Part shown: piece by piece, positions 1 to 64,000 of the stretch
How positions within the stretch are numbered: the first letter of the stretch is position 1
How the letters are laid out: every line of letters begins with the position of its first letter
DNA from: Obrimoposthia wandeli
Taxonomy: Eukaryota
Assembly (NCBI GenBank): GCA_977020255.1
Contig: CDROCS010001101.1
Location: 1 to 64,000, forward strand
Reading direction: 5' to 3'
Length of the DNA: 64,000 bases
Program-made: the position numbers and the translations under genes
The notes under the pieces: model-generated
What the model was told of the DNA's origin: nothing
Database searches by the model: none
The model's input: only the letters and a program-made list of their open reading frames with translations

Positions 1-41
1 TAACAATTCACTCGTATTTTAGGTTCTTTGGGATTTTTTAA

Positions 42-223
42 GGTTTTAAAGTCTTTGAAGCACTGCTGAAAGCAGCAGAACCGTTTTCATGGACTAGTGT
101 CAATAACTGTACGCGGATCGCGATTTATCGAAAATAGTCGATGTACCAGATATTGATACCCGTAACCTGACACCCAAACAGATATATGCGGGTTCATATT
201 TTGAAGAGGAAAGTTATGTATAA
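42..223 (+). pseudogene. Possible degenerate 3' end of a P2 gpA-like replication gene
   Basis: Frame 3 reads GFKVFEALLKAAEPFSWTSVNNCT, resembling the SVNNC motif near the C-terminus of P2-type gpA; flanked by in-frame stops at 39-41 and 135-137; a second frame runs to a TAA overlapping the next ATG. Confidence 0.3.
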
Positions 224-686
224 AGAATTAAAGTCTGTAGTGGAACGTGATGGGCAGGCGTTATCTTGCGCGTTTAATGAAAATGATGAAATGCTTATTT
301 GCTTATCCAAAGACGCTGTTCGTGATGAGTTTATTAAATCACTTATTAGATTCACGTTAGATGAGGCAATTTCAACAGGTGAAAATCAAATGTTCCTATT
401 TTCATCACCTGGTCATCGTGATTTATTCAAAAATAAAATGTTTGATCTCGCACGTTCACAAGGATGGGAATTCGATAAGTACGGTCTTTTACTAAATGGG
501 GCTTGTCTGAGTTTTGTGTTAAAGGATAGCCGGACATATGGTGGGTTTTATAGTCATATTTATGCGATTAATTGCTTTGACGATAAGCCGTCTATTGATC
601 TTTATAACTTGATGTCCAATTTGGCTATATATGTAGATCGTCGCGCCATATTTATCTCTATAGAATCAAATAGAAACCCATTTTAA
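216..686 (+). CDS. Truncated, degenerate paralogue of the large-terminase ATPase domain (156 aa)
   Basis: ATG 216 after GAGGA; AISTGENQMFL...FKN...NGACLSF...RTYGGFYSHIY aligns by eye with AILTGDNQVFL...FKN...NGASLTF...RTGQGFNGHLY of the terminase at 11904-13670. Confidence 0.75.
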   Translation: MYKELKSVVERDGQALSCAFNENDEMLICLSKDAVRDEFIKSLIRFTLDEAISTGENQMFLFSSPGHRDLFKNKMFDLARSQGWEFDKYGLLLNGACLSFVLKDSRTYGGFYSHIYAINCFDDKPSIDLYNLMSNLAIYVDRRAIFISIESNRNPF

Positions 687-811
687 TCGTTAAATTAGAA
701 AGCGATAACACTAATAATAATCCCTTAATAGGATGTCTTGAGTTCAACGAATAATGCAGGTAAGTTTAAATTTAGCGAACTTAATATTCATTTATAAATT
801 TAGGCTTACAT

Positions 812-1327
812 ATGATAGACGTGAAATTTTTAAAAACAGAAGCTTTGATATTACGCAATGCAATTAATGCGTGTGATAAAGATGAAACCACAATAATAAC
901 TAAAAGTTTTCCTATTCAAAATTGTGAATTAGCATCGTTATTGCTGGCTTTCCATTACAGACAACTATGGAAAAAAATAGAAATTACTTTTGTCTATGGT
1001 TCTTGTGAAAACAACGTTCGACATGTCTGGTTAGAGACTGGTGGTTATGTGATCGATATTACGGGTGACCAATATAATCTTATGGACGATGACGAATTAA
1101 ATGTTGAGGTGATTAAGCATAGGCCTTATCCAGAAGTCCATGTCGAGACAAAATCAAAAAGTTATTTTCATCAAATGTTTAATTGTTCAGCGCCATGGAT
1201 ATTAGGAGATGAATTTTCGAATTTGAAAAAACCGTCTGTAAGAAAGTTAGTGCAATCATATAACTTGTTACAAGATGATTTGGATATCAACAGGAGTAAA
1301 ATTAATTATGCTAATAACATGCCCTAA
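812..1327 (+). CDS. Hypothetical protein with a transglutaminase/papain-like Cys-His-Asp pattern
   Basis: 171-aa ORF; motifs FPxxNCELAS, HVWLE, IDITGDQ. Confidence 0.6.
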   Translation: MIDVKFLKTEALILRNAINACDKDETTIITKSFPIQNCELASLLLAFHYRQLWKKIEITFVYGSCENNVRHVWLETGGYVIDITGDQYNLMDDDELNVEVIKHRPYPEVHVETKSKSYFHQMFNCSAPWILGDEFSNLKKPSVRKLVQSYNLLQDDLDINRSKINYANNMP

Positions 1328-1631
1328 ATGTGGAACAAAAGCACGTATTGCCACATCACGTACAATTTCTGCTGAAACAAGGGAATTGTATTGCCAATGT
1401 TTGAACTTAAATTGTGGAAAAGTCATGGTCTCACACATTTGTTTCTCACATTTTGTTGAGCAAACAGGCCAAAAACCTAACCCAGAGTTGCAACCTGAAC
1501 TGTGTAAAGACCTCGACCAACTCGACATATTTGACGAAATAGAAAAAGCGCAAGAAAACGATCACAAAGGATCTCTGGATCGTTTACCTAGAACACCCGT
1601 AACTTCAACTTTAACAAATACTTGTGTCTAA
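1308..1631 (+). CDS. ogr: Ogr/Delta-like zinc-finger late transcription activator
   Basis: MLITCPKCG...LYCQCLNLNCG C4 zinc finger typical of P2 Ogr; likely start ATG 1308. Confidence 0.9.
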   Translation: MLITCPKCGTKARIATSRTISAETRELYCQCLNLNCGKVMVSHICFSHFVEQTGQKPNPELQPELCKDLDQLDIFDEIEKAQENDHKGSLDRLPRTPVTSTLTNTCV

Positions 1632-1640
1632 TAGAGTTGA

Positions 1641-1752
1641 ATAAATATTCAGCGGTTATTTTTCGTTTATTTGTAGTGCTGAATTTTGGTGTGGAGGGGA
1701 GGGTGAGTCCGAGCGGGCTCAAAATTCCTGTCTATGAGATAAATATTCAGCG
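1641..1752 (+). repeat. 14-bp direct repeat ATAAATATTCAGCG flanking the cos-like core
   Basis: Exact copies at 1641-1654 and 1739-1752. Confidence 0.85.
1688..1706 (+). other. Candidate cos site core
   Basis: GGTGTGGAGGGGAGGGTGA matches 11/19 positions of the P2 cohesive end GGCGAGGCGGGGAAAGCAC; lies just after ogr. Confidence 0.45.
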
Positions 1753-1801
1753 TTTTGCATAACCTCGCGAATATGTGTTTTTGGTTGAGAGAGTTTTATT
1801 C

Positions 1802-2998
1802 ATGTGGGAAAGACAATACGAACAAGGACGATGGAACGGCTTAGAGTTAAACATACTCAGCACATCGTTAGATGGTGGTAAACGTCTGCATGTGAGTGAA
1901 ATTCCTTATGCTGATTTACCCAGTATTAAAGTGATGGGTAGCTCTGCGAGTAAGTTTGATCTTGAAGTTGTGTTTGTAGGTTCAAGTTCACTGATTGACG
2001 CGAACAAATTATTAGCAAGTTTAAATGAAATACCGAAAGGGGAATTGGAACATCCTTGGCTGGGTGAGATACCACTGGTGTTTGAAAGCTACTCACAAAC
2101 AATAACGACAAAGCGTGGCCTGGTCACGTTATCACTTAAATTTATACGTGATGGTAAGACGCCTAAATTAATTTCATCTGTATCAACCAAGGTTAGCGCG
2201 CAGCAACAAGCAACAATCGTTGAGGGTGTTTCAACTAAAACGTTTGTGCAAGACGTAGCAGAAATGGATATTGCAGACGTGAATAGTCTGCAACAAAGCT
2301 TTACTCATGCGATCAATGAATTAGTGGGTATTGCGAATGAACTGAATGTACCAAGCCAAATGCTCTCAGCATTGAACCAAGAACTTAATAGCGCGTTCGT
2401 GGCCATTTCAAGTATTGCCAATGCTCCAGGACAATTTGCAGAGCAATTAAGTAAAACCATAGACAGCGTGGCTAATGCCGTTCGCTCTGAACCTGACTCA
2501 GAAAATGAAGCCGTTGATAATTCAAGAACAGCGCAAGCAACAATGCTGGCTGCAGTGAATATAGAAACACCAAGTGCTCATTACAATGTGCAAATGGTCA
2601 CCGCCGCTGTGAAAATGAGTAAAGATATTGCCACATTAGAGCAAGATGAAACCTTTAGTGTGATCAACGTAAAAGGTCAGCCATCAATCATCCTGAGTGA
2701 TTTACAACTTATTGTTACAGAAGTAAACGCACGTATTGATGAAGTGACAGACCAATCAACCCTTGAAAGCACTGAGTTGTTTAATTCATTAATCACCTTG
2801 AAAGAAGGTGTTGATGCGCAATATAGCAAAGTTAAACTCGGCGTTGAGCCACAACGTTTTATTGAACGTGGACGCTTTATACCTGCGCTTGCTTTGGCTC
2901 ATGAATTAAATAGTGAATCAACGTTGGTCATGGCCCTTAACCCGTCGAAGCATCCCTTATTTTTGGCCGGAACTATTGGACTGAGGGTGAGCGAATGA
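1802..2998 (+). CDS. Mu-like DNA circularisation protein (DNA_circ_N family)
   Basis: N-terminus MWERQYEQGRWNG...GGKRLHVSEIPYAD; followed by Mu-type baseplate genes. Confidence 0.8.
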   Translation: MWERQYEQGRWNGLELNILSTSLDGGKRLHVSEIPYADLPSIKVMGSSASKFDLEVVFVGSSSLIDANKLLASLNEIPKGELEHPWLGEIPLVFESYSQTITTKRGLVTLSLKFIRDGKTPKLISSVSTKVSAQQQATIVEGVSTKTFVQDVAEMDIADVNSLQQSFTHAINELVGIANELNVPSQMLSALNQELNSAFVAISSIANAPGQFAEQLSKTIDSVANAVRSEPDSENEAVDNSRTAQATMLAAVNIETPSAHYNVQMVTAAVKMSKDIATLEQDETFSVINVKGQPSIILSDLQLIVTEVNARIDEVTDQSTLESTELFNSLITLKEGVDAQYSKVKLGVEPQRFIERGRFIPALALAHELNSESTLVMALNPSKHPLFLAGTIGLRVSE

Positions 2999-3939
2999 AA
3001 ACGTTAACCCTACTTATAAACAAAAAACCAATAGCATTTTTCAATGCTGATTTGACGTTTTCAATTGAGCAGTTAGCGCATGAATTTAGCTGCAGCATTC
3101 CACCGATGACGATTGAAGCGCCGTTACCGATTGAGTTTTATCTTGATGGGAAACATATCTTCACTGGCAATATTGATACTGCATCAAGCTCAACGGCAAG
3201 CCATGAGCATTCTATGAGTATTAGTGGGCGTTCTAAAAGCGCCAATATGATTGATTCACGTATCACGATGGATGCTGAATACGGACAAAAATTAGATACT
3301 TTATTGCGGACTATTGCCAAAGACTTTGGTCTTGGAGTCGAGAGTCTTGTTGATCCCGCATTATTAAAGCCAATTGCGGAGTTTCAAATTAATGGTGAAT
3401 CACCGATTGATAACTTTGCACAATTAGTTAAAGAGCAAGGGCTTGTGCTTATTGAACGTAATGGTGTGTTAACGATTGAAAACCCTGCTCATGCAGTGAT
3501 CAATGGTGTGGTATTAGAAGTCGGGAATAATGTTGAAGCGTTATCAATTGATAGAAATTTCGCACAGCAGTTTTACCATATAGAGGTGCAAGGCCAGTGG
3601 GACGATGCAAAAGCTATCGTTACTTATGCACCGGCTAATACTCAAAGAAAAATAGTGTTCATTTCAGATCAATTACAAGATGCATCTGCCTGTCAATCTC
3701 GCGCCGAATATGAACGTGATCTTGCTATTGCTAAAGGTCTAACGGCTTCAACATCGATTGCCGATTTATTTATAGAGTTAACAGGAAGCGCTATTAATCG
3801 GATGATTCGAGTAATAGACAATAAGCAAAATTTCAATGAAATGTTGTTAGTGAAAGGTCTTTCGCTATCTGTTACCGAAAGTAGCGCGACCACGAAAGTT
3901 GATTTATTCAGACCATTTAAGGAAAACACGAATGTTTAA
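2995..3939 (+). CDS. Mu gp44-like baseplate hub protein
   Basis: 314 aa; GRSKSANMIDS motif; synteny. Confidence 0.75.
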   Translation: MKTLTLLINKKPIAFFNADLTFSIEQLAHEFSCSIPPMTIEAPLPIEFYLDGKHIFTGNIDTASSSTASHEHSMSISGRSKSANMIDSRITMDAEYGQKLDTLLRTIAKDFGLGVESLVDPALLKPIAEFQINGESPIDNFAQLVKEQGLVLIERNGVLTIENPAHAVINGVVLEVGNNVEALSIDRNFAQQFYHIEVQGQWDDAKAIVTYAPANTQRKIVFISDQLQDASACQSRAEYERDLAIAKGLTASTSIADLFIELTGSAINRMIRVIDNKQNFNEMLLVKGLSLSVTESSATTKVDLFRPFKENTNV

Positions 3940-4444
3940 CCGCTTGATGAGTCGTATTAAAAACATGGCCGCTATTGGCAGTGTTACTGGAGCCAAGACC
4001 AAGGTACTTCAAATTAAAACATCAACAGGCAAAACAAACGATCGCATTAAGCGCCTACATAATTATGGCTTTATGAGTCGGCCTAAAGTTGGTTCCCGTG
4101 CCTATCTGCTTTTTCTGGGTGGCGTAATGAGTCGCGGCTTTTCTTTTTGTGTCGAAGATGAACGTTATGAAATGGAACTGGAAGAAGGCGAAGTTGCCAT
4201 GATGGATGATAAAGGCAACCTGGTTCACTTCACCAAAAATGGTATTTCCATTACCTCACTTGGCAAGATTGAAGTAACTGCGAAAAAAGACGTCACGGTT
4301 AATACGGATGGAAACATTATTGCTAATGGTAAACAGATAAAACTAAATGACGGAACAGGCGCTATTACTTGTGAAAGCATTTGTCCTTTTATGGGGCAGC
4401 CGCATGTTGATGGTTCAGCCGTCGTACTTATAGGAAAGAAATAA
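3932..4444 (+). CDS. Baseplate spike (Mu gp45/gpV-like)
   Basis: LHNYGFMSRP...EEGEVAMMDDKG; C-terminal CPFMGQPH metal-binding tip; start ATG 3932. Confidence 0.8.
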   Translation: MFNRLMSRIKNMAAIGSVTGAKTKVLQIKTSTGKTNDRIKRLHNYGFMSRPKVGSRAYLLFLGGVMSRGFSFCVEDERYEMELEEGEVAMMDDKGNLVHFTKNGISITSLGKIEVTAKKDVTVNTDGNIIANGKQIKLNDGTGAITCESICPFMGQPHVDGSAVVLIGKK

Positions 4445-4641
4445 TGGCATTAAGTAAAGTATCGCTAAAAGCAAAAATTATAACTGAAATGAATGCGCAA
4501 GGCATGGTCACCGATGGGCCATTTGCCAAAGCGGGTAACCTAGCTGAAGCTATTGCGAATGCCGTTGTTGATGAAATTACCGCGAATGCCGCCGTCAGTA
4601 TTAAAACTGGCAGCTCCGCGGGAGAGTATAAAGTCTCATGA
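4444..4641 (+). CDS. Small phage baseplate-region protein
   Basis: 65-aa ORF translationally coupled between spike and gp46-like genes. Confidence 0.7.
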   Translation: MALSKVSLKAKIITEMNAQGMVTDGPFAKAGNLAEAIANAVVDEITANAAVSIKTGSSAGEYKVS

Positions 4642-5024
4642 GTCATTTTAATTTAACCGCATTGACAGCACCGATGAATACCAAAGACGGTTTAACTCAT
4701 GCGGTACTGCAAAGTGTGTTGAATCATGCTTTATCGACCGGGAATGACCGTGCCCGGATGGAAAATACTGAGCGTGGCGGTTGTTGGAGTGATGAATTTA
4801 TCAATGGTGTTGGTTCGCGTGATTGGACATTGAAACGTGAGAAATTAACAGGGCAAACAATGAAACGAGCAACACGATTTTATGAAGATGCGCTTGCCTG
4901 GCTAGTGAATGAAAAACACGTTCAAGCCGTCACTATTGATGTTTTCAAATCCTCCCCGACAACGCTAAGTCGTAAAGTGATATTAACCTTAAATAATGGC
5001 GTAGAACTGGAGATAACCCCGTGA
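4638..5024 (+). CDS. Mu gp46-like baseplate wedge protein
   Basis: RGGCWSD...GSRDWTLKREK...YEDALAWLV motif. Confidence 0.8.
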   Translation: MSHFNLTALTAPMNTKDGLTHAVLQSVLNHALSTGNDRARMENTERGGCWSDEFINGVGSRDWTLKREKLTGQTMKRATRFYEDALAWLVNEKHVQAVTIDVFKSSPTTLSRKVILTLNNGVELEITP

Positions 5025-6073
5025 GCACACAACGCAGTTTAAAAACATTAATTGATAGAGCAACATCAACACTCATTGCCAAAACAGGACAGCACAACCC
5101 TGCTATTGATGCCATTGCGTGTGCGATAGCGGGTGTCAGTTATGGTCAATATGGTTACCAGGACCAGTTATTTAGAGAGTTACACCCTGAAACCGCATCA
5201 GAGCCGTGGTTATACCTTCACGCTAAACGTCATAACGCGGAACGCCTACCGCCTACTTTTGCGCAAGGTTTTGTACAGTTCGAGCAATTAGGTGAAGCTG
5301 TTGACGTTATCCAGGGAACATTGATCGTTGATATTACAGGGCGTGAATATGAAACCCTTAATACACAACTGAGTGATGAAAAAATTGAAGTGTTCGCCTT
5401 GGTTGCGGGCGTGTCTGGTAATTTACCCAGTGGCGTAGTACTGACGTTATCAAAAGGTATTAGCGGTATTAATCCTGATAACGTGTTTTGCCTTGGATTT
5501 GATGGTGGCGCTGATATTGAAGAATTAGAACACTGGCGTCAACGTGTATGCACGGCGTTCAATCAGAGTGAAGAGGTTGGCAAGCGAGAAGATTATGTTA
5601 GTTGGGCGTTGTCGTCGCATGCCGATGTTGATTTTGCCTGGGCATTAGATAACACACCCCAGCTTGGCATGGTGGAAATTTTTATAGGCGCTCGGCAGAA
5701 TGATCCCATCTTGTCCCAAAGTGTGGTCGACACGGTGCAAGCGTACATTGAGACTGTGCGTTTAGCCGGTTGTCATGCAACCGTTACGTTACCCGTGCAA
5801 AAGCCGGTGGATATTGAGATCCAAAATGTACAAGATGAGTATATTCGCGCGGACATTGTTATTGCGTTAGAGGCACTCTTTAAACGCAAAATGGGTGAGC
5901 GTGATGAATCCGTTATACCGCCAAAACCCATGTCACTTTCTCCTACTGAAATTGTAATCGCGATAGCGCCTATCACCAGTAATTACATCGTAAAGCAGCC
6001 TGTTGAAGAACAATTTATCTCCAACAGTGAGGTTCATACAATAGGAGGCATCACGTGGACACCTCTGATCTAA
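5021..6073 (+). CDS. Baseplate J-like protein (Mu gp47)
   Basis: GGADIEELEHWRQR, G..EDYVSWA motifs. Confidence 0.85.
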   Translation: MSTQRSLKTLIDRATSTLIAKTGQHNPAIDAIACAIAGVSYGQYGYQDQLFRELHPETASEPWLYLHAKRHNAERLPPTFAQGFVQFEQLGEAVDVIQGTLIVDITGREYETLNTQLSDEKIEVFALVAGVSGNLPSGVVLTLSKGISGINPDNVFCLGFDGGADIEELEHWRQRVCTAFNQSEEVGKREDYVSWALSSHADVDFAWALDNTPQLGMVEIFIGARQNDPILSQSVVDTVQAYIETVRLAGCHATVTLPVQKPVDIEIQNVQDEYIRADIVIALEALFKRKMGERDESVIPPKPMSLSPTEIVIAIAPITSNYIVKQPVEEQFISNSEVHTIGGITWTPLI

Positions 6074-6612
6074 TCATTGATTACAGCGCCGCTGATTTTA
6101 CGTTGGCGCTGCGTCAATTATTACCTCAAGGTCATTATTGGCAAGATGCAGACAATATCGAATTGTCCGCACTTATTGCAGGTATGGGCGCCGATTTTAA
6201 AATGACCCACGATGAAATTCAGCTTGCATTACTCACTGAAGATGACAGCGATTTGTTCGGGTGGCGTTTAGCTGATTATCAAAAATTAATGGCTGAGTAT
6301 GCGATTGTTGGAAAAGTGAATGACAGTTCATCGACGCCCAATATTATTTCAATCTATTTAGACCCGAGTCAGCCTTATAAAAAAATGATGGCGGGGTTTG
6401 ACGCCGTTCGCTTGCCACACACGCAATTTCATTGGGTTTTAAATGCACTTGAAAGTGTTGATGATTTGGTGGTGAGAGTAGGTGGCTATCAAAAGCATAT
6501 TTATCATATGCGCATAGGCCCTAAACCGTCGCAAAATGTCGTTAATAGTTTTGCTAATACGGCCCCTTATGTCACGACATTTGAAACATACGAGATAACA
6601 ATCAATGAATAA
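6055..6612 (+). CDS. Mu gp48-like baseplate protein
   Basis: LRQLLPQGHYW...PHT motif; follows the J-like gene. Confidence 0.7.
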   Translation: MDTSDLIIDYSAADFTLALRQLLPQGHYWQDADNIELSALIAGMGADFKMTHDEIQLALLTEDDSDLFGWRLADYQKLMAEYAIVGKVNDSSSTPNIISIYLDPSQPYKKMMAGFDAVRLPHTQFHWVLNALESVDDLVVRVGGYQKHIYHMRIGPKPSQNVVNSFANTAPYVTTFETYEITINE

Positions 6613-7477
6613 TACAAACTCAAGTCAGCGCGGTGTGCTTACTGATATAGGTGAACAGAAAATCAATTCACACATAGCAGCAGGAACAAAATTAAGCATC
6701 ACCCATTTTGTGTTCGGTGACGGCAACGGTCAAGCAGTGAGTCCGAATAAATCAGGGTTATCGCTAACGAATGAAATAGGTCGGGAATCGATAACCGAAA
6801 CAACGCCGAACGTGCTTTCGGGCGGCATTTTTATGTCGTCTGATATGGCTGGTAAATATAATGGACAATGGATAAGAGAAGCTGGATTAGTCGATTCGGA
6901 CGGGGATTTAATCATCTGGTGTTCTTATTCGCCAACGCTTGTCGCGCTATTTACTTCTCGTACGATGATGATAAACATCCCTGTGTTGTCGAGTGATACG
7001 GTCTCTATCGCTATAGATACAAGTAAAAAATTTGTATCTATAGATGAATTCAATGCATTAAGGCATGAATTATTAGGCCTCATGCTCACTCAAGATTTTT
7101 CACATTATGCAGCGCAACTCGCCGATTTTGAAAATGACATTTATGCCACTTTACCGGGCAGTATCATGGCGATTATTCCTGCAGGTTTAATGCAGGGAAT
7201 ATGCGACGAGACTGATTATCCATTATTTACCCCGCGTGATGGTATTAATTACGTGCTGTCAATTCAAACATATTATAACGATGTTGGTTTTGAACAAACA
7301 ATCACAATCATCGAGCAATCAGATAATAAGCTCGATGTTAACTTAACATTTAAACGAAGCGGCCGAGATTTTTCCGATGCAGTTCAATGGGATTCAATGC
7401 TTGGATTGCCACCAAACAAAGATTTAATCGTTAATACGCTGCGTTTCAGAACAGACGTTTATGCCATCGACATGTAA
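6605..7477 (+). CDS. Tail fibre/collar protein 1 (P2 gpH-type N-terminal anchor)
   Basis: LTDIGEQKI...ITHFVFGDGNG...WIREAGLVDSDGDLI motif. Confidence 0.75.
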   Translation: MNNTNSSQRGVLTDIGEQKINSHIAAGTKLSITHFVFGDGNGQAVSPNKSGLSLTNEIGRESITETTPNVLSGGIFMSSDMAGKYNGQWIREAGLVDSDGDLIIWCSYSPTLVALFTSRTMMINIPVLSSDTVSIAIDTSKKFVSIDEFNALRHELLGLMLTQDFSHYAAQLADFENDIYATLPGSIMAIIPAGLMQGICDETDYPLFTPRDGINYVLSIQTYYNDVGFEQTITIIEQSDNKLDVNLTFKRSGRDFSDAVQWDSMLGLPPNKDLIVNTLRFRTDVYAIDM

Positions 7478-7486
7478 GGAAATCAT

Positions 7487-8521
7487 ATGCCATTAATATT
7501 CACCGGATTTGAAGAAATTAACCCGTCTGCATCTATTCCGTCACAAATACCAGAGCTTGAACTCGTCAACACCCCGTCAGTTTCAGTCGTTGCGGGGCGA
7601 AATAATGAAGGTCAGGCGTTGAGAACAACGAACGGAGCGTATATTCAATGTCGTTTACCGACGCTCTCGTCAAAACGAGCCGTTGAAATCGGTGCAGCGT
7701 TTAAATACACAAATGAAACAAGTAATAACGTATTGATACAAGTCTGTCATGCAACAGAACCGACATTGAGTACGGACCATGAGACGCAACCTACCGCACA
7801 CGTTGCCGTTGTTTACATCAAGGATGGATATCTATGTGTGGCTTATAATGGCAGTAACAAACCGCTTATAAAATTAACAGAAAATGAATACATATATGTT
7901 GAAATTAGATTTTACTTTTGCTTATATGCGACTGCATTTGCGATCCCTTCTGCCATTTTTGTAAACGGTTTAAATGTGTTGGACATGGGCTATATTGAAT
8001 CGAGTGAAAATATAGAGGATACCGTCGTATATTTTGCGGCCGCAGCAGGCAATATGCAGATTGATATTGATCATCTGTACATGTTTACCGATGACACGAG
8101 CATTAAAAAACAGCATGTGCCTATTCTGGCGTCGGGTAAAATATCCACCTTGGCATTGTCTGCAGTCAGTAATACATTTTCTGTCACTGAAACAAACTCA
8201 GATGTAGCGCTAGCGCTATCAGATAATAGCGATGACACATACATTAGTAGCGCGCTACCAGCTGACGCTGTACTTAGTGTCAATGATAGTAATATATCCA
8301 ATGTTTACGCACTTAAAATGGCAGCCAGAGGTAAATCGGAAACCACAGGCGTCACAGCATTATCTCTTGAAGACAGCAGCGGTGCAGATATATTGACAGA
8401 GAGTACGGTTGCATTTACGCGTAGTTTATCAAGCTACTCATTTCCTGCTGAGTTATCAAAAAACTCAGAAACAACGGCCGATAAAATCAATTCAGGTGCG
8501 TTGTTGAGGATTAAAACGTAA
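7487..8521 (+). CDS. Putative tail receptor-binding protein (beta-rich, possibly ConA/LamG-like)
   Basis: 344-aa ORF within the fibre cluster; beta-strand-like pattern; fold is inference. Confidence 0.5.
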   Translation: MPLIFTGFEEINPSASIPSQIPELELVNTPSVSVVAGRNNEGQALRTTNGAYIQCRLPTLSSKRAVEIGAAFKYTNETSNNVLIQVCHATEPTLSTDHETQPTAHVAVVYIKDGYLCVAYNGSNKPLIKLTENEYIYVEIRFYFCLYATAFAIPSAIFVNGLNVLDMGYIESSENIEDTVVYFAAAAGNMQIDIDHLYMFTDDTSIKKQHVPILASGKISTLALSAVSNTFSVTETNSDVALALSDNSDDTYISSALPADAVLSVNDSNISNVYALKMAARGKSETTGVTALSLEDSSGADILTESTVAFTRSLSSYSFPAELSKNSETTADKINSGALLRIKT

Positions 8522-8841
8522 TGACACATATTACAGCGGCTAACATCGATATGTTGAGTCGAGAAAGTGGTGCGCACATCAGTGAAGTAAACATTGATGT
8601 GTTGAATCGAGAAAGTGGTGCGCACATCGCGACAGTAAACGTTGATGCGTTGACCCGAGAAAGTGGTGCGCACATCGCAGCAGTAAATGTTGATGTGCTG
8701 CACATGCAATTATTACCGTCTGTGCGTATTGCTTCCATTTATTTCAAGACAGAAAATGTGTCATTACGCGAAATTTTTGATAAACAAAGTTCAACAAGTT
8801 TTATGGCATTAGTTAACCGTGAAAATGGAGTTGTAACATGA
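8521..8841 (+). CDS. Small tail-region protein with three 16-aa repeats
   Basis: D(M/V/A)L(S/N/T)RESGAHIxxVN(I/V) x3; coupled to both neighbours. Confidence 0.7.
   Translation: MTHITAANIDMLSRESGAHISEVNIDVLNRESGAHIATVNVDALTRESGAHIAAVNVDVLHMQLLPSVRIASIYFKTENVSLREIFDKQSSTSFMALVNRENGVVT
8548..8699 (+). repeat. 48-bp coding tandem repeat x3 with an invariant 21-bp core CGAGAAAGTGGTGCGCACATC
   Basis: Cores at 8560, 8608 and 8656. Confidence 0.9.
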
Positions 8842-9776
8842 GTGACGTAAAGCATTACACAATCGTGACGACGCGCGGTTTTGAAAAAATACAATCGAAG
8901 TACCAAAATAATGAAACGGTCAATTTAACGCACATGGGGTTTGGTGGTACAAATCAATACACGGCGCCCAATGAGTCTGCTATTGCCGTTCCCAATCAGT
9001 GGGCTAAAATCCCACTTGAGCGCCACCCTGACACCGGATTTATTGGTGGTGGTGCAACGATTACGAATCAAGAAGAGTACAAAGGACAATGGATAGCTAA
9101 CGTTGGTATTTATGATGAAGATGATGAGCTTATTATTATTTCAGCGACGCCGCTTATTGAAATGTCATTAGATAGTTCTGTTATTGCATCATATCCAATT
9201 GATATTTTTACGGTCTTAGATAATACAGTCAATGTCATTGTCGTTACGGATACGTCTATCACGCATCCCACTCATGATGAATTAAATGCGGCAATAAATG
9301 GAGTGAAAGAAAACACATTATTTGTTGTTGAACGATTATTTCCTGTCGGGCACGTACACATTACGGTGAATGCCGCTAACCCTGCTACTTATGGCTATCC
9401 TGGGCTGTGGGAGATGCAAGGTGCAGATATGACGCTATTAACAACACGAACAGCGTCTGACGTTAATCAGGTTCACGGTACAAATACGCCATCAGTACCA
9501 CTATTGGAGCATAGCCACTCCGCGCAATTTAGTGGGGATCGGCTTCCTGCTCACTCGCACTCACAAGATAATAGAACAGCACTGGTATCACCAAACTCAG
9601 GCAACTCTGACCCTACATCTGGTTCGCCATCTGGCTCTAGAGGGGGCACTACATCTGGACAGTCAGGCGGAACACCAACTGGCCGCGTGAGTGTGTCTAA
9701 TGCGGGTGTTAAAAACGCGACGCTAGATGTGCGCGGTAAGCATTTGACCGTGTATGTCTTTTTACGCACTGCGTGA
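8838..9776 (+). CDS. Tail fibre/collar protein 2
   Basis: Second gpH-type N-terminus (TTRGFEKI...THMGFGG...WIANVGIYDEDDELI) plus a C-terminal FPVG...NP...YPGLW / HSHS baseplate-type segment. Confidence 0.75.
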   Translation: MSDVKHYTIVTTRGFEKIQSKYQNNETVNLTHMGFGGTNQYTAPNESAIAVPNQWAKIPLERHPDTGFIGGGATITNQEEYKGQWIANVGIYDEDDELIIISATPLIEMSLDSSVIASYPIDIFTVLDNTVNVIVVTDTSITHPTHDELNAAINGVKENTLFVVERLFPVGHVHITVNAANPATYGYPGLWEMQGADMTLLTTRTASDVNQVHGTNTPSVPLLEHSHSAQFSGDRLPAHSHSQDNRTALVSPNSGNSDPTSGSPSGSRGGTTSGQSGGTPTGRVSVSNAGVKNATLDVRGKHLTVYVFLRTA

Positions 9777-9803
9777 TGATATTGACCTCTATTTCATATT
9801 AAC

Positions 9804-9830
9804 GAAACCCAGCATTTACGCTGGGTTTTC
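9804..9830 (+). terminator. Rho-independent terminator after the fibre cluster
   Basis: AAACCCAGC-loop-GCTGGGTTTT hairpin. Confidence 0.75.
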
Positions 9831-9887
9831 TACATCTACATTATAGAAACTGCATAAATATCAACATCTATCTTCGCGCGATACACT
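9827..9887 (+). promoter_or_regulatory. Putative Ogr-dependent late promoter of the lysis genes
   Basis: TTTCTA-N11-TAGAAA at 9827-9849 with TACACT at 9882-9887. Confidence 0.6.
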
Positions 9888-9916
9888 AAAAATCAAATGA
9901 GCAGATAGAGAATGTC

Positions 9917-10150
9917 ATGCCAGGAGAAGACATTGCGCGTATCGATGCAACGATGAGTAATCTTGTCGACTTGACGCGTGAGCAGAACATCACACTAAAT
10001 AAAATGTTAGTCATGCAAACCACGACAAGCACTAATCAAATGGCTGATTCAAAGCGTATTGATAAACTTGAATCTGATAGAACGTGGGGTGCAAGGCTGA
10101 TTATCGGCGCATTAATTAGCGCTGCAATTATTGCTTTCAAGGTAGGATAA
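9917..10150 (+). CDS. Lysis-cassette membrane protein (XhlA-like architecture: coiled coil + one C-terminal TM)
   Basis: 77 aa; hydrophobic C-terminal helix; immediately before the endolysin. Confidence 0.6.
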   Translation: MPGEDIARIDATMSNLVDLTREQNITLNKMLVMQTTTSTNQMADSKRIDKLESDRTWGARLIIGALISAAIIAFKVG

Positions 10151-10151
10151 G

Positions 10152-10538
10152 ATGAATAAATTCAGTAAAAATAGCGCGACACGATTAGCGACTTGCCACC
10201 CTGATTTACGGCGTGTATTTAGCAAAGTACTTCAGGTTTTCGATTGCTCAATTCTTTGTGGTCATCGTAGCGAAGAAGAACAAAACGCACTACCAGATGA
10301 TAAAACCCAAGTTAAGTTTCCTGACAGTATGCATAACTCATTACCGAGTAACGCCGTTGATGTTGCACCATATCCGATTGATTGGGATGACCGAGAACGT
10401 CTTAGCTACTTTGCGGGTATTGTCATTGGTGTGGGCGCTTCAATGGGCGTTGCTATTCGCTGGGGCGGTGATTGGGATAAAGATAATGAACTCAACGATA
10501 ATAACTTTGATGACCTGGTCCACTTTGAACTTATTTAA
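10152..10538 (+). CDS. Endolysin, M15-family peptidase
   Basis: GHRS..EQ, SMHN...AVDVAP, IRWGGDW, HFEL motifs. Confidence 0.9.
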   Translation: MNKFSKNSATRLATCHPDLRRVFSKVLQVFDCSILCGHRSEEEQNALPDDKTQVKFPDSMHNSLPSNAVDVAPYPIDWDDRERLSYFAGIVIGVGASMGVAIRWGGDWDKDNELNDNNFDDLVHFELI

Positions 10539-10552
10539 GCTTAAGAGGCGTT

Positions 10553-10897
10553 ATGATGGGCATATTTAGTAAGATTTTCGGTACTGACTCCGCGATTCAA
10601 TCGGGCTTAGATATGATTGCCAATGCCGGTGACGCCATTGTGTTTACCGATGAAGAAAAAGCACAGCAAAAAGTAACATTGCTCAAAGCGTATGAACCAT
10701 TTAAATTGATCCAACGTTTTATTGTGATGGTGTTTTGTGTGCCCTACGTGAGTTTGCACGCTGTGGTGATTGTAGGCCAATTACTTGGCATGGACTGGGG
10801 CGATATAAGCATCATGATTAATGATGCTTTTGGTTATCCAGTGCTGGCGGCTGTAGGCTTATACCTTACCGGAGGCGTAATACCCAGTCGTAAATAA
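10553..10897 (+). CDS. Putative holin (GTA-type 3TM holin-like)
   Basis: FTDEEKA motif followed by hydrophobic helices; after the endolysin. Confidence 0.6.
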   Translation: MMGIFSKIFGTDSAIQSGLDMIANAGDAIVFTDEEKAQQKVTLLKAYEPFKLIQRFIVMVFCVPYVSLHAVVIVGQLLGMDWGDISIMINDAFGYPVLAAVGLYLTGGVIPSRK

Positions 10898-10920
10898 TTC
10901 ACGAAAGGGGATTGATGAGC

Positions 10921-11892
10921 TTATACAGCCTCCGGCTCTAAGCTCACATAATCATTGATCGTCACAACCTCTATACCCACAAAATCATTCAACTCACAGA
11001 CCGATTCAAGCAGTGGCACTAATTCATTTTTGTAAAAGATACGGTCTATTTTATTTAAATCATTACTGGTACTAAACCCTTCACGTGCAATGCTCATTAA
11101 ATCTAACGGAATACGATGACTAGCAAGCACATCATTGGTCGTCATACTCTTAATATCTTTAAATGCATCCTTGGCTTCAATTTGTCCAATTGGGGTGAGT
11201 TCCGGCGGTTTGCCGTCCTTGCCTTTACCGTTAATGAATAGGTTTTTAAACGCCCCTAAACCCGCTTGTTGCTTGAGCTTATTCTGAATATCATCTTCTT
11301 GTGCTTGGGTTAGATTCGGATCGTTCATGTAAAGCAAGTAACCGGCATGCGCACCATTAAGGTAATACTTACGGCGAAACAGTGTTGCATCTTCATTAAG
11401 CCAGATTGAACTTAATGCGGCAATGTGTTGCGGCATACCGTATATTTCTTGGCAAATATCATATTCAGACAAATGAAATACTTGTCTCGCCTTGTAATCT
11501 ATTCTGCCATCATTATTGAACTCATTTGGTTTGTAAGTGTAAAGACCAATGGTTGCTTGCGCGCGCATATACAGCGCGGGTAAATGTTTGATGCAAACGA
11601 CATCTCCCAGCGCATTTCTAATGACGGATAAATAGCTATTACCAAACGTCAAAAAGTCATACAAAAAACGCTTAAAATCAGGTTTACTCAATAATGAGGA
11701 TAGCGTGACTGAACTGGCCGCCATGTTACGTTTTACATATAAGGCAGAGCCATGCATCGAATTGGCGCGGTTTGCTTTAGCCAATGTATCTAAAGGGATC
11801 GGCGGCTCATATAAGCCATCAATTAAAGCGACTTCCATATAGCTGAGAATATCACTGGCCATTACGCTTTGTGGAGTATCAAAAGTTATCAA
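10921..11892 (-). CDS. Portal protein (P2 gpQ/PBSX family)
   Basis: HGSALYVKRN, EYDICQEIYGMP, LFRRKYYLNGAHAG motifs; TTG start. Confidence 0.95.
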   Translation of the reverse strand: MITFDTPQSVMASDILSYMEVALIDGLYEPPIPLDTLAKANRANSMHGSALYVKRNMAASSVTLSSLLSKPDFKRFLYDFLTFGNSYLSVIRNALGDVVCIKHLPALYMRAQATIGLYTYKPNEFNNDGRIDYKARQVFHLSEYDICQEIYGMPQHIAALSSIWLNEDATLFRRKYYLNGAHAGYLLYMNDPNLTQAQEDDIQNKLKQQAGLGAFKNLFINGKGKDGKPPELTPIGQIEAKDAFKDIKSMTTNDVLASHRIPLDLMSIAREGFSTSNDLNKIDRIFYKNELVPLLESVCELNDFVGIEVVTINDYVSLEPEAV

Positions 11893-11903
11893 AATAGTCT
11901 CTC

Positions 11904-13670
11904 TTATAAGAATGAAATAGTGGTTGAGTCATCGCGTAAAATGTCGATTGGCTCCCAGTGTAAAACGTGCATTGCAGCCCAGGCTAAATCAGCATGAGAG
12001 CCTATTTTGTTACGTGCAGAAATAAAGGTGATTTGGTTGCTCTTTTCAGTCGTATGCTGTCGTATCATCAAGAAGGAATGCACTAAATCATCCCATTCAT
12101 CATCAAATTGCAAACGTCCTGCATTGATGATTTCACGGGCTTTGTAGGCCATCATGCGTTTTATCTCGGGTGAGTAATCCAGCATGGTCAGTCCTGGATA
12201 GAATTTTCTGACCAGTTCCGCGACCGCAGAGCCCACGCCGCCGACATCAATAGCCAAATAAACCACCGTGTATTTTTCACAAATACCTTGAATCGCGTTA
12301 GCCTGGTCTTCATAGCTTGAGCCTTTTAAACGAAGGCGTTCAATGATGCGAAATGATCCCCCTTTGATAGCCGGTTTTAAGGCAACAACTAACCCCGCAT
12401 CGTCAGAGCCTTCACCTTGCCCGCCGCCGCGCGGGTCATAACCCACTAATACCTCACGCTTACCAACAGGGTGAAGCGCATCAAAATCAACATCACTCCA
12501 TAATGATGTATCTGCTTTACAGGCAAGCAATGCCTTAATGCTAAAGAATGAAGATGCATCGTCTAAAAACACGCAGCGCAGTAAGTTATCAAATACTGTT
12601 TTATCCGGATATTTACGGCGTAGTTTATCCATGTTGAAAAAGTTAGCGCCACCGGCTATCGCATCATCCACGGTTATCATCTGACGGAAAATACCATCAA
12701 CGCCTAGCGCACCGGCTTTAAGTGCTTTATGGCTTATTTCAATTTTTAAATCTTTTCTGCCGGACCATTTTGAATATGCTTCATGGGCGGTACTCGATGG
12801 CGTCGATAAATACGTTGTGCGGTACTTGGATTGAATTGTCAGACCACCAATAAGATCGTCTAGCTCTTTGAACTTCGGGATCCAAAATGCTTCATCAATA
12901 TATAAATGGCCGTTAAAGCCTTGACCTGTGCGAGCGTTCGTTGATAAGAACGTTAAACTTGCGCCATTACTGAGTTGTAAATCATCTTTCCCTTTTAATT
13001 CCACATCGCCAAGTTCAAGTGCAAATTTACGAATGTAGTTTTTAAATATCTCACTTTGCTTACGCGACGCAGATAAAAACACCTGGTTATCGCCGGTTAA
13101 TATCGCATCTTCAAACGCTTCGAATGCAAAATAAAATGTTAAGCCAATTTGACGAGACTTAAGGTAAAAACGCATCTCGTTAATGTCGTTATTACACTTA
13201 TGATCGTGAATGTTTTTTTGATACTCAAAGAACGTCTTTTCTCTGAAATTCGCCAATATATCAGGCGTGATACCTGAGATATCATTTTTAGTTTTATTGT
13301 TTGGCCTGCCACGTCGCTGTTCTGAATGACTGTCGTTATGACTGGTTTTTTTCTTACGGCGCTCAGCTGTGTCGCGTTTGTGTTTTTGCTCAAGCAGTAT
13401 TTCGAGTTCTTTAAGTTGCGACTCGTGCTTTCTGTCAACCCAAAGCAGATACGCAATACGCTGTCGAAGCATTAATTCAACCGGTGCATCATCGCGCATC
13501 TGCTTCCAACCAAATTTAGATATCCATTGTTGGACTGTTCTTGGCGCAATCACTAGTGCATCGGCAATCTCGGCTGTTTTGTACTGGCGTAAGTAATACC
13601 CCAAGGCATGCGTTTGCATCTGGGTATAAATGGGTTTTTCTGGTGGCGTGGAGGTTAAGTTTATTTTCAT
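11904..13670 (-). CDS. Terminase large (ATPase) subunit, P2 gpP-like
   Basis: KSRQIG Walker A region, LYIDEAFW Walker B, STP motif, C-terminal HADLAWA; likely start ATG 13670. Confidence 0.95.
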   Translation of the reverse strand: MKINLTSTPPEKPIYTQMQTHALGYYLRQYKTAEIADALVIAPRTVQQWISKFGWKQMRDDAPVELMLRQRIAYLLWVDRKHESQLKELEILLEQKHKRDTAERRKKKTSHNDSHSEQRRGRPNNKTKNDISGITPDILANFREKTFFEYQKNIHDHKCNNDINEMRFYLKSRQIGLTFYFAFEAFEDAILTGDNQVFLSASRKQSEIFKNYIRKFALELGDVELKGKDDLQLSNGASLTFLSTNARTGQGFNGHLYIDEAFWIPKFKELDDLIGGLTIQSKYRTTYLSTPSSTAHEAYSKWSGRKDLKIEISHKALKAGALGVDGIFRQMITVDDAIAGGANFFNMDKLRRKYPDKTVFDNLLRCVFLDDASSFFSIKALLACKADTSLWSDVDFDALHPVGKREVLVGYDPRGGGQGEGSDDAGLVVALKPAIKGGSFRIIERLRLKGSSYEDQANAIQGICEKYTVVYLAIDVGGVGSAVAELVRKFYPGLTMLDYSPEIKRMMAYKAREIINAGRLQFDDEWDDLVHSFLMIRQHTTEKSNQITFISARNKIGSHADLAWAAMHVLHWEPIDILRDDSTTISFL

Positions 13671-13676
13671 CGTTAC

Positions 13677-13775
13677 AGTGTGCAATAACAACGTAAATAC
13701 CTCAGTAAATCAAGTTTCTACATGTCCTATCTAGAAATAGGTTCGGTATTAAAAGAGGTCATATTTCGGTAAATT
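13677..13775. promoter_or_regulatory. Putative divergent Ogr-dependent late promoters (terminase/scaffold)
   Basis: TTTCTA-N11-TAGAAA at 13715-13737; TAAATT 44 bp right of centre and CACACT (minus strand) 44 bp left, the same spacing as at 9827. Confidence 0.6.
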
Positions 13776-13804
13776 AAAATGACGCATTACAGGAGATTAA
13801 CGGC

Positions 13805-14644
13805 ATGTTTCAATCTGAACCCATTTGTATTTTGACCGCAGGCCCAACGGTAGATGGTCGCTTTATCGAGCAAAAAGTCATTGACGATATTGCCGAATTA
13901 TATGATCCGACAAAATACAACGCTCGCATTAATGAATCGCATTGGTCATGGGGCGCTAAGTTTGGCTCAGTGCTTTCTGTTGAGAAACGTGAAAACCAAT
14001 TATTTGCAGTATTAAAGCCAAATGCCTTGTTCTTAAGCACGATTGAAAAAGGACAGTTACTGCATACATCTTGTGAAATTGAATCCAATTTTGCTAAGAG
14101 CGGTCGAAGCTACTTAACGGGACTGGCGCTGACGGATGAACCGGCCTCATTGGGTACCACTGAAATTCACTTATCGGCCAAAGATAAAAGCGAAAATAAA
14201 GATAATGACAAAGTGAGTTTAAGCAGTGGTGCGACCGTCGGTGAAGGTGAATTATTAGCGCATCAGAAGCCAGGCGAACAAGAAGATATCAAGCTATTAG
14301 CTCGAATTAAAAAAATGTTTAGCTCAAACGCTGAGCCAACCGAACCACTCGAACAAGAAGAGAATGAAACCATGGATAAAGAGACAAAAGAATTACTCGC
14401 AACACAAACCGAAAATATCACTGCGTTAACCGCGGCGGTGACGCTGTTAGCCTCGACGACTAAACCTGTCATCGCCGTGCCAGAAACCGTTCCAATTGCA
14501 CCCGCAGTGCCAGAAAAACCGGAAGAGAGTGAAGTCTCAAAACTGTCAGCAAAGGTTGATGACTTGGTTGAAAAGCTCAACAAAATAACGGATGAAAACC
14601 CACGCGACCCAGCGGGCAAACAAGATGAATCGGGTTACTTGTAA
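13805..14644 (+). CDS. Capsid scaffolding protein, P2 gpO-like
   Basis: GPTVDGR, YNARIN.SH, YLTGLALTDEPASLGT. Confidence 0.93.
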   Translation: MFQSEPICILTAGPTVDGRFIEQKVIDDIAELYDPTKYNARINESHWSWGAKFGSVLSVEKRENQLFAVLKPNALFLSTIEKGQLLHTSCEIESNFAKSGRSYLTGLALTDEPASLGTTEIHLSAKDKSENKDNDKVSLSSGATVGEGELLAHQKPGEQEDIKLLARIKKMFSSNAEPTEPLEQEENETMDKETKELLATQTENITALTAAVTLLASTTKPVIAVPETVPIAPAVPEKPEESEVSKLSAKVDDLVEKLNKITDENPRDPAGKQDESGYL

Positions 14645-14703
14645 ATCATGGTGTATTTGGTTTCTCATTCTCTTTTTAATGTATTTATTATTGGATTTTA
14701 ACT

Positions 14704-15771
14704 ATGCAAGAAATAACAAAAATAGCGGTTGAAGGTTATAAAAAAGCCGTTGCAAAGCAAAACAATGTCGCTGATGTGACTGAAAAATTCAGTGTTACAC
14801 CAGCGGCGACACAAAAAATAATCGCCGTTATTCGTGAAAACAATTGGTTCCTGAGCAAAATTAATATTATGCCCGTAAGCAACCAAAAGGGTGAAGCGCT
14901 TGGTTTAGGTGTCTCGGGCATGATTGCCAGCCGTACCAATACTAAAGCGGGCTCAGAGCGTAAACCGAAAGCTGTGTATAGCATGACGCCGATGCCGTAT
15001 CTGTGTGAACAAGTAAACTTTGATTCACATATTCGTTACGATCAATTAGATGCATTCGCGCACTTAAATAACTTCAATAAAATCATTGCATCACAAACCC
15101 GTGAGCAAATTGATTTAAACAAAGTGACTATCGGTTTTCATGGTGAACGTAGCGAGCCTGATACAGATGCGAGCGCAAACCCAAATGGTGAAGATGTGTG
15201 TAAAGGTTGGTTGCAGGCTATTCGTGAACATAATTCTGATGCCATGCTCACCGAAGGTAAAACAGTGAGTGAAATTCGCATCGGTGAAGGTGAACCCGTC
15301 GGTGATGGGTCGGGCGCTGGTCTAGGTGATTTCATTAATCTTGATTTAGCCGTGATGAACGTCAAAGGTTTACTTGGTGATGAGTGTGCCAACGATTCTG
15401 ATTTAGTGGCGTTAATTGGCTCTGATTTACTGGCTTTTGATAAAGCCAAATTCTATGCCGCACATGGTAATACGCCCAGTGAAAAATCAAAGATTGAAGA
15501 TAAACAAGTGATCGGCACTTATGGTGGTTTGCCGTCTGCGTGTCCACCCTCATTCCCACCAACCGGCATTCTTGTTACTAGTTTCAAGAACCTGTCGATT
15601 TATATTCAAAAAGATTCGATTCGTCGTACTGCTGCAATCAAGAATGACCGACTTGATCAGCTTGAAAACTTTGAATCAATGAACATGGCTTACGTGGTCG
15701 AGCAGTTACCCAAAGCCGCCGCGCTTGAGTTTGATAACGTGAAGTTATGGATTGATGGCCAATGGGTTTAA
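14704..15771 (+). CDS. Major capsid protein, P2 gpN family
   Basis: FSVTP...Q, IGFHG, NPNGEDVCKGWLQ motifs. Confidence 0.95.
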   Translation: MQEITKIAVEGYKKAVAKQNNVADVTEKFSVTPAATQKIIAVIRENNWFLSKINIMPVSNQKGEALGLGVSGMIASRTNTKAGSERKPKAVYSMTPMPYLCEQVNFDSHIRYDQLDAFAHLNNFNKIIASQTREQIDLNKVTIGFHGERSEPDTDASANPNGEDVCKGWLQAIREHNSDAMLTEGKTVSEIRIGEGEPVGDGSGAGLGDFINLDLAVMNVKGLLGDECANDSDLVALIGSDLLAFDKAKFYAAHGNTPSEKSKIEDKQVIGTYGGLPSACPPSFPPTGILVTSFKNLSIYIQKDSIRRTAAIKNDRLDQLENFESMNMAYVVEQLPKAAALEFDNVKLWIDGQWV

Positions 15772-15887
15772 TACCCGAAAATAACGCCCTGTAAAATAAC
15801 ACCCCCCATGCAGGCTTTCGCTGCTTTATCAACACCGATTACGTGTTGCTATTAGCCAAGCGTTAAGCCTGCACCTAAGAGGTTTTT

Positions 15888-16337
15888 ATGCAATTTGTCG
15901 GAAATAAAGACGATATATATGGCTCGATACTGCCCGCAACAACGCTATATCCTGAGTTGAGCATTGCAGAGTTTCAGCGTGTGTTTCATTTTTTAAGTAA
16001 TGAAACAGAGGCTGGTATTTTGCACCACGCCAGGGTTGCTCGAATTACGGTTAATCAAGAGTTACTCGACACGGTAAAACCATTTAACGGCCTTGCTGGA
16101 CTATCACTCGAGCGTTTTGACGAAACTGAAACGGGTGACGTTTTATATAAACAGGCTGTTTTTGCGTTAACTGCAAATAACTTAGTTGAGAATCAGTTGA
16201 GTATGAATGCCACGGTTGAAGCGACAGATCGACAAGAAGCCATACAGGCCAAAGCTGACCATTGTTTAGTGCAGTATCGTCAAGCAATCGACTTGTTACT
16301 TAACGCCAAAGCAACTTATCGGTTTGAGATAGTTTAA
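15888..16337 (+). CDS. Head completion/stabilisation protein, P2 gpL-like
   Basis: YPELSIAEFQR...YKQAVFA; position after the capsid gene. Confidence 0.8.
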   Translation: MQFVGNKDDIYGSILPATTLYPELSIAEFQRVFHFLSNETEAGILHHARVARITVNQELLDTVKPFNGLAGLSLERFDETETGDVLYKQAVFALTANNLVENQLSMNATVEATDRQEAIQAKADHCLVQYRQAIDLLLNAKATYRFEIV

Positions 16338-16347
16338 GGGATAGCTT

Positions 16348-16821
16348 ATGGAAGCATTACAAAGTTTAACTGCGCTCTTTACTCAACATGTCACGGATGC
16401 AAAAAGCCTTGATGTGTGGGCTGAAGACGGTGAATTGATTTGCACCCAGGGCAGTTTTGTTGATGGTTTTGATATCGCATATACGGTGAACATTAATATG
16501 ACAGGCGTCGATGTTCAGCCGCATATATTGATGATGCACCTTGTTACCTGGTTCAATAAATACGATATGAACCGAGATGAGAAAGGCTTACCAACCCCAT
16601 CATTCGCGACAGAGCTGCTGGATAAAGGCAAGTGTGATATCAAATTGAAAATTGATATTCGAGAAAGCTATTCGTTGAATGAAAATGTCCTGGGCAATTG
16701 GCAGCAAAATGATACCCGCTATGAATGTATCAGTGATTTTCATCAAGCCGTAACCGAAGACGAGTTACCAACGCTTGAGCTTATTAAAGGACCTGAAGGT
16801 GATCTTCCGTTATGCAGTTAA
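16348..16821 (+). CDS. Tail completion protein, P2 gpR-like
   Basis: Synteny; Y.V.I...L..W pattern. Confidence 0.65.
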   Translation: MEALQSLTALFTQHVTDAKSLDVWAEDGELICTQGSFVDGFDIAYTVNINMTGVDVQPHILMMHLVTWFNKYDMNRDEKGLPTPSFATELLDKGKCDIKLKIDIRESYSLNENVLGNWQQNDTRYECISDFHQAVTEDELPTLELIKGPEGDLPLCS

Positions 16822-17351
16822 ATAGCCCTGAGCATTTAACGCATGCCATTCATGATTTGATATTAACCGGTCCTGATAAGTTTGATTTAAACCGGCGATT
16901 AGCAAACCGTACACGGCAAACATTTCGAGCGCAAATACGCGGGCAGCGTGATATTGACGATAACCCATATCAAAAACGAACAAGGCGCAAGATAAGCACG
17001 GTTTATAAAACGGGATCATGGGAAACCGCCAAGAATACGCAAAACAACAAAAACATGCTGGCAGGTTTTGGGCGAGCATTGAAGACGCGTGTTGATGAAA
17101 ATAGCTTTGAAGTTGGGCTAGCTGGTCTTGTGGGGAAAATGGCAAGGCTACATAACGAAGGACAAAATGTGTCATTCACGACGCGGGTTAACGGTTATTA
17201 CAATACCAGGACAAGCAGATGGGAAGGCGGGACAAAAGTAAAAGATAATTACCGAATGCCAAAGCGGACATTTATCGGTTGGACACCAGCACTTGAGCGC
17301 GATCTACTTGCAATGGTTGCTGAACAATTTTTACCAGGCGTGGAGAATTAA
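16812..17351 (+). CDS. Virion morphogenesis protein, P2 gpS-like
   Basis: IRGQRDIDDNPY..R, ARLHNEG, MPKRTFIG. Confidence 0.8.
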   Translation: MQLNSPEHLTHAIHDLILTGPDKFDLNRRLANRTRQTFRAQIRGQRDIDDNPYQKRTRRKISTVYKTGSWETAKNTQNNKNMLAGFGRALKTRVDENSFEVGLAGLVGKMARLHNEGQNVSFTTRVNGYYNTRTSRWEGGTKVKDNYRMPKRTFIGWTPALERDLLAMVAEQFLPGVEN

Positions 17352-17525
17352 ATGCGTAAGATTAAAGTTAAACCAAAGAAAGGGTTACTCGTACGTGATC
17401 CTCATACCCGTGAACCATTAAAAGCCGCGGGCGAACTTAAGCCCCGTAATACCTATTGGTTACGTCGAATTAACGATGCTGATGTACTACTGGTTACTGA
17501 ATCAAAAAAGGAAACTAAATCATGA
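17352..17525 (+). CDS. Small Mu-like pre-sheath protein (DUF2635-like, 57 aa; missed by the ORF track)
   Basis: MRKIKVKPKKGLLVRDPHTREPL...YWLRRINDADV; ATGA overlap with the sheath gene. Confidence 0.8.
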   Translation: MRKIKVKPKKGLLVRDPHTREPLKAAGELKPRNTYWLRRINDADVLLVTESKKETKS

Positions 17526-18655
17526 GCATTAGTTTTGCCGAAGTCCCGAACAATGCGAGAGTCCCAGGCGTTTATATTGAAATTGATAACAGCCTGGCAA
17601 ACAGCGCAGAAGCACAGCAAATTGTATTAGTGATTGGTAATGCGGTGACTAATGCACCTGTTGGGCCGAACACGGTCGTACTTTGCATGAATGAAGATTC
17701 TGCGCGTAAGCAGTTTGGTGAGTCAGATATCACATCGATGTTGAAGTATTTCACCAAGCAAAATGAAACCCTGCCTATTTATGCGGTGAGTGTTGATGCA
17801 AGCGATACGATGAGCGCCCTTGCTGCACTGGGGGATAAGCAATATCACCATATCATTTGTTCATTAAATGACGATACCACTGTGCGAGAACTTGGTGAGT
17901 TCTTAGATGCTCGTTATGAAGCGCTGCAAATGATCCCTGGTATCGCGTACTTACCCAAAAAAGGCACGCATGCGGAATTAGTGACTTATGGCGAAAAGTC
18001 TAATTGCCCATTAATTAGTTTTATCTCTATCAACGATGTGGGTGATTCGGGCAATAAACCATTGAGTGACGCCGAAGTCGTTGCAGCCTGGGCGGGACAA
18101 ATAGCGCCTTCACTTGCTAACGATCCTTGCCGACCACTACAAACGCTGAAAATGAAGGGTGTGTACTCAATCGCAAGCAGTGAGTTTGACTGGGCTGAAC
18201 GCAATTTACTGTTACATGAAGGGATGGGGACATATACGGTCACTGCGACTGGTGAAGTACAAGTTGAGCGACCAGTAACCGCCTATACAGAAAACGCAGC
18301 TGGTGTTGCTGATAACAGCTATTTAGATGTGATGACACCTGCAACCGCAATGTATTTTCGTGAAAAACAGCGTTCACTTATTCAAAGTAAATATGGTCGA
18401 CATAAATTAGCGAAAGACGGTACTAACTTTGCACCTGGTCAAGCGATTGCAACGCCAAGCATGATTAAGGGTGAACTACTTACGCTGTACAGATCGTTGG
18501 AATACAAAGGTATTGTTCAAGACTTTGAGGGTTACAAAAAATCATTGTTCGTTGAGTTAGATGACACAAATAAAGCCCGTATTAACTACCTCGATAGTCC
18601 GCAGTTTATCAACGGCCTGATCATCACTGCGGGTAAAATTCAATTTAGAAAGTAA
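17522..18655 (+). CDS. Tail sheath protein (Mu gpL-like, short form)
   Basis: MSISFAEVPNNARVPGVYIEIDNS, DPCRPLQTL motifs. Confidence 0.9.
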   Translation: MSISFAEVPNNARVPGVYIEIDNSLANSAEAQQIVLVIGNAVTNAPVGPNTVVLCMNEDSARKQFGESDITSMLKYFTKQNETLPIYAVSVDASDTMSALAALGDKQYHHIICSLNDDTTVRELGEFLDARYEALQMIPGIAYLPKKGTHAELVTYGEKSNCPLISFISINDVGDSGNKPLSDAEVVAAWAGQIAPSLANDPCRPLQTLKMKGVYSIASSEFDWAERNLLLHEGMGTYTVTATGEVQVERPVTAYTENAAGVADNSYLDVMTPATAMYFREKQRSLIQSKYGRHKLAKDGTNFAPGQAIATPSMIKGELLTLYRSLEYKGIVQDFEGYKKSLFVELDDTNKARINYLDSPQFINGLIITAGKIQFRK

Positions 18656-18683
18656 CTCAATTATTGGGTTTTGGGAGTAACTA

Positions 18684-19049
18684 ATGAGTACAAAAATAAC
18701 CAGCCGTGGTTTTTTAGATGCCGGTTCTTTAGGTCGATTACCGACGAAAGAAGGCGCCACTGTTAACTTTGGTAATATGAAACGTGATCCCGTTCTTGGT
18801 GATGCGGGGGTGCTTGGATACAGTGAAGTATTTGAAGGTGCGCCCAGTATTAAGGCCACGATTGTTCATGCAACCACCACCGATGAAACCGCTATCAAAA
18901 ATTTCACCGGTGAAAATATTACCCTCAATACCAACAGTGGTAAAAGCTACACCTTGATGGATGCTTGGGTTGGTGAAGCACTTGAACTAACCGTTAAAGA
19001 TGGTCAGTTAGACGTGATGTTCTTTGGTACTGAACTCATACCACAATAG
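18684..19049 (+). CDS. Tail tube protein (Mu gpM-like)
   Basis: Follows the sheath gene; 121 aa; G..GY.E....P.I pattern. Confidence 0.8.
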   Translation: MSTKITSRGFLDAGSLGRLPTKEGATVNFGNMKRDPVLGDAGVLGYSEVFEGAPSIKATIVHATTTDETAIKNFTGENITLNTNSGKSYTLMDAWVGEALELTVKDGQLDVMFFGTELIPQ

Positions 19050-19066
19050 TATCGAAGGGGGTTGTC

Positions 19067-19771
19067 ATGTTATCGATATTAATAAAGCGAAAAGCGCGAG
19101 CAAGAAAAAAACAAGAAAATGAAGATAAGCCAATTCAAAGCGACATATTATCAATTAAAAGTAGCGCTAAGCAACGCGTAACACTTGAAGATAAGCCCTG
19201 GCCTGAAGTGCAAAATACCTTAAAAAGGGATTTAGAGTATTCAAGAACCTTGGCTGGCTCGCAAGAAAAAATACCGTTTAAAAAAGAACTGATTAAAAAA
19301 TATAAACCATTAGTCACCAAGTTACTTGCAACCCATGAAAATTTAGATGGGTTGGATGTCGTGTGGTGGTTCTATCAATGGCAGATTGATTGTGGCCTGT
19401 TGCCGTTAATGCACGACGCTTTTAAAGCGGCAGTGCTAAAAGGTTTAGATACACCGGCTAATTGGAAGTCGAATGGACAAACGGCGTATTGCGATATTGT
19501 TTTTAAATATTCACATGAAGCACATAAAGCGAATATCGAGTTTAATACCGCGTATTTAAGCGGTGCAATCAATGATTTGTTAGCGGGTCAGATTGCCACT
19601 AATCCACCGCTTAAAGTTAAAATGTTCCGTTTAGCGGGCGATTTATTATTACAAGCGGGTAACGCTGAAGACGCATTAACCTTGTATAACGTTGTCATGA
19701 AAATAGACCCGCAAAAAGGCGGTCGTAAAACCAAAGTGAAAGAATTAAAGGAAGCATTAGGCCATGAGTAA
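19067..19771 (+). CDS. Terminase small/endonuclease subunit, P2 gpM-like (displaced)
   Basis: LKRDL...SQEKIPFKKELIKKY...WQIDCG, helical C-terminus ending GRKTK..LKEAL. Confidence 0.75.
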   Translation: MLSILIKRKARARKKQENEDKPIQSDILSIKSSAKQRVTLEDKPWPEVQNTLKRDLEYSRTLAGSQEKIPFKKELIKKYKPLVTKLLATHENLDGLDVVWWFYQWQIDCGLLPLMHDAFKAAVLKGLDTPANWKSNGQTAYCDIVFKYSHEAHKANIEFNTAYLSGAINDLLAGQIATNPPLKVKMFRLAGDLLLQAGNAEDALTLYNVVMKIDPQKGGRKTKVKELKEALGHE

Positions 19772-20054
19772 AGCATTAGAGTTAACGTCAACAAATTCAA
19801 AAATGGTCGCGCTCGCGTCACCAATGACAGTGGGCGGTGAAGAAGTTAACGAAATTGAACTGCGTAAACCTAACGCAGGCAATTTACGTGGATTAAATTT
19901 AATCAGTGTTGTTGAAATGCACTTTGATGCTGCGATGGTATTACTCCCCCGTATATCGAAATTAAATGAACGTGACATTTTGAATATGGAGCCAGAAAAT
20001 TTTGCGCCATTGATGACGGAAATAGCGGGTTTTTTCGTGGATATGAAGCACTAG
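19764..20054 (+). CDS. Tail assembly chaperone (gpE/Mu gp41-like)
   Basis: EIELRKPNAGNLRGLNL motif; between tube and tape measure genes. Confidence 0.85.
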   Translation: MSKALELTSTNSKMVALASPMTVGGEEVNEIELRKPNAGNLRGLNLISVVEMHFDAAMVLLPRISKLNERDILNMEPENFAPLMTEIAGFFVDMKH

Positions 20055-20194
20055 CAGAGCGCGTAGAAACCTACTACGCCGATATTGCTATGGTGTTTCA
20101 TTGGCCCCCAAGTGAAATAGACATACTCAGTCTTGATGATTTATTGCTCTTTAGAGAAGAAGCGCGAATTCGTCATGAACCAGAAAGCGCCTAG
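20030..20194 (+). CDS. gpE'-like extension produced by a -1 programmed frameshift
   Basis: T-TTT-TTC slippery heptamer at 20030-20036; the -1 frame reads ...YYADIAMVFHWPPSEIDILSLDDLLLFREEARIR. Confidence 0.85.
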   Translation, partial: FFRGYEALAERVETYYADIAMVFHWPPSEIDILSLDDLLLFREEARIRHEPESA

Positions 20195-20206
20195 TGCGCT
20201 TTTTTT
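20184..20206 (+). terminator. Terminator-like hairpin before the tape measure gene
   Basis: AAAGCGC-CTAGT-GCGCTTTTTTT. Confidence 0.55.
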
Positions 20207-20229
20207 ATACCTAAAAGAGAGGTAAACCG

Positions 20230-22116
20230 ATGAAAATGAATCTATCCGTGGTGATGGGCATAGTAGATAAAACCAGTAAACCACTGCAAGGCATGGCAAG
20301 TGATTCTGATTATTACGCCAAGAAAATAAAAAAAATACAAAGCGCACAATCAGATGATTCCAGTGCATTAACCATGATTGCCTCTTACCAGAAAATTCAA
20401 AAAGAATTAGATAAAAATGCATTGGAAGGTGAAGAGGCAACAGAAAAACTTGCCAAGCTAAAGGCGCAAATGGCGGCTACAAAAGAGCCAAGCGCGGCAC
20501 TGACTAATCGCCTTGCTAAGCAAACTGAAAAAGTAGCCAAACTGTCTGCTAACAATGATAAATACGAGAACAGTCTTCACCAAACAAGCAAGCAGATGAA
20601 GAAAGCAGGCGTTAATGTTCGTCATCTTGACAGTGAGTTTGATCGCCTGTCGCAGAGCCAGCGCGATAATGCCAAACAGGTTGAAGCTGTCAGTAATAAA
20701 TATAAACGATTACGCACAGCGATGGCACCGGTTCAAAGACTGAGTCAGTCAATTAAAATGCCTAACCTTAAATCGGCGGCATTGGGTAAAGGGGCGGCTA
20801 TATTAGGCGGGTTAAGCCTGGGCGGATTATTTAGTCAGATGAATAGCGCGGCAGCTGAAATGGATAAACTGTCTAAAGCGGCGAATAACTTAAATATGCC
20901 GGTTGAAGAACTGCAAGCGATGCAATCTCAAGCGGAGCATGCGGGGGTGAGTTCGGACACGATGAGCGCCGCTATGGTGCGGTTTACCAAGCGGTTGGGT
21001 GTACTGCAAACTACGGGCAAGGGCGCGATGGGTTCGTTTCTGCAGAAGGGAAAGAATCCACTATATAGAGAGCTAAAGGGCGCGAAGGATACACAGCAAG
21101 CTTATGACAGTGTGCTTGAGTCATTTTCAAAGTTAAAGACTAACCAGGAACAGATGGCTTTTGCTGATGCTGCATTCGGGCAAGATGGACGGAAAATGTT
21201 GATCATGCTACGTGACGGCACGAAAGGCTTAACCCTTGCGCGTAAAGAATTCAATGAAACGGGTGGAGGAGTAACATCGGAAGATGCCGCCAAAGCCGAA
21301 GCGTACAATGATGCCATGCAAAAAGTGCAGGAAAGCATTAGCTCGGTGAAGTTTACCGTATTAGCACCGGTGATGATGAAGCTCACTGAGGTATTTACAG
21401 TATTTTCCAATAAATTTAAGGATGTAAAATGGCGCACCGATTTAATTGAAAAAATCAAAGCCGCAGTTAACGCGCTTTACGATGGATTTAAGTTTTTAGG
21501 CAACATCATTTTATTTATATCTCAGAATTTTAAAGGCATGATTGCAGTGCTCGCTATCTTCAAAATAGCGATGATTGCGATTAACGCAGCCGTTATGGCA
21601 AACCCAATCGGCCTCATGGTGGCTGCAATCGGTGCAGCTATTATTGCTATTATTTATTTAGTCGACAGATTCATTGGTTTTGATGTGATCTTAAAAGCGG
21701 TAGGTGAAACCATAGGTTGGGTATGGGACGGTATCAAGGCATTGATAAACATGTTGCCGGATGCTTTAATCCCCGATGGTTGGAAAGCCTCTGCAGAAGC
21801 GGCTGGGGGGGAAGTCGATAAGCTAAATCAAAAACTAAATACGATTAAAGACAAAAATGCCAAGTTAGGTATCACCACAGATGAAACGATTAATCAGACC
21901 ACAACAAGCAAATCCAATGAACAACGAAAACAAGGCTTGTCAGGGAATATTATCCCCATGTCAAAAGCAACGCCGTTAACAAACCAAACAATAAAAAGCC
22001 AAGCCGAAGTTGCCGTTACCATTAAATCAGAAAAGCCAATCAGCATAGACAAAGCAACCAGTGAGAAGGGGACTAATTTAAACCTGAATTTAGGTAATAT
22101 GATGATGAGTTATTGA
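20230..22116 (+). CDS. Tail tape measure protein
   Basis: 628 aa; Ala/Lys-rich helical; C-terminal ANPIGL..AAI hydrophobic repeats. Confidence 0.93.
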   Translation: MKMNLSVVMGIVDKTSKPLQGMASDSDYYAKKIKKIQSAQSDDSSALTMIASYQKIQKELDKNALEGEEATEKLAKLKAQMAATKEPSAALTNRLAKQTEKVAKLSANNDKYENSLHQTSKQMKKAGVNVRHLDSEFDRLSQSQRDNAKQVEAVSNKYKRLRTAMAPVQRLSQSIKMPNLKSAALGKGAAILGGLSLGGLFSQMNSAAAEMDKLSKAANNLNMPVEELQAMQSQAEHAGVSSDTMSAAMVRFTKRLGVLQTTGKGAMGSFLQKGKNPLYRELKGAKDTQQAYDSVLESFSKLKTNQEQMAFADAAFGQDGRKMLIMLRDGTKGLTLARKEFNETGGGVTSEDAAKAEAYNDAMQKVQESISSVKFTVLAPVMMKLTEVFTVFSNKFKDVKWRTDLIEKIKAAVNALYDGFKFLGNIILFISQNFKGMIAVLAIFKIAMIAINAAVMANPIGLMVAAIGAAIIAIIYLVDRFIGFDVILKAVGETIGWVWDGIKALINMLPDALIPDGWKASAEAAGGEVDKLNQKLNTIKDKNAKLGITTDETINQTTTSKSNEQRKQGLSGNIIPMSKATPLTNQTIKSQAEVAVTIKSEKPISIDKATSEKGTNLNLNLGNMMMSY

Positions 22117-22231
22117 GTGGCAATGTAGACGCTCAATAAGGTATGGCCCTATCCATATATATCCAATACAACCCATCCTGTGCCGCCAAAGTGAAGCCTT
22201 TTGAAATAATAAATTATGATGCTATAAGATA

Positions 22232-22501
22232 TTATTTGTTTCTAGCATTAAGTCTCAGTTTGTCAGGTAAAAGTCTTGTTTTCCTTTCATATAAAATAAA
22301 AATATAATAAAATCAGTTGTATATGAAGTGTTGTAAATAATTAACAAGACTTTAATAATAAATAACAGGACTGCACACTTTCCCAGAACAGATTTAAATG
22401 TCAGATTGATGTTTTATCTTATTTTATTTTTCATTTGATTAGCCGTTATTGACTAGGGTGAATGGATTTGGGGAATCGAGACGTCCTGCTATACAAATCT
22501 T
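22232..22501 (+). repeat. Conserved ~270-bp leader, copy 1 (attI-like, ends ATACAAAT-CTT)
   Basis: Alignable with 23791-24060; shared exact 26-mer AATAAATAACAGGACTGCACACTTTC (22357-22382). Confidence 0.85.
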
Positions 22502-22519
22502 ATATTTAGTAGGATGCAC

Positions 22520-23035
22520 ATGAGCGTTGACATTGATAAGTATAAATGTTTATACGAATACGAAAAAAATCTATTTGAAGAAGAAAGCGGAAGATATAGG
22601 CGTCTTGAAGACAAAGCTATGAAGTATCTAAGCGCAACAACTTTGGCAATCGGAGCTTATCTATTTCTAGTTCGTGGAATAATAGAAGAGCTTATTCCGC
22701 CGAATAATTATATTGAGTGGTTTGTTTTAATATCTGTGGGTTTGACTTTTATAGCATTTATTTCTTCATGGAGTCTTATTTTTAGAGCTATAAAACTAAC
22801 TGATATCGTTAAAATGCCTTCTGATGAAAAAACGATTAACTACTTTAAAGATAATGAGCTTGATACTGTTTACTTAGGTTTAAGTAAACAGTATTCAAAT
22901 GGTATTAAAGTCATAGAAAAAAACTATGAAAATAAGCTGAAACTTGTTCGTATGGCTTATTCCGACATTATGTTTACTGGTTGGTTGTTAGTCGTTTCAA
23001 TTATATTTATATCAATACTAAAATGGAGTACTTAA
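22520..23035 (+). CDS. Cassette A membrane protein, 3 predicted TM helices (Pycsar TM-effector-like topology)
   Basis: N-helix RLEDKAMKYL, TM1, TM2, loop, ENKLKLVRMA, TM3; AT-rich; start 22514 or 22520. Confidence 0.65.
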   Translation: MSVDIDKYKCLYEYEKNLFEEESGRYRRLEDKAMKYLSATTLAIGAYLFLVRGIIEELIPPNNYIEWFVLISVGLTFIAFISSWSLIFRAIKLTDIVKMPSDEKTINYFKDNELDTVYLGLSKQYSNGIKVIEKNYENKLKLVRMAYSDIMFTGWLLVVSIIFISILKWST

Positions 23036-23036
23036 A

Positions 23037-23165
23037 ATGAGTGAAAAAGAACAAGAAAATATCAAACCCGCTGTGCCTGTCGAAGTAGATGCGCCTGAAT
23101 TGGTTATCTGTACAGAAAGCTATAAACCACCACAACGTGATAACAAAACACAGTTGAAAGACTAA
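23037..23165 (+). CDS. 42-aa Pro/Glu-rich peptide in cassette A (missed by the ORF track)
   Basis: GGAG 8 nt before the ATG; MSEKEQENIKPAVPVEVDAPELVICTESYKPPQRDNKTQLKD; stop abuts the attC. Confidence 0.6.
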   Translation: MSEKEQENIKPAVPVEVDAPELVICTESYKPPQRDNKTQLKD

Positions 23166-23255
23166 ATAAAACAAGTTGCTCAAACGGAAAAATAACAGTG
23201 ATCATCGTTACGCGATTCTAGCCAATCATGATTTCCGATTATTAAGGTGTTACTT
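23166..23255 (+). other. Degenerate attC site of cassette A
   Basis: ATAAAAC-AAGTTGCTCAAACGGAAAAAT...ATTTCCGATTATTAAGGT-GTTA; partial stem, damaged R box. Confidence 0.55.
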
Positions 23256-23594
23256 GATAAATAGATGTTTCAGGCTTATTTTAGCTGAAACATTGATTCC
23301 CCAATTTAGTGCAAAATTATCCCACCTCTTTTAGTCCGTTATAGCTAAGTTAACATACATAAATGAGTCCTTGAGTAGGTATCTTACGTGAGTGTGCTTT
23401 TGGTTATGCGTGTTACATACAATATAAACAGAGCCTAAATCGCTTAATTGTTCCTCGCGCACTCTGCCGCCACAGCTTTACAAGAATGTATTGATAAATA
23501 ATTGATTTGCTAATGCTTTATGTTTTAAGGTAAAGGGGTAACCCTACCCCGTAATAAAGGGGTTTAATCAACCTCATGTATCTGAACTCTATTA

Positions 23595-23632
23595 AACATA
23601 ATGATAGATTGAACAAAGGCGATTAAATGGCG
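23595..23632 (+). repeat. Conserved 38-bp tail element, copy 1
   Basis: 32/38 identical to 24868-24905. Confidence 0.8.
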
Positions 23633-23660
23633 GTCAACTGGTGACTATGCACGATTAAAT

Positions 23661-23723
23661 GCGGCTATATGCGGCTATATGAGGCTATGTGCGGCTATAT
23701 GCGGCTATATGCGGCTATATGCG
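23661..23723 (+). repeat. 10-bp minisatellite (GCGGCTATAT) x6
   Basis: Five exact units and one variant GAGGCTATGT. Confidence 0.95.
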
Positions 23724-23790
23724 TATAGCAAGCTATATGCGTAGCGAGAATAATTTAATAAACATTGAAAAACAATGATTTCATACAGGG

Positions 23791-24060
23791 TTATTTGTTT
23801 ATTTCTCAGCTAAGTCACAGTTTGTAATGAAATAGTCTTTTTTTCCTTGTCCTAAATTAAAAAGGCTAATAAAATCAGTGAGCATATTTAGTCCTTGTTA
23901 ATAATTAACAGGACTTAAAAAATAAATAACAGGACTGCACACTTTCTCAACATAGGTTTTAATGTCAGATTGGCATTTTATCTTATCTTTCATTTGATTA
24001 GTTGTTATTGACTAGAGTGAATAGATTTGTGGAATCGAAACGTCCTATTATACAAATGTT
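23791..24060 (+). repeat. Conserved ~270-bp leader, copy 2 (attI-like, ends ATACAAAT-GTT)
   Basis: Alignable with 22232-22501; exact 26-mer at 23921-23946. Confidence 0.85.
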
Positions 24061-24845
24061 AGCTGTATCACATTCCACTTTGTATAGTCGTGAACTTTAA
24101 AGAGAGTAAATTCAATATTTTATGGTAAATTAGATTACATGAAAATTGAGTTAGTTAACTCTCACGACGTAAGAAGAACACTTCTCAGTTTTGTATCATT
24201 GGACTTCTATCAAAACAGCTTTAAAAGTATTACGTGGTAGAAATGTGTTTAGTAAAATGGATGCAGGTAAACATGCAAACTTTCATATCCAGCCAAATCC
24301 GAAAGACTTCGAGAAGGCAAGTGAGATATGTTTAAAGTTCAAGTTTTCTGGGAGTCACAAACTTATGTTTGGAGATACTTTTGATACCCCTAATCCACCT
24401 CCCAATTCATCTGATTCTATCTATCACTTGATCACATCGTCATGGGAGCATTATATTTCTGGCGATAGGGCAATTGGAAATATTAAACATTGGCAGAGCA
24501 ATGTGTACCCTAACACTGATGGGTTGGTTTTTTTAGGCATAGAGACGTTTGATGATAAACTTTCTTGGTTTTTTACAATTGATACAAACAAAAAAATTAA
24601 TGAGCCCAAATCTTATTTTGGCTTAATGAACTATAAAAGCTTTAAAGAGTACGAAGAAAAACTTTATTATAAAAATTTAAAGTTGGATATTGAAGAAGCT
24701 GAAATATTTTCAAAAAACAAAAAGTTTGTTGTCATACCATGTTAGTAAAACAGCTAACAAGTCACTAAAGCAGGACAAATAACCGTTGGTTTTTGCTCCT
24801 GCGTCGCTTATTTTAACCAACTATCATTTGCCTCTTAGTGAGGCG
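24058..24845 (+). mobile_element. Integron-type gene cassette B
   Basis: Begins G/TTAGCT (24058) and ends in an attC whose left box AGCTAAC (24752) is the exact reverse complement. Confidence 0.8.
24139..24745 (+). pseudogene. Cassette B hypothetical protein, possibly frameshifted
   Basis: ATG 24139 opens a 33-codon frame ending at TAG 24240; a long overlapping +1 frame (24191-24745) has no ATG until about codon 23. Confidence 0.45.
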
Positions 24846-24851
24846 TTAATT
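24752..24851 (+). other. attC site (intact) of cassette B
   Basis: AGCTAAC...GTTAATT with nested complements TCACTAA/TTAGTGA, CAAAT/ATTTG and GTTGGTT/AACCAAC. Confidence 0.88.
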
Positions 24852-24867
24852 CATTTCTCTTAGCTCT

Positions 24868-24905
24868 AACATAATGACAGACTGATCTGAGGCGATTAAA
24901 TGACG
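24868..24905 (+). repeat. Conserved 38-bp tail element, copy 2
   Basis: AACATAATGACAGACTGATCTGAGGCGATTAAATGACG. Confidence 0.8.
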
Positions 24906-25034
24906 ACAACCACATGACGGTAGATACGAAGAAGGACTAATTCAATAAGTTACCCAATATCAGTTTAAAAAATTGGTACTAGATTCAAATAATAAGCGCA
25001 TCAATGAGGTATTTTTTTAGCTAATTAACGTACA

Positions 25035-25100
25035 TGTGGTCATAAAGTGGACGTATATTAACAATAAAGCATTAAATTCAACAACTTAAATATAATGTGG
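25035..25100 (+). other. Candidate attR region (arm-type repeats + IHF-like site)
   Basis: TGTGGTCA (25035) and AGTGGACG (25046) resemble the P2 Int arm consensus TGTGGACA; ATTCAACAACTTA (25076) is one mismatch from WATCAANNNNTTR. Confidence 0.4.
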
Positions 25101-25123
25101 AACCACCTTCGGGTGGTTTTTTT
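25101..25123 (+). terminator. Rho-independent terminator
   Basis: AACCACC-TTCG-GGTGGTT-TTTTT. Confidence 0.85.
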
Positions 25124-25240
25124 ATTTGTGCATTTTATGGTTTAACGTCTATATTATTAACAGTGGGATTGAAAATATTAACGTGTTTTTACGTTAATAT
25201 GACCATCAGAATTAATACTGTATTCTTTGGAGTAGTTATA

Positions 25241-25579
25241 ATGGACATATTAAAACCTTATGATGGAATGATAATTTTACCTATCGTCACAGATCTAGAT
25301 TCTGAGCATGTAGTCAATCTTCAGCCTAGTTTAGAATTGTTAGTTCAAAATCATAAAGAGAATATTATTTTAGATTTTTCAAACGTGAACTTTATCGACT
25401 CAACAGGTATCGGTGCGATTGTTTTTTTATTCAAAAGACTTACCTCACAACGTCGTTCACTTTCTCTTCTTAAAGTATCAGGTCAACCACATAAATTAAT
25501 GACGATGTTACGTGTTGAAAACGCAATTCCTTTTATTGAAAACATTCCTGAATCTAGTACAGATAACTCGGCATACTGA
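25241..25579 (+). CDS. STAS-domain anti-sigma-factor antagonist (SypA-like)
   Basis: LDFSNVNFIDSTGIGAIV with phosphorylatable Ser; start ATG 25241. Confidence 0.9.
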   Translation: MDILKPYDGMIILPIVTDLDSEHVVNLQPSLELLVQNHKENIILDFSNVNFIDSTGIGAIVFLFKRLTSQRRSLSLLKVSGQPHKLMTMLRVENAIPFIENIPESSTDNSAY

Positions 25580-25597
25580 AAAGCCGTAAGGTATTGA

Positions 25598-26746
25598 ATG
25601 AATAGATTATTGCTATGGATAGCTATATGCATTTCCCTTTCTAGTTGTACAAACTGGCCGAGCATTGGCTATTTTGAAAATACAACAAAACATACTAAAG
25701 AAAGAATCGAATTTAAGCAGCATTATAACTATTTGAATTTACATTTTTCAGTGGCCAATCTACGAGGAGCACAAACCTGTACACCTGCCTACGTAAAAAC
25801 GGTTGAAAATATTAACAGCCGTGTTGAGAAGGCTATTGCAGTAGAAGACCCACGAGATATAAAAATTGAGATGGCCATCCTAGAAAAAAACATCACCAAC
25901 TTAGTCGTGCAACTCAATCGTATGACAAGTAGTACCAATTGTGCCCAGCCGACACGTTTGATTACATCAAATTTTGTTCACCCGCTTATTTATCAGCTTG
26001 ATCTTTTATTGTACTGCGGTCCTCAATTTGAAGAGGGTAGTGCCATTTTGACTGAAGAATACAAAGTGTGTCTGCGCCAAGTAAGTTTTTTACTGTTAGA
26101 TAATCCAGATATTATAATTGAATACACGAAATACCGATTGTTTGAAAATCGTATTAGTCCAGAAATAGCACAATCAAATATCAATTACACCAATAATATA
26201 GTGACTCATAACGTTGCTAACATTATCGATAAAGAAATTGAAAAGTTAGGTAATAGTACTGTTAACAGTACGGTGAATCCAAATGATGAAGATTATAATG
26301 ACATAATGCGTCAGTATTTACTCTTTGAGCAAGTACCCAGTGTGAGTGTGCAGCAAATTTCTAAATTACAATTAAACCTAGACCAAGTACATAGCCCCGT
26401 TCAAATTCATGAAATAGCTACAGGTGATGCGAGTCATAATAAATCCAAGTTATCTGCATTAGATGATTATGCGACAAGCTTAGAGACGGTTGAGTTACTT
26501 AATTTACGTACAGACGTGATCTTCGATTATGTGTTGGATATTACTGCAGACCCACTGCGACACAAGGTTATCTATGAAGATCTACGACTTAGCTCTAGCA
26601 CGTCAGTTACACCAGTGATCAGTACATTATTGTGGCAATCAAAGCGTAATCAAGATATTGACCATAAAGTGAAAGATTGGCGGTTTTTGTTGAATGAAGG
26701 AGAGTTGTTTTCCGATTCTGTACTGCCAAAAGGAGTCGCATTATGA
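25598..26746 (+). CDS. SypB-like exported/outer-membrane protein
   Basis: Lipoprotein-like signal (SLSSC); GAQTCTPAYV; FEEGSA OmpA-like start; position between STAS and export genes. Confidence 0.55.
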   Translation: MNRLLLWIAICISLSSCTNWPSIGYFENTTKHTKERIEFKQHYNYLNLHFSVANLRGAQTCTPAYVKTVENINSRVEKAIAVEDPRDIKIEMAILEKNITNLVVQLNRMTSSTNCAQPTRLITSNFVHPLIYQLDLLLYCGPQFEEGSAILTEEYKVCLRQVSFLLLDNPDIIIEYTKYRLFENRISPEIAQSNINYTNNIVTHNVANIIDKEIEKLGNSTVNSTVNPNDEDYNDIMRQYLLFEQVPSVSVQQISKLQLNLDQVHSPVQIHEIATGDASHNKSKLSALDDYATSLETVELLNLRTDVIFDYVLDITADPLRHKVIYEDLRLSSSTSVTPVISTLLWQSKRNQDIDHKVKDWRFLLNEGELFSDSVLPKGVAL

Positions 26747-28859
26747 AACTTACATCGCTGTTTTGTACTCTCTGTTTAACGCTGATTGTTACTTTTATAT
26801 CAACTTCATCAATTGCTTATGCAGAAAGTGATATTGTTGATTCTGGTGACCAATTATTTATTTTTATGCCAGGTGAAAAAGATTTCTCAGAACCGTTTCA
26901 AGTTGATGCAAGTGGTTATATTCAAATACCTGAAGTAGGTCGGGTCCAAGTTAAAGGCAAAACCCTAGCGGTAGTGCTTAAAGAATTAAAAACCGCATTG
27001 AGTGTGGTGTTTCGTGATATATCAAAACTGTATATTGAGTTTAGAGCGCGCGAGAAGTTAGTGACCGTTTTAGGTTATGTTAATGATCCACATGAAGTAG
27101 TACTACCTGAATTTGGTAATGTACAGATGGCATTGAATAAAGCTGGGGGCATGCTACCTGGCGCTCAGCTTGACAATATGCAATTACAACGTGGCGCTGA
27201 AGTAATGATTTTCGACTTTAAGCGTTACTTGGAAACGGGTGATGACAACGTATTGCCAGTGCTTAAATCTGGCGATGTTATTTTTGTGCCTTCGTCACCG
27301 CTGACTGGTAATGTTCAGATGACTTTCGATGCGACAACGTTAAAATCAGGCGGTGATGCAAGTGATACTCAAAAAGCAGTGACAGTATTTGGTGAGGTTA
27401 ATGCTCCGGGAACGTTCTCTTATGTACCGGGTATGACGGTAATCGAAAGTTTGATGAAGGCTAATGGCGTTACTCGTTATGGTAATGTGAGTAAGATTCG
27501 AGTCATGTGGGATAAAAAAGGGCAAACATTCAGTTTATTTTACCTAGATACGGAGTGGATACTGGAATTACCGTCAACTGACCAGGCACGACTATTTTGC
27601 CTGACAGTGCAGATATCAAGTGGCTTTCTTTAAGTTGATATTTATCGTCATACGGGCAAGTGAGAATAAACTGATGCTTATGAGGAACGATAAAAGGCAT
27701 TATACTTAGCGGATTATGCTATGCAAGTAGTCTAATCGATATGCAGATTAACGCGTAAAATTAAATTCTGAAAGTTAATGGTGATACATTCCGTTTTGAT
27801 TTAAAAAAATATTCTGATGATCCTGAAAATAATCCTTTTCCTCAGATTACCGGTGGTGATGTCATTTTCTTACCTGAAAAAGCTGACATGATTGAGAAAT
27901 CTTGGTTAATCGAAGCGCATAATGAAGCGATTAAGATCATTGGCGCAGTAAAAAATCCGGGACGTTACCAGTGGGATGATGGTATGACATTTCTCGATCT
28001 ACTTGGGCACGCTGAGGGCCCAACTGAAAAAGCAGATTTAGCGAAAATAATTATCGTCGGAGATGATGGTTTAGGACAACGTCAGAATTTTGATTTAGAA
28101 AAATTTATGAAAATAGGTGGTGATTATTTATCTTTGCCGCAACTATCGGCTGGCGACACGATAATGTTCAATGAACTGCCCGATGATCCCACGGATAACA
28201 AATCAAAGTGGATTAAGCAAGAATCTGAGTCATCAATTTATATTTTGGGTGCTGTAGGCGCGCCAGGGCGTTATGCCTTTAATAGTGGCTTGGATTTTCT
28301 TGATTTATTATCTGCGGCAGATGGCCCGACAAATGACGCTGATATTAAACATATTAAGATAACACATCGTAACCGTCGTTATGCTAAAGCCTCAACGTTA
28401 GATTTAGATATGTACTTTGAAACAGGCGATGAAACTCTGTTACCACAAGTACTGCCTGGAGATACAATTTATATCCCAGCTAAGACGGATAGCGGTGAAC
28501 TGAATAATACGGTTAACATTGTGCAGATTTTAGGCGCTGTACATAACCCTGGGCGTTACAAATACGATGCTTCATTAGATGTTGTTGGTATATTAACAAT
28601 GGCTGGAGGCCCAACGTCTGAAGCGTACATTGATCGTATTATCGTTCTCTCCAAACGGGGTGAAATGGAACATACTACGCGTACGTTTAATATGAAAGAT
28701 TATTTTACGCAGCCAGATTATCGCGATATTCCGATTATACATGCGGGTGATACCATTTATATTCCCAATGAAAGAGATTCAAATTGGAGTCAGTTTATGG
28801 ATATATTAGGCAGTGCACTAGGTGTTGTAACACTCTTTATCGTTGGTTCTTCATTATGA
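26743..28859 (+). pseudogene. SypC/Wza-like SLBB-repeat polysaccharide export gene, split by an insertion
   Basis: 5' part (26743 to ~27507) and 3' part (~27771-28859) both carry SLBB repeats (V.GAV..PG.Y); an unrelated ~263 bp lies between them. Confidence 0.8.
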
Positions 28860-29575
28860 ATATTTTACCGGAAACATTTGTAGAAATAGAACAGATATAT
28901 CAATCCATCATGAATGAAAAAATTAAATCAATTTCGATAAATTGTGCTCAAGGTAAAGAGGGTACAACTGAGCTCGTCTTAGCATTAGCTCGGCGTTACC
29001 AGGCTGCTGGAAATAAAGTACTCATTGTCGATTTAAATACATTTAAACCCGCAATTTCTAATGAGTATGTTCAACAAAAACAGTCATGGTCTTTAGATGA
29101 TACTAATGTGCAAACCGCTTGTATAACCCCATTTTCAGAGATGATAGATATTTTACCTGCACCCCATAGTGAACAAGATCAAAACATTAGCTTTCGAGAT
29201 GAAAACAAACTAACAAGTGCGATAGAGTTTTGGTTGCAACATTATAATTTTATTATATTTGATACATGTGCTATTACTCGGGCTAATTTTTCAAATATCC
29301 CTGGTGAAGTTATCGCTAAGGGTTGTGACGCTAGTTTGCTTGTTGTAGCACCGGGTATTTCCTTAGAGAGTCGAGTATTAAAGACAATGGAAATTTTTAA
29401 CACTAACCAAGTCAATTTACTTGGTACTGTTATCAATGATGTACAGTCCCCGCCACTGGATATGCAATTAAGAAACTCTGTGCGAAGACGGCTAAAGCGT
29501 TTTCCGAAAATTGAAGAATGGTTTCTTAAGCGTATCTCAAATATCGAGCTGTTAAAAGGGAATATAGGTCGCTGA
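28856..29575 (+). CDS. SypD-like capsular polysaccharide ATPase/BY-kinase-type protein (degenerate Walker A)
   Basis: EG.TE..LALARRY, VLIVDLN, IIFDT; ATG 28856. Confidence 0.75.
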   Translation: MNILPETFVEIEQIYQSIMNEKIKSISINCAQGKEGTTELVLALARRYQAAGNKVLIVDLNTFKPAISNEYVQQKQSWSLDDTNVQTACITPFSEMIDILPAPHSEQDQNISFRDENKLTSAIEFWLQHYNFIIFDTCAITRANFSNIPGEVIAKGCDASLLVVAPGISLESRVLKTMEIFNTNQVNLLGTVINDVQSPPLDMQLRNSVRRRLKRFPKIEEWFLKRISNIELLKGNIGR

Positions 29576-31062
29576 TGAAAACACAGCTTTTCGTAAAAAA
29601 ATACCCGTTAAAGTTGAACTCCATTAGCGAAGTTCGGCGTTTATTGACCACATTGTGTTATCAGTTAGCACTCGATCAAGCAGAAGTAGATCGTGTGACA
29701 CTCGTGTTGGCTGAATATCTGTCTAATCTGTATTTCCATAATCCAGACTCTGTTCACTGGTTTAGTATCGAGCTCGCTGGTAGCAAGGATAATTGGTATT
29801 TTTCTGTGTCTGATAACGGTGATAGTTTCAATCCCTACCTAGTTGATACTAATGATATATTTAATGGCGAGTTACTGACTGGTGGCATGGGGTTAGCGTT
29901 AATTCAAACCCATAATCCTGATGGCTGCTATGTGAGTGCTAACGGTATAAATCAATTAACCTGCCCATTGAACAAGCAAGATAAAAAACTTAACGTGGTG
30001 ATAGTGGATGATGATCGAGTCTTATTATCGGCGCATCAAGCTTATCTCAATACTGATTTTACCGTGCATACTTTTTCTGAGGCTGCTCAGGCACTTAAGT
30101 TTATTGCGCACGAAGGCTGTGATCTTATTATTGCAGACATACATATGCCAGAGATGTCTGGGTTTGAATTAAGACAAAAGGTTGAAGACCTTGAGAAAGG
30201 CGCATTAACACCGTTTGTATTCTTAACCGGGGATGACAACTTATCTATCCAAGAGCAAGCCGCAGAAGTATCAATCGATGGTTACTTAATTAAACCGATT
30301 ACCAAAACGTCGCTACTTGCTGTTTGTAATCGGGTCATACGCAGGACAAATCAACTCGCGTTGCATTATCAACAACGGGTGGTGGAATCACTCGGTAGGC
30401 CATTTAAACCATCGCTGCCTTCCCAAGCTGGGCTATGGAATTTGGCGTTAGCACATACACCTGCGACTGAAGGCGGAGGTGATTTTGTATTTTTTCATGA
30501 TTTTGGGGAAAGCCAGATTATAGCATTAGGTGACATTATGGGGCATGGTCCTGTCGCTAAATTTCATAGTTTTGCCATCATGGGATATTTAGAAGGGGTT
30601 ATTACGGCGGTAGATGCCTCTCCCACGAGTTTACTTGCTGGATTATCTAATCGCCTGTATTTAAATCAATTGTTAGAAAGCAGTATGCTGACCTGTACTG
30701 CCATTAAACTTACGGGTAAGCAATGTGAAATTGCCTCGGCAGGTCACCCGCAGCCTTACTTACTACATGATTCTGGTTATGATGCTATCGACTGTAAAGG
30801 GACTGTCTTAGGTTTACTGCCTGATGAGCAATATTCATCAGTGACTTTGCAATTAACACCTGAAGATAAATTGTTTTTCTATTCTGACGGTATTTTTGAA
30901 AATATTGATAGAAACTGTGACTGTATTGATAATATACTTGTTGATATTAAAGGGAAAACAGCTCAAAGTACGTTAGATAAACTCTGGCTGCGCTTTGAGT
31001 CACTTTCTCCAGAGCAGTTACAAGATGATGTCACGGCACTGGTTATTGAAATCAATACATAA
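29575..31062 (+). CDS. SypE-like RsbW kinase-REC-PP2C phosphatase
   Basis: N-terminal HATPase (SDNGDSF, GGMGL), REC (VDDD, DIHMP), SpoIIE (GGGDF, GDIMGHG, YSDG, DDVT). Confidence 0.9.
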   Translation: MKTQLFVKKYPLKLNSISEVRRLLTTLCYQLALDQAEVDRVTLVLAEYLSNLYFHNPDSVHWFSIELAGSKDNWYFSVSDNGDSFNPYLVDTNDIFNGELLTGGMGLALIQTHNPDGCYVSANGINQLTCPLNKQDKKLNVVIVDDDRVLLSAHQAYLNTDFTVHTFSEAAQALKFIAHEGCDLIIADIHMPEMSGFELRQKVEDLEKGALTPFVFLTGDDNLSIQEQAAEVSIDGYLIKPITKTSLLAVCNRVIRRTNQLALHYQQRVVESLGRPFKPSLPSQAGLWNLALAHTPATEGGGDFVFFHDFGESQIIALGDIMGHGPVAKFHSFAIMGYLEGVITAVDASPTSLLAGLSNRLYLNQLLESSMLTCTAIKLTGKQCEIASAGHPQPYLLHDSGYDAIDCKGTVLGLLPDEQYSSVTLQLTPEDKLFFYSDGIFENIDRNCDCIDNILVDIKGKTAQSTLDKLWLRFESLSPEQLQDDVTALVIEINT

Positions 31063-31125
31063 CCGGTACAGACTATCGAGTAAGGTTATCATTTAGAGCT
31101 ATAATTTACAGTAAGAGGTTATTAA

Positions 31126-31470
31126 ATGGAAAACACAGTTATTAATGAAACGGTATTCACGCAATTACTGGTTGATGTTGGGGAAGAGATGTTACCAGCG
31201 TTAGTGGATGTTTTTAACGAAGAAACAACAGAGCGTATTGCAGACTTAAGAGCGTTAATGACTAGCGTTGATAATGATAAAGTAGCGCAAAGTTGTCATA
31301 GTATAAAAAGTAGCGCAGGGACGTACGGTGCCTTGATTGTGCAACAGCATGCTGAAGAGTTGGAAATAATGGCAAAATCAAATAGCACGGCGGAAGTGCA
31401 AGTGAAATTACCATTGTTAATTAAAAGTTTAGAGGATGCGATCAGCGCGTTGACATTAAAATGTGATTAA
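31126..31470 (+). CDS. Stand-alone Hpt phosphotransfer protein
   Basis: [13 protein letters not shown] motif. Confidence 0.9.
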
Positions 31471-32353
31471 CGACTGATTCGATTGCTGTTTTCAATTTTA
31501 TTCTGTCGTGATAATTTTTGTTTACGTCTTCACGTAAATCATGGGTATAGGTAGGGTAAGTCAATTCTGATTGCTTATCTATATCCTGTATCACGGCATT
31601 AATCAGTGGAAAGCCTAATTTATCTTCACACCATTTTAAACGTTCTTCTAGTGTAATTGTTGATGCCGGCCCTATCTCGTGCTGTAAATTACCTAAGTAG
31701 ATTACTTTTGCATTAGTTCTGCGCAAAGCTACTTGTATGTCTTTCAGTAGTAGGGGAGGCATGATACTGGTGAGAAATGACCCTGGACCTAATAATATCA
31801 ATTCTGCCTTTTCAATGGCTTGTACGGCTTCAAGTGTTGCTGAAACATTTGGTTGGACAGTTAATTGATTTGGAAATTCCTGCATTTTATCTACAGATAC
31901 TTCACCGTATACATCACTGCCGCAAGGCGTTACTGCAATTAAGTCACTCGGTTCTTCTGACATTGGAATAAGTTGGCATTCGACATGTAGCATATTACGA
32001 ATCAAGTTGACGGCATCTAACGGTCGCACACAGAGATTATCTAATGCGACAAGCATAAGATTACCTAAGTTATGATTTTTTAGCTCACCTTCATTTTGGA
32101 AGCGATATTCAAACAATAACGAACCTATGTCTGGTTTAGTGACTAATTGATTAATACAGTTGCGGATATCACCCCATGCAATACAATTTTCAGCGCTTCT
32201 AAGGCGCCCGGTTGAACCACCATTATCGGTTGTTGTTACAATCCCTGTTAATCGAGGGCCTAAAAAGGACAGGGAAGACAGCACTCGGCCGAGCCCATGA
32301 CCACCACCAATAGCGACAACCTTATTAAGATCTGAAAGTGATTTTTGTAACAT
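31442..32353 (-). CDS. YvcK/YbhK (CofD-like, UPF0052) family protein
   Basis: [29 protein letters not shown]. Confidence 0.9.
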
Positions 32354-32505
32354 AAGATGAGTCAAGTTAAGTAAATTAGATAACACCATCATATCTTGAA
32401 ATTACTTTACTTGGTAATTAAGTTGTTTTTTTCCGGCTAATTATTAAGCAAACATTATATGAGTTAGTTTTTATGCGATATCGAACGTATATAAAGCTCG
32501 AATGC

Positions 32506-33081
32506 TTATATTGGCATTAATTTTTTTAGTATTGCGAGAGCGTTATTACAGTCGGGTGATTGTAATAAATTTTGTTTTTCTGAAACTGAAAGGGGCAGGA
32601 GTTCTATCCATCGCTGTGATACCCAACTTATATTTTCCATTTGTTTTAATGCATAAAGTTGGTTTATATCGGCGTGTTGTTGATATAAGTCTTCAAGTTT
32701 CTCAGCAAGATAAATCTCTTCAGGGGTGGTGGTTTGATCTGGCCAGTTAGTGATGTAGTGGACATTAGCCATTTTTAAACCATCAGGATCTATAGCGATA
32801 TCATCAATGATAAAACGCTGACGTCCTTCAATATTAATGCCGAGGAAACCGTCGTCTAAGGTATAAAAATCAATTATCTCAACATGCGTGCCAATGCTGG
32901 ATATACGCCCAAAGGGACCAGTCTGATTTGGATCTATCATCACCACGCCAAATCCACTCGTTGTTTTAGCGCTATCTTTGATCATGCGGATATAGCGATC
33001 TTCGCTGATACGGACCGGTAATCTACCGTTTGGTAAAATATGTGCTGTTAAGGGTAATAATGCCAGTTGGATCGTTTGCAA
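32506..33081 (-). CDS. LON peptidase substrate-binding domain protein
   Basis: LPNGRLPVRISEDRY, IGTHVEIIDF. Confidence 0.85.
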   Translation of the reverse strand: MQTIQLALLPLTAHILPNGRLPVRISEDRYIRMIKDSAKTTSGFGVVMIDPNQTGPFGRISSIGTHVEIIDFYTLDDGFLGINIEGRQRFIIDDIAIDPDGLKMANVHYITNWPDQTTTPEEIYLAEKLEDLYQQHADINQLYALKQMENISWVSQRWIELLPLSVSEKQNLLQSPDCNNALAILKKLMPI

Positions 33082-33223
33082 GAGTAAGCCTTAGTCAATG
33101 TGAATATAACTAATGATAGCTTTGTTTAAAGGGTCTGCACGGAAGAAAGGAAGTAGAATAATATTGATGAGGAAAATGAAGTGAAAATGTAACGCGAACT
33201 ACATTTTCACTTCAATTATTTGC

Positions 33224-33871
33224 TTATGCGCTTGTTTTATTGTGCTCAAGATACATAACAGCAGCTTCAACACGTGAGCTTGCTTCTAGTTTCTTTAATA
33301 AGCTTTTAACGTGAACTTTTACAGTACCTTCTGAAATATGTAGGTTACTTGCAACATGTTTGTTGCTATAGCCTTTAGATATTTCAAGTAAAATTTGATT
33401 TTCACGTTTAGTTAACTTAGCTAGTTTTTCTGCAAAGTTATTATCTTCATGCAGGCAATCTAAATAACCCAGTAGGCTTTCAGAAAGTGCTTGTTGGCCA
33501 GATAATACATCTTGAAGTTGTGCTAATAATAGATCCGGTTCTGAATCTTTTAATAGGTAACCATCAGCGCCAGCGTTGATTAAACGGATCACATCTTGTT
33601 TGTTATCAGACACTGTTAAAATAACAACTCGAGAGCTTAATTCTTCAGCTCTAAGTGCTTTTAACGTATCTAAACCTGACATACCTTTCATGTTCAGATC
33701 AAGTAATACTAGGTCTGGTTCATGCTGTTTAGCAAGAGTGATAGCTTCCACGCCATCGCTAGCTTCACCAATCACATTGAACTTTTCTTCTAATGAAAGT
33801 AATTGAACAATGCCTTTACGCATTAATGGGTGATCATCAACTACTAAAATCGTGTAACTATTCTCAAGCAT
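33224..33871 (-). CDS. narP: Nitrate/nitrite response regulator (NarP/NarL family)
   Basis: VDDHPLMRKG, LDLNMKGMSGLDTL, LuxR HTH; next to the narQ-like kinase and nap. Confidence 0.85.
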   Translation of the reverse strand: MLENSYTILVVDDHPLMRKGIVQLLSLEEKFNVIGEASDGVEAITLAKQHEPDLVLLDLNMKGMSGLDTLKALRAEELSSRVVILTVSDNKQDVIRLINAGADGYLLKDSEPDLLLAQLQDVLSGQQALSESLLGYLDCLHEDNNFAEKLAKLTKRENQILLEISKGYSNKHVASNLHISEGTVKVHVKSLLKKLEASSRVEAAVMYLEHNKTSA

Positions 33872-35582
33872 GTTTGTTTTCCCTGTCGAAGGTAAGTAAT
33901 ACTAAAGTGCCTTTTATTTTATTATTTTTTATTTCTAATTTAGCACCTAGTTTTGAAGCGCGTTCTCCCATTATGTTTAAGCCATAATGGTTGGATTTTA
34001 CGGGGTTGGCTGGTATGCCATTCCCATTATCCGAAATAGATACTTCGATAGTACCATTTTTATTCGTCCCGCAGTCAATTATTATTTCATCTGAATCGGC
34101 ATGTTTGATGGAATTCAATACAGCTTCTCGGATTATTTGCAGAATATGTATATGCTGGTTCGGTTTAAATAAATGTTCTTCTAATTCATAGCTTAGATGA
34201 ATTTTCGATATAGTGCGCTGACGTAATTGGGCAAGCATGATCGAAATGGCTTCAGATAAGTTCGCATCATCGAGTGTAAGCCTAAAGGTATTCAATAATT
34301 CTCTTAATTGGGTATAAGATAATTTTAAGTTGGTATCTATCTCTTCGACAATGTCATTGGTTGCCGGTGTGATCTCTTGATTTTTTAAATGTCGTTTAAG
34401 TAACGCTACTTGAATTTTTAAATACGACAGGGCTTGGGCCAGTGAATCATGTAGCTCACGAGCAATCACCGCACGTTCTTCCATTAATAGTGATCGTTGG
34501 GCTTCTAAATTACTCTGAGAACGATGTTGGGCGCGTGAAATAATACGGCAATAGCTACTTAAATGAGCTTGGTCGGTCGCTTCCCGTTGTAAGACCGTTA
34601 ATGTACCAAAAGACTGTTCTTCGAGTTCTAACTTTAAGGCTAATGTTTGTTCGCCATTATCAGTACCGGCATTAAGGTAGATGGTTTCTACTTCTGAACC
34701 TGTGAGTACCAGTTTATAGAAACTAAGGCCATTTAGCGCTGATACACTCTGCAATGTTTGTTCTAACATATCAGCATTGAGGTGTGTGACATGTAATTTT
34801 TGTGATGTGGTATATAAAAAATTAATTTTATCTTTAGCTTCTTTTAACTGTTTAGTTTTCGCATCTACTTGTTGCTCTAAGTTACTGTAAAGCTGATTTA
34901 AATCATTTGCCATGTGCGAAATGTTACTTGCTAACGAGCCAATTTCATTCTCGTACACAAAATCAAATGATACATCAAACTCACCCCGTCTTATTTGATT
35001 AGATGCGGTGAATATTTGCTGCAGTGGCTTTAATACCTGCACTTGCATTAAACGAATAGTAATAATGCAGACCGCAAAAATAAGACCGATTCCTAGTCCC
35101 TTAATAAGGGTAATAATTTTAACTTTATATTCAGAGTGGTTTTGTAAATTTTGTACGAAAGAATCAATTTGTAATACAAATTCATCTACATTCCCCAAGA
35201 ATAGATCTGGATTATCACTGTGTAGAATATCAGACTGTTCCTGCCATTTAGTCTCAACCGCCATAAACTCTTGTTTCAGTTTTGTAGTGATATCCCAGTT
35301 ATCAACAATATTATTTTTAATGTGGGCAAGTGATTGATTAAAAATATCAATATGAACCTGTCGCTTTACCTCTGTTTCATCGATGGATAAATTATAAGCA
35401 ATTTGATAACTTTGCATTCTTAATGCGCCAGCTTTATTAATTGACGATGCATCGGATAAGCTTAGTGATAGCGCCACTAAGGAGATAAAGGTAAGCAAAG
35501 AGGCCAGAGCGAGTATGCTAAACATACCGCGGCCAATTAAAATGATAATAGACTGATGAGAAGGGATTATATTTTTGATCAT
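33864..35582 (-). CDS. narQ: Nitrate/nitrite sensor histidine kinase
   Basis: P-box INKAGALRMQSY, HAMP, ARELHDSLAQ. Confidence 0.88.
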   Translation of the reverse strand: MIKNIIPSHQSIIILIGRGMFSILALASLLTFISLVALSLSLSDASSINKAGALRMQSYQIAYNLSIDETEVKRQVHIDIFNQSLAHIKNNIVDNWDITTKLKQEFMAVETKWQEQSDILHSDNPDLFLGNVDEFVLQIDSFVQNLQNHSEYKVKIITLIKGLGIGLIFAVCIITIRLMQVQVLKPLQQIFTASNQIRRGEFDVSFDFVYENEIGSLASNISHMANDLNQLYSNLEQQVDAKTKQLKEAKDKINFLYTTSQKLHVTHLNADMLEQTLQSVSALNGLSFYKLVLTGSEVETIYLNAGTDNGEQTLALKLELEEQSFGTLTVLQREATDQAHLSSYCRIISRAQHRSQSNLEAQRSLLMEERAVIARELHDSLAQALSYLKIQVALLKRHLKNQEITPATNDIVEEIDTNLKLSYTQLRELLNTFRLTLDDANLSEAISIMLAQLRQRTISKIHLSYELEEHLFKPNQHIHILQIIREAVLNSIKHADSDEIIIDCGTNKNGTIEVSISDNGNGIPANPVKSNHYGLNIMGERASKLGAKLEIKNNKIKGTLVLLTFDRENKHA

Positions 35583-35639
35583 AGATGATTACTAATTAGT
35601 TAATTAAGTCGTAAATAGACGTATAATTTACAGGGCAAT

Positions 35640-35653
35640 TTAATTTCGATCAA
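35640..35653. promoter_or_regulatory. Putative FNR site between narQ and moaA
   Basis: TTAAT-TTCG-ATCAA, one mismatch to TTGAT-N4-ATCAA. Confidence 0.45.
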
Positions 35654-35749
35654 TGATTTATCATTTTCTACTATAATAAGTGTTACCTATCTCTTTAAAT
35701 TACTTTAAAAATAGTTTAAGTTTAACGACCATAAAATTTAATATAACTC

Positions 35750-35871
35750 AAACTCCGATCCTTAATGATCTAAATTTATAAATTTAAATATGATCTTAAG
35801 GACTCATAGCAACCGCAATTGCTATAAGGGTTTAATCAGAAATGATTAGGCCTCCCGTATTTGGAAAGGTG
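35750..35871 (+). ncRNA. Moco (molybdenum cofactor) riboswitch-like leader
   Basis: Ends GGCCTCCCGTATTTGGAAAGGTG, near identical to the moaA leader 3' hairpin; directly before moaA. Confidence 0.8.
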
Positions 35872-35874
35872 TTT

Positions 35875-36852
35875 ATGCAACTTCAAGATCAATTTTCGCG
35901 TAAATTTTACTATTTACGCTTATCAATTACAGACGTTTGTAATTTCAAATGTAACTACTGCTTACCAGATGGCTATAAAGCCGAAGGTAAACCTGAATTT
36001 TTAGGACGTGATGAATTACGTCGTATCGTGACCGGGTTTGCTGAAATGGGCACTGAAAAAGTGCGTATTACTGGTGGTGAACCTTCATTACGCAAAGACT
36101 TCACAGATATCATTTCAGACATTGCTGCGATCCCTAAAATTAATAAGGTAGCGACAACGACAAACGGCTTTAATCTAGAAAAATATGCACAACAATGGCG
36201 TGATGCTGGGCTTGATGCATTAAATGTCAGTATTGATAGCCTAGATGCACGTATGTTTCGTCAGATTACTGGTAAGAACATGTTCCACAAAGTAATGGCT
36301 GGCCTTGATGCTGCTTTTACTGCGGGCTTTGAAACCGTAAAAGTGAATACGGTATTAATGCGCAACTTAAATGATATCGAGCTGGATGATTTTTTGAATT
36401 GGATCAAAACCAGACCAATTCAATTACGTTTCATTGAGTTAATGCAGACTGGTGATAACCAAGCTTTATTTGACAAGCACCACGTATCTGGCGTGAGTAT
36501 TCGAGACAAATTAATGCTGCAAGGTTGGGTAAGTAAAGTCAGAGGTAAGGCGGATGGACCTGCACAAGTATTTATTCACCCTGACTATATCGGTGAAATT
36601 GGCCTAATTATGCCTTACGAAAAGAATTTCTGTTCAACTTGTAACCGATTACGTGTTTCAACGAAAGGTCGCTTACATTTATGTCTATTTGGTGAAGCTG
36701 GTGTTGAATTGCGTGATTTACTTCAAGAAGATAATCAGCAACAAGCATTAATTGAACGTGTAGTTGGACATATGTCTGAGAAGAAGTCGACACACTTCTT
36801 ACAAGACGGATTTACTGCGAATACACCGCATCTTGCGTCTATTGGTGGCTAA
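35875..36852 (+). CDS. moaA: GTP 3',8-cyclase
   Basis: CNFKCNYC radical-SAM motif; C-terminal IGG; start ATG 35875. Confidence 0.95.
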
Positions 36853-36904
36853 AAAGTTAGAAAAAAGTTTATTTACTTCTTCAATTAACCCTGTTTTCTG
36901 CAAA

Positions 36905-36939
36905 TTAAAATAGCGTAATACTGAATTACGCTATTTTAA
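36905..36939. terminator. Hairpin after moaA
   Basis: TTAAAATAGCGTAAT / ATTACGCTATTTTAA perfect 15-bp inverted repeat. Confidence 0.7.
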
Positions 36940-37060
36940 CATCTATAAAAATGCACATTTCAAATGTCTTATCTATAATTAAAAGTATTTGTTGTCACTG
37001 TTTCATTAAATGAATGCTTTTAATAAACTGCCTAATAAAGCTGATTTCAATATCAATTTA

Positions 37061-37074
37061 TTGATCTAAATTAA
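37061..37074. promoter_or_regulatory. Putative FNR site upstream of napF
   Basis: TTGAT-CTAA-ATTAA; TACCTA/TAGGTA NarP-like heptamers nearby. Confidence 0.45.
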
Positions 37075-37208
37075 GTTTTACCTAGCTTATCCATTAGGGA
37101 GTATATTAGGTATGGGTTTTTTGTATCATCATGAAACAAATATCTTTATAGACTGATGTGGATTTTAAACGACACATTTAAAAATGAATTATTTTACAAG
37201 GTAGTTTT

Positions 37209-37691
37209 ATGAGTATAAATCTAGCACGACGTTCGTTATTCCGTCGTAAAGATCAAGACAATGTTGTACGACTACCTTGGCTAAAAGCAGACTTAGATTT
37301 TACTGATAAGTGTACCCGCTGTGGTGATTGCAGTAAGGCTTGTCCAGAGCAAATTATTATAGTAGGTGACGGCGGGTTTCCTGAAATCGATTTTAGCGTA
37401 TCAGAATGCAACTTTTGTAAAGAATGTGTAAATCACTGTAAAGAAGATTTATTTGATTTAGCTCAAGCTCAGGCTTGGAATAATAAAGCAGCTATTTCAA
37501 CAAATTGTTTAAACATTGAATCTGTATATTGTCGAAGTTGTGCAGAATCTTGTGAATCCGAAGCTTTGAAATTTAATTTTACTAATACAACGTTTGTTAG
37601 CCCAGATGTTGTATTAGATGATTGTAATGGTTGCGGTGCTTGCGTTTCAGTTTGTCCTGTTAATGCAATTGCTGTGAAGCGCAACCGTTAA
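37209..37691 (+). CDS. napF: Ferredoxin-type protein NapF
   Basis: RLPW, four Cys clusters. Confidence 0.93.
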   Translation: MSINLARRSLFRRKDQDNVVRLPWLKADLDFTDKCTRCGDCSKACPEQIIIVGDGGFPEIDFSVSECNFCKECVNHCKEDLFDLAQAQAWNNKAAISTNCLNIESVYCRSCAESCESEALKFNFTNTTFVSPDVVLDDCNGCGACVSVCPVNAIAVKRNR

Positions 37692-37738
37692 ATTTTAGTT
37701 ATTAAGAATATGTTTTATAATAATTATAAGGTCATAAA

Positions 37739-38011
37739 ATGGCAGAACAAGAAGTTCATATCTCAAGTCTAATTATCCACGTAAAGCCAGAATCTTTGGT
37801 AGACGTGAAAGATAAAATTTCAGCTCTCCCAGATGCTGAAATTTACGGTGATAGTGAAGAGGGTAAAATTATCGTCGTATTAGAAACCAGTAATCAAAAA
37901 TTTGTTACCGACATTATTGATAAAATTAATAATTTCGAACATGTCTTAAGTACTTCTCTTGTTTTTCACCAAATTGAAACTATTGATCCATCATGTGAGG
38001 ATGATCTATGA
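37739..38011 (+). CDS. napD: NapA chaperone NapD
   Basis: HISSLIIHV...GKIIVVLE; GTGA-type overlap with napA. Confidence 0.93.
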
Positions 38012-40494
38012 AATTAACCAGACGTGCGTTTGTTAAAGCAAATGCGGCAGTCTCTGCTGCTGCCATTGCTGGCGTTACGCTTCCAGCTAGTGCAACAAAT
38101 CTTATTGCAGTTAGCGATGAAACTAAAATTAAATGGGACAAAGCCCCATGTCGTTTCTGCGGTACAGGTTGCTCTGTATTAGTCGGAACACAAGGCGGTA
38201 AGGTTGTTGCTACACAAGGTGATCCTGAAGCACCTGTGAACAAAGGTCTTAACTGCGTTAAGGGTTACTTCTTATCGAAAATTATGTACGGTAAAGATCG
38301 TCTTACGACACCTTTATTACGTATGCGTGATGGTAAGTTTGCTAAAGATGGTGAATTCGCTCCTATTTCATGGGATCAAGCTTTTGATATCATGGCTGAG
38401 AAGTGGAAAGCTGCATTAAAAGAAAAAGGCCCAGAGTCAGTAGGTATGTTTGGTTCTGGTCAATGGACTGTGATGGAAGGTTATGCTGCTGTTAAATTGA
38501 TGAAAGCTGGTTTCCGTTCAAACAATATCGATCCGAATGCGCGTCACTGTATGGCTTCTGCTGTTGGTGGTTTCATGCGTACGTTTGGTATTGATGAGCC
38601 AATGGGTTGTTATGATGACTTTGAAGAATCAGATGCGTTCGTTCTTTGGGGTTCAAACATGGCTGAAATGCATCCAATTCTATGGACGCGTATCACTGAC
38701 CGCCGTTTAAGTAATCCACACGTTAGAGTTAACGTATTATCAACGTATAAGCATCGTTCTTTTGAGCTTGCTGATACTGGTGTTATTTTCAATCCACAGT
38801 CAGATCTAGCAATGGCTAACTTTATTGCTAACTACATCATCCAAAACGATGCTGTAAACTGGGATTTCGTTAATAAGCACACTCACTTTAAACGCACAGC
38901 AACAGATATTGGTTACGGTTTACGTGACGAACATCCAATGCAAGCTAAAGCTAAAAACCCTAACTCGGGTAAAATGACAGCAATGACATTTGAAGAGTAT
39001 AAGACGTCGGTTGCTGAGTATACAGTTGAGAAAGCATCTGAAATCTCAGGTGTATCAGAAGAAAAACTGATTATTCTTGCTAAGCAATATGCTGATCCAA
39101 ACATTAAAGTAATGTCGCTATGGACTATGGGTATGAATCAACATACACGTGGTGTATGGATGAACAGCCTTGTTTACAACATTCACTTACTTGTTGGTAA
39201 GATTTCACAACCAGGTAATGGTCCGTTCTCACTGACTGGTCAACCATCAGCATGTGGTACAGCACGTGAAGTGGGTACATTCTCACACCGTCTACCAGCT
39301 GATATGGTTGTTGCGAATCCAAAACATCGCGCAATCGCTGAGAAAATCTGGAAACTACCAGAAGGTACTATTCCACCTAAGCCAGGCTTACACGCTGTTG
39401 CACAAAACCGTGCACTAAAAGACGGTACATTGAACGCGTACTGGACTATGTGTAATAACAACATGCAAGCTGCACCAAACATGATGGAAGAAGGTTTACC
39501 GGGTTACCGTAATCCAGCTAACTTCATCGTTTGTTCTGACCCTTACCCAACAGTAACTGCACAAGCATCTGATCTTATTTTACCAACAGCAATGTGGGTA
39601 GAGAAAGAAGGCGCATACGGCAACGCAGAACGTCGTACGCAAGCTTGGTATCAACAAGTTAAATCTGTTGAAGGTGCAAAATCAGATTTATGGCAGTTAA
39701 TGGAATTTGCTAAACGCTTCAAAATTGAAGAAGTGTGGGGCGAAGATCTAATCGCTAAAATGCCTGAAGTCCGTGGTAAGACTATGTACGACGTACTGTA
39801 TAAAAACGGTAACGTTGACGCATTCCCACTAAGCGAAGCGCAAGAGCTAAATGATGATGCAAATGATCAAGGTTTCTACGTACAAAAAGGTCTATTCGAA
39901 GAATACGCAACCTTTGGTCGTGGTCATGGTCATGATTTAGCACCATACGATGTTTACCATACAGTACGTGGTTTACGTTGGCCTGTAGTGAACGGCGTTG
40001 AAACGAAATGGCGTTTTGCAGAAGGCAGTGATCCTTACGTAGGTAAAGGTAAAGGCTTTGAGTTCTACGGTAAGCCAGACGGTAAAGCAAATATCATCTT
40101 TGCACCGTATGAAGCGCCACCAGAAGTGCCAAATGAAGAATATGACATGTGGTTATGTACTGGTCGTGTATTAGAACATTGGCATTCAGGTACAATGACG
40201 GCTCGTGTTCCTGAGTTATACCGTGCAATGCCGGATGCACTTTGTTATATCCATCCTGATGACGCTAAAAAACGTAATGTGCGTCGTGGTGATGAAGTTC
40301 TTATTGAATCTCTTCGTGGTGAAGTACGTTGTCGTGTGGAAACACGCGGCCGTAACCGCCCACCAGTAGGCTTAGTATTTGTACCTTGGTTTGATGCGCG
40401 AGTATTAATTAACAAGGTATGTTTAGATGCTACGGATCCGTTATCAAAACAAACGGATTATAAAAAATGTGCAATTAAAATTACCAAAGTGTAA
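38008..40494 (+). CDS. napA: Periplasmic nitrate reductase catalytic subunit, copy 1
   Basis: Tat signal TRRAFVK; CRFCGTGC; [11 protein letters not shown]. Confidence 0.97.
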
Positions 40495-40582
40495 TTAAAC
40501 CTGCATATCTTACTGAATGAATTTGCCAGCAATAGATGCTGGCAAATAACGGATTTATTTGCCAATCGGCGGAGAACATAAT

Positions 40583-41050
40583 ATGAGAAAATTATTGGCT
40601 GTACTGCTAGCTGCAGGGACTTTATTCTCAGTATCAGCACAAAGTACAGAGACTGCTGTAATTGAAAATGTAAACAACGGTGGCGTTGCATCATTACGTG
40701 GGATCACTGAGTTAGATACAACGCGTAAAGCGGATGAGTTGAAACGTGTGATCAAAGATCGTAGCCCGATTGATCGTGATTACGTATACCAACCACCACT
40801 TGTTCCGCATCAAACACGTCATTATGAAGTGTCTTTAAATGCGAACAAATGCTTGTCATGCCACAGCTGGAAATATGCTGGTGAAATGGGCGCGACTAAA
40901 ATCAGTGTAACGCATTATCAATCACGTGAAGGCGAAGTATTATCTGACGTATCACCACGTCGTTATTTCTGTCTACAGTGTCATGTTACACAAGCAGATG
41001 CAGCACCGTTAATCGACAATGACTTTAAACGTGTAGATTCATTACGCTAA
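40583..41050 (+). CDS. napB: Diheme cytochrome c NapB, copy 1
   Basis: PPLVPH, CLSCH, CLQCH. Confidence 0.95.
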   Translation: MRKLLAVLLAAGTLFSVSAQSTETAVIENVNNGGVASLRGITELDTTRKADELKRVIKDRSPIDRDYVYQPPLVPHQTRHYEVSLNANKCLSCHSWKYAGEMGATKISVTHYQSREGEVLSDVSPRRYFCLQCHVTQADAAPLIDNDFKRVDSLR

Positions 41051-41068
41051 CGAAAAAGAGGCGATAAA

Positions 41069-41641
41069 ATGAAATTTATTTTAAATTTTTGGCGAAAATT
41101 AACGGCACCAAGTAAAGCTGCTGTCGGTACTGTACTTGCTATGGGTTTCCTTGGCGGTATTATTTTCTGGGGTGCCTTTAACATGGGTATGGAAGCGACA
41201 AATACAGAAGAATTCTGTTCTGCTTGTCACGCGCCTATTGTTAAAGAACTAAAAGAAACAATTCACTATTCGAATCGTTCCGGTGTACGCGCAATCTGTT
41301 CTGATTGTCACGTACCACATAACTGGACAGATAAAATTGTACGTAAAGTACAAGCGAGTAATGAAATTGTGGCATTCTTGATGGGTAAGATTTCGACTCA
41401 AGAAAAGTTTGAAGCACGTCGTAAACATTTAGCTGTGCGTGAATGGCAACGTATGAAAGAAAATGATTCACAGGAATGTCGTAACTGTCATAACTTTGAA
41501 TACATGGACTTCTCAGAGCAAGGCCCACGTAGTCGTAAACAACATTCTACAGCACTAGCAAGTGGTGAGAAAACGTGTGTTGATTGCCACAAAGGTATTG
41601 CCCATCAACTACCGGATATGTCTGACGTACCTGGTTGGTAG
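41069..41641 (+). CDS. napC: Tetraheme cytochrome NapC, copy 1
   Basis: Four CxxCH motifs; N-terminal TM. Confidence 0.95.
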   Translation: MKFILNFWRKLTAPSKAAVGTVLAMGFLGGIIFWGAFNMGMEATNTEEFCSACHAPIVKELKETIHYSNRSGVRAICSDCHVPHNWTDKIVRKVQASNEIVAFLMGKISTQEKFEARRKHLAVREWQRMKENDSQECRNCHNFEYMDFSEQGPRSRKQHSTALASGEKTCVDCHKGIAHQLPDMSDVPGW

Positions 41642-41662
41642 ATTGAAAAAGGAAACACGATT

Positions 41663-41800
41663 ATGAGTACATTAGAATACGTTATTTGGCATATTTTAGG
41701 ATATGCAGCGATACCAACTATTTTAATTGCAGGGTTTGTAGCAGTTGCTGGCGTTTCAGTATTTGCTTTATCATTTACTGCAGACAAAAATAAAGCGTAA
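41663..41800 (+). CDS. 45-aa membrane peptide after napC (TIGR02808-like), copy 1
   Basis: MSTLEYVIWHILGYAAIPTILIAGFVAVAG; AGGAAA RBS; duplicated with the operon. Confidence 0.75.
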   Translation: MSTLEYVIWHILGYAAIPTILIAGFVAVAGVSVFALSFTADKNKA

Positions 41801-41844
41801 TACATAACTAATATGTAAATAATAATACGTGAATAAATAATATG

Positions 41845-41876
41845 AAGGCCGCATTGTTATGATGCGGCCTTTTTTT
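41845..41876 (+). terminator. Terminator of nap copy 1
   Basis: AAGGCCGCAT / ATGCGGCCTT + T run. Confidence 0.85.
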
Positions 41877-42095
41877 GTCAAAAATTTAGGCTTTGAATAC
41901 AAATACGCAGGGCTTTAGCTAAACAAAAGGGAGTACCTTTATAGCGGTATCACATAAGTGATAAAAGTATGGTGTGATTGAAACACAAATTGATTTAGCG
42001 CAAGGCTACAGATAAATACAAAATTGTAAACTAATGTAAATTATCAAAATATAGCGTATCAGCTAAATGTTAAATCCACCATGTGAGGGTGATCT

Positions 42096-44582
42096 ATGAA
42101 ACTGACCAGACGTGCATTTGTTAAAGCAAACGCAGCTGTTTCTGCTGCGGCAATAGCTGGCGTAACACTGCCTGTGAGCGCAACAAACCTGATCGCAACT
42201 AGCGATGAAACTAAAATAAAATGGGACAAAGCGGCATGCCGTTTTTGTGGTACAGGCTGCTCCGTTTTGGTCGGCACACAAGGTGGTAAGGTTGTAGCAA
42301 CGCAAGGTGATCCAGAGTCTCCAGTAAACAAAGGCCTAAACTGCGTTAAAGGTTACTTTTTATCTAAAATAATGTACGGAAAAGATCGTTTAACAACGCC
42401 TTTGCTACGGATGAAAGACGGTAAATTCGCTAAAGATGGGGAGTTTTCGCCGGTATCTTGGGACCAAGCTTTTGATATCATGGCAGAGAAATGGAAAGCA
42501 GCATTAAAAGCGAACGGCCCGACATCGATTGGTATGTTTGGTTCTGGCCAATGGACGGTAATGGAAGGTTACGCAGCGGTTAAATTGATGAAAGCGGGTT
42601 TCCGTTCAAACAATATCGATCCAAATGCGCGTCACTGTATGGCTTCTGCCGTTGGTGGTTTCATGCGTACATTTGGTATTGATGAGCCAATGGGTTGTTA
42701 TGATGATTTCGAAAATGCAGATTCGTTTGTACTTTGGGGTTCAAACATGGCAGAAATGCATCCGATTCTATGGAGTCGTATTACTGACCATCGTTTAAGT
42801 AATCCACATGTAAAAGTAAACGTATTATCAACGTATAAGCATCGCTCATTTGAACTCGCTGATACCGGTATCGTTTTTAATCCGCAGTCTGATCTAGCAA
42901 TGGCTAACTTTATTGCGAATTACATCATCCAAAATGATGCAGTCAATTGGGATTTTGTTAACAAACACACTAACTTCAAGCGTACTGCAACTGACATCGG
43001 TTACGGTTTACGTGATGAGCATCCGTTACAGCAAAAAGCGAAAAACCCTAACTCAGGTAAATTGTCAGCAATGACATTTGAAGAGTATAAAGCGTCCGTT
43101 GCAGAATATTCGGCTGAGAAAGCATCTGAAATATCAGGTGTACCCGTTGAAAAGCTAATCACACTCGCGAAACAATATGCGGATCCAAACATCAAAGTCA
43201 TGTCGTTATGGACGATGGGGATGAATCAGCATACGCGTGGCGTATGGATGAACAGCCTTGTTTATAATATCCACTTACTTGTAGGCAAAATTTCACAACC
43301 AGGTAATGGTCCATTTTCACTTACTGGTCAACCATCTGCGTGCGGTACTGCACGTGAAGTAGGGACTTTTTCACACCGTCTGCCTGCCGATATGGTTGTT
43401 AAGAATCCGAAACATCGTGCTATCGCAGAAAAAATATGGAAATTACCAGAAGGTACTATTCCAGCAAAGCCAGGCTTACATGCTGTTGCTCAAAACCGAG
43501 CATTAAAAGATGGCACGCTGAATGCGTACTGGGTGCAATGTACTAATAATATGCAAGCTGCCCCGAACATGATGGAAGAATCATTACCGGGCTACCGTAA
43601 TCCAGCTAACTTTATTGTTGTGTCAGACCCATACCCAACAGTGACGGCACAGGCGGCGGATCTTATTTTACCAACCGCTATGTGGGTGGAAAAAGAAGGC
43701 GCTTATGGTAATGCTGAACGTCGTACTCAAGCTTGGTACCAACAAGTTAAACCAATCGAAGGCGCAAAGTCTGATTCATGGCAGGTAATTGAGTTTTCAA
43801 AACGTTTCACAGTGGAAGAAGTGTGGGGCGAAGAACTGTTAGCTAAGATGCCTGAGCACAGAGGAAAAACCTTGTATGACGTTTTATACCGCAATGGGCA
43901 AGTCGATGCCTTTCCTGTGAGTGAAGCGCAAGAGTTGAATGATGAATCACATGAATTTGGTTTCTACGTACAAAAAGGCTTGTTTGAAGAGTACGCTACC
44001 TTTGGCCGTGGCCATGCGCATGATTTAGCCCCTTATGATGTTTACCATCAAGTTCGAGGACTACGCTGGCCAGTTGTCGATGGCAAAGAAACAAAATGGC
44101 GCTTTGCAGAAGGCAGTGATCCTTACGTAGGTAAAGGTAAAGGCTTTGAGTTCTATGGTAAACCAGATGGTAAAGCGAACATCATCTTTGCACCGTATGA
44201 AGCGCCACCTGAAGTACCTAATGAAGAATACGATATGTGGTTATGTACTGGCCGTGTGTTAGAGCATTGGCATTCAGGCAGTATGACTGCGCGTGTACCT
44301 GAGCTTTATCGTGCAGTACCGGATGCACTTTGTTATATCCACCCTGATGATGCGAAGAAACGTAACGTGCGTCGAGGTGATGAAGTATTGATTCAATCTC
44401 CTCGTGGTGAAGTGCGTTGCAGAATTGAAACTCGTGGTCGAAATAGACCGCCTGTAGGTTTAGTGTTTGTACCTTGGTTTGATGCGCGAGTATTGATTAA
44501 CAAGGTGATTCTCGATGCAACAGATCCATTATCAAAACAGACGGATTTCAAAAAATGTCCAATTAAAATTACCAAAGTGTAA
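42096..44582 (+). CDS. napA: Periplasmic nitrate reductase catalytic subunit, copy 2
   Basis: Same motifs as copy 1 with scattered substitutions. Confidence 0.97.
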
Positions 44583-44669
44583 TTCTTAACTGCATTGCTA
44601 GAGACACGTATTGCCAGCATCATTGTTGGCAATAAACAGGTTTATTTGCCATTAGGCGGAGAATATAAT

Positions 44670-45137
44670 ATGAAAAAATTATTAGCGGTATTGCTCGCTG
44701 CAGGAACGTTATTTTCTGTTTCAGTGTTGGCGACAGAGGCGGCCGAAATTGAAAATGTAAATAACGGTGGTGTTGCATCACTGCGTGGTATTACGGAATT
44801 AGATACAACGCGCAAAGCCGATGAATTAAAGCGTGTAATCAAAGATCGCAGCCCAATTGATCGTGATTACGTCTATCAACCACCGCTTGTACCGCATCAA
44901 ACTCGTCATTATGAAGTGTCATTAAACGCCAATAAATGTCTGTCATGTCACAGCTGGAAATACGCAGGTGAAATGGGCGCGACTAAAATTAGTGTGACAC
45001 ATTACGAAGGTCGCAATGGTGAAGTATTATCTGATGTATCACCACGTCGTTATTTCTGCTTACAGTGTCATGTTACCCAAGTTGACGCTACGCCATTAAT
45101 CGATAATGATTTTAAACGTGTAGATTCATTACGCTAA
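44670..45137 (+). CDS. napB: NapB, copy 2
   Basis: Two CxxCH motifs; start ATG 44670. Confidence 0.95.
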   Translation: MKKLLAVLLAAGTLFSVSVLATEAAEIENVNNGGVASLRGITELDTTRKADELKRVIKDRSPIDRDYVYQPPLVPHQTRHYEVSLNANKCLSCHSWKYAGEMGATKISVTHYEGRNGEVLSDVSPRRYFCLQCHVTQVDATPLIDNDFKRVDSLR

Positions 45138-45166
45138 TTTAATTAACGAATAAATGAGGCGATAAA

Positions 45167-45739
45167 ATGAAACTAATTTTAAATTTTTGGCGAAAATTAA
45201 CCACGCCGAGTAAAGCCGCTGTCGGTACTGTACTTGCAATGGGTTTTCTTGGTGGTATTATTTTCTGGGGCGCGTTTAACATGGGTATGGAAGCGACAAA
45301 TACAGAAGAGTTTTGTTCTGCTTGTCACGCACCTATTGTTAAAGAATTAAAAGAAACAATTCACTATTCGAATCGTTCTGGTGTACGGGCAATCTGTTCT
45401 GATTGTCATGTACCGCATAACTGGACAGATAAAATTGTGCGTAAAGTACAAGCGAGTAATGAAATTGTGGCATTCTTGATGGGTAAAATTTCGACTCAAG
45501 AAAAATTCGAAGCTCGTCGTAAGCACTTAGCTGTGCGTGAATGGCAACGCATGAAAGAAAATGATTCACAGGAATGTCGTAACTGTCATAACTTTGAATA
45601 CATGGACTTCTCAGAGCAAGGCCCACGTAGTCGTAAACAACACTCTACAGCACTAGCAAGTGGTGAGAAAACGTGTGTTGATTGCCACAAAGGTATTGCC
45701 CATCAACTGCCGGATATGTCTGACGTACCTGGTTGGTAG
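45167..45739 (+). CDS. napC: NapC, copy 2
   Basis: Differs from copy 1 at only residues 3 and 13. Confidence 0.95.
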   Translation: MKLILNFWRKLTTPSKAAVGTVLAMGFLGGIIFWGAFNMGMEATNTEEFCSACHAPIVKELKETIHYSNRSGVRAICSDCHVPHNWTDKIVRKVQASNEIVAFLMGKISTQEKFEARRKHLAVREWQRMKENDSQECRNCHNFEYMDFSEQGPRSRKQHSTALASGEKTCVDCHKGIAHQLPDMSDVPGW

Positions 45740-45760
45740 ATTGAAAAAGGAAACACGATT

Positions 45761-45898
45761 ATGAGTACGGTTGAATACGTTATTTGGCATATTTTAGGAT
45801 ATGCAGCAATACCCACTATTTTAATTGCAGGATTTGTAGCCGTTGCTGGCGTTTCAGTATTTGCGTTATCATTTACTGCAGATAAAGATAAAACGTAA
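45761..45898 (+). CDS. 45-aa membrane peptide after napC, copy 2
   Basis: MSTVEYVIWHILGYAAIP... Confidence 0.75.
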   Translation: MSTVEYVIWHILGYAAIPTILIAGFVAVAGVSVFALSFTADKDKT

Positions 45899-45961
45899 TA
45901 AACACTTAACAAGTAAATTAATAAGTGAATTAATGCGTAAATAAATAAGTGAATAAAGAAT

Positions 45962-45993
45962 AAGGCCGTGTCCGTGTTGATACGGCCTTTTTT
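45962..45993 (+). terminator. Terminator of nap copy 2
   Basis: AAGGCCGT / ACGGCCTT + T run. Confidence 0.8.
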
Positions 45994-46101
45994 CTCTATT
46001 TTACGACCTTGAGCTAGCCTCAATATCCCTGTATTATAAAGCCTCTTAATATCCCGCTTGTTTTAATATATGAACACAGCGTTAACGAAATAAAGCATTG
46101 A

Positions 46102-46617
46102 ATGAAAAATAAAAATGTATCAATTGGTTTAACCAATCCTAAAAGTCCTACTAATGTCGGTGCGGTAATGCGTGCAGCTGGCTGTTACCAAGCTGATGCG
46201 GTTTATTACACGGGTAAAAGATATGCTCGCGCAGCAGCTTTCCAAACAGACACTAAAAATGTAGCCGCTACAACGCCATTAACTGGGGTTGATAACTGGT
46301 TAGATAGTATTCCTGAATCAACCAATATTGTGTGTGTCGAACTCGCAGAGGGCGCTATACCGCTACCTGCGTTTGAGCATCCAGACAATGTCATCTATAT
46401 CTTTGGCCCTGAAGACGGCACCATAGATCAAAAAGTAATAGATCGCGCAATGGCTGTTGTTTACGTGCCGACGGTCGGTTGTATGAACCTTGCTGCGACA
46501 GTCAATGTATTACTCTATGATCGCCTTGCCAAGTCTGTGGATACCATCGCCAATGATGCATTAATCCGCGAAAGTCGTGACAACAATAATAAAGTAAAAG
46601 TGATAAGCACAAAGTAA
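46102..46617 (+). CDS. SpoU/TrmH-family RNA methyltransferase
   Basis: NVGAVMRAA, FGPEDG, NLAATVNV. Confidence 0.88.
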   Translation: MKNKNVSIGLTNPKSPTNVGAVMRAAGCYQADAVYYTGKRYARAAAFQTDTKNVAATTPLTGVDNWLDSIPESTNIVCVELAEGAIPLPAFEHPDNVIYIFGPEDGTIDQKVIDRAMAVVYVPTVGCMNLAATVNVLLYDRLAKSVDTIANDALIRESRDNNNKVKVISTK

Positions 46618-46705
46618 AAGTCACAAGCTGATCAAGATCAACGACCGACAAGCGTAATCTCTTATAATTACTGCGCTTACATGACCGAATTTAAAAGGAA
46701 AAATA

Positions 46706-47212
46706 ATGAGCCATGCTGAATCAGGGTTTAAAGCTGCGAAACTGGCAGTATTGACCGTATCCGATACCCGTAATGAAGAAACAGATACTTCAGGGCGCTT
46801 TCTTGCAGAAGCTCTTGTTGCTGACGGTCATATTTTAATGGATAAAAAGATCGTTATTGATGATAAGTATAAGATCCGAGCTATCGTATCTCAGTGGATT
46901 GCCGACGAAGATATTCAAGGCGTACTTATCACTGGCGGTACCGGTTTTACCGCGCGCGATATGACACCTGAAGCGGTGCAGCCATTATTTGATAAAGCGA
47001 TTGAAGGCTTTGGCGAATTATTCCGTGCTGTGTCATATGATGAAATCGGTACATCAACGATTCAAAGTCGTGCTGTTGGCGGCTTTGCCAATAAAACAGT
47101 TATTTTCTGTATGCCCGGCTCAACAGGTGCATGCAAAACGGGTTGGAATAAGATCTTACGTGAGCAGCTTAATAGTTCACATCGCCCATGTAACTTTATG
47201 CCACATATCTAA
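46706..47212 (+). CDS. moaB: Molybdenum cofactor biosynthesis protein B
   Basis: [21 protein letters not shown]. Confidence 0.93.
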
Positions 47213-47241
47213 GCTATAGTATCTAAGTAATAGGAATTACA

Positions 47242-47718
47242 ATGTCTCAAGAATTTACGCATGTAAATGCTTCTGGTGAAGCAAATATGGTTGATGTGAC
47301 CGAGAAAACAATCACTCAACGTGAAGCAAGAGCGGAAGCTATCGTACGCATGTCAGCAGAAACTCTGGCTTTAATTATGTCGGGCGACCACCACAAAGGT
47401 GATGTATTTGCAACGGCGCGTATTGCTGGTATCCAAGCGGCAAAGAAAACATCTGATATTATTCCGCTTTGTCATCCACTCATGTTGACTAAAGTGACGG
47501 TTGAATTAACACCTGAACCTGAGAATAACCTTGTTCGCATCGAAACATGCTGCAAGTTGTCAGGTAAAACAGGTGTGGAAATGGAAGCGCTAACGGCTGC
47601 ATCTGTTGCTGCATTAACAATTTATGATATGTGTAAAGCGGTTCAAAAAGACATTATCATTGATGGTGTTAAGCTACTTGAAAAAACCGGTGGCAAGTCA
47701 GGCCATTTTAAAATTTAA
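47242..47718 (+). CDS. moaC: Cyclic pyranopterin monophosphate synthase
   Basis: [20 protein letters not shown]. Confidence 0.95.
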
Positions 47719-47735
47719 ATTGCGCAGGTATTATC

Positions 47736-47981
47736 ATGATTAAAGTTTTATTTTTTGCACAAATTAGAGAATTGGTTGATTGCGCTGAGCTAGAAGTGGC
47801 TGGTCCGTTTGAATCAGTTAATGCATTACGTGCAGAGCTAGCCGCTAAAGGCGGAAAGTGGGCACTAGCGCTTGATTCAGATAAATTATTAGTCGCTGTT
47901 AATCAAGAAATCTGTAGCTTAGATTCACCGGTAGAAGATGGTGTTGAAGTTGCATTTTTCCCACCTGTAACTGGGGGGTAA
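47736..47981 (+). CDS. moaD: Molybdopterin synthase sulfur carrier
   Basis: VLFFAQIRE...PPVTGG. Confidence 0.95.
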   Translation: MIKVLFFAQIRELVDCAELEVAGPFESVNALRAELAAKGGKWALALDSDKLLVAVNQEICSLDSPVEDGVEVAFFPPVTGG

Positions 47982-47984
47982 GTT

Positions 47985-48440
47985 ATGTCTGCTGATGCAA
48001 TTCAAATTCAAACAGAAGATTTTGATCTGGCAACTGAATATGCTGCCTTAGGCAAAAGTCATAGCACTGGTGCGATTGTTACTTTTATCGGTAAAGTACG
48101 TGATTTTAACCAAGGTGATAATGTGTCGGGTTTAACACTTGAACACTATCCTGGTATGACAGAAAAATCTCTGGCGAAAATCTTAGTTGAAGCTGAAACA
48201 CGTTGGTCAATTCAAGGCGTTAAAGTGATCCACCGTATTGGTGAGTTAGCGTTAGGCGACCAGATTGTCTTTGTCGGCGTTGCAAGTATGCACCGTGGAG
48301 ATGCTTTCCAAGCCTGCGAATTCATTATGGATTACTTGAAAACTCAAGCGCCATTCTGGAAGAAAGAAGCCACTGAAGACGGTTCACATTGGGTTGATGC
48401 CCGTGAGACAGATACGACAGCGGCTGATCGCTGGAAATAA
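47985..48440 (+). CDS. moaE: Molybdopterin synthase catalytic subunit
   Basis: LEHYPGMT, HRIGEL, APFWKKE. Confidence 0.95.
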   Translation: MSADAIQIQTEDFDLATEYAALGKSHSTGAIVTFIGKVRDFNQGDNVSGLTLEHYPGMTEKSLAKILVEAETRWSIQGVKVIHRIGELALGDQIVFVGVASMHRGDAFQACEFIMDYLKTQAPFWKKEATEDGSHWVDARETDTTAADRWK

Positions 48441-48527
48441 CATTTTCCTGAATAGATAGATGTTATTATTAGCAGTGATGTATTCTCTATTGAGAAAGTA
48501 TCACTGCTAAACCTAACTTTACTATTA

Positions 48528-50513
48528 CTAGATAGAATCAAGAATGAATGTCATGATGGCATCTTCTTCACTTTCCATACTCAGTGCTTTTGGTACGTAA
48601 TGAGGTGGTTTCAATATACCTCGCGCAATTAATTCATCCAGTAAACCTTTCGAATCAAAGCCAGTTTTACCGATAAATAAACTACTGATATCACCTTGTT
48701 TATATATCTGCAGGGCTTCTTTTAATCCGCGTAGATATAAATAATCTTTGGTAAAACCACCGCCGCGATAAGCTCTTAACGTAATGGTAAAGGCATCATC
48801 AATGGCAATATTATAATCATTAATCAATCCCAAATAGCACTGATTAAATGATTCGCCAGCTACCATTTTAGATACTGCAATAACGCGTAATGCCAGTGTC
48901 TTTAAGCGATGTAGTGGTAAGTTACCGGATAAATACTCACATAAAATGGCCAAACCTTCTTGGGCATGGGTATTCCCTGGTAACCCTAGCTTAAAGATAT
49001 GTAATGGTTGCACTTCTGCATTAGCCGTTGTTAATAAATGCACACCTAGTTCATGATGAATCAGCGCACTAAGATCTGTTTCATTAAATGAGCATTCATT
49101 ATTTACTTTAATTGTACGGCCACTTACCATCGCTCTCGCGATCATATTTTTAGCTTCGACAACCTTACATTTTACGCCGTATTCAGCAGCAGCTTGTTGA
49201 AATGCTGCCACAGCACCAGCAGCGTCAATACTTGCATCCATAATTGGCAGGTATTCACACGCATGCAAAATGAATTTTGCATTACTGATATCTTCTTTAT
49301 TCGGTTCACCATAATAACGTAGCGAATTATACAAGAATTGATCGGTACCAATACTGGCTAGCAAATCAATACGCATCGCTAATTGCTCAATGACAGTACG
49401 GTACAATTTTTGAATGTCAGCATCTAAAATAGTTTCGACCGGCAATCGATACAAATTTTCCTTAAACTTATAAGGGTCGATATCTAACTGTCGATAAGTA
49501 AAGTTAGGCTGATAGGAAAATGGATTATGTAAGAATCGTTTCTTTTCCTGTTTCAAATTTTTAGGCGTAATATAATTGAGCGTATTAATACCACGGGCTA
49601 GGGCGTATAGCTCTTTATCTAGTTTCACGACTTCTGTCGGTAAGCTAGACGATAATACATGCCTTAGCGGTTTTTGTTTACCTTTGCTGTAATACGTTAT
49701 TGCTGCTGCAGCATGTTCATTGATTGCTGTTTTCATGCCTTCTTTTAGTTTTTCGATAACCAATGGGAAGCTTTCACCACCCACTTCATTCATGTATACC
49801 TTTTTAACTTCAATCGGCATGATCAAGGTATTACGAAAATGTTCGGTAACAAAACTAGCTTGGTAACCTAGGCCTTTAAAAATATCATTCTCTGCCACTG
49901 ACACCGTAATATTCGGCAGCTCAATGTGTTTCAATTTACGCTGTAGGTTATCTAACACCTTACGCCAATGACGGCTGTTTAATTGTTGTGTACCAATGTT
50001 AAATGTTGGCGTCTTAGTCTCAATACGCTGATAGTTATAAGCGTGAATATCATACAGTAAACATATGCCGAACTTTGCTTCTAAAGTGCTAATCAAGCAC
50101 TTTAGGATACGATAGTAACGACTATGCTTAGCTTTACTTAACGCTATTTCGCTTGCTGGCAAAGTGTCTGACCAGACATCTTTACCCCAAGCCGTTTTGT
50201 AAACGCAATCAGCTAATGGTCTGTTAAGATCATACTCATAGCGAGAATCTTCAACTTGCAAGACAATCGGCTGTGAAGAAATAAAATCACCCGTAAACGG
50301 ATCTTCTTCATAATAACGCTCTTGCTCTGTCAACAATATATGCTGACTTAATGCATCGCGTATTTGATGGCCGTGATGAATCGCTGTTGCTATGTGTGGC
50401 TGATACTCACTGATCCGTAACGTTAAACTGCCATCTTCTAGCTGCGCTGTGAATGGGATCTGCTTACGGATGTTATTGAGTATCGCCTTTTCAGTAAGCC
50501 GCTGCATCTGCAA
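48528..50513 (-). CDS. N-formylglutamate amidohydrolase-like domain fused to a QEGLA-motif (DUF1704-type) metallopeptidase domain
   Basis: N-terminal ATAIHHGH / YDIHAYN; C-terminal HHELGVH...QEGLA...FTKDYLYLRG. Confidence 0.8.
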   Translation of the reverse strand: MQMQRLTEKAILNNIRKQIPFTAQLEDGSLTLRISEYQPHIATAIHHGHQIRDALSQHILLTEQERYYEEDPFTGDFISSQPIVLQVEDSRYEYDLNRPLADCVYKTAWGKDVWSDTLPASEIALSKAKHSRYYRILKCLISTLEAKFGICLLYDIHAYNYQRIETKTPTFNIGTQQLNSRHWRKVLDNLQRKLKHIELPNITVSVAENDIFKGLGYQASFVTEHFRNTLIMPIEVKKVYMNEVGGESFPLVIEKLKEGMKTAINEHAAAAITYYSKGKQKPLRHVLSSSLPTEVVKLDKELYALARGINTLNYITPKNLKQEKKRFLHNPFSYQPNFTYRQLDIDPYKFKENLYRLPVETILDADIQKLYRTVIEQLAMRIDLLASIGTDQFLYNSLRYYGEPNKEDISNAKFILHACEYLPIMDASIDAAGAVAAFQQAAAEYGVKCKVVEAKNMIARAMVSGRTIKVNNECSFNETDLSALIHHELGVHLLTTANAEVQPLHIFKLGLPGNTHAQEGLAILCEYLSGNLPLHRLKTLALRVIAVSKMVAGESFNQCYLGLINDYNIAIDDAFTITLRAYRGGGFTKDYLYLRGLKEALQIYKQGDISSLFIGKTGFDSKGLLDELIARGILKPPHYVPKALSMESEEDAIMTFILDSI

Positions 50514-51519
50514 TCACCTTACGAAATTCATTTTTACGCGTAATATTGATATTTTTTGCGTTTACAACACTTTCAACAAAATCAATGATTTCTACTTGTA
50601 ACTTAGTACGATTTAAACGGTTAATACGAGTGATACCACCCGGGCTTAATACATTTACTTCCACTAACTTACCGTTGATAACATCAAGACCAACAAGGTA
50701 CAGGCCGTCTCTAACTAATTTAGGGCCAATGTGTTTACACAAACGTAGCTCTTGTTTGGTCAGTACGTGTTTTACTTCTTTACCGCCTGCATGAATGTTT
50801 GAACGTACATCACCGTCTGCAGGTACACGTTTCATTGCGCCAATCGGTTGACCGTTTAGCATCATAATACGCACGTCGCCTTCTTCAGCGCCTTCAATAT
50901 AGTCCTGCAAAATAACGTAGTTCTGATCGTCGCCGATATAAAAATCAAGCAAGGATTTAACACTCGATTTAGCGTTTTTATCTAATAAGATCACGCCTGA
51001 ACCGCCGTAACCATTTAATGGCTTAAGGATCATGCAGTCTTTCGTGTTTTCGGCTAACACAGATTCGAGATAATCACGTTGCTTTGATACGTGCGTTACT
51101 GGAATAAATTCTTTATTCAAATCAGACATTGATGCCGTATACAATTTATTGTTCGCGACACGTAAACCATCAATATCGTTCATGATAAAAGTATCATCAC
51201 GTACTGAGTCTAAAAAGTTCAACGCCATCGTATCAAGTGGCGGATTAGAGCGCATAATAATGGCGTCAAATCCTGCTAAAGGTAACTGCGCTTCTCTAAA
51301 TTCTGCTTTACGGTAAAATCCTGGAATATTTGCTGATACAGTCCCTTTCTTAAGCACCTTACAAAAAGCGATCGACATGCTGTCACGCATGGTCAAATTA
51401 TTCGGTGTTGTGATCGCAACTGTGTGACCGCGGCTCGCAACTTCATGGATCATGCGTAGTGTTGAATCATTTTCTGGTTCAACATTTTCCCAAGGGTACA
51501 TAACAAAACAAATTTTCAT
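50491..51519 (-). CDS. Glutathione synthetase-like ATP-grasp ligase
   Basis: DSTL, MRSNPP, KPLNGYGGSGV, GDVRI, RSNIHAGG, EVNVLSPGG. Confidence 0.85.
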   Translation of the reverse strand: MKICFVMYPWENVEPENDSTLRMIHEVASRGHTVAITTPNNLTMRDSMSIAFCKVLKKGTVSANIPGFYRKAEFREAQLPLAGFDAIIMRSNPPLDTMALNFLDSVRDDTFIMNDIDGLRVANNKLYTASMSDLNKEFIPVTHVSKQRDYLESVLAENTKDCMILKPLNGYGGSGVILLDKNAKSSVKSLLDFYIGDDQNYVILQDYIEGAEEGDVRIMMLNGQPIGAMKRVPADGDVRSNIHAGGKEVKHVLTKQELRLCKHIGPKLVRDGLYLVGLDVINGKLVEVNVLSPGGITRINRLNRTKLQVEIIDFVESVVNAKNINITRKNEFRKVIADAAAY

Positions 51520-51672
51520 AGCATTCTACCAAACTGTATAGGGGTTATTTTTCGGCGATGGTAGGGCGGGAATGACTTTGTGTAAAACGAACAATTTTAC
51601 TGCTGACGATAAAAATATTTTGTTATTGAATATCTAAACTATATTGTATTATGTGATTATTTATTTTATCTA

Positions 51673-52551
51673 ATGAAGGCTAAACTCTTGGATACAGAGC
51701 TACTTAAAACATTTTTGGAAGTCACTAAGACAAGACACTTTGGTCGTGCGGCAGATAATTTATTCTTAACACAATCTGCGGTAAGTTTTAGGATCCGTCA
51801 TTTAGAGTCACAGTTGGGTAACCCATTGTTTTCACGTCAGCGTGGTAATTTACAACTGACCAGTGCTGGGGATCGCTTACTGCCGTATGCTGAGTCTATT
51901 TTACAAATGTGGGGGCGAGCACGGAACGATATTGCATTATCAGAAGAGCTATCGGTTCAGATCACATTAGGCGCGTCGGCAATATTCTGGGAGTTTGACG
52001 GAATTTCAGATTGGATAAACCGTATTTCTAGCGCAGATCCTGGTCTTGCTTTACGATTGGAATCGGTTCCGCGTCAGCATATGTCTAAACGCTTGCTTGA
52101 TAAGAGTATTGATCTGTCCATTACCAGTGAACCACCAGCCAACGATGATTTTAATATTGTCAAAGTGCGTGATTATCAATTGCAGCTCGTCACGCATAAG
52201 CCAGGTTGTGATATGGACAATATTAGTGAATTGCCTTTGGTGTATTTAGATTGGAGTACGCGATTTTCTATTCTGCACAATAAGATTGCAGCATTACAAC
52301 GTACTGCTGTTGTGCATACGGATTCATGTCGTATTGCATTGGATCATATTATTGGTAACGGTGGAGTGGGTTATTTACCTTCTCCGGTGATAGCACAGAG
52401 TGTAGATGCGGGTTTATTACATTTAGTACAAGATGCACCTGTGATGGATCAATCGTTATACCTTGTCTGCCGTGCAGATCATGAAAAGCAAAATATGATC
52501 GATAGCTTGCTTGCGGTACCGTTTAATAAAATAATCGAAAGCATCGATTAA
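51673..52551 (+). CDS. hdfR: LysR-family regulator, HdfR-like
   Basis: DTELLKTFLEV.KTRHFGRAA.NL.LTQSAVSFRIR is near identical to the HdfR N-terminus; may be a paralogue. Confidence 0.65.
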   Translation: MKAKLLDTELLKTFLEVTKTRHFGRAADNLFLTQSAVSFRIRHLESQLGNPLFSRQRGNLQLTSAGDRLLPYAESILQMWGRARNDIALSEELSVQITLGASAIFWEFDGISDWINRISSADPGLALRLESVPRQHMSKRLLDKSIDLSITSEPPANDDFNIVKVRDYQLQLVTHKPGCDMDNISELPLVYLDWSTRFSILHNKIAALQRTAVVHTDSCRIALDHIIGNGGVGYLPSPVIAQSVDAGLLHLVQDAPVMDQSLYLVCRADHEKQNMIDSLLAVPFNKIIESID

Positions 52552-52698
52552 TTTTAATGTAAAAAAAAGACCTTATTAAATACACCAATGTGGTTTTCTA
52601 ATAAGGTCTTATTCTTTTTAACTGCTTACTTTAACTACCTATCTGTCATTATCTATCTTTAACTCGATATCTTTAAATAAGTAGCGTTAAGCAAAAAG

Positions 52699-54039
52699 TT
52701 ACTTTTGTTTTGGCGCAGCAACATTACCTTTACGGTGTAATTTAGCACTTGTTTTACGGTGCTTACCTTTACTTGCTTTTTTCGATGGTGCAGTTGTTTT
52801 TGCTTTGTGTTCAACTTTTTCTTCACCAACCGCTTTATTACGACGAGGTTGACGACGTTCGTGTGATGCACGACCGCTAATATCTGCAATTAGACGGTCA
52901 CGGTTACTTACTTCATAACCCTTAACTACTTGACGTTCAATTTTATGACCAATCAAGGCTTCGATATCTGCAAGACCGTGTTCTTCTTCACGACATACGA
53001 ACGATACTGCATTACCAGTTTCGCCAGCACGGCCAGTACGACCGATACGGTGAACATAATCTTCCGCTAGGAAAGGTAAGTCAAAGTTAACGACGAATTT
53101 AAGACCTTGAACGTCAAGACCACGAGCAGCAACATCGGTAGCAACTAGTGCACGGATTTTACCTTCTTTAAATTCAGTTAAAGCACGACGACGAGCGCCT
53201 TGGCCTTTATCACCGTGACAAACGTCAGCACGAATACCGTCAAGTTTTAATTCTTTAACGATGTTGTTAGCCGCTTCTTTGGTATTAACGAATACTAAAA
53301 CTTGTTTCCAGTTTTTAGTACCAATTAATTCAGAAAGCAATTCTTGCTTACGACGTTGTTCAACAGGGTGGATAACATGTTTAATTGTTGTCGCTGTTGA
53401 GTTTTCTTTTGATGCAGAAACGATTACTGGTTGAGACAATAATTCATTTGCTAAATGCTTCATCTGCTGTGATAACGTCGCAGAGAAAAGCATCGTTTGA
53501 TGATCTGAAGTCATGCATTCTAAGATCTTACGGATATCAGTGATGAAACCCATGTCTAACATACGGTCCGCTTCATCAAGCACTAAGTGCTCAACGTTAG
53601 CAAGGTTAGTATTGTTAAGTTGTAAATGCTCTAACAAACGACCTGGAGTCGCTACTAAAACGTCAACACCAGCTTTAAGCTGTTTAGTTTGTGTTTCCAT
53701 TTTAACGCCGCCATAAACGCTAACAACGTTAAGGTCCATGAATTGGCTGTATGCTTTAATGTTGTCTGTTACTTGCGCTGCAAGTTCGCGAGTCGGTACT
53801 AAAATGATAGCGCGCACGTGAGAAGAGTGCATCTCTTTCGGCGTATCTGCAATTTGTTGCAAGATAGGTAAAGCGAATGCGGCTGTTTTACCGGTACCTG
53901 TTTGTGCGTTTGCTAGAATATCTTTACCGCGACCAGCAGCTGGAATTGCTTGCTGTTGTACAGGCGTCATTTGGTCATAATTACAAGCTTCTAGCGCGCG
54001 TAAAATTTCGGGAGTAAAACTATATGATGAAAATTTCAT
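52699..54039 (-). CDS. DEAD-box RNA helicase (RhlE-like)
   Basis: AQTGTGKT, PTRELA, DEAD, SAT, HRIGRTGRAG. Confidence 0.93.
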   Translation of the reverse strand: MKFSSYSFTPEILRALEACNYDQMTPVQQQAIPAAGRGKDILANAQTGTGKTAAFALPILQQIADTPKEMHSSHVRAIILVPTRELAAQVTDNIKAYSQFMDLNVVSVYGGVKMETQTKQLKAGVDVLVATPGRLLEHLQLNNTNLANVEHLVLDEADRMLDMGFITDIRKILECMTSDHQTMLFSATLSQQMKHLANELLSQPVIVSASKENSTATTIKHVIHPVEQRRKQELLSELIGTKNWKQVLVFVNTKEAANNIVKELKLDGIRADVCHGDKGQGARRRALTEFKEGKIRALVATDVAARGLDVQGLKFVVNFDLPFLAEDYVHRIGRTGRAGETGNAVSFVCREEEHGLADIEALIGHKIERQVVKGYEVSNRDRLIADISGRASHERRQPRRNKAVGEEKVEHKAKTTAPSKKASKGKHRKTSAKLHRKGNVAAPKQK

Positions 54040-54246
54040 TGAATATCCTAGCAGTTAGGCAATATGCCTCATTAGGCGGCATATTATACAGGAATAAATA
54101 ACTTAGGTGAATGTATGATTTACGTTAACAGATAAAATTTTTACGATAAATTGAAATAATTGTTTAGATGTTAAGCAAGGTTGAGCTTGGAACGCACTAT
54201 CAATATGCTATAATCCGCCGCTTATACTAGCATCATAGGTTTTATA

Positions 54247-54885
54247 ATGAGTAATGAGCAAACGTTTAAACTAGTCGCAATTGAAGGTAATATCGGTGTT
54301 GGTAAGTCAACATTACTGCCTTTACTGGCTAAAGAATTAACAGAAAATGACAACGCTAACTGGCAGTTAATTTTAGAAGATGTTGATTCAGACCCTGAAT
54401 TTCAACGCTTACTACAAGCGTTTACGGTTGATGCTACACGCCGCATTGAATTTCAACGCTACATTACGAATAAAAGATCGGATATCTGTAAAGATTTAGA
54501 TCCTGCGTTTAATTACATTATCGAGCGTTCATTATTTTCTGATCTTGTGTTCTGCCAAGCGAATCTAGCAGAAGCCTGCCGCCCTGACGGTAAAGATCTT
54601 GATTATTATTATGATATTCAAACAAAATTGAAAGATTATCCACGTGTTTCTGCTGTGGTATATCTACGTTGTGAAGCTGAAACTGCTTATGACCGTATGC
54701 TTTCACGTGCACGTGATGCTGAACAAGGTACACCACGTGATTATCTACAATTAATTTCTGATTGCCATGATACATTTTTACCGCATATTTGCCGTAAATA
54801 TGACACCGTTTTACTGACTGAAGATTGGACTGACTTCGGTTGCCCGAAAACACTAGCTAAACGTATTATTAGCGAAGGCCTGTAG
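54247..54885 (+). CDS. Deoxynucleoside kinase family protein
   Basis: IEGNIGVGKST P-loop; ERS motif; R.R..E lid. Confidence 0.88.
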   Translation: MSNEQTFKLVAIEGNIGVGKSTLLPLLAKELTENDNANWQLILEDVDSDPEFQRLLQAFTVDATRRIEFQRYITNKRSDICKDLDPAFNYIIERSLFSDLVFCQANLAEACRPDGKDLDYYYDIQTKLKDYPRVSAVVYLRCEAETAYDRMLSRARDAEQGTPRDYLQLISDCHDTFLPHICRKYDTVLLTEDWTDFGCPKTLAKRIISEGL

Positions 54886-55055
54886 TTGCCATTAGGTTGT
54901 TAACTAGAGTGTTAAACTAGGTGTTAAACAAGGGTGTAGATATATCTACGCCATTGTTATTTTATTCATATTAGATTAATCTGTAATTCATTATTTTCTT
55001 TTACATGGACAGGACGATTCTATAATCTGAACTGTGCTAAGTAAGGCCTCAGTTA

Positions 55056-56789
55056 GTGAAATTATTAGCTTTATTCGCATTTATTCTGCTTTCATCTGCT
55101 TCCGTTTTCTCTTCTTCCGCGTTTGCTGTATCTAACGTTGACTTCAAAATTAAAGGTGTTTCTGGTGACATCGAAGAGAATATCGATTCATACCTCTCCA
55201 CAATCGCAGTCCCTAAAGGTAATAACTACAGTTTTTTCGAATCTAAGGTTAGAAAAAACATTGTCGATTCTATCCAAGTATTCGGCTTTTATGCTCCAGA
55301 AATAACGATTAACCTGACAGTTGATGACGATGATCTCCTCGTATTTATTGATCTAAAACTCGGCCAAAGAGTGACGTTAGATAACGTTAATATTCAAGTT
55401 GACGGTGACGCTGCTGATGATCCGATGTTCCTAAAATTGCTCAATACCAAGCCACTTATCTCAGGTGCTAATTTATCGCATCAAGATTATGACAAACTTA
55501 AAGCAGATATTACTAAGCTTGCGGTCGAACGTGGTTACTTTGATGGGAAATGGCAAAAAAGTGAAGTTAGAGTCAGTATTAAAAAGCATTTAGCAGATAT
55601 TGATCTTATATTTGATAGTAAAAAACGTTATACATTTGGTGAGACGGTGCTGTCTAACCAAACTAAATCGGCGTCTATCATCTCTGAGTTGGCGACCTTT
55701 AAAGCAGGGCAGGAATTCGAGTCTCATTTGGTCGCGGAATACAGTTTAGCTTTGTTTAATAGTCGTTACTTTCAGTCAGCATCGGTAGCACCTGATATTA
55801 ATGCGAGGAAAAATGGTCAAGTACCGATGATTATTACGGTAATTAATCATCCGAGTAATACCTACGAGGTCGGTGTAGGTTATTTGAGTGACGTTGGTTT
55901 TAGGGGATCACTCGGTTGGAAAAAACCTTGGATTAATAGTCGCGGTGATAGTATCTCAGCTGATGTTGAATACTCAACAGTGCAGCAGGAATTTACACTA
56001 AACTATGATATTCCAATTGAAGATCCAATCACTAATATTGCTAAAATTCAGTTTGGTTTTCAGCGTAAAGATAATGAAGATACTTACAGTAAATTATTTA
56101 CGTTCCAATTACAGCGTCAATTTGAGCTCGAATCAAAGTGGTTACGCACTTGGTTTATTAAAGTAGAACAAGAAGATTTTACCCAGGGTAGTCAAGTTGG
56201 TAGTACTCTGATGATATTGCCCGGTGTCAGTTTCGCGAGAACGAAACAACGTGGTGGCGTTGACCCTTATTGGGGAAATCAGCAATTATTTAGTTTTGAA
56301 ACCGCGAGTAAATATTGGGGGGCGGATACTGATATGATTAAAGTACAAAGCCGAACGAAATATTTACGCTCGATTAATAGAACGCACTTCTTTACTGGCC
56401 GTGTAGACCTTGGCGCCATATATGTTGATGAAATTGAAAGTGTACCAGCTTCAATGCGTTTCTTTGCTGGTGGTAGTCAGAGCATACGTGGGTATGACTA
56501 TGAAACGGTTACGCCTATTGATGATGCAGACGCTTTTGTTGGTGGCCGTTATTTAACCGTCGGTTCACTCGAATATGGTTATCAATTTGCAAAGAAATGG
56601 CGTATAGGTTTTTTTGCCGATGCAGGGACTTCAACGAATGATTTTTCTGAACCTATTAGTGTTGGTATCGGAACAGGCATACGCTGGCTGACCCCTATAG
56701 GGCCTGTTAAACTTGACTTCGCGGTACCTGTTAATTCAGATACAGATACTAAGTATACTTTTCACTTGTACATCGGACCGGAATTGTAA
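55056..56789 (+). CDS. tamA: Translocation and assembly module outer-membrane subunit
   Basis: POTRA domains + Omp85 barrel, RFFAGG.QSIRGY; coupled to tamB. Confidence 0.92.
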   Translation: MKLLALFAFILLSSASVFSSSAFAVSNVDFKIKGVSGDIEENIDSYLSTIAVPKGNNYSFFESKVRKNIVDSIQVFGFYAPEITINLTVDDDDLLVFIDLKLGQRVTLDNVNIQVDGDAADDPMFLKLLNTKPLISGANLSHQDYDKLKADITKLAVERGYFDGKWQKSEVRVSIKKHLADIDLIFDSKKRYTFGETVLSNQTKSASIISELATFKAGQEFESHLVAEYSLALFNSRYFQSASVAPDINARKNGQVPMIITVINHPSNTYEVGVGYLSDVGFRGSLGWKKPWINSRGDSISADVEYSTVQQEFTLNYDIPIEDPITNIAKIQFGFQRKDNEDTYSKLFTFQLQRQFELESKWLRTWFIKVEQEDFTQGSQVGSTLMILPGVSFARTKQRGGVDPYWGNQQLFSFETASKYWGADTDMIKVQSRTKYLRSINRTHFFTGRVDLGAIYVDEIESVPASMRFFAGGSQSIRGYDYETVTPIDDADAFVGGRYLTVGSLEYGYQFAKKWRIGFFADAGTSTNDFSEPISVGIGTGIRWLTPIGPVKLDFAVPVNSDTDTKYTFHLYIGPEL

Positions 56790-59700
56790 TGCGCTTATTT
56801 GCACTATTTCTTACCTTACTGGCGTTATTTTTCGGCGCGATTGCTGGTTTACTTGGCAGTCATGCTGGTAATCAATACATTATTAATAAACTGAATAAAT
56901 CCGACTTGCCACTGCATCTGGTTTTAGAGCAAGGCACAGTATTAAGTCATGCCAGTTGGAAAGAAATAGATTGGCAAGGCGATTTATTGCAATTGTCGAT
57001 TACAGATCTAGATTATGAAATTGATTTATCGTGTTTACTCAGTGCTGAAGTGTGTGTCAATTCAATTAGCGCTGCAGCAGTGAGTTATTCAATGGCACTT
57101 GAAAAAGAGCCTCAGGTACTTTTAGGTATAGATTTAGGCGATGCATTAACACGTATCGCTGCGCTCGATGATCAAATTAGTAATAATGATTGGCAGTTAA
57201 ATATCCCATTATTGATTCGTGCGAAGCACATAGATATTAACAATATCAATGTTGAGGTTGCCAATACCCACATTACAGCTGACAGACTTGAAGGTGCAGT
57301 TAACTTGTCTGGGCGTGATATCACTGTTACGTCACTCAAAACGACAAATGTGTTTGTGCAAGTGATGACTGAAATAGCAAAAAACGGTGCTACAGACACA
57401 AAGCAAGCGCAGACGATGGTTGAAAACACCAAGCAATTAGATGCCGTCTCTAAACTACTGAATGAATTTTCACTTTATCAGGTATCCATTCCATTACGTG
57501 TCGATGTACTTGATGCTCAATTACTGCAATCTAAGCTCCAGGTTAATGACTTATTTTTGGATTTTAATGCAATAGACTTAATTGGTTTTATTGATGCTGG
57601 TGAAGTCGGTATTGAAAAATTGAATATGGCGATGCCGCAGGCTGATACCCGTTTAACGGGAGAAATATTATTACAGCAAGGTTACCCTTTGTTTGTAAAG
57701 GTGAAAACCACATTGAAGCAACCTGAATTATTGAACCAGGTTGTCGTTGATGTGAAAGCCGCTGGTAGTCTTGATAACATTAACTTATCGATAAATACTT
57801 CCGCGCCAGTTCAGGAAAAGAACAAGAAAAAGGGTCAAAGGCAGGGTCAGGAACAGAAAAATACTAAGATTAATATTAAGGCGTCCTTATCACCGTTAAA
57901 ATCAGGGTTACCGTTTTCTATTGATGCTAATTGGCAGGAGCTAGGCTGGCCATTATTCTCACCAGCGGTCATTGAAACAACGGCAGGCTCGTTATCATTA
58001 CAAGGTGATTTAGACGATTATGAAATCGCTATTTCTGGTTTGGTTGATATTGATAATGCGCCGTCATTAGACCTAGATGCAAAAGGAAGGGGTAATCTAA
58101 ACGGACTTTCATTATCTACGATTAACGCTGAAACCTTAGGCGGTATAGTGACCGCTTCAGCTAAAGTTGACTGGGTCGATGAGATCACTGTGAGCAGTAA
58201 AATCGCAACGAGCGGTGTACACCTTGACAAATATTGGCCTGACGTAAAATTACAACCCCGTGGTGATGCTCGTGTTGATTTTAAACTTAAACCACAATCT
58301 AATAATGATTGGCTTGTCGATGTGCATGATATCAATCTTGCGGCTGATGTGGAGGGTTACCCATTAACATTGCAGGGGCAGCTTACCTTAAACCAAGATT
58401 TATATTGGCGCTTGAATAATTTTTCTCTTTTCCGCGGCGAAGATTCTATCCAACTCGACGGTATCATTAATGAGCAATTCAAGTTAGGTGGTGAAATCGA
58501 TGTAAAAACATTCGCACCTTACCTTGCTGGGAGTTCAGGTAGTACTTTTGGTTATTTTACTGTTATTGGTGAGAAATCTAAACCTTGGTTAAACTTTGAT
58601 TTGTTCACTGATAATGTCACTTTACAAGATAATAGCTTAAAAGGTGCCGATCTAAATGGCCGAATTAGTTTAACCGAACGCCCCGAAGGCGTACTCTCTC
58701 TTTCTGGTGAAGAGCTACGTATGGGCGACCAAGTTATTAATAAAGTCGATGTTGAATATAAAGCAGATAGTGCTCGAAATAGTCTAAGTCTCAACGTTGA
58801 AAATGATAAGAATAATGCGCAATTGAAGATTGTAGGCACTTGGCTAGGTGATACTTGGCAAGGAAAAGTGACTAAAGGACGAGTAAATTCCGAATATGGT
58901 AATTGGATAATAGATCCCAATGTGCAATTTTCTTATGCAGGTAAAGATAATTACCTTTCTGTTGAGCAACATTGTTGGAATGAAAAACAAGCAAGGCTCT
59001 GTTTAGGCTTTGATGGCAAGCTTGATCAGGCCGATAAATTTGAATTTCAATTACATGATTACGACATTAATAAATTGGAATTAGAAACAGCAAGCAACTT
59101 GGAGATTGAGGGCTTGCTCAACATTACGAGTCAAGTTTCGTGGGGTAAAAAATTACCGTTACAACTCAATTCGGAATTGAGTATCGTTAATGGTTCGATG
59201 CTTATTTACAATGAAGAAGAAAGTAATGCTGCCAATTTTGAAACGTTAACAATGAAAGTTGGCCTAAATGAGTCTAGCTTATCAGTCAAAGCGAATGTTA
59301 AATCCGCTGAGTTAGGCGCTGTTACTGCGGATATCCGTATTGATGACGTTTTTACAACACGTGAACTGAGCGGTGATATAAATATCATGGATATTGATCT
59401 CTCGTTTATGGAGCCTTTAGTTTATCAAGTAGACGTGCTTAATGGTGTTGTGTCTGGCGCAGGTATTATCGATGGTACCCTCAATAAACCTGAAGTTATT
59501 GGTCAGTTTAATGTTAATAATGGCTACTTAGCGGGTGACGAGTTACCTATCACGCTTGAGAGCTTTCAATTTGATATTCAGGTAAGTGGTCAAAACGCCG
59601 TGATTACGGGTACTGCTAACTCAGGAAAGGGAATCGCGAAGGCTGTTGGTAACCTTGCTTGGGGTGATTCATTTAACTATGAATTGTTACTTCATGGCGA

Positions 59701-60628
59701 TAATTTTGAGTTTGATGACAATAAAGGGGTTAAATTAAACTTCAGTCCAAAAATTAAAATTGCAGGAAACGACGCCGGTGCAAAAATTACGGGTGATATC
59801 GTCATACCGTCTGCGTTAATCAAAGTTGAGCAATTACCACAGAGTGCTATCCAAGTGTCTAATGATGTGATTATTATTGATGCTGATAACGTGACTAATT
59901 ATCAATCTTATCCACTTGATGTTGAAGTTAATATTAAGCTGCTTGATGATGTTAAAATTAATTCTTTTGGTCTCAAATCTAATATTACGGGCGCGGTAAC
60001 TATCGTATTAGATAAAGACGGTAATTTGTTCTCTGACGGGATGTTGGAATTTGAAAATGGCCGTTATCGTTCATTTGGACAAGATCTGTATATTCGTCTG
60101 GGCCAAGTGGTGTTCTCTGGCCCGATAGATAACCCGCTCATTAACGTTGAAGCGATTCGGAATACCGAGCTGACGGAAGATAATGTTATTGTCGGTGTGC
60201 GCCTTATGGGCCCAGCTAAGAAACCGGTATTTACTATATTTTCAGAGCCAGACATGGAACAGACACGGATGATTTCATATTTATTACGTGGTCGTGATGT
60301 CGGTTCTGATGATGAGACCAGCCAAGATGACGTTATCAAGACATTGCTTATTAGTTCGAGTCTTGGTCAAGGTGAGGGGGTTGTTGGATTTGTCGGTGAG
60401 ACATTAGGCGTTAAAGATTTTGCTATTGATACTCAAGGACAAGGTAGTGATACGCGCGTTGAGATGAGTGGTTATATATTACCTGGCGTTCAGATCCGTT
60501 ATGGAATTGGCATATTTTCTGCGCTGAGTGAAGTCATTGTACGGTACGAGATCATACCAAAACTTTATATCGAGTTAGTCAGTGGTGTCGATAGTGCAGT
60601 GGATGTGTATTATAAATTTAGTCGTTAG
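56789..60628 (+). CDS. tamB: Translocation and assembly module inner-membrane subunit
   Basis: 1279 aa; N-terminal anchor; C-terminal DUF490-type region (G.YRSFGQDL). Confidence 0.92.
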   Translation: MRLFALFLTLLALFFGAIAGLLGSHAGNQYIINKLNKSDLPLHLVLEQGTVLSHASWKEIDWQGDLLQLSITDLDYEIDLSCLLSAEVCVNSISAAAVSYSMALEKEPQVLLGIDLGDALTRIAALDDQISNNDWQLNIPLLIRAKHIDINNINVEVANTHITADRLEGAVNLSGRDITVTSLKTTNVFVQVMTEIAKNGATDTKQAQTMVENTKQLDAVSKLLNEFSLYQVSIPLRVDVLDAQLLQSKLQVNDLFLDFNAIDLIGFIDAGEVGIEKLNMAMPQADTRLTGEILLQQGYPLFVKVKTTLKQPELLNQVVVDVKAAGSLDNINLSINTSAPVQEKNKKKGQRQGQEQKNTKINIKASLSPLKSGLPFSIDANWQELGWPLFSPAVIETTAGSLSLQGDLDDYEIAISGLVDIDNAPSLDLDAKGRGNLNGLSLSTINAETLGGIVTASAKVDWVDEITVSSKIATSGVHLDKYWPDVKLQPRGDARVDFKLKPQSNNDWLVDVHDINLAADVEGYPLTLQGQLTLNQDLYWRLNNFSLFRGEDSIQLDGIINEQFKLGGEIDVKTFAPYLAGSSGSTFGYFTVIGEKSKPWLNFDLFTDNVTLQDNSLKGADLNGRISLTERPEGVLSLSGEELRMGDQVINKVDVEYKADSARNSLSLNVENDKNNAQLKIVGTWLGDTWQGKVTKGRVNSEYGNWIIDPNVQFSYAGKDNYLSVEQHCWNEKQARLCLGFDGKLDQADKFEFQLHDYDINKLELETASNLEIEGLLNITSQVSWGKKLPLQLNSELSIVNGSMLIYNEEESNAANFETLTMKVGLNESSLSVKANVKSAELGAVTADIRIDDVFTTRELSGDINIMDIDLSFMEPLVYQVDVLNGVVSGAGIIDGTLNKPEVIGQFNVNNGYLAGDELPITLESFQFDIQVSGQNAVITGTANSGKGIAKAVGNLAWGDSFNYELLLHGDNFEFDDNKGVKLNFSPKIKIAGNDAGAKITGDIVIPSALIKVEQLPQSAIQVSNDVIIIDADNVTNYQSYPLDVEVNIKLLDDVKINSFGLKSNITGAVTIVLDKDGNLFSDGMLEFENGRYRSFGQDLYIRLGQVVFSGPIDNPLINVEAIRNTELTEDNVIVGVRLMGPAKKPVFTIFSEPDMEQTRMISYLLRGRDVGSDDETSQDDVIKTLLISSSLGQGEGVVGFVGETLGVKDFAIDTQGQGSDTRVEMSGYILPGVQIRYGIGIFSALSEVIVRYEIIPKLYIELVSGVDSAVDVYYKFSR

Positions 60629-60662
60629 TCGCTAAACAATTAAATGCGTAACGTTCAAAAAT

Positions 60663-60684
60663 AAAAGCAGCTAAGCTGCTTTTT
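60663..60684. terminator. Bidirectional terminator between tamB and cspD
   Basis: AAAAGCAGC-TAA-GCTGCTTTT. Confidence 0.8.
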
Positions 60685-60702
60685 ATCACGATAGAAGGCA
60701 CG

Positions 60703-60933
60703 TTATTTTATTTCGCTTGCCTCAGAGATCTCATGTGCCGAAATAGAAATAGCATGTGAGCCTTTTGGCCCTTCATCAATTTCATAATCTACCTGCTGTC
60801 CTGCTTTTAATGTGCGGTATCCGTCCATTTGTATAATTGAAAAATGTGCGAACACATCATCACCACCAGACTCAGGGCAAATGAAGCCGAATCCCTTAGC
60901 ATTATTGAACCATTTAACCGTACCGGTTGCCAT
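60703..60933 (-). CDS. cspD: Cold-shock-domain protein CspD
   Basis: [18 protein letters not shown]; divergent from clpS. Confidence 0.92.
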
Positions 60934-61196
60934 ACTCCTGCATCCTTTCTGTAATTGCAAATTGTGTGATTACTGAACTGTCGTGGCCCCTATTAATTTC
61001 AGGGGTAACAGATGTATATAATTATCGCTTAAAAAGTTAATTTAATGATAATAAATAAATGCATCTTGTTAATAAATTTAGTTTATTCGCCACTATAGTC
61101 AAGTTAATATTCCTAAAAATGGTTAAAATGGGGTAAACTTAGACGAAAGGTTGAAAGTTATTAGCCCAAATCTGTGATAGGTACTAAGATATAATT

Positions 61197-61511
61197 ATGA
61201 GTAAGTTAGATGAACTGATTGATTTCAAAACAAGTATAGAAAGTGAACTAGAGCTTAAACCACCTTCATTTTACAAAGTGTTTTTGAATAATGATGACTA
61301 TACTCCAATGGATTTCGTTGTAGATGTACTGCAAAAGTTTTTCTCCATGGATATAGATAAGGCTAACCAGATCATGTTAACTATTCATTATCGGGGCAGG
61401 GGTGTTTGTGGTGTATTTACGGCTGATATAGCTGAAACAAAAGTATCACAGGTAATGCAATATGCAAAAGACAACGAACAGTCCTTATTATGTACCATGG
61501 AACAAGCATAA
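61197..61511 (+). CDS. clpS: ClpA adaptor protein
   Basis: [17 protein letters not shown]. Confidence 0.95.
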
Positions 61512-61559
61512 ACGTAGTATGACTAATATTACGTTACACGTAGTTATAGGGAGATGCCT

Positions 61560-63833
61560 ATGTTAAGTAAAGACCTTGAAGTTACGCTGAATGAAGCGTT
61601 TAAAACTGCACGTGAAAATCGTCATGAGTTCATGACGGTAGAACATCTACTGGTTTCACTATTAAGTAACAAGTCTGCCTACGAAGCAATTAAAGGCTGT
61701 TCTGGTGATATCGATGCTATTCGTGATGAACTACTTCTCTTTTTAGAACAAACGACACCTATTTTACCTGAATCTGATGATGACCGAGAAACACAACCAA
61801 CGCTTGGATTCCAACGTGTGTTACAACGCGCTGTTTTTCATGTGCAATCGTCAGGAAACAATGAAGTAACAGGCGCTAATGTACTTGTGGCTATCTTTAG
61901 TGAGCAAGAATCACAAGCCGCTTATATATTGAAAAAATCAGGCATGAGCCGTCTCGATGTGATTAACTTTATTTCACATGGAATTCGTAAAAATGATGAA
62001 GAACCGCATGTAGAAGATAATAACGATGCTTCAGAACAAGCGATTAATGACGGTGAAGATCAATCAACAAAACTGGAAAACTTCTCAACTAATCTGAATA
62101 AATCAGTTGTTGAAGGCCGTATCGATCCGTTAATTGGTCGTGATGAAGAGCTTAACCGTACGATTCAAATTTTGTGTCGTCGACGCAAAAACAATCCATT
62201 ATTGGTGGGTGAAGCCGGTGTTGGTAAAACTGCGATAGCGGAAGGTCTTGCCTACAGAATTGTGCATGAAGAAGTGCCTGATGTAATGAAAAATACCCAA
62301 GTATTCTCCCTTGATCTTGGTGCATTACTTGCTGGTACTAAATACCGTGGCGATTTCGAAAAACGCTTTAAATCGTTATTGAAACAGCTACAAAAACATG
62401 ATGATGCGATTCTATTTATTGATGAAATTCATACCATCATCGGTGCTGGTGCTGCTTCTGGTGGACAGCTTGATGCTGCGAACTTAATTAAGCCACTACT
62501 GAGTAATGGTACGTTACGTTGTATCGGTTCAACGACATACTCTGAATACAGCCAAATCTTTGAGAAAGACAGTGCGCTTGCACGACGTTTCCAAAAAGTA
62601 GATGTTGTAGAGCCTTCTATTGACGATACAGTTAAGATCCTGCAAGGGCTTAAGTCTCGTTACGAAGAACATCATGATGTACGTTACACTGCGAAAGCGC
62701 TTCGTGCTGCAACTGAATTATCTGCAAAATACATTAATGAACGTCAGTTACCTGACAAAGCCATTGATGTGATGGATGAAGCGGGTGCTAAACAGCGTTT
62801 ACTACCAGTAAACAAACGTAAGAAAACAATTGGTATCAGTGAAATCGAGTCTATTGTGGCGAAGATGGCGCGTATACCAGAAAAATCAGTATCTTCAAAT
62901 GATCGCGATGTGCTTAAGAACTTAGAGCGTAATCTGAAGATGGTTGTATTTGGTCAAGACCCTGCTATTGAGGTGCTAACTGATGCAATCCGTTTATCTC
63001 GCTCTGGTCTGGGTGCTGAAAGAAAACCAATCGGTTCATTCTTATTTGCAGGTCCCACTGGTGTCGGTAAAACAGAGGTCACTCAACGTTTAGCTAAAAT
63101 CATGGGTGTTGAACTGATCCGTTTTGATATGTCTGAATATATGGAACGCCATACGGTGTCTCGTTTAATCGGCGCACCTCCTGGTTATGTTGGTTATGAT
63201 CAAGGTGGTTTATTAACTGACGCAGTCATTAAGCAACCACATGCTGTAGTGCTGCTAGATGAGATTGAAAAAGCTCACCCTGATGTGTTTAACCTACTGT
63301 TGCAAGTGATGGATAACGGTACATTAACTGATAATAACGGCCGTAAAGCTGACTTCCGTAATATTATCCTTGTGATGACGACAAATGCCGGCGCAACAGA
63401 AACAGTGCGTCAGTCAATTGGCTTTAAAGAGCAAGACAACAATAGTGATGCGCTTGGCGAAGTGAATAAATTGTTCGCCCCTGAATTCCGTAACCGCTTA
63501 GATAATATCATTTGGTTTAATCATTTAGATATGGATGTGATCCATATGGTGGTTGATAAATTCTTAGTTGAATTAGAAGCCCAGTTAGATGATAAACAAG
63601 TGGCATTGAATGTATCAAATGATGCACGAAAATGGCTGGCGAATAAAGGTTATGATAAAACGATGGGCGCAAGACCAATGGCACGTGTTATTCAAGATAA
63701 AATTAAGCGTAATCTTGCTAATGAAATCTTGTTTGGCAAATTGTCTAATGGTGGTGCGGTTGACATTCAGTTGAAAGATGATGAGTTAGCTTTTACCTTT
63801 ACTGATGTTAAGGTAACTGCAACAGAAACATAA
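61560..63833 (+). CDS. clpA: ATP-dependent Clp protease ATP-binding subunit
   Basis: Two AAA+ modules (GEAGVGKT, GPTGVGKT); after clpS. Confidence 0.97.
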   Translation: MLSKDLEVTLNEAFKTARENRHEFMTVEHLLVSLLSNKSAYEAIKGCSGDIDAIRDELLLFLEQTTPILPESDDDRETQPTLGFQRVLQRAVFHVQSSGNNEVTGANVLVAIFSEQESQAAYILKKSGMSRLDVINFISHGIRKNDEEPHVEDNNDASEQAINDGEDQSTKLENFSTNLNKSVVEGRIDPLIGRDEELNRTIQILCRRRKNNPLLVGEAGVGKTAIAEGLAYRIVHEEVPDVMKNTQVFSLDLGALLAGTKYRGDFEKRFKSLLKQLQKHDDAILFIDEIHTIIGAGAASGGQLDAANLIKPLLSNGTLRCIGSTTYSEYSQIFEKDSALARRFQKVDVVEPSIDDTVKILQGLKSRYEEHHDVRYTAKALRAATELSAKYINERQLPDKAIDVMDEAGAKQRLLPVNKRKKTIGISEIESIVAKMARIPEKSVSSNDRDVLKNLERNLKMVVFGQDPAIEVLTDAIRLSRSGLGAERKPIGSFLFAGPTGVGKTEVTQRLAKIMGVELIRFDMSEYMERHTVSRLIGAPPGYVGYDQGGLLTDAVIKQPHAVVLLDEIEKAHPDVFNLLLQVMDNGTLTDNNGRKADFRNIILVMTTNAGATETVRQSIGFKEQDNNSDALGEVNKLFAPEFRNRLDNIIWFNHLDMDVIHMVVDKFLVELEAQLDDKQVALNVSNDARKWLANKGYDKTMGARPMARVIQDKIKRNLANEILFGKLSNGGAVDIQLKDDELAFTFTDVKVTATET

Positions 63834-63915
63834 TTTGTTGAATGTTGTATAAGCTTGTTTTTTTTCGAATTAGTGTTACTTTGTATCTAAGCTTGATTTA
63901 AAGAGGGAATGCAAT

Positions 63916-64000
63916 ATGGATATTTCCGCATTAACTAGGGTCGAAGTTAGTATCCCAGATGGGATTAATTTTGATTCATTAGGACTAGAACTTGATGATG
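63916..64000 (+). CDS. Partial ORF of unknown function running off the window
   Basis: AGAGGG RBS-like sequence then ATG; open to the window end. Confidence 0.4.
   Translation, partial: MDISALTRVEVSIPDGINFDSLGLELDD

What the first reader, a model, noticed from the sequence alone, without database searches (positions are those of the whole stretch)
216..686. Catalytically dead copy of the terminase ATPase domain in the early/accessory region: a possible decoy
Seen: residues ~40-150 align by eye, with few gaps, to the resident terminase (AISTGENQMFL vs AILTGDNQVFL; FKN; NGACLSF vs NGASLTF; RTYGGFYSHIY vs RTGQGFNGHLY). The Walker A region KSRQIG is absent, Walker B IDE becomes AIN, STP becomes SIE, and the nuclease domain is missing. 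The ORF is intact with a good RBS, so it does not look like decay. Established: Avs/STAND-type defence proteins recognise large terminase folds, and the zone between rep and the late genes is an accessory hotspot in P2-like phages. Inference: a terminase mimic that titrates host terminase sensors, or a dominant-negative packaging inhibitor against competing P2-like phages or P4-like satellites.
Basis: partly seen in the sequence, partly recalled or inferred. Interest (0 to 1): 0.78.

Follow-up and report, generated by a model that had tools for sequence, protein, structure and literature searches.

The report
Dead terminase-core copy beside ogr
A Moritella prophage carries a small, intact gene copied long ago from the motor half of its DNA-packaging enzyme but stripped of every catalytic residue; the same rare gene sits in a small satellite-like plasmid, so it probably acts as an inert mimic in phage conflicts, though its target is not known.

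Summary
ORF 216-686 (+, 156 aa) is homologous to residues 194-300 of the resident large terminase (11904-13691, -): BLASTP 32% identity, E 1e-11; profile-profile probability 98.8%, E 8e-17. Walker A, Walker B Asp-Glu, the coupling motif and the nuclease domain are absent. It is not decay. An exhaustive search found a tiny family (7 clusters among 1.8 billion representatives, 10 loci) with intact ORFs. TerL-invariant structural columns are kept and catalytic ones lost, and dN/dS is about 0.3-0.55. An AlphaFold model (pLDDT 83) matches terminase ATPase domains. New context: in all 10 loci the gene lies within 650 bp of an ogr-like late-activator gene, upstream of a conserved G-rich non-coding element and the Mu-like baseplate operon. 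In Moritella viscosa it lies in a ~9.2 kb plasmid-like, P4-like element, downstream of that element's own P2-type capsid gene. Hundreds of related phages lack it, so it is accessory. Best reading is an inert TerL-core mimic acting by protein binding. The packaging machinery in helper-satellite competition is slightly favoured (0.32). A sensor antagonist is next (0.22), weakened because the ATP-site features that Avs2/Avs3 read are gone. The mechanism is untested.

The parts
216..686 (+). Gene for the 156-aa inert paralogue of the TerL ATPase core (the finding)
   Evidence: Intact ORF. Homology to TerL. Family membership. AlphaFold model at pLDDT 83.4 with TerL ATPase fold matches.
216..359 (+). 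N-terminal extension (residues 1-48), present only in the four long-form members; no detectable similarity to TerL
   Evidence: hhalign alignment starts at family column 48. Short forms of 116-119 aa lack this part. The model predicts a helix, a beta-hairpin, then a long helix.
360..671 (+). Segment homologous to TerL residues 194-300 (ATPase core from after the P-loop helix to the coupling-motif strand)
   Evidence: BLASTP and tblastn at 32% identity, E 1e-11 and 5e-10. Column-by-column comparison.
205..210 (+). Shine-Dalgarno-like AGAGGA, 5 nt before the ATG at 216
   Evidence: Read directly from the sequence.
812..1327 (+). 171-aa ORF of unknown function inserted between the finding and ogr; absent at this place in all related loci (probable accessory gene)
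   Evidence: No significant hit in Pfam, PHROGs, PADLOC or NCBIfam. Related loci have no counterpart.
1275..1631 (+). ogr (Ogr/Delta zinc-finger late-gene activator); the true start is probably internal
   Evidence: Pfam PF04606 at E 6e-14. An ogr-like gene lies within 650 bp of the family gene in 10 of 10 loci.
1661..1782 (.). Conserved non-coding block (G-rich core 1682-1699) just upstream of the tail/baseplate operon; candidate cos site or key late promoter
   Evidence: 87% identical to L001:5249-5367 of the M. viscosa element, while coding DNA is about 68% identical. The core is exact in 7 related loci and unique in the window. It is 91% identical over 45 nt in a Vibrio phage that lacks the family gene.
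1775..2998 (+). First gene of the Mu-like baseplate/tail operon (DNA circularisation protein N-terminal domain)
   Evidence: Pfam PF07157 at E 8e-21. Synteny with L007, L009, L090, L091 and L116.
11904..13691 (-). Resident large terminase (gpP-like), complete: HTH, ATPase and nuclease domains
   Evidence: Pfam Terminase_5, Terminase_6N and Terminase_6C. Its ATPase region is 100% identical to a protein that NCBI names as from Moritella sp. F3.
10921..11892 (-). Portal protein
   Evidence: Pfam PF04860 at E 7e-16.
14704..15771 (+). P2-type major capsid protein (homologue of the capsid gene carried by the M. viscosa element)
   Evidence: Pfam PF05125 at E 1e-105. tblastx to L001:6016-7029 gives 46-64% identity.
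19067..19771 (+). Small terminase subunit (gpM-like), displaced to after the tail tube gene
   Evidence: Pfam PF05944 at E 4e-10.

Best explanation
The gene encodes a pseudo-enzyme: the Rossmann-like core of the large terminase ATPase domain with its fold-determining residues kept and every nucleotide-binding and catalytic residue lost. That part is shown. It is an accessory gene that is transcribed with, or next to, the late activator gene ogr, so it is probably made as the phage switches to late functions. That is inferred from linkage and from overlapping stop and start codons in the short forms. Being acidic and unable to bind ATP, it most likely works purely by protein-protein binding, occupying a site that normally receives a TerL ATPase core. 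My preferred target is the packaging machinery itself: a neighbouring TerL subunit of the motor, the small terminase or the portal. On this reading the protein biases or blocks DNA packaging in competition between P2/Mu-like helper phages and P4-like satellites. This last step is inference only.
For: Homology and loss of motifs. Fold: AlphaFold pLDDT 83.4 and pTM 0.79. The best PDB matches include the ATPase domains of P74-26, Sf6, HK97, T4 and phi29 terminases at query-normalised TM 0.51-0.65. BFVD matches are mostly large terminases. Selection: 10 independent intact copies at 30-54% identity; TerL-invariant structural columns are kept in 7 of 7 members while catalytic columns are lost in 7 of 7; dN/dS is 0.32-0.55 at dS 0.74-1.16. 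Accessory status: 7 clusters among 1.84 billion representatives, against 2271 TerLs of the lineage at E <= 1e-10. Link to late and packaging functions: an ogr-like gene lies within 650 bp in 10 of 10 loci, in either order, with overlapping stop/start in L009 and L116. Satellite link: the closest homologue (53% identity) lies in a ~9.2 kb M. viscosa element. That element has a DUF5906/VapE primase, three Ogr/Delta genes, a ParA-like gene and a P2-type capsid gene, but no portal, terminase or tail genes. There the homologue lies immediately downstream of the capsid gene, behind the same conserved non-coding block. All members are acidic, pI 4.4-6.1, which argues against a DNA-binding role.
Against: No binding or effect has been tested. 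A satellite that depends on the helper's terminase would harm itself with an unselective motor poison. The M. viscosa element has no small terminase of its own that could give selectivity. Helper-type phages carry the gene too, so which side it serves is unclear. The satellite may have gained it by hitch-hiking with ogr and the conserved non-coding block, although it has since stayed intact. The AlphaFold model was built with TerLs in the alignment and so leans towards the TerL fold. The model made from the family alone was poor (pLDDT 66.8, no TerL match). Foldseek E-values against the PDB are weak (about 6e-3).
Confidence: 0.32

Rival explanations
1. Antagonist or decoy of host immune sensors that recognise the large terminase (Avs1-3, Upx). 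Made with Ogr before the real TerL appears, the inert core would occupy the sensor pocket without triggering it. This would protect the phage and any satellite that rides on it.
For: It has a TerL ATPase-core fold. One fold match is the PhiV-1 terminase as bound by Avs3 (8dgc_E, query-normalised TM 0.57). Co-expression with ogr would place it ahead of the late proteins. It has an accessory, fast-evolving profile. Both a phage and a satellite would benefit. Small TerL-ATPase-like phage proteins (T4 vs.8, Ksap1, Ksap2) exist and have been suggested to be anti-defence proteins (PMC13601566).
Against: EcAvs2 contacts the terminase-bound ATP through a bridging ATP, and SeAvs3 reads active-site features (PMC13601566). 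This protein has no P-loop or Walker B. The known small TerL-like proteins activate Avs2 rather than block it. For Upx, the ATPase domain alone is enough to activate, so binding would be expected to trigger. There is no PADLOC or anti-defence family hit. No TerL sensor gene is seen in the window.
Confidence: 0.22
2. Partner or modulator of the Ogr late-transcription switch rather than of packaging. An inert domain would bind Ogr, or the polymerase-Ogr complex, and tune the timing of late genes.
For: Linkage to ogr-like genes is absolute, 10 of 10 loci, in both gene orders and in the satellite-like element. Coding regions overlap in L009 and L116.
Against: There is no precedent for a terminase-derived transcription factor partner. 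Related phages run the same ogr, conserved-block and tail-operon arrangement without it. The linkage may only reflect a shared transcription unit or a permissive insertion site.
Confidence: 0.1
3. Functionless relic: a leftover piece of an older terminase gene that once lay next to the cos site, carried along by linkage to ogr.
For: It lies close to the candidate cos element. It is rare and dispensable in the lineage. dN/dS is fairly high for a phage gene.
Against: All 10 copies are open reading frames despite synonymous divergence near or beyond saturation. Structural columns are invariant while catalytic ones are replaced in a consistent way. There are no other TerL debris in any frame around it. 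It is kept in two gene orders and in a different kind of element.
Confidence: 0.06

Closest known systems
Large terminase ATPase domain of P2-like phages (gpP; Pfam PF03237 Terminase_6N)
   Same: Clear common ancestry over about 105 residues (E 1e-11, profile probability 98.8%), the same predicted Rossmann-like core, and the same invariant structural residues.
   Different: No P-loop, no Walker B Asp-Glu, no coupling motif, no lid subdomain, no nuclease domain and no N-terminal HTH. It is one quarter of the size. The window protein does not reach any Pfam threshold.
Stand-alone TerL-ATPase-like small phage proteins: T4 vs.8, Ksap1, Ksap2 (PMC13601566; PMC11564622)
   Same: Small phage-encoded proteins that resemble the terminase ATPase, are restricted to narrow phage taxa and have unknown function. 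Small phage proteins of 122-176 aa also appear among the BFVD fold matches.
   Different: vs.8 keeps Walker A and B, and this family has neither. No sequence relationship was found: the exhaustive search returned only the family itself. Those proteins are known as Avs2 activators, which is untested here. I could not fetch their sequences for a direct comparison.
Satellite packaging-interference proteins (SaPI Ppi, PICI Rpp) - functional analogy only, from established knowledge
   Same: A small protein encoded next to capsid genes in a satellite-like element, with a plausible role at the helper's terminase.
   Different: No homology. Ppi and Rpp bind the small terminase and are not terminase-derived. 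This gene is also carried by helper-type phages. Binding is untested.
P4-type satellites (for the M. viscosa element that carries the closest homologue)
   Same: A primase of the DUF5906/VapE type and Ogr/Delta-type activators. It has no portal, terminase or tail genes. A short non-coding block is shared at high identity with a P2-like phage of the same genus. It appears plasmid-like.
   Different: It carries its own P2-type major capsid gene and the TerL-core paralogue. No integrase, sid or psu was found. It has a ParA-like gene and iteron-like repeats. Dependence on a helper is inferred, not shown.

Membership tests
Large terminase ATPase domain (PF03237 / ASCE P-loop packaging ATPases) | Significant sequence similarity to the domain | tested here: met
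   BLASTP E 1e-11. hhalign probability 98.8%, E 7.8e-17. PHROG 3746 'terminase large subunit' at E 1.6e-7.
Large terminase ATPase domain (PF03237 / ASCE P-loop packaging ATPases) | Scores above Pfam's curated threshold | tested here: not met
   The window protein has no PF03237 hit at E <= 1. Six of 7 relatives hit weakly, best E 1.7e-5.
Large terminase ATPase domain (PF03237 / ASCE P-loop packaging ATPases) | Walker A (P-loop) | tested here: not met
   The eight TerL Walker A columns, invariant or nearly so in 32 TerLs, are unrecognisable in long forms and absent in short forms. The N-terminal 47 residues do not align.
Large terminase ATPase domain (PF03237 / ASCE P-loop packaging ATPases) | Walker B Asp-Glu | tested here: not met
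   The TerL Asp column (32 of 32) holds Leu, Ile or Val in 7 of 7 members. The Glu column (32 of 32) holds Asn in 4, Ser in 2 and Asp in 1. An invariant Asp 3-4 residues later lies after the strand in the model.
Large terminase ATPase domain (PF03237 / ASCE P-loop packaging ATPases) | Coupling (C) motif Ser/Thr-Thr-Pro | tested here: not met
   The Ser is kept in 7 of 7, but the Thr and Pro columns (32 of 32 and 31 of 32 in TerLs) are replaced in all members.
Large terminase ATPase domain (PF03237 / ASCE P-loop packaging ATPases) | C-terminal RNase H-like nuclease domain | tested here: not met
   The protein ends at residue 156, and no nuclease-like sequence follows in any frame.
Large terminase ATPase domain (PF03237 / ASCE P-loop packaging ATPases) | Fold of the ATPase core | tested here: met
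   Model at pLDDT 83.4. Query-normalised TM is 0.51-0.65 to five solved terminase ATPase domains. Caveats: TerLs were in the input alignment, and Foldseek E-values are about 6e-3.
Stand-alone TerL-ATPase-like phage proteins (T4 vs.8 / Ksap1 / Ksap2) | Small phage protein with a TerL-ATPase-like structure | tested here: met
Stand-alone TerL-ATPase-like phage proteins (T4 vs.8 / Ksap1 / Ksap2) | Conserved Walker A and B (reported for vs.8) | tested here: not met
   with the paper text.
Stand-alone TerL-ATPase-like phage proteins (T4 vs.8 / Ksap1 / Ksap2) | Activates Avs2 | not testable with these tools
   No interaction or co-fold tool was available.
Immune decoy or antagonist of TerL sensors | Keeps the surface features that the sensor reads (ATP and active site for Avs2/Avs3) | tested here: not met
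   The nucleotide-binding residues are lost. The sensor requirements are taken from PMC13601566.
Immune decoy or antagonist of TerL sensors | Binds the sensor without activating it | not testable with these tools
   -
Satellite packaging-interference proteins (Ppi / Rpp type) | Encoded in a satellite's morphogenesis gene cluster | tested here: met
   The M. viscosa homologue follows the element's capsid gene. That the element is a satellite is itself inferred.
Satellite packaging-interference proteins (Ppi / Rpp type) | Binds the helper's terminase and shifts packaging | not testable with these tools
   -
P4-like satellite (M. viscosa element L001-L004) | Alpha-type primase plus Ogr/Delta activator, and no virion genes beyond hijack functions | tested here: met
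   DUF5906/VapE primase, three PF04606 genes, and no portal, terminase or tail genes. It does carry a capsid gene.
P4-like satellite (M. viscosa element L001-L004) | Integrase, sid, psu | tested here: not met
   None was found among the called genes. It has a ParA-like gene, iteron-like repeats and circularly permuted contigs instead.
P4-like satellite (M. viscosa element L001-L004) | Shares the helper's cos site | tested here: inconclusive
   A 123-nt block is 87% identical to window:1661-1782. Whether this block is cos or a promoter is unknown.

The most novel reading that the evidence does not exclude
A new kind of weapon in helper-satellite conflict. An inert 'pseudo-terminase' core would dock on the packaging motor or its partners and decide whose DNA is packaged. 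It would be shared between P2/Mu-like marine phages and a plasmid-borne, capsid-encoding P4-like satellite, and co-regulated with the Ogr switch next to the shared cos site.
Probability: 0.2. Interest if true: 0.8.

Novelty: new variant of a known kind. Interest (0 to 1): 0.55.

Why it matters
Pseudo-enzymes derived from the packaging motor are almost unstudied. The only comparable proteins (T4 vs.8, Ksap1/2) were noticed because they trigger Avs2, and their own role is an open question. This family is a cleaner case. It cannot be an ATPase and is under selection. It is tied to the late switch, and it occurs both in helper-type phages and in a satellite-like plasmid that also brings its own capsid protein. 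Working out its partner would show whether phages and satellites use terminase mimicry against each other or against terminase-sensing immunity. The Moritella viscosa element is itself an undescribed type of P4-like element.

Tried and rejected
1. The genome-contig scan with the family alignment used a pattern that real terminases share, so it returned 80 full-length TerLs and no family member. An earlier attempt errored.
2. The first AlphaFold run, on the 7 family sequences alone, was poor (pLDDT 66.8). Its fold search gave only chance-level matches to isocitrate dehydrogenases, so it was discarded.
3. The PDB sequence profile search found nothing relevant.
4. Exact look-ups of the window's proteins found almost nothing, so the window's own contig is not in the collection.
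5. The classical P2 late-promoter dyad pattern is not enriched in the window: 21 matches found against 24 expected.
6. The promoter and terminator scan of 1-1900 found nothing useful. Upstream regions of the long-form genes share no motif.
7. The six M. viscosa copies are identical in DNA, so they give no dN/dS information.
8. Vibrio phage PV94 was fetched to look for a cos position, but it has a different genome layout and was not used.
9. A degenerate DNA pattern for the family's most specific motif gave 86 metagenome matches and 4 viral matches, of which only 3 were real (L116, L154, and L184 which equals L009).
10. 'Second broken terminase gene' was rejected: there is no other TerL-like piece in any frame of 1-1700.

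I also wrote short degenerate motif patterns in notes and used two as search patterns.

Full report
**What is there.** The window opens inside a P2-like prophage. Its gene order, left to right:
- the finding (216-686, +);
- a 171-aa orphan ORF (812-1327);
- ogr (1275-1631, PF04606);
- a Mu-like baseplate/tail operon that starts with a DNA-circularisation-type protein (1775-2998 onward);
- lysis genes;
- portal (10921-11892) and large terminase (11904-13691) on the minus strand;
- the P2-type scaffold, capsid, head-completion and tail-completion genes, then sheath and tube;
- a displaced gpM-like small terminase (19067-19771) and a tape-measure-sized gene.

From about 24 kb onward the tested ORFs have ordinary chromosomal domains (polysaccharide export, molybdopterin oxidoreductases, TamA/TamB, a Clp ATPase). 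The terminase ATPase region is 100% identical to a protein that NCBI names as from Moritella sp. F3, so the host is a Moritella.

**The observation.** The ORF is intact. It starts at the ATG at 216, the same start as its homologues, with AGAGGA 5 nt upstream.
- BLASTP against the resident TerL aligns residues 49-152 with TerL 194-300 at 32% identity, E 1e-11.
- A profile of the four long-form relatives against a profile of 32 TerLs gives probability 98.8%, E 7.8e-17, over family columns 48-150.
- PHROGs gives 'terminase large subunit' at E 1.6e-7.
- Six of seven relatives give weak PF03237 hits. The window protein itself gives none.
- tblastn of TerL against the window finds no other TerL-like piece in any frame, so this is not one shard of a recently broken second terminase gene.

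**Which residues are kept.** I aligned 7 family members with 32 TerLs and counted by column.
- Lost or replaced in 7 of 7 family members: the TerL Walker A columns, an invariant Gln after the second strand, a Ser-Thr-Asn run, another invariant Gln, the Walker B Asp and Glu, and the Thr-Pro of the coupling motif.
- Kept in 6-7 of 7: TerL-invariant glycines, aromatic and hydrophobic core residues, an Asn-Gln pair, an Asn-Gly-Ala turn and an Arg before the last strand.
- This is the pattern of a pseudo-enzyme: the fold is conserved and the chemistry is gone.
- One caution. An invariant Asp followed by Asp, Glu or Ser lies 3-4 residues beyond the Walker B position. In the model it falls after the end of the strand. 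Without a P-loop it cannot make an ATPase.

**Structure.**
- AlphaFold on the family alone was poor (pLDDT 66.8; no meaningful fold match).
- With 32 TerLs added to the alignment the model reached pLDDT 83.4 and pTM 0.79, with an alternating strand-helix core.
- Foldseek against the PDB put the P74-26 terminase ATPase domain first. Sf6, HK97, T4 gp17, phi29 and the PhiV-1 terminase from the Avs3 complex followed, at query-normalised TM 0.51-0.65.
- Against BFVD, 7 matches had E <= 1e-3. Most were large terminases, with a few small phage proteins of 122-176 aa.
- The E-values are modest and the input alignment biases the model towards TerL. I treat this as consistent with the sequence result, not independent of it.
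- The N-terminal 47 residues of the long forms have no detectable TerL similarity. The model gives them a helix, a hairpin and a long helix. The last strand, loop and helix may stand in for the lost first strand and P-loop. That is inference.

**The family.**
- The word-indexed search found one relative.
- The exhaustive HMMER search of 1.84 billion representatives found seven clusters. Three are long forms of 149-150 aa, three are short forms of 116-119 aa that begin where the TerL similarity begins, and one is a fragment.
- A pattern scan of metagenomes and viral contigs, filtered with a family profile, added two more loci.
- By contrast the same lineage of TerLs has 2271 members at E <= 1e-10.
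- No sequenced phage in the INPHARED collection and no PLSDB plasmid carries the gene.
- The gene is therefore rare and dispensable within its phage lineage.

**Selection.**
- All ten copies are open.
- For the long-form pairs, dN/dS is 0.32-0.55 at dS 0.74-1.16. Pairs involving a short form are at or beyond saturation (dS 1.5 or more, or not computable), and where a ratio could be computed it was 0.10-0.47.
- Together with the column pattern this rules out neutral decay. It suggests a fairly fast-evolving protein.

**Context in phages.** The loci are L007, L008, L009, L090, L091, L093, L116 and L154.
- The gene lies between an IncFII-RepA-like replication gene and the baseplate operon wherever enough flank is present.
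- An ogr-like gene lies within 650 bp in all 10 loci. In long forms the order is gene then ogr. In most short forms it is ogr then gene, with overlapping stop and start codons in L009 and L116. Co-transcription with ogr is therefore likely.
- The 171-aa ORF between the two in the window has no counterpart elsewhere.
- A related Vibrio prophage record (PQ189295) has rep, then ogr, then 1.1 kb without annotated genes, then the baseplate operon, with no family gene. The zone is therefore variable.

**A conserved non-coding block.**
- Window 1661-1782, between ogr and the baseplate operon, is 87% identical to the M. viscosa element, while the shared coding DNA is about 68% identical.
- Its 18-nt G-rich core (1682-1699) is exact in seven related loci and unique in the 64 kb window.
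- It is 91% identical over 45 nt in the Vibrio prophage that lacks the family gene.
- A single, extremely conserved site shared by phage and satellite-like element fits a cos site. A key promoter of the tail operon is the alternative. I could not decide between them.
- Because phages without the family gene have the block, the gene is not needed for whatever the block does.

**Context in Moritella viscosa.** The closest homologue (P0001, 150 aa, 53% identity) lies on contigs of 8-10 kb from at least four assemblies.
- Two of the contigs are circular permutations of one 9.2 kb unit.
- The element encodes a ParA-like ATPase, three Ogr/Delta proteins, a DUF5906/VapE primase, a P2-type major capsid protein and the TerL-core paralogue directly after it. 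It also encodes a possible PBECR1-type nuclease (E 5.9e-5, below the Pfam cutoff). It has no portal, scaffold, terminase or tail genes.
- It has five iteron-like 32-nt repeats. A 197 + 41 nt inverted repeat brackets the module formed by the conserved block, two ogr-like genes, the capsid gene and the paralogue.
- A short stretch matches small Moritella and Aliivibrio plasmids.
- This looks like a P4-like satellite that lives as a plasmid and brings its own capsid protein. Dependence on a helper is inferred.
- I found no description of the element in the M. viscosa pan-genome paper.

**Mechanism.**
- Shown: an inert TerL ATPase-core paralogue, under selection, accessory, linked to ogr, and present in helper-type phages and in a satellite-like plasmid.
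- Inferred: it acts by binding something that normally binds a TerL ATPase core.
- It is acidic, pI 4.4-6.1, so DNA is an unlikely target.
- Two kinds of partner are plausible.
  - (a) The packaging machinery. I favour this slightly because the closest homologue lies next to a capsid gene in a satellite-like element, where helper-hijack functions are usually found.
  - (b) Host sensors of TerL. Here Evans et al. 2026 (PMC13601566) matters. EcAvs2 grips the TerL ATPase domain through a bridging ATP that contacts the terminase-bound ATP, and SeAvs3 reads active-site features. Upx is activated by the ATPase domain alone. T4 vs.8, Ksap1 and Ksap2 are small TerL-ATPase-like phage proteins of unknown function that activate Avs2.
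- A protein that cannot hold ATP has lost what Avs2 and Avs3 read, and for these sensors binding normally means activation. That weakens the decoy idea but does not exclude it. Production together with Ogr, ahead of the real TerL, would suit an antagonist.
- A role with Ogr itself, and a functionless relic, are less likely.

**Comparison and novelty.** The protein descends from the TerL ATPase domain, but it fails every functional defining feature of that family. It resembles the recently noticed stand-alone TerL-like small proteins but differs in lacking the Walker motifs, and it has no detectable sequence link to them. I rate it a new variant of a known but barely understood kind.

Noticed in passing
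L001:1-9902 (also L002, L003, L004), Moritella viscosa contigs: A ~9.2 kb plasmid-like, P4-like element. It has its own P2-type major capsid gene, three Ogr/Delta genes, a DUF5906/VapE primase, a ParA-like gene and a possible PBECR1-type nuclease (sub-threshold Pfam hit). It has no integrase, portal, terminase or tail genes. It appears to be undescribed.
   Followed up: partly
L001:4822-5060 and 7930-8167: A 197 + 41 nt inverted repeat (95-98% complementary). It brackets the module made of the conserved non-coding block, two ogr-like genes, the capsid gene and the TerL-core paralogue. This could be an invertible or transposed cassette.
   Followed up: no
L001:8314-9641: Five iteron-like 32-nt direct repeats, three of them spaced 112 nt apart, and a 41-nt exact repeat. 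Nearby, a 74-230 nt stretch is 87-94% identical to small Moritella and Aliivibrio plasmids. This is a probable plasmid origin or resolution region.
   Followed up: no
window:1661-1782 (core 1682-1699): A G-rich non-coding block that is conserved better than the surrounding genes. It recurs across diverged phages, a Vibrio prophage and the M. viscosa element, and it is unique in the window. It is a candidate cos site or master promoter of the tail operon.
   Followed up: partly
window:812-1327: A 171-aa ORF with no hit in Pfam, PHROGs, PADLOC or NCBIfam. It lies between the finding and ogr in this phage only, and its end overlaps the annotated ogr ORF by about 50 nt. It is a probable accessory gene.
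   Followed up: partly
window:19067-19771: The gpM-like small terminase gene lies after the tail tube gene, not between the capsid and head-completion genes. The phage combines P2-type head genes with a Mu-type baseplate module.
   Followed up: no
L091:4795-18258: A ~13.5 kb prophage remnant running from the integrase to the lysis genes. It lacks all head, sheath and tube genes but keeps an intact copy of the family gene next to ogr.
   Followed up: no
window:38008-41641 and 42096-45739: Two adjacent gene sets with the same ORF sizes (828 aa, then 163 or 180 aa, then 190 aa). The first 828-aa protein is a molybdopterin oxidoreductase. This looks like a tandem duplication. The second copy was not tested.
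   Followed up: no
window:22000-26000: GC content drops to about 33% at the right edge of the prophage, with ORFs that have no family hits (22514-23035, 24191-24745). This may be cargo or the attachment region.
   Followed up: no
window:62-84: A short G+C-rich hairpin followed by a T-run lies just upstream of the finding. It may end the preceding transcription unit. The terminator scan did not call it.
   Followed up: no

What the first reader, a model, noticed from the sequence alone, without database searches (positions are those of the whole stretch)
22232..24905. Two tandem integrase-less mini-integron units (leader/attI-like site + one cassette + conserved tail) at the prophage end
Seen in sequence: a ~270-bp non-coding leader occurs twice, 1559 bp apart, with an exact shared 26-mer and several AACA(G/A)GAC boxes in direct and inverted orientation. 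Homology stops exactly at ATACAAAT-(G/C)TT. Each copy is followed by a different AT-rich ORF set ending in an attC-like hairpin, then by a shared 38-bp element. Established: integron cassettes insert at G/TT of attI and carry an attC, and intI normally lies next to attI. Inference: these are self-contained single-cassette capture platforms (attI plus probable promoter) with no integrase, loaded in trans by a host integron integrase and possibly carried as prophage cargo. This would let a temperate phage sample the host cassette pool, for example defence genes. I know of no described system with this repeated architecture, but I cannot search the literature.
Basis: partly seen in the sequence, partly recalled or inferred. 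Interest (0 to 1): 0.88.

Follow-up and report, generated by a model that had tools for sequence, protein, structure and literature searches.

The report
Integrase-less integron platforms beside a prophage
Two tandem copies of a 290-bp integron-type insertion site (attI-like, with a probable promoter but no integron integrase) each carry genuine integron gene cassettes just beyond the end of a P2-like prophage of a Moritella bacterium, and the same platform is the standard anti-phage-defence cargo slot next to the integrase gene of related P2-like phages.

Summary
A ~290-bp non-coding leader occurs twice (22216-22502, 23776-24061; ~85% identity). Homology ends at ATACAAAT-(C/G)TTA.

What follows each leader is true integron cassettes. 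Unit 1 holds two and unit 2 holds one. Their attC sites fit a covariance model that also detects attCs of a bona fide integron. Each cassette's first bases are the reverse complement of its own attC's 5' box.

I found 18 leader copies in 16 loci. In at least 10, homology ends at the same GTTA and unrelated cassettes follow, so the leader behaves as an attI.

No integron integrase lies in the window or beside any copy. In seven distinct phage contigs the neighbour is a P2-type phage integrase, which is not an IntI. Cargo there includes Septu, PDC-S06, a GmrSD-like protein and Abi proteins.

Unit 1 also sits, 94% identical, in Moritella viscosa chromosomes without a prophage. The window's copies therefore probably lie just outside the prophage.

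A close precedent exists: Shewanella phage M16-3 has an integron plus an integrase-less array with its own attI. Which integrase loads the platform is unknown. Verdict: a new variant of a known kind, of moderately high interest.

The parts
20230..22116 (+). Tail tape-measure gene, the last gene of the P2-like prophage (context)
   Evidence: PHROG 8125, E 9e-134. The other structural genes lie at 1275-20054.
22117..22145 (.). Probable prophage/chromosome junction (attR region). Homology to the prophage-free M. viscosa locus starts at about 22141-22146.
   Evidence: Inferred; the left prophage end is outside the window.
22146..22215 (+). Upstream extension conserved with leader-1-type copies (L004, L007, L011, L012, M. 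viscosa)
22216..22502 (+). Leader 1: integrase-less attI-like platform. Its junction base is C instead of G (C|TT at 22499-22501).
22286..22313 (+). Promoter-like site in leader 1 (TTCATA-16-TAAAAT), at the position of the conserved TA(G/A)AAT box
   Evidence: Prediction only.
22500..23249 (+). Cassette 1a. It holds a 173-aa protein with three hydrophobic stretches (22514-23035) and a 42-aa ORF (23037-23165).
   Evidence: The cassette start is complementary to the 5' box of its attC. The gene pair is conserved in M. viscosa and Sulfurimonas. No Pfam or PADLOC hit.
23164..23257 (+). attC of cassette 1a
   Evidence: Covariance model R1, 62.5 bits, E 2.7e-12
23250..23562 (+). Cassette 1b, non-coding, with a degenerate attC 3' end (hairpin followed by GGGG|TTTAAT)
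   Evidence: The same sequence follows another cassette's attC in L012 and M. viscosa. Its own attC is not detected by R1.
23563..23638 (+). Tail 1: shared sequence that begins at the G|TT of the last attC
23645..23731 (+). Seven tandem 10-bp repeats (GCGGCTATAT type) between the units
23776..24061 (+). Leader 2: integrase-less attI-like platform, junction G|TT at 24058-24060
23847..23875 (+). Promoter-like site in leader 2 (TTGTCC-17-TAAAAT)
   Evidence: Prediction only.
24059..24845 (+). Cassette 2
   Evidence: GTTAGCTGT at 24057-24065 is the exact reverse complement of ACAGCTAAC at 24750-24758.
24139..24745 (+). Cassette-2 gene of unknown function. It appears broken by one frameshift relative to its closest relative.
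   Evidence: 82% identity to P0001 over 183 aa, with the first residues encoded in another frame. The homologue P0003 is a cassette in a Pseudoalteromonas array.
24750..24853 (+). attC of cassette 2
   Evidence: Covariance model R1, 88.1 bits, E 7e-19. Fold z-score -3.3.
24846..24910 (+). Tail 2

Best explanation
Each unit is an integron platform that has lost, or never had, its integrase gene. It consists of a ~290-bp leader, one or more cassettes, and a conserved tail.

The leader carries a conserved promoter-like element about 190 bp upstream of its end. It also carries a palindrome and repeated AACAGGAC-type boxes. It ends in an attI-type crossover point (G|TTA).

Circular attC-bearing cassettes were inserted at that point by an integron-type (IntI) tyrosine recombinase supplied in trans. 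Inserted genes point away from the leader, so the leader's promoter can transcribe them.

The shared tail is what lay to the right of the crossover before insertion. This implies that an ancestral leader-plus-tail unit was duplicated and each copy was then loaded separately.

The platform family belongs to P2-like phages of Moritella and its relatives. There it fills the slot between the C repressor operon and the phage integrase gene and carries anti-phage defence cassettes. The two copies in the window probably sit on the chromosomal side of the prophage's right attachment site. They are either relics of earlier prophages or chromosomal copies.

Shown: the cassette anatomy, the constant boundary, the absence of intI, the phage association and the defence cargo. 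Inferred: the promoter function, the identity of the recombinase, and the origin of the window's copies.
For: (1) Constant boundary. I found 18 leader copies in 16 loci. In 10 of the 15 copies with an intact 3' end, homology stops at ...TATACAAAT-GTT(A/G). The other five have variant junctions. Unrelated sequence follows in each copy.

(2) Cassette anatomy. In nine copies the first 11 nt after the boundary are the reverse complement, with 0-2 mismatches, of a box lying exactly at the 5' edge of a downstream attC. This includes both window units, L005 (11/11), L006 and L016.

(3) Genuine attC sites. Twelve sites align as one family. Compensatory changes occur in 11 of 15 predicted pairs. The model built from them detects attCs in the IntI-bearing integron of Shewanella phage M16-3 (73.6 bits) and in a Pseudoalteromonas cassette array (78 and 69 bits). 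In that array the homologue of the window's cassette-2 protein is followed by an attC.

(4) Diversity at one point. Different attC types are joined to the same point: the ~100-nt family, and another type on a Septu cassette in L016.

(5) Same slot as a complete integron. In M16-3 the slot between the C repressor and the prophage end holds intI, a LexA box, a ~300-bp intergenic region, attI and cassettes. That phage also has a second, integrase-less array with a 151-bp copy of the attI region.

(6) The GTTA cleavage point is the established attI insertion point (bioRxiv 10.1101/2024.07.02.601686).

(7) A sigma-70-like element with a nearly invariant TA(G/A)AAT box lies at the same leader position in all copies.

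(8) Both tails begin at the G|TT of the last attC.
Against: - No IntI gene is present in the 64-kb window or in any leader locus. None of the 120 best IntI homologues is named Moritella. The supposed trans-acting enzyme is therefore unidentified.
- Similarity of the leader to the Shewanella intI-attI region is confined to the LexA-box end (26 nt at 88%, E 0.014 in a small database). At the crossover end it is not above background.
- Unit 1 has C rather than G at the crossover, in M. viscosa as well, so it may be inactive.
- About 290 bp are conserved, far more than a minimal attI needs, so the leader has further functions that I could not define.
- The promoter scan as a whole finds no more sites than in shuffled sequence.
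- IntegronFinder itself could not be run.
Confidence: 0.75

Rival explanations
1. The leader is only the promoter and regulatory region of a phage 'moron' or defence hotspot. Cargo is exchanged by homologous recombination between conserved flanks (the leader on one side, the C-repressor operon on the other). The attC sites are passive passengers of cassettes that were picked up once.
For: - The slot upstream of int also holds divergently oriented cargo in relatives without the leader (L015, L019, L020).
- The whole 290 bp is conserved and includes a promoter-like box.
- Some cargo is large and multi-gene (4.3 kb in L014).
Against: - Homologous exchange would not put the boundary at the same G|TT in ten copies.
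- It would not make each cargo's first bases complementary to its own attC 5' box.
- It would not explain the tail starting at the G|TT of the last attC.
Confidence: 0.1
2. The leader is an arm of the attachment site (attP, attL or attR) of the neighbouring P2-type integrase, with the AACAGGAC boxes as arm-type binding sites. The tandem units would be integrase-less elements accreted at that site, in the manner of CIMEs.
For: - The leader lies 200-250 bp from a P2-type int with an arm-binding N-terminus in L002, L006, L014, L016 and L017, and further from one in L013 and L018.
- The boxes are repeated in direct and inverted orientation.
- Units occur in tandem in the window and in L017.
- The window's prophage junction lies about 70 bp upstream of leader 1.
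Against: - Int, leader, cargo, C repressor and cox are contiguous inside prophages. Host genes lie beyond the 3' end of int (MCP and MYG1 in L018; L,D-transpeptidase in L019 and L021). The phage att site is therefore on the other side of int.
- What follows the leader is cassettes, not host DNA.
- A 92%-identical Int occurs without any leader (L015).
- Leaders occur without this Int (M. viscosa, L009, L001).
Confidence: 0.05
3. The leader encodes a small RNA or a structured 5' leader RNA, and this accounts for its conservation. The insertion boundary would be incidental.
For: - 290 bp of non-coding sequence is strongly conserved.
- A 24-26-bp palindrome is kept, with partly compensatory changes in its arms, in 14 of 18 copies.
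Against: - There is no Rfam match.
- RNAalifold gives a covariation term of -0.01 and only 3 of 22 pairs with compensatory change.
- The palindrome is deleted in three copies.
- This reading does not explain the cassette anatomy, although it is compatible with the best explanation as an added function.
Confidence: 0.05

Closest known systems
Shewanella phage vB_SspM_M16-3 (MZ568829): complete integron plus a CALIN with its own attI, in a P2-like (Peduoviridae) prophage (Qi et al. 2023, PMC9892861)
   Same: - Both involve a P2-like prophage.
- The cassette array lies on the strand opposite the C repressor, between that gene and the prophage end.
- The region upstream of the crossover is ~300 bp, with a palindromic box and a repeated half-box near the crossover.
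- A second array in M16-3 is headed by an integrase-less copy of the attI region (151 bp, 87%).
- Its attCs are detected by the same model.
   Different: - M16-3 has an IntI gene next to its main attI (394 bits against TIGR02249). The Moritella-type platforms never do, and a P2-type phage integrase sits there instead.
- The leader's sequence is essentially unrelated in its middle part.
- Here the platform is a recurrent family of 16 loci.
- The window's copies are probably outside the prophage.
[quoted passage not shown]
   Same: Two model-detected attC sites lie 1.5 kb apart, with no integron integrase in 64 kb.
   Different: CALINs are defined by attC sites only and usually have no attI. Here each short array is headed by a conserved attI-like platform with a probable promoter, and the platform is repeated in tandem.
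Sedentary chromosomal and mobile integrons whose cassettes encode anti-phage defence (bioRxiv 10.1101/2024.07.02.601686 and 10.1101/2024.07.02.601719)
   Same: Compact defence systems are carried as cassettes inserted at a GTTA site downstream of a promoter. Septu, PDC-S06, a GmrSD-like protein, Abi_alpha and HEPN proteins occur in relatives.
   Different: Those systems have IntI in cis and long arrays on chromosomes or plasmids. These have one to three cassettes, no IntI, and sit in the lysogeny module of a phage.
Defence hotspots of P2-like phages and P4-like satellites (Rousset et al. 2022; cited from my own knowledge, not read here)
   Same: Variable anti-phage cargo sits at a fixed position of a P2-like genome.
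   Different: As I recall, those hotspots are bounded by conserved phage genes, with no site-specific insertion signature. Here the cargo is bounded by an attI-type junction and by attC sites.
Cassette insertion at non-classical genomic sites (attG; Loot et al. 2024; cited from my own knowledge, not read here)
   Same: Integron cassettes are found outside a complete integron, joined at a GTT.
   Different: attG sites are, as I recall, scattered and minimal. Here a conserved 290-bp platform recurs with many different cassettes.

Membership tests
Integron gene cassette | An attC site with imperfect inverted terminal boxes (5' ...YAAC, 3' GTTR...) and a paired inner L box | tested here: met
   Twelve sites aligned. 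The L''/L' pairs and the central stem show compensatory changes in 11 of 15 pairs. Window sites score 88 and 62 bits.
Integron gene cassette | The cassette's first bases (the TT... half of R') are complementary to the 5' box of its own attC | tested here: met
   Both window units and seven other loci show this, with 0-2 mismatches in 11 nt, located exactly at the attC 5' edge.
Integron gene cassette | The attC is related to attCs of an integron that has an IntI | tested here: met
   Model R1 hits the M16-3 integron array (73.6 bits, plus weaker hits in register between ORFs) and a Pseudoalteromonas array (78 and 69 bits).
Integron gene cassette | Recombination by an integron integrase | not testable with these tools
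Complete integron (intI + attI + Pc + cassettes) | An integron integrase gene adjacent to attI and divergent from it | tested here: not met
   There is no IntI in the window (tblastn; NCBIfam). The neighbouring integrases of L014 and L017 score 70 and 56 bits against TIGR02249 (cut-off 265), whereas M16-3 IntI scores 394 bits.
attI site | A fixed crossover at G|TT(A), with unrelated cassettes to its right in different copies | tested here: met
   10 of 15 copies with an intact 3' end have GTT; the others have CTT, TTT or GTA variants. The downstream sequence is different in each. The GTTA cleavage site is taken from the paper read.
attI site | Accessory integrase-binding repeats upstream of the crossover | tested here: inconclusive
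   Repeated AACAGGAC-type boxes and a palindrome are present. Their layout parallels that of M16-3. Binding is untested.
attI site | Sequence homology to a described attI | tested here: inconclusive
   There is a 26-nt match at the LexA-box end (88%, E 0.014). Similarity at the crossover end is not above background (10/16; 49 of 1341 control sites score as well).
attI site | A cassette promoter (Pc) upstream | tested here: inconclusive
   A sigma-70-like site is conserved at 22286-22313 and 23847-23875, with a near-invariant -10 box across 18 copies. No transcript data were available.
CALIN | At least two attC sites close together and no integron integrase nearby | tested here: met
   attC sites lie at 23164-23257 and 24750-24853, and there is no IntI in 64 kb. 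IntegronFinder itself was not run.
Phage attachment site of the P2-type integrase | The site separates phage from host DNA in the prophage | tested here: not met
   Int, leader, cargo and C repressor are contiguous. Host genes lie beyond the 3' end of int.

The most novel reading that the evidence does not exclude
The P2-family phage integrase encoded beside the platform, divergent from it and with its own LexA box, carries out the attI x attC capture itself, rather than an IntI. That would be an independently evolved, phage-borne integron-like system. My evidence argues against this reading but does not exclude it. The Int is a typical arm-binding P2-type enzyme. A 92%-identical Int occurs without the leader. 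Leaders occur without the Int.
Probability: 0.06. Interest if true: 0.95.

Novelty: new variant of a known kind. Interest (0 to 1): 0.62.

Why it matters
It would mean that a group of temperate P2-like phages carries a ready-made integron docking site without paying for an integrase. Whatever IntI is present in a host could then load the phage's lysogeny module with cassettes from the bacterial cassette pool. Many of these cassettes are compact anti-phage systems, such as Septu and PDC-S06 here.

That links two topics that are usually treated apart: defence hotspots of phages, and integrons as stores of defence genes. It also gives a concrete route by which cassettes leave sedentary integrons and travel between species.

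The tandem, integrase-less units left in the chromosome show that such slots can outlive their phage.

For genome annotation, the 290-bp leader is a simple marker for finding these cargo slots.

Tried and rejected
- Rfam search of the region and of seven related loci found nothing relevant.
- tRNA and tmRNA search near the leaders found nothing relevant.
- RNAalifold on 18 leaders showed no covariation support for an RNA.
- BLAST of the whole region against 50,697 phage records gave no match.
- Exact-protein look-ups for three window proteins found nothing, so the window's genome is not in that collection and the sequence left of the window could not be fetched.
- My first home-made attC scan was too strict and found almost nothing. 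I replaced it with an HMM and then a covariance model.
- The tails were not found in any other locus.
- A search for IntI in viral contigs gave only two distant relatives. The 120 best IntI homologues include none named Moritella. Literature searches for a Moritella integron were uninformative.
- I first took the short 58-nt hairpin element after the AAC box in L005 and L006 for a short attC. Comparison with M. viscosa L069 shows that it is the end of an IS91-family element inserted at that box.
- I considered and rejected the leader as attP, and the neighbouring Int as an IntI.

I also mused about what a stop codon in one phage integrase might once have been. None of this was entered into a tool, saved or used as evidence, and I stopped when I noticed it.
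Full report
**1. The observation**

Window 22216-22502 and 23776-24061 are two copies of a non-coding leader of about 287 bp. They share ~85% column identity at offsets of 1559-1564 bp. They share an exact 26-mer, and its 22-nt core occurs twice in the window against none in 100 shuffles. Homology ends at ATACAAAT-CTTA in copy 1 and ATACAAAT-GTTA in copy 2. The 38-bp 'tail' is real. It is part of a 65-75-bp similarity that begins exactly at the G|TT ending the last attC of each unit (23563-23638 and 24846-24910). Seven tandem 10-bp repeats lie between the units.

**2. The surroundings**

- Positions 1275-22116 encode the structural genes of a P2-like myovirus: an Ogr/Delta zinc finger, hub, baseplate, fibres, portal, terminase, scaffold, capsid, sheath, tube and tape measure. 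The tape-measure gene (20230-22116) is the last phage gene.
- From about 25100 onward the genes are chromosomal: a STAS protein, polysaccharide export genes, narQ/narL-like genes and moaA.
- No tyrosine recombinase of any kind lies near the units. A tblastn search with a true integron integrase finds nothing in the 64 kb.

**3. What follows the leaders is integron cassettes**

In unit 2, GTTAGCTGT at 24057-24065 is the exact reverse complement of ACAGCTAAC at 24750-24758. That box opens a ~100-nt element ending in GAGGC-GTTAA. This is the anatomy of a cassette and its attC.

I collected twelve such elements from the window and related loci. They align as one family. RNAalifold finds the inner (L) pairing and a central stem, with compensatory changes in 11 of 15 pairs.

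A covariance model built from them scores the window sites at 88 bits (24750-24853) and 62 bits (23164-23257). The same model detects attC sites in three independent places, all in the correct orientation and between ORFs:
- the IntI-bearing integron of Shewanella phage M16-3 (73.6 bits, plus weaker hits);
- that phage's second array;
- a Pseudoalteromonas cassette array (78 and 69 bits).

In the Pseudoalteromonas array, the homologue of the window's cassette-2 protein (P0003) is itself followed by an attC. It lies among typical cassette genes such as Cass2.

Unit 1 holds two cassettes:
- Cassette 1a (22500-23249) encodes a 173-aa protein with three hydrophobic stretches and a 42-aa ORF.
- Cassette 1b (23250-23562) is non-coding. 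The same sequence follows a different cassette's attC in L012 and in M. viscosa.

The cassette-2 gene appears to carry one frameshift relative to its closest relative.

**4. The leader behaves as an attI**

Pattern scans found the leader in one genome (Moritella sp. JT01), one viral contig and eleven metagenome contigs. A search with the neighbouring integrase added further phage contigs. BLAST then gave 18 copies in 16 loci.

- In 10 of the 15 copies with an intact 3' end, homology ends at ...TATACAAAT-GTT(A/G). The other five end in CTT, TTT or GTA variants. A different sequence follows each copy.
- In nine copies the first 11 nt after the boundary are the reverse complement, with 0-2 mismatches, of a box lying exactly at the 5' edge of a downstream attC. 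Examples are 11/11 in L005 and 10/11 in L006 and L016.
- More than one attC type is joined to the same point. One is a distinct type on a two-gene Septu cassette in L016.

This is the behaviour of an attI. Insertion between the G and the T of GTTA is the established reaction.

Both tails start at the G|TT of the last attC. They are therefore best read as the sequence that lay right of the crossover before cassettes arrived. On that reading, an ancestral leader-plus-tail unit was duplicated and each copy was then loaded separately.

**5. No integron integrase: a P2-type phage integrase is the neighbour**

In L002, L006, L014, L016 and L017 the leader lies 200-250 bp upstream of a tyrosine integrase with an arm-binding N-terminus, and is divergent from it. 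L013 and L018 also carry this integrase, with a further cargo unit between it and the leader. L010 is the same contig as L002.

These proteins score only 70 and 56 bits against the integron-integrase model TIGR02249, whose cut-off is 265. M16-3 IntI scores 394 bits.

The gene order in these contigs is cox, C repressor, a small ORF, then on the other strand attC-cargo-leader, then int. Beyond the 3' end of int lie host genes. Int is therefore the terminal prophage gene, and the leader is not the phage attachment site. The int of L002 is interrupted by one stop codon.

Two observations argue against a dedicated partnership between this Int and the leader:
- A 92%-identical Int occurs without a leader (L015).
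- Leaders occur without this Int (M. viscosa, L009, L001).

**6. Cargo**

Cargo next to leaders includes:
- Septu PtuA/PtuB (E 1e-164 and 2e-98);
- PDC-S06 (E 0);
- a GmrSD/HEC-06-like protein together with an NA37 protein;
- an AAA_15 ATPase, Abi_alpha, DUF2971, Endonuclease I and a HEPN protein;
- DUF3800 and DUF7946/7947 proteins.

The window's own cassette proteins match no Pfam or PADLOC family. The 173-aa/42-aa pair recurs as a pair in Sulfurimonas at 65% identity.

**7. The closest precedent**

Qi et al. 2023 (PMC9892861) describe Shewanella phage vB_SspM_M16-3, a member of the Peduoviridae. It has a complete integron plus an integrase-less array, each headed by the Shewanella-type attI.

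In the record the integron sits in the same slot: C repressor, cassettes on the other strand, a ~300-bp intergenic region with a LexA box, then intI at the prophage end. The second array carries a 151-bp, 87%-identical copy of the attI region.

The Moritella-type leader has the same length and layout: a LexA-like box at the far end, a palindrome about 130-150 bp from the crossover, and a half-box next to the crossover. Sequence similarity, however, is limited to 26 nt at the LexA-box end. At the crossover it is not above background.

**8. Where the window's copies sit**

Window 22146-23405 is 94% identical to a locus in several Moritella viscosa strains. That locus lies about 130 nt downstream of gcvTHP, with no phage genes within 10 kb and with the same C|TT junction. 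L012 is the same locus in another relative.

Homology to these starts at about 22141-22146, which is 25-30 bp after the tape-measure stop codon. The simplest reading is that the prophage's right attachment junction lies at 22117-22146 and the two units are on the chromosomal side.

They may be what remains of the int-proximal cargo slots of earlier prophages. In support, L012 has a P2-type int facing the end of its array, and L017 has two tandem units inside a phage. This origin is inferred.

The window's organism is a Moritella related to, but not the same as, M. viscosa.

**9. Mechanism and confidence**

- Shown: the cassette anatomy, the constant crossover point, the lack of intI, the association with phages, and the defence cargo.
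- Inferred: a trans-acting IntI loads the platform, and the conserved sigma-70-like element drives the cassettes. That element lies at 22286-22313 and 23847-23875, with its -10 box nearly invariant in 18 copies.
- Unresolved: which IntI acts, and whether Moritella has one.
- Unit 1's C at the crossover suggests that it is frozen.
- I found no support for an RNA gene in the leader.

**10. Limits and slips**

- IntegronFinder could not be run.
- The sequence left of the window could not be fetched.

Noticed in passing
L069 10654-12940 (M. viscosa); also L005 ~1584-1640 and L006 ~6011-5953: An IS91-family element is inserted exactly after the AAC of an attC 5' box, splitting the attC of cassette 1a in one M. 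viscosa strain. It carries a Y2 transposase and a XerC/D-like recombinase with 28% identity to IntI. The same terminal hairpin follows the AAC box in L005 and L006, so the element seems to target attC sites.
   Followed up: partly
L002 ~6255-6240; L015, L019, L020 and L022 just upstream of position 8001: The P2-type integrase genes are preceded by a good LexA box (CTGT-N8-ACAG) 10-45 nt upstream of the start codon. This suggests SOS-controlled int expression in this phage group.
   Followed up: no
window 23645-23731: Seven tandem copies of a 10-bp unit (GCGGCTATAT type) lie between the two units. Their function is unknown; iteron-like or slippage-prone sequence is possible.
   Followed up: no
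window 22514-23165; L076 6001-6649: The 173-aa membrane protein and the 42/43-aa ORF are conserved as a pair in M. viscosa (98%) and in a Sulfurimonas genome (65%), where a 305-aa gene follows. This looks like a small two-gene module of unknown function spread by horizontal transfer.
   Followed up: partly
window 24139-24745: The cassette-2 gene seems to be broken by one frameshift relative to its closest relative P0001.
   Followed up: partly
L001 7198-7225 and ~5660-5690 (Moritella sp. JT01): A partial leader lies after a deaminase-toxin-like gene and ends in a variant junction. An inverted copy of its last ~26 bp lies 1.5 kb downstream, bracketing a phasin-like gene and a lipoprotein gene. 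This is unexplained.
   Followed up: no
L011 ~440-500: In this copy the 3' end of the leader is replaced by an attC-like ...AGGCGTTAT end, as if attI and attC sequences had been joined.
   Followed up: no
window 186-686, 1275-1631, 19067-19771: The prophage gene order is unusual for a P2-like phage. A terminase-large-subunit fragment lies at the window start. ogr lies ahead of the hub and baseplate genes. A small-terminase homologue lies between the tube gene and gpE. No lysogeny or replication genes are in the window.
   Followed up: partly
window 38008-41641 and 42096-45739: The ORF sizes suggest a tandem duplication of a three-gene block (828 aa, 163/180 aa and 190 aa). I saw this in the ORF list only.
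   Followed up: no
window 25056-25126: A strong intrinsic terminator (25099-25120, + strand) has no obvious upstream gene. A weak, sub-threshold Rfam Phe-leader match overlaps it.
   Followed up: no
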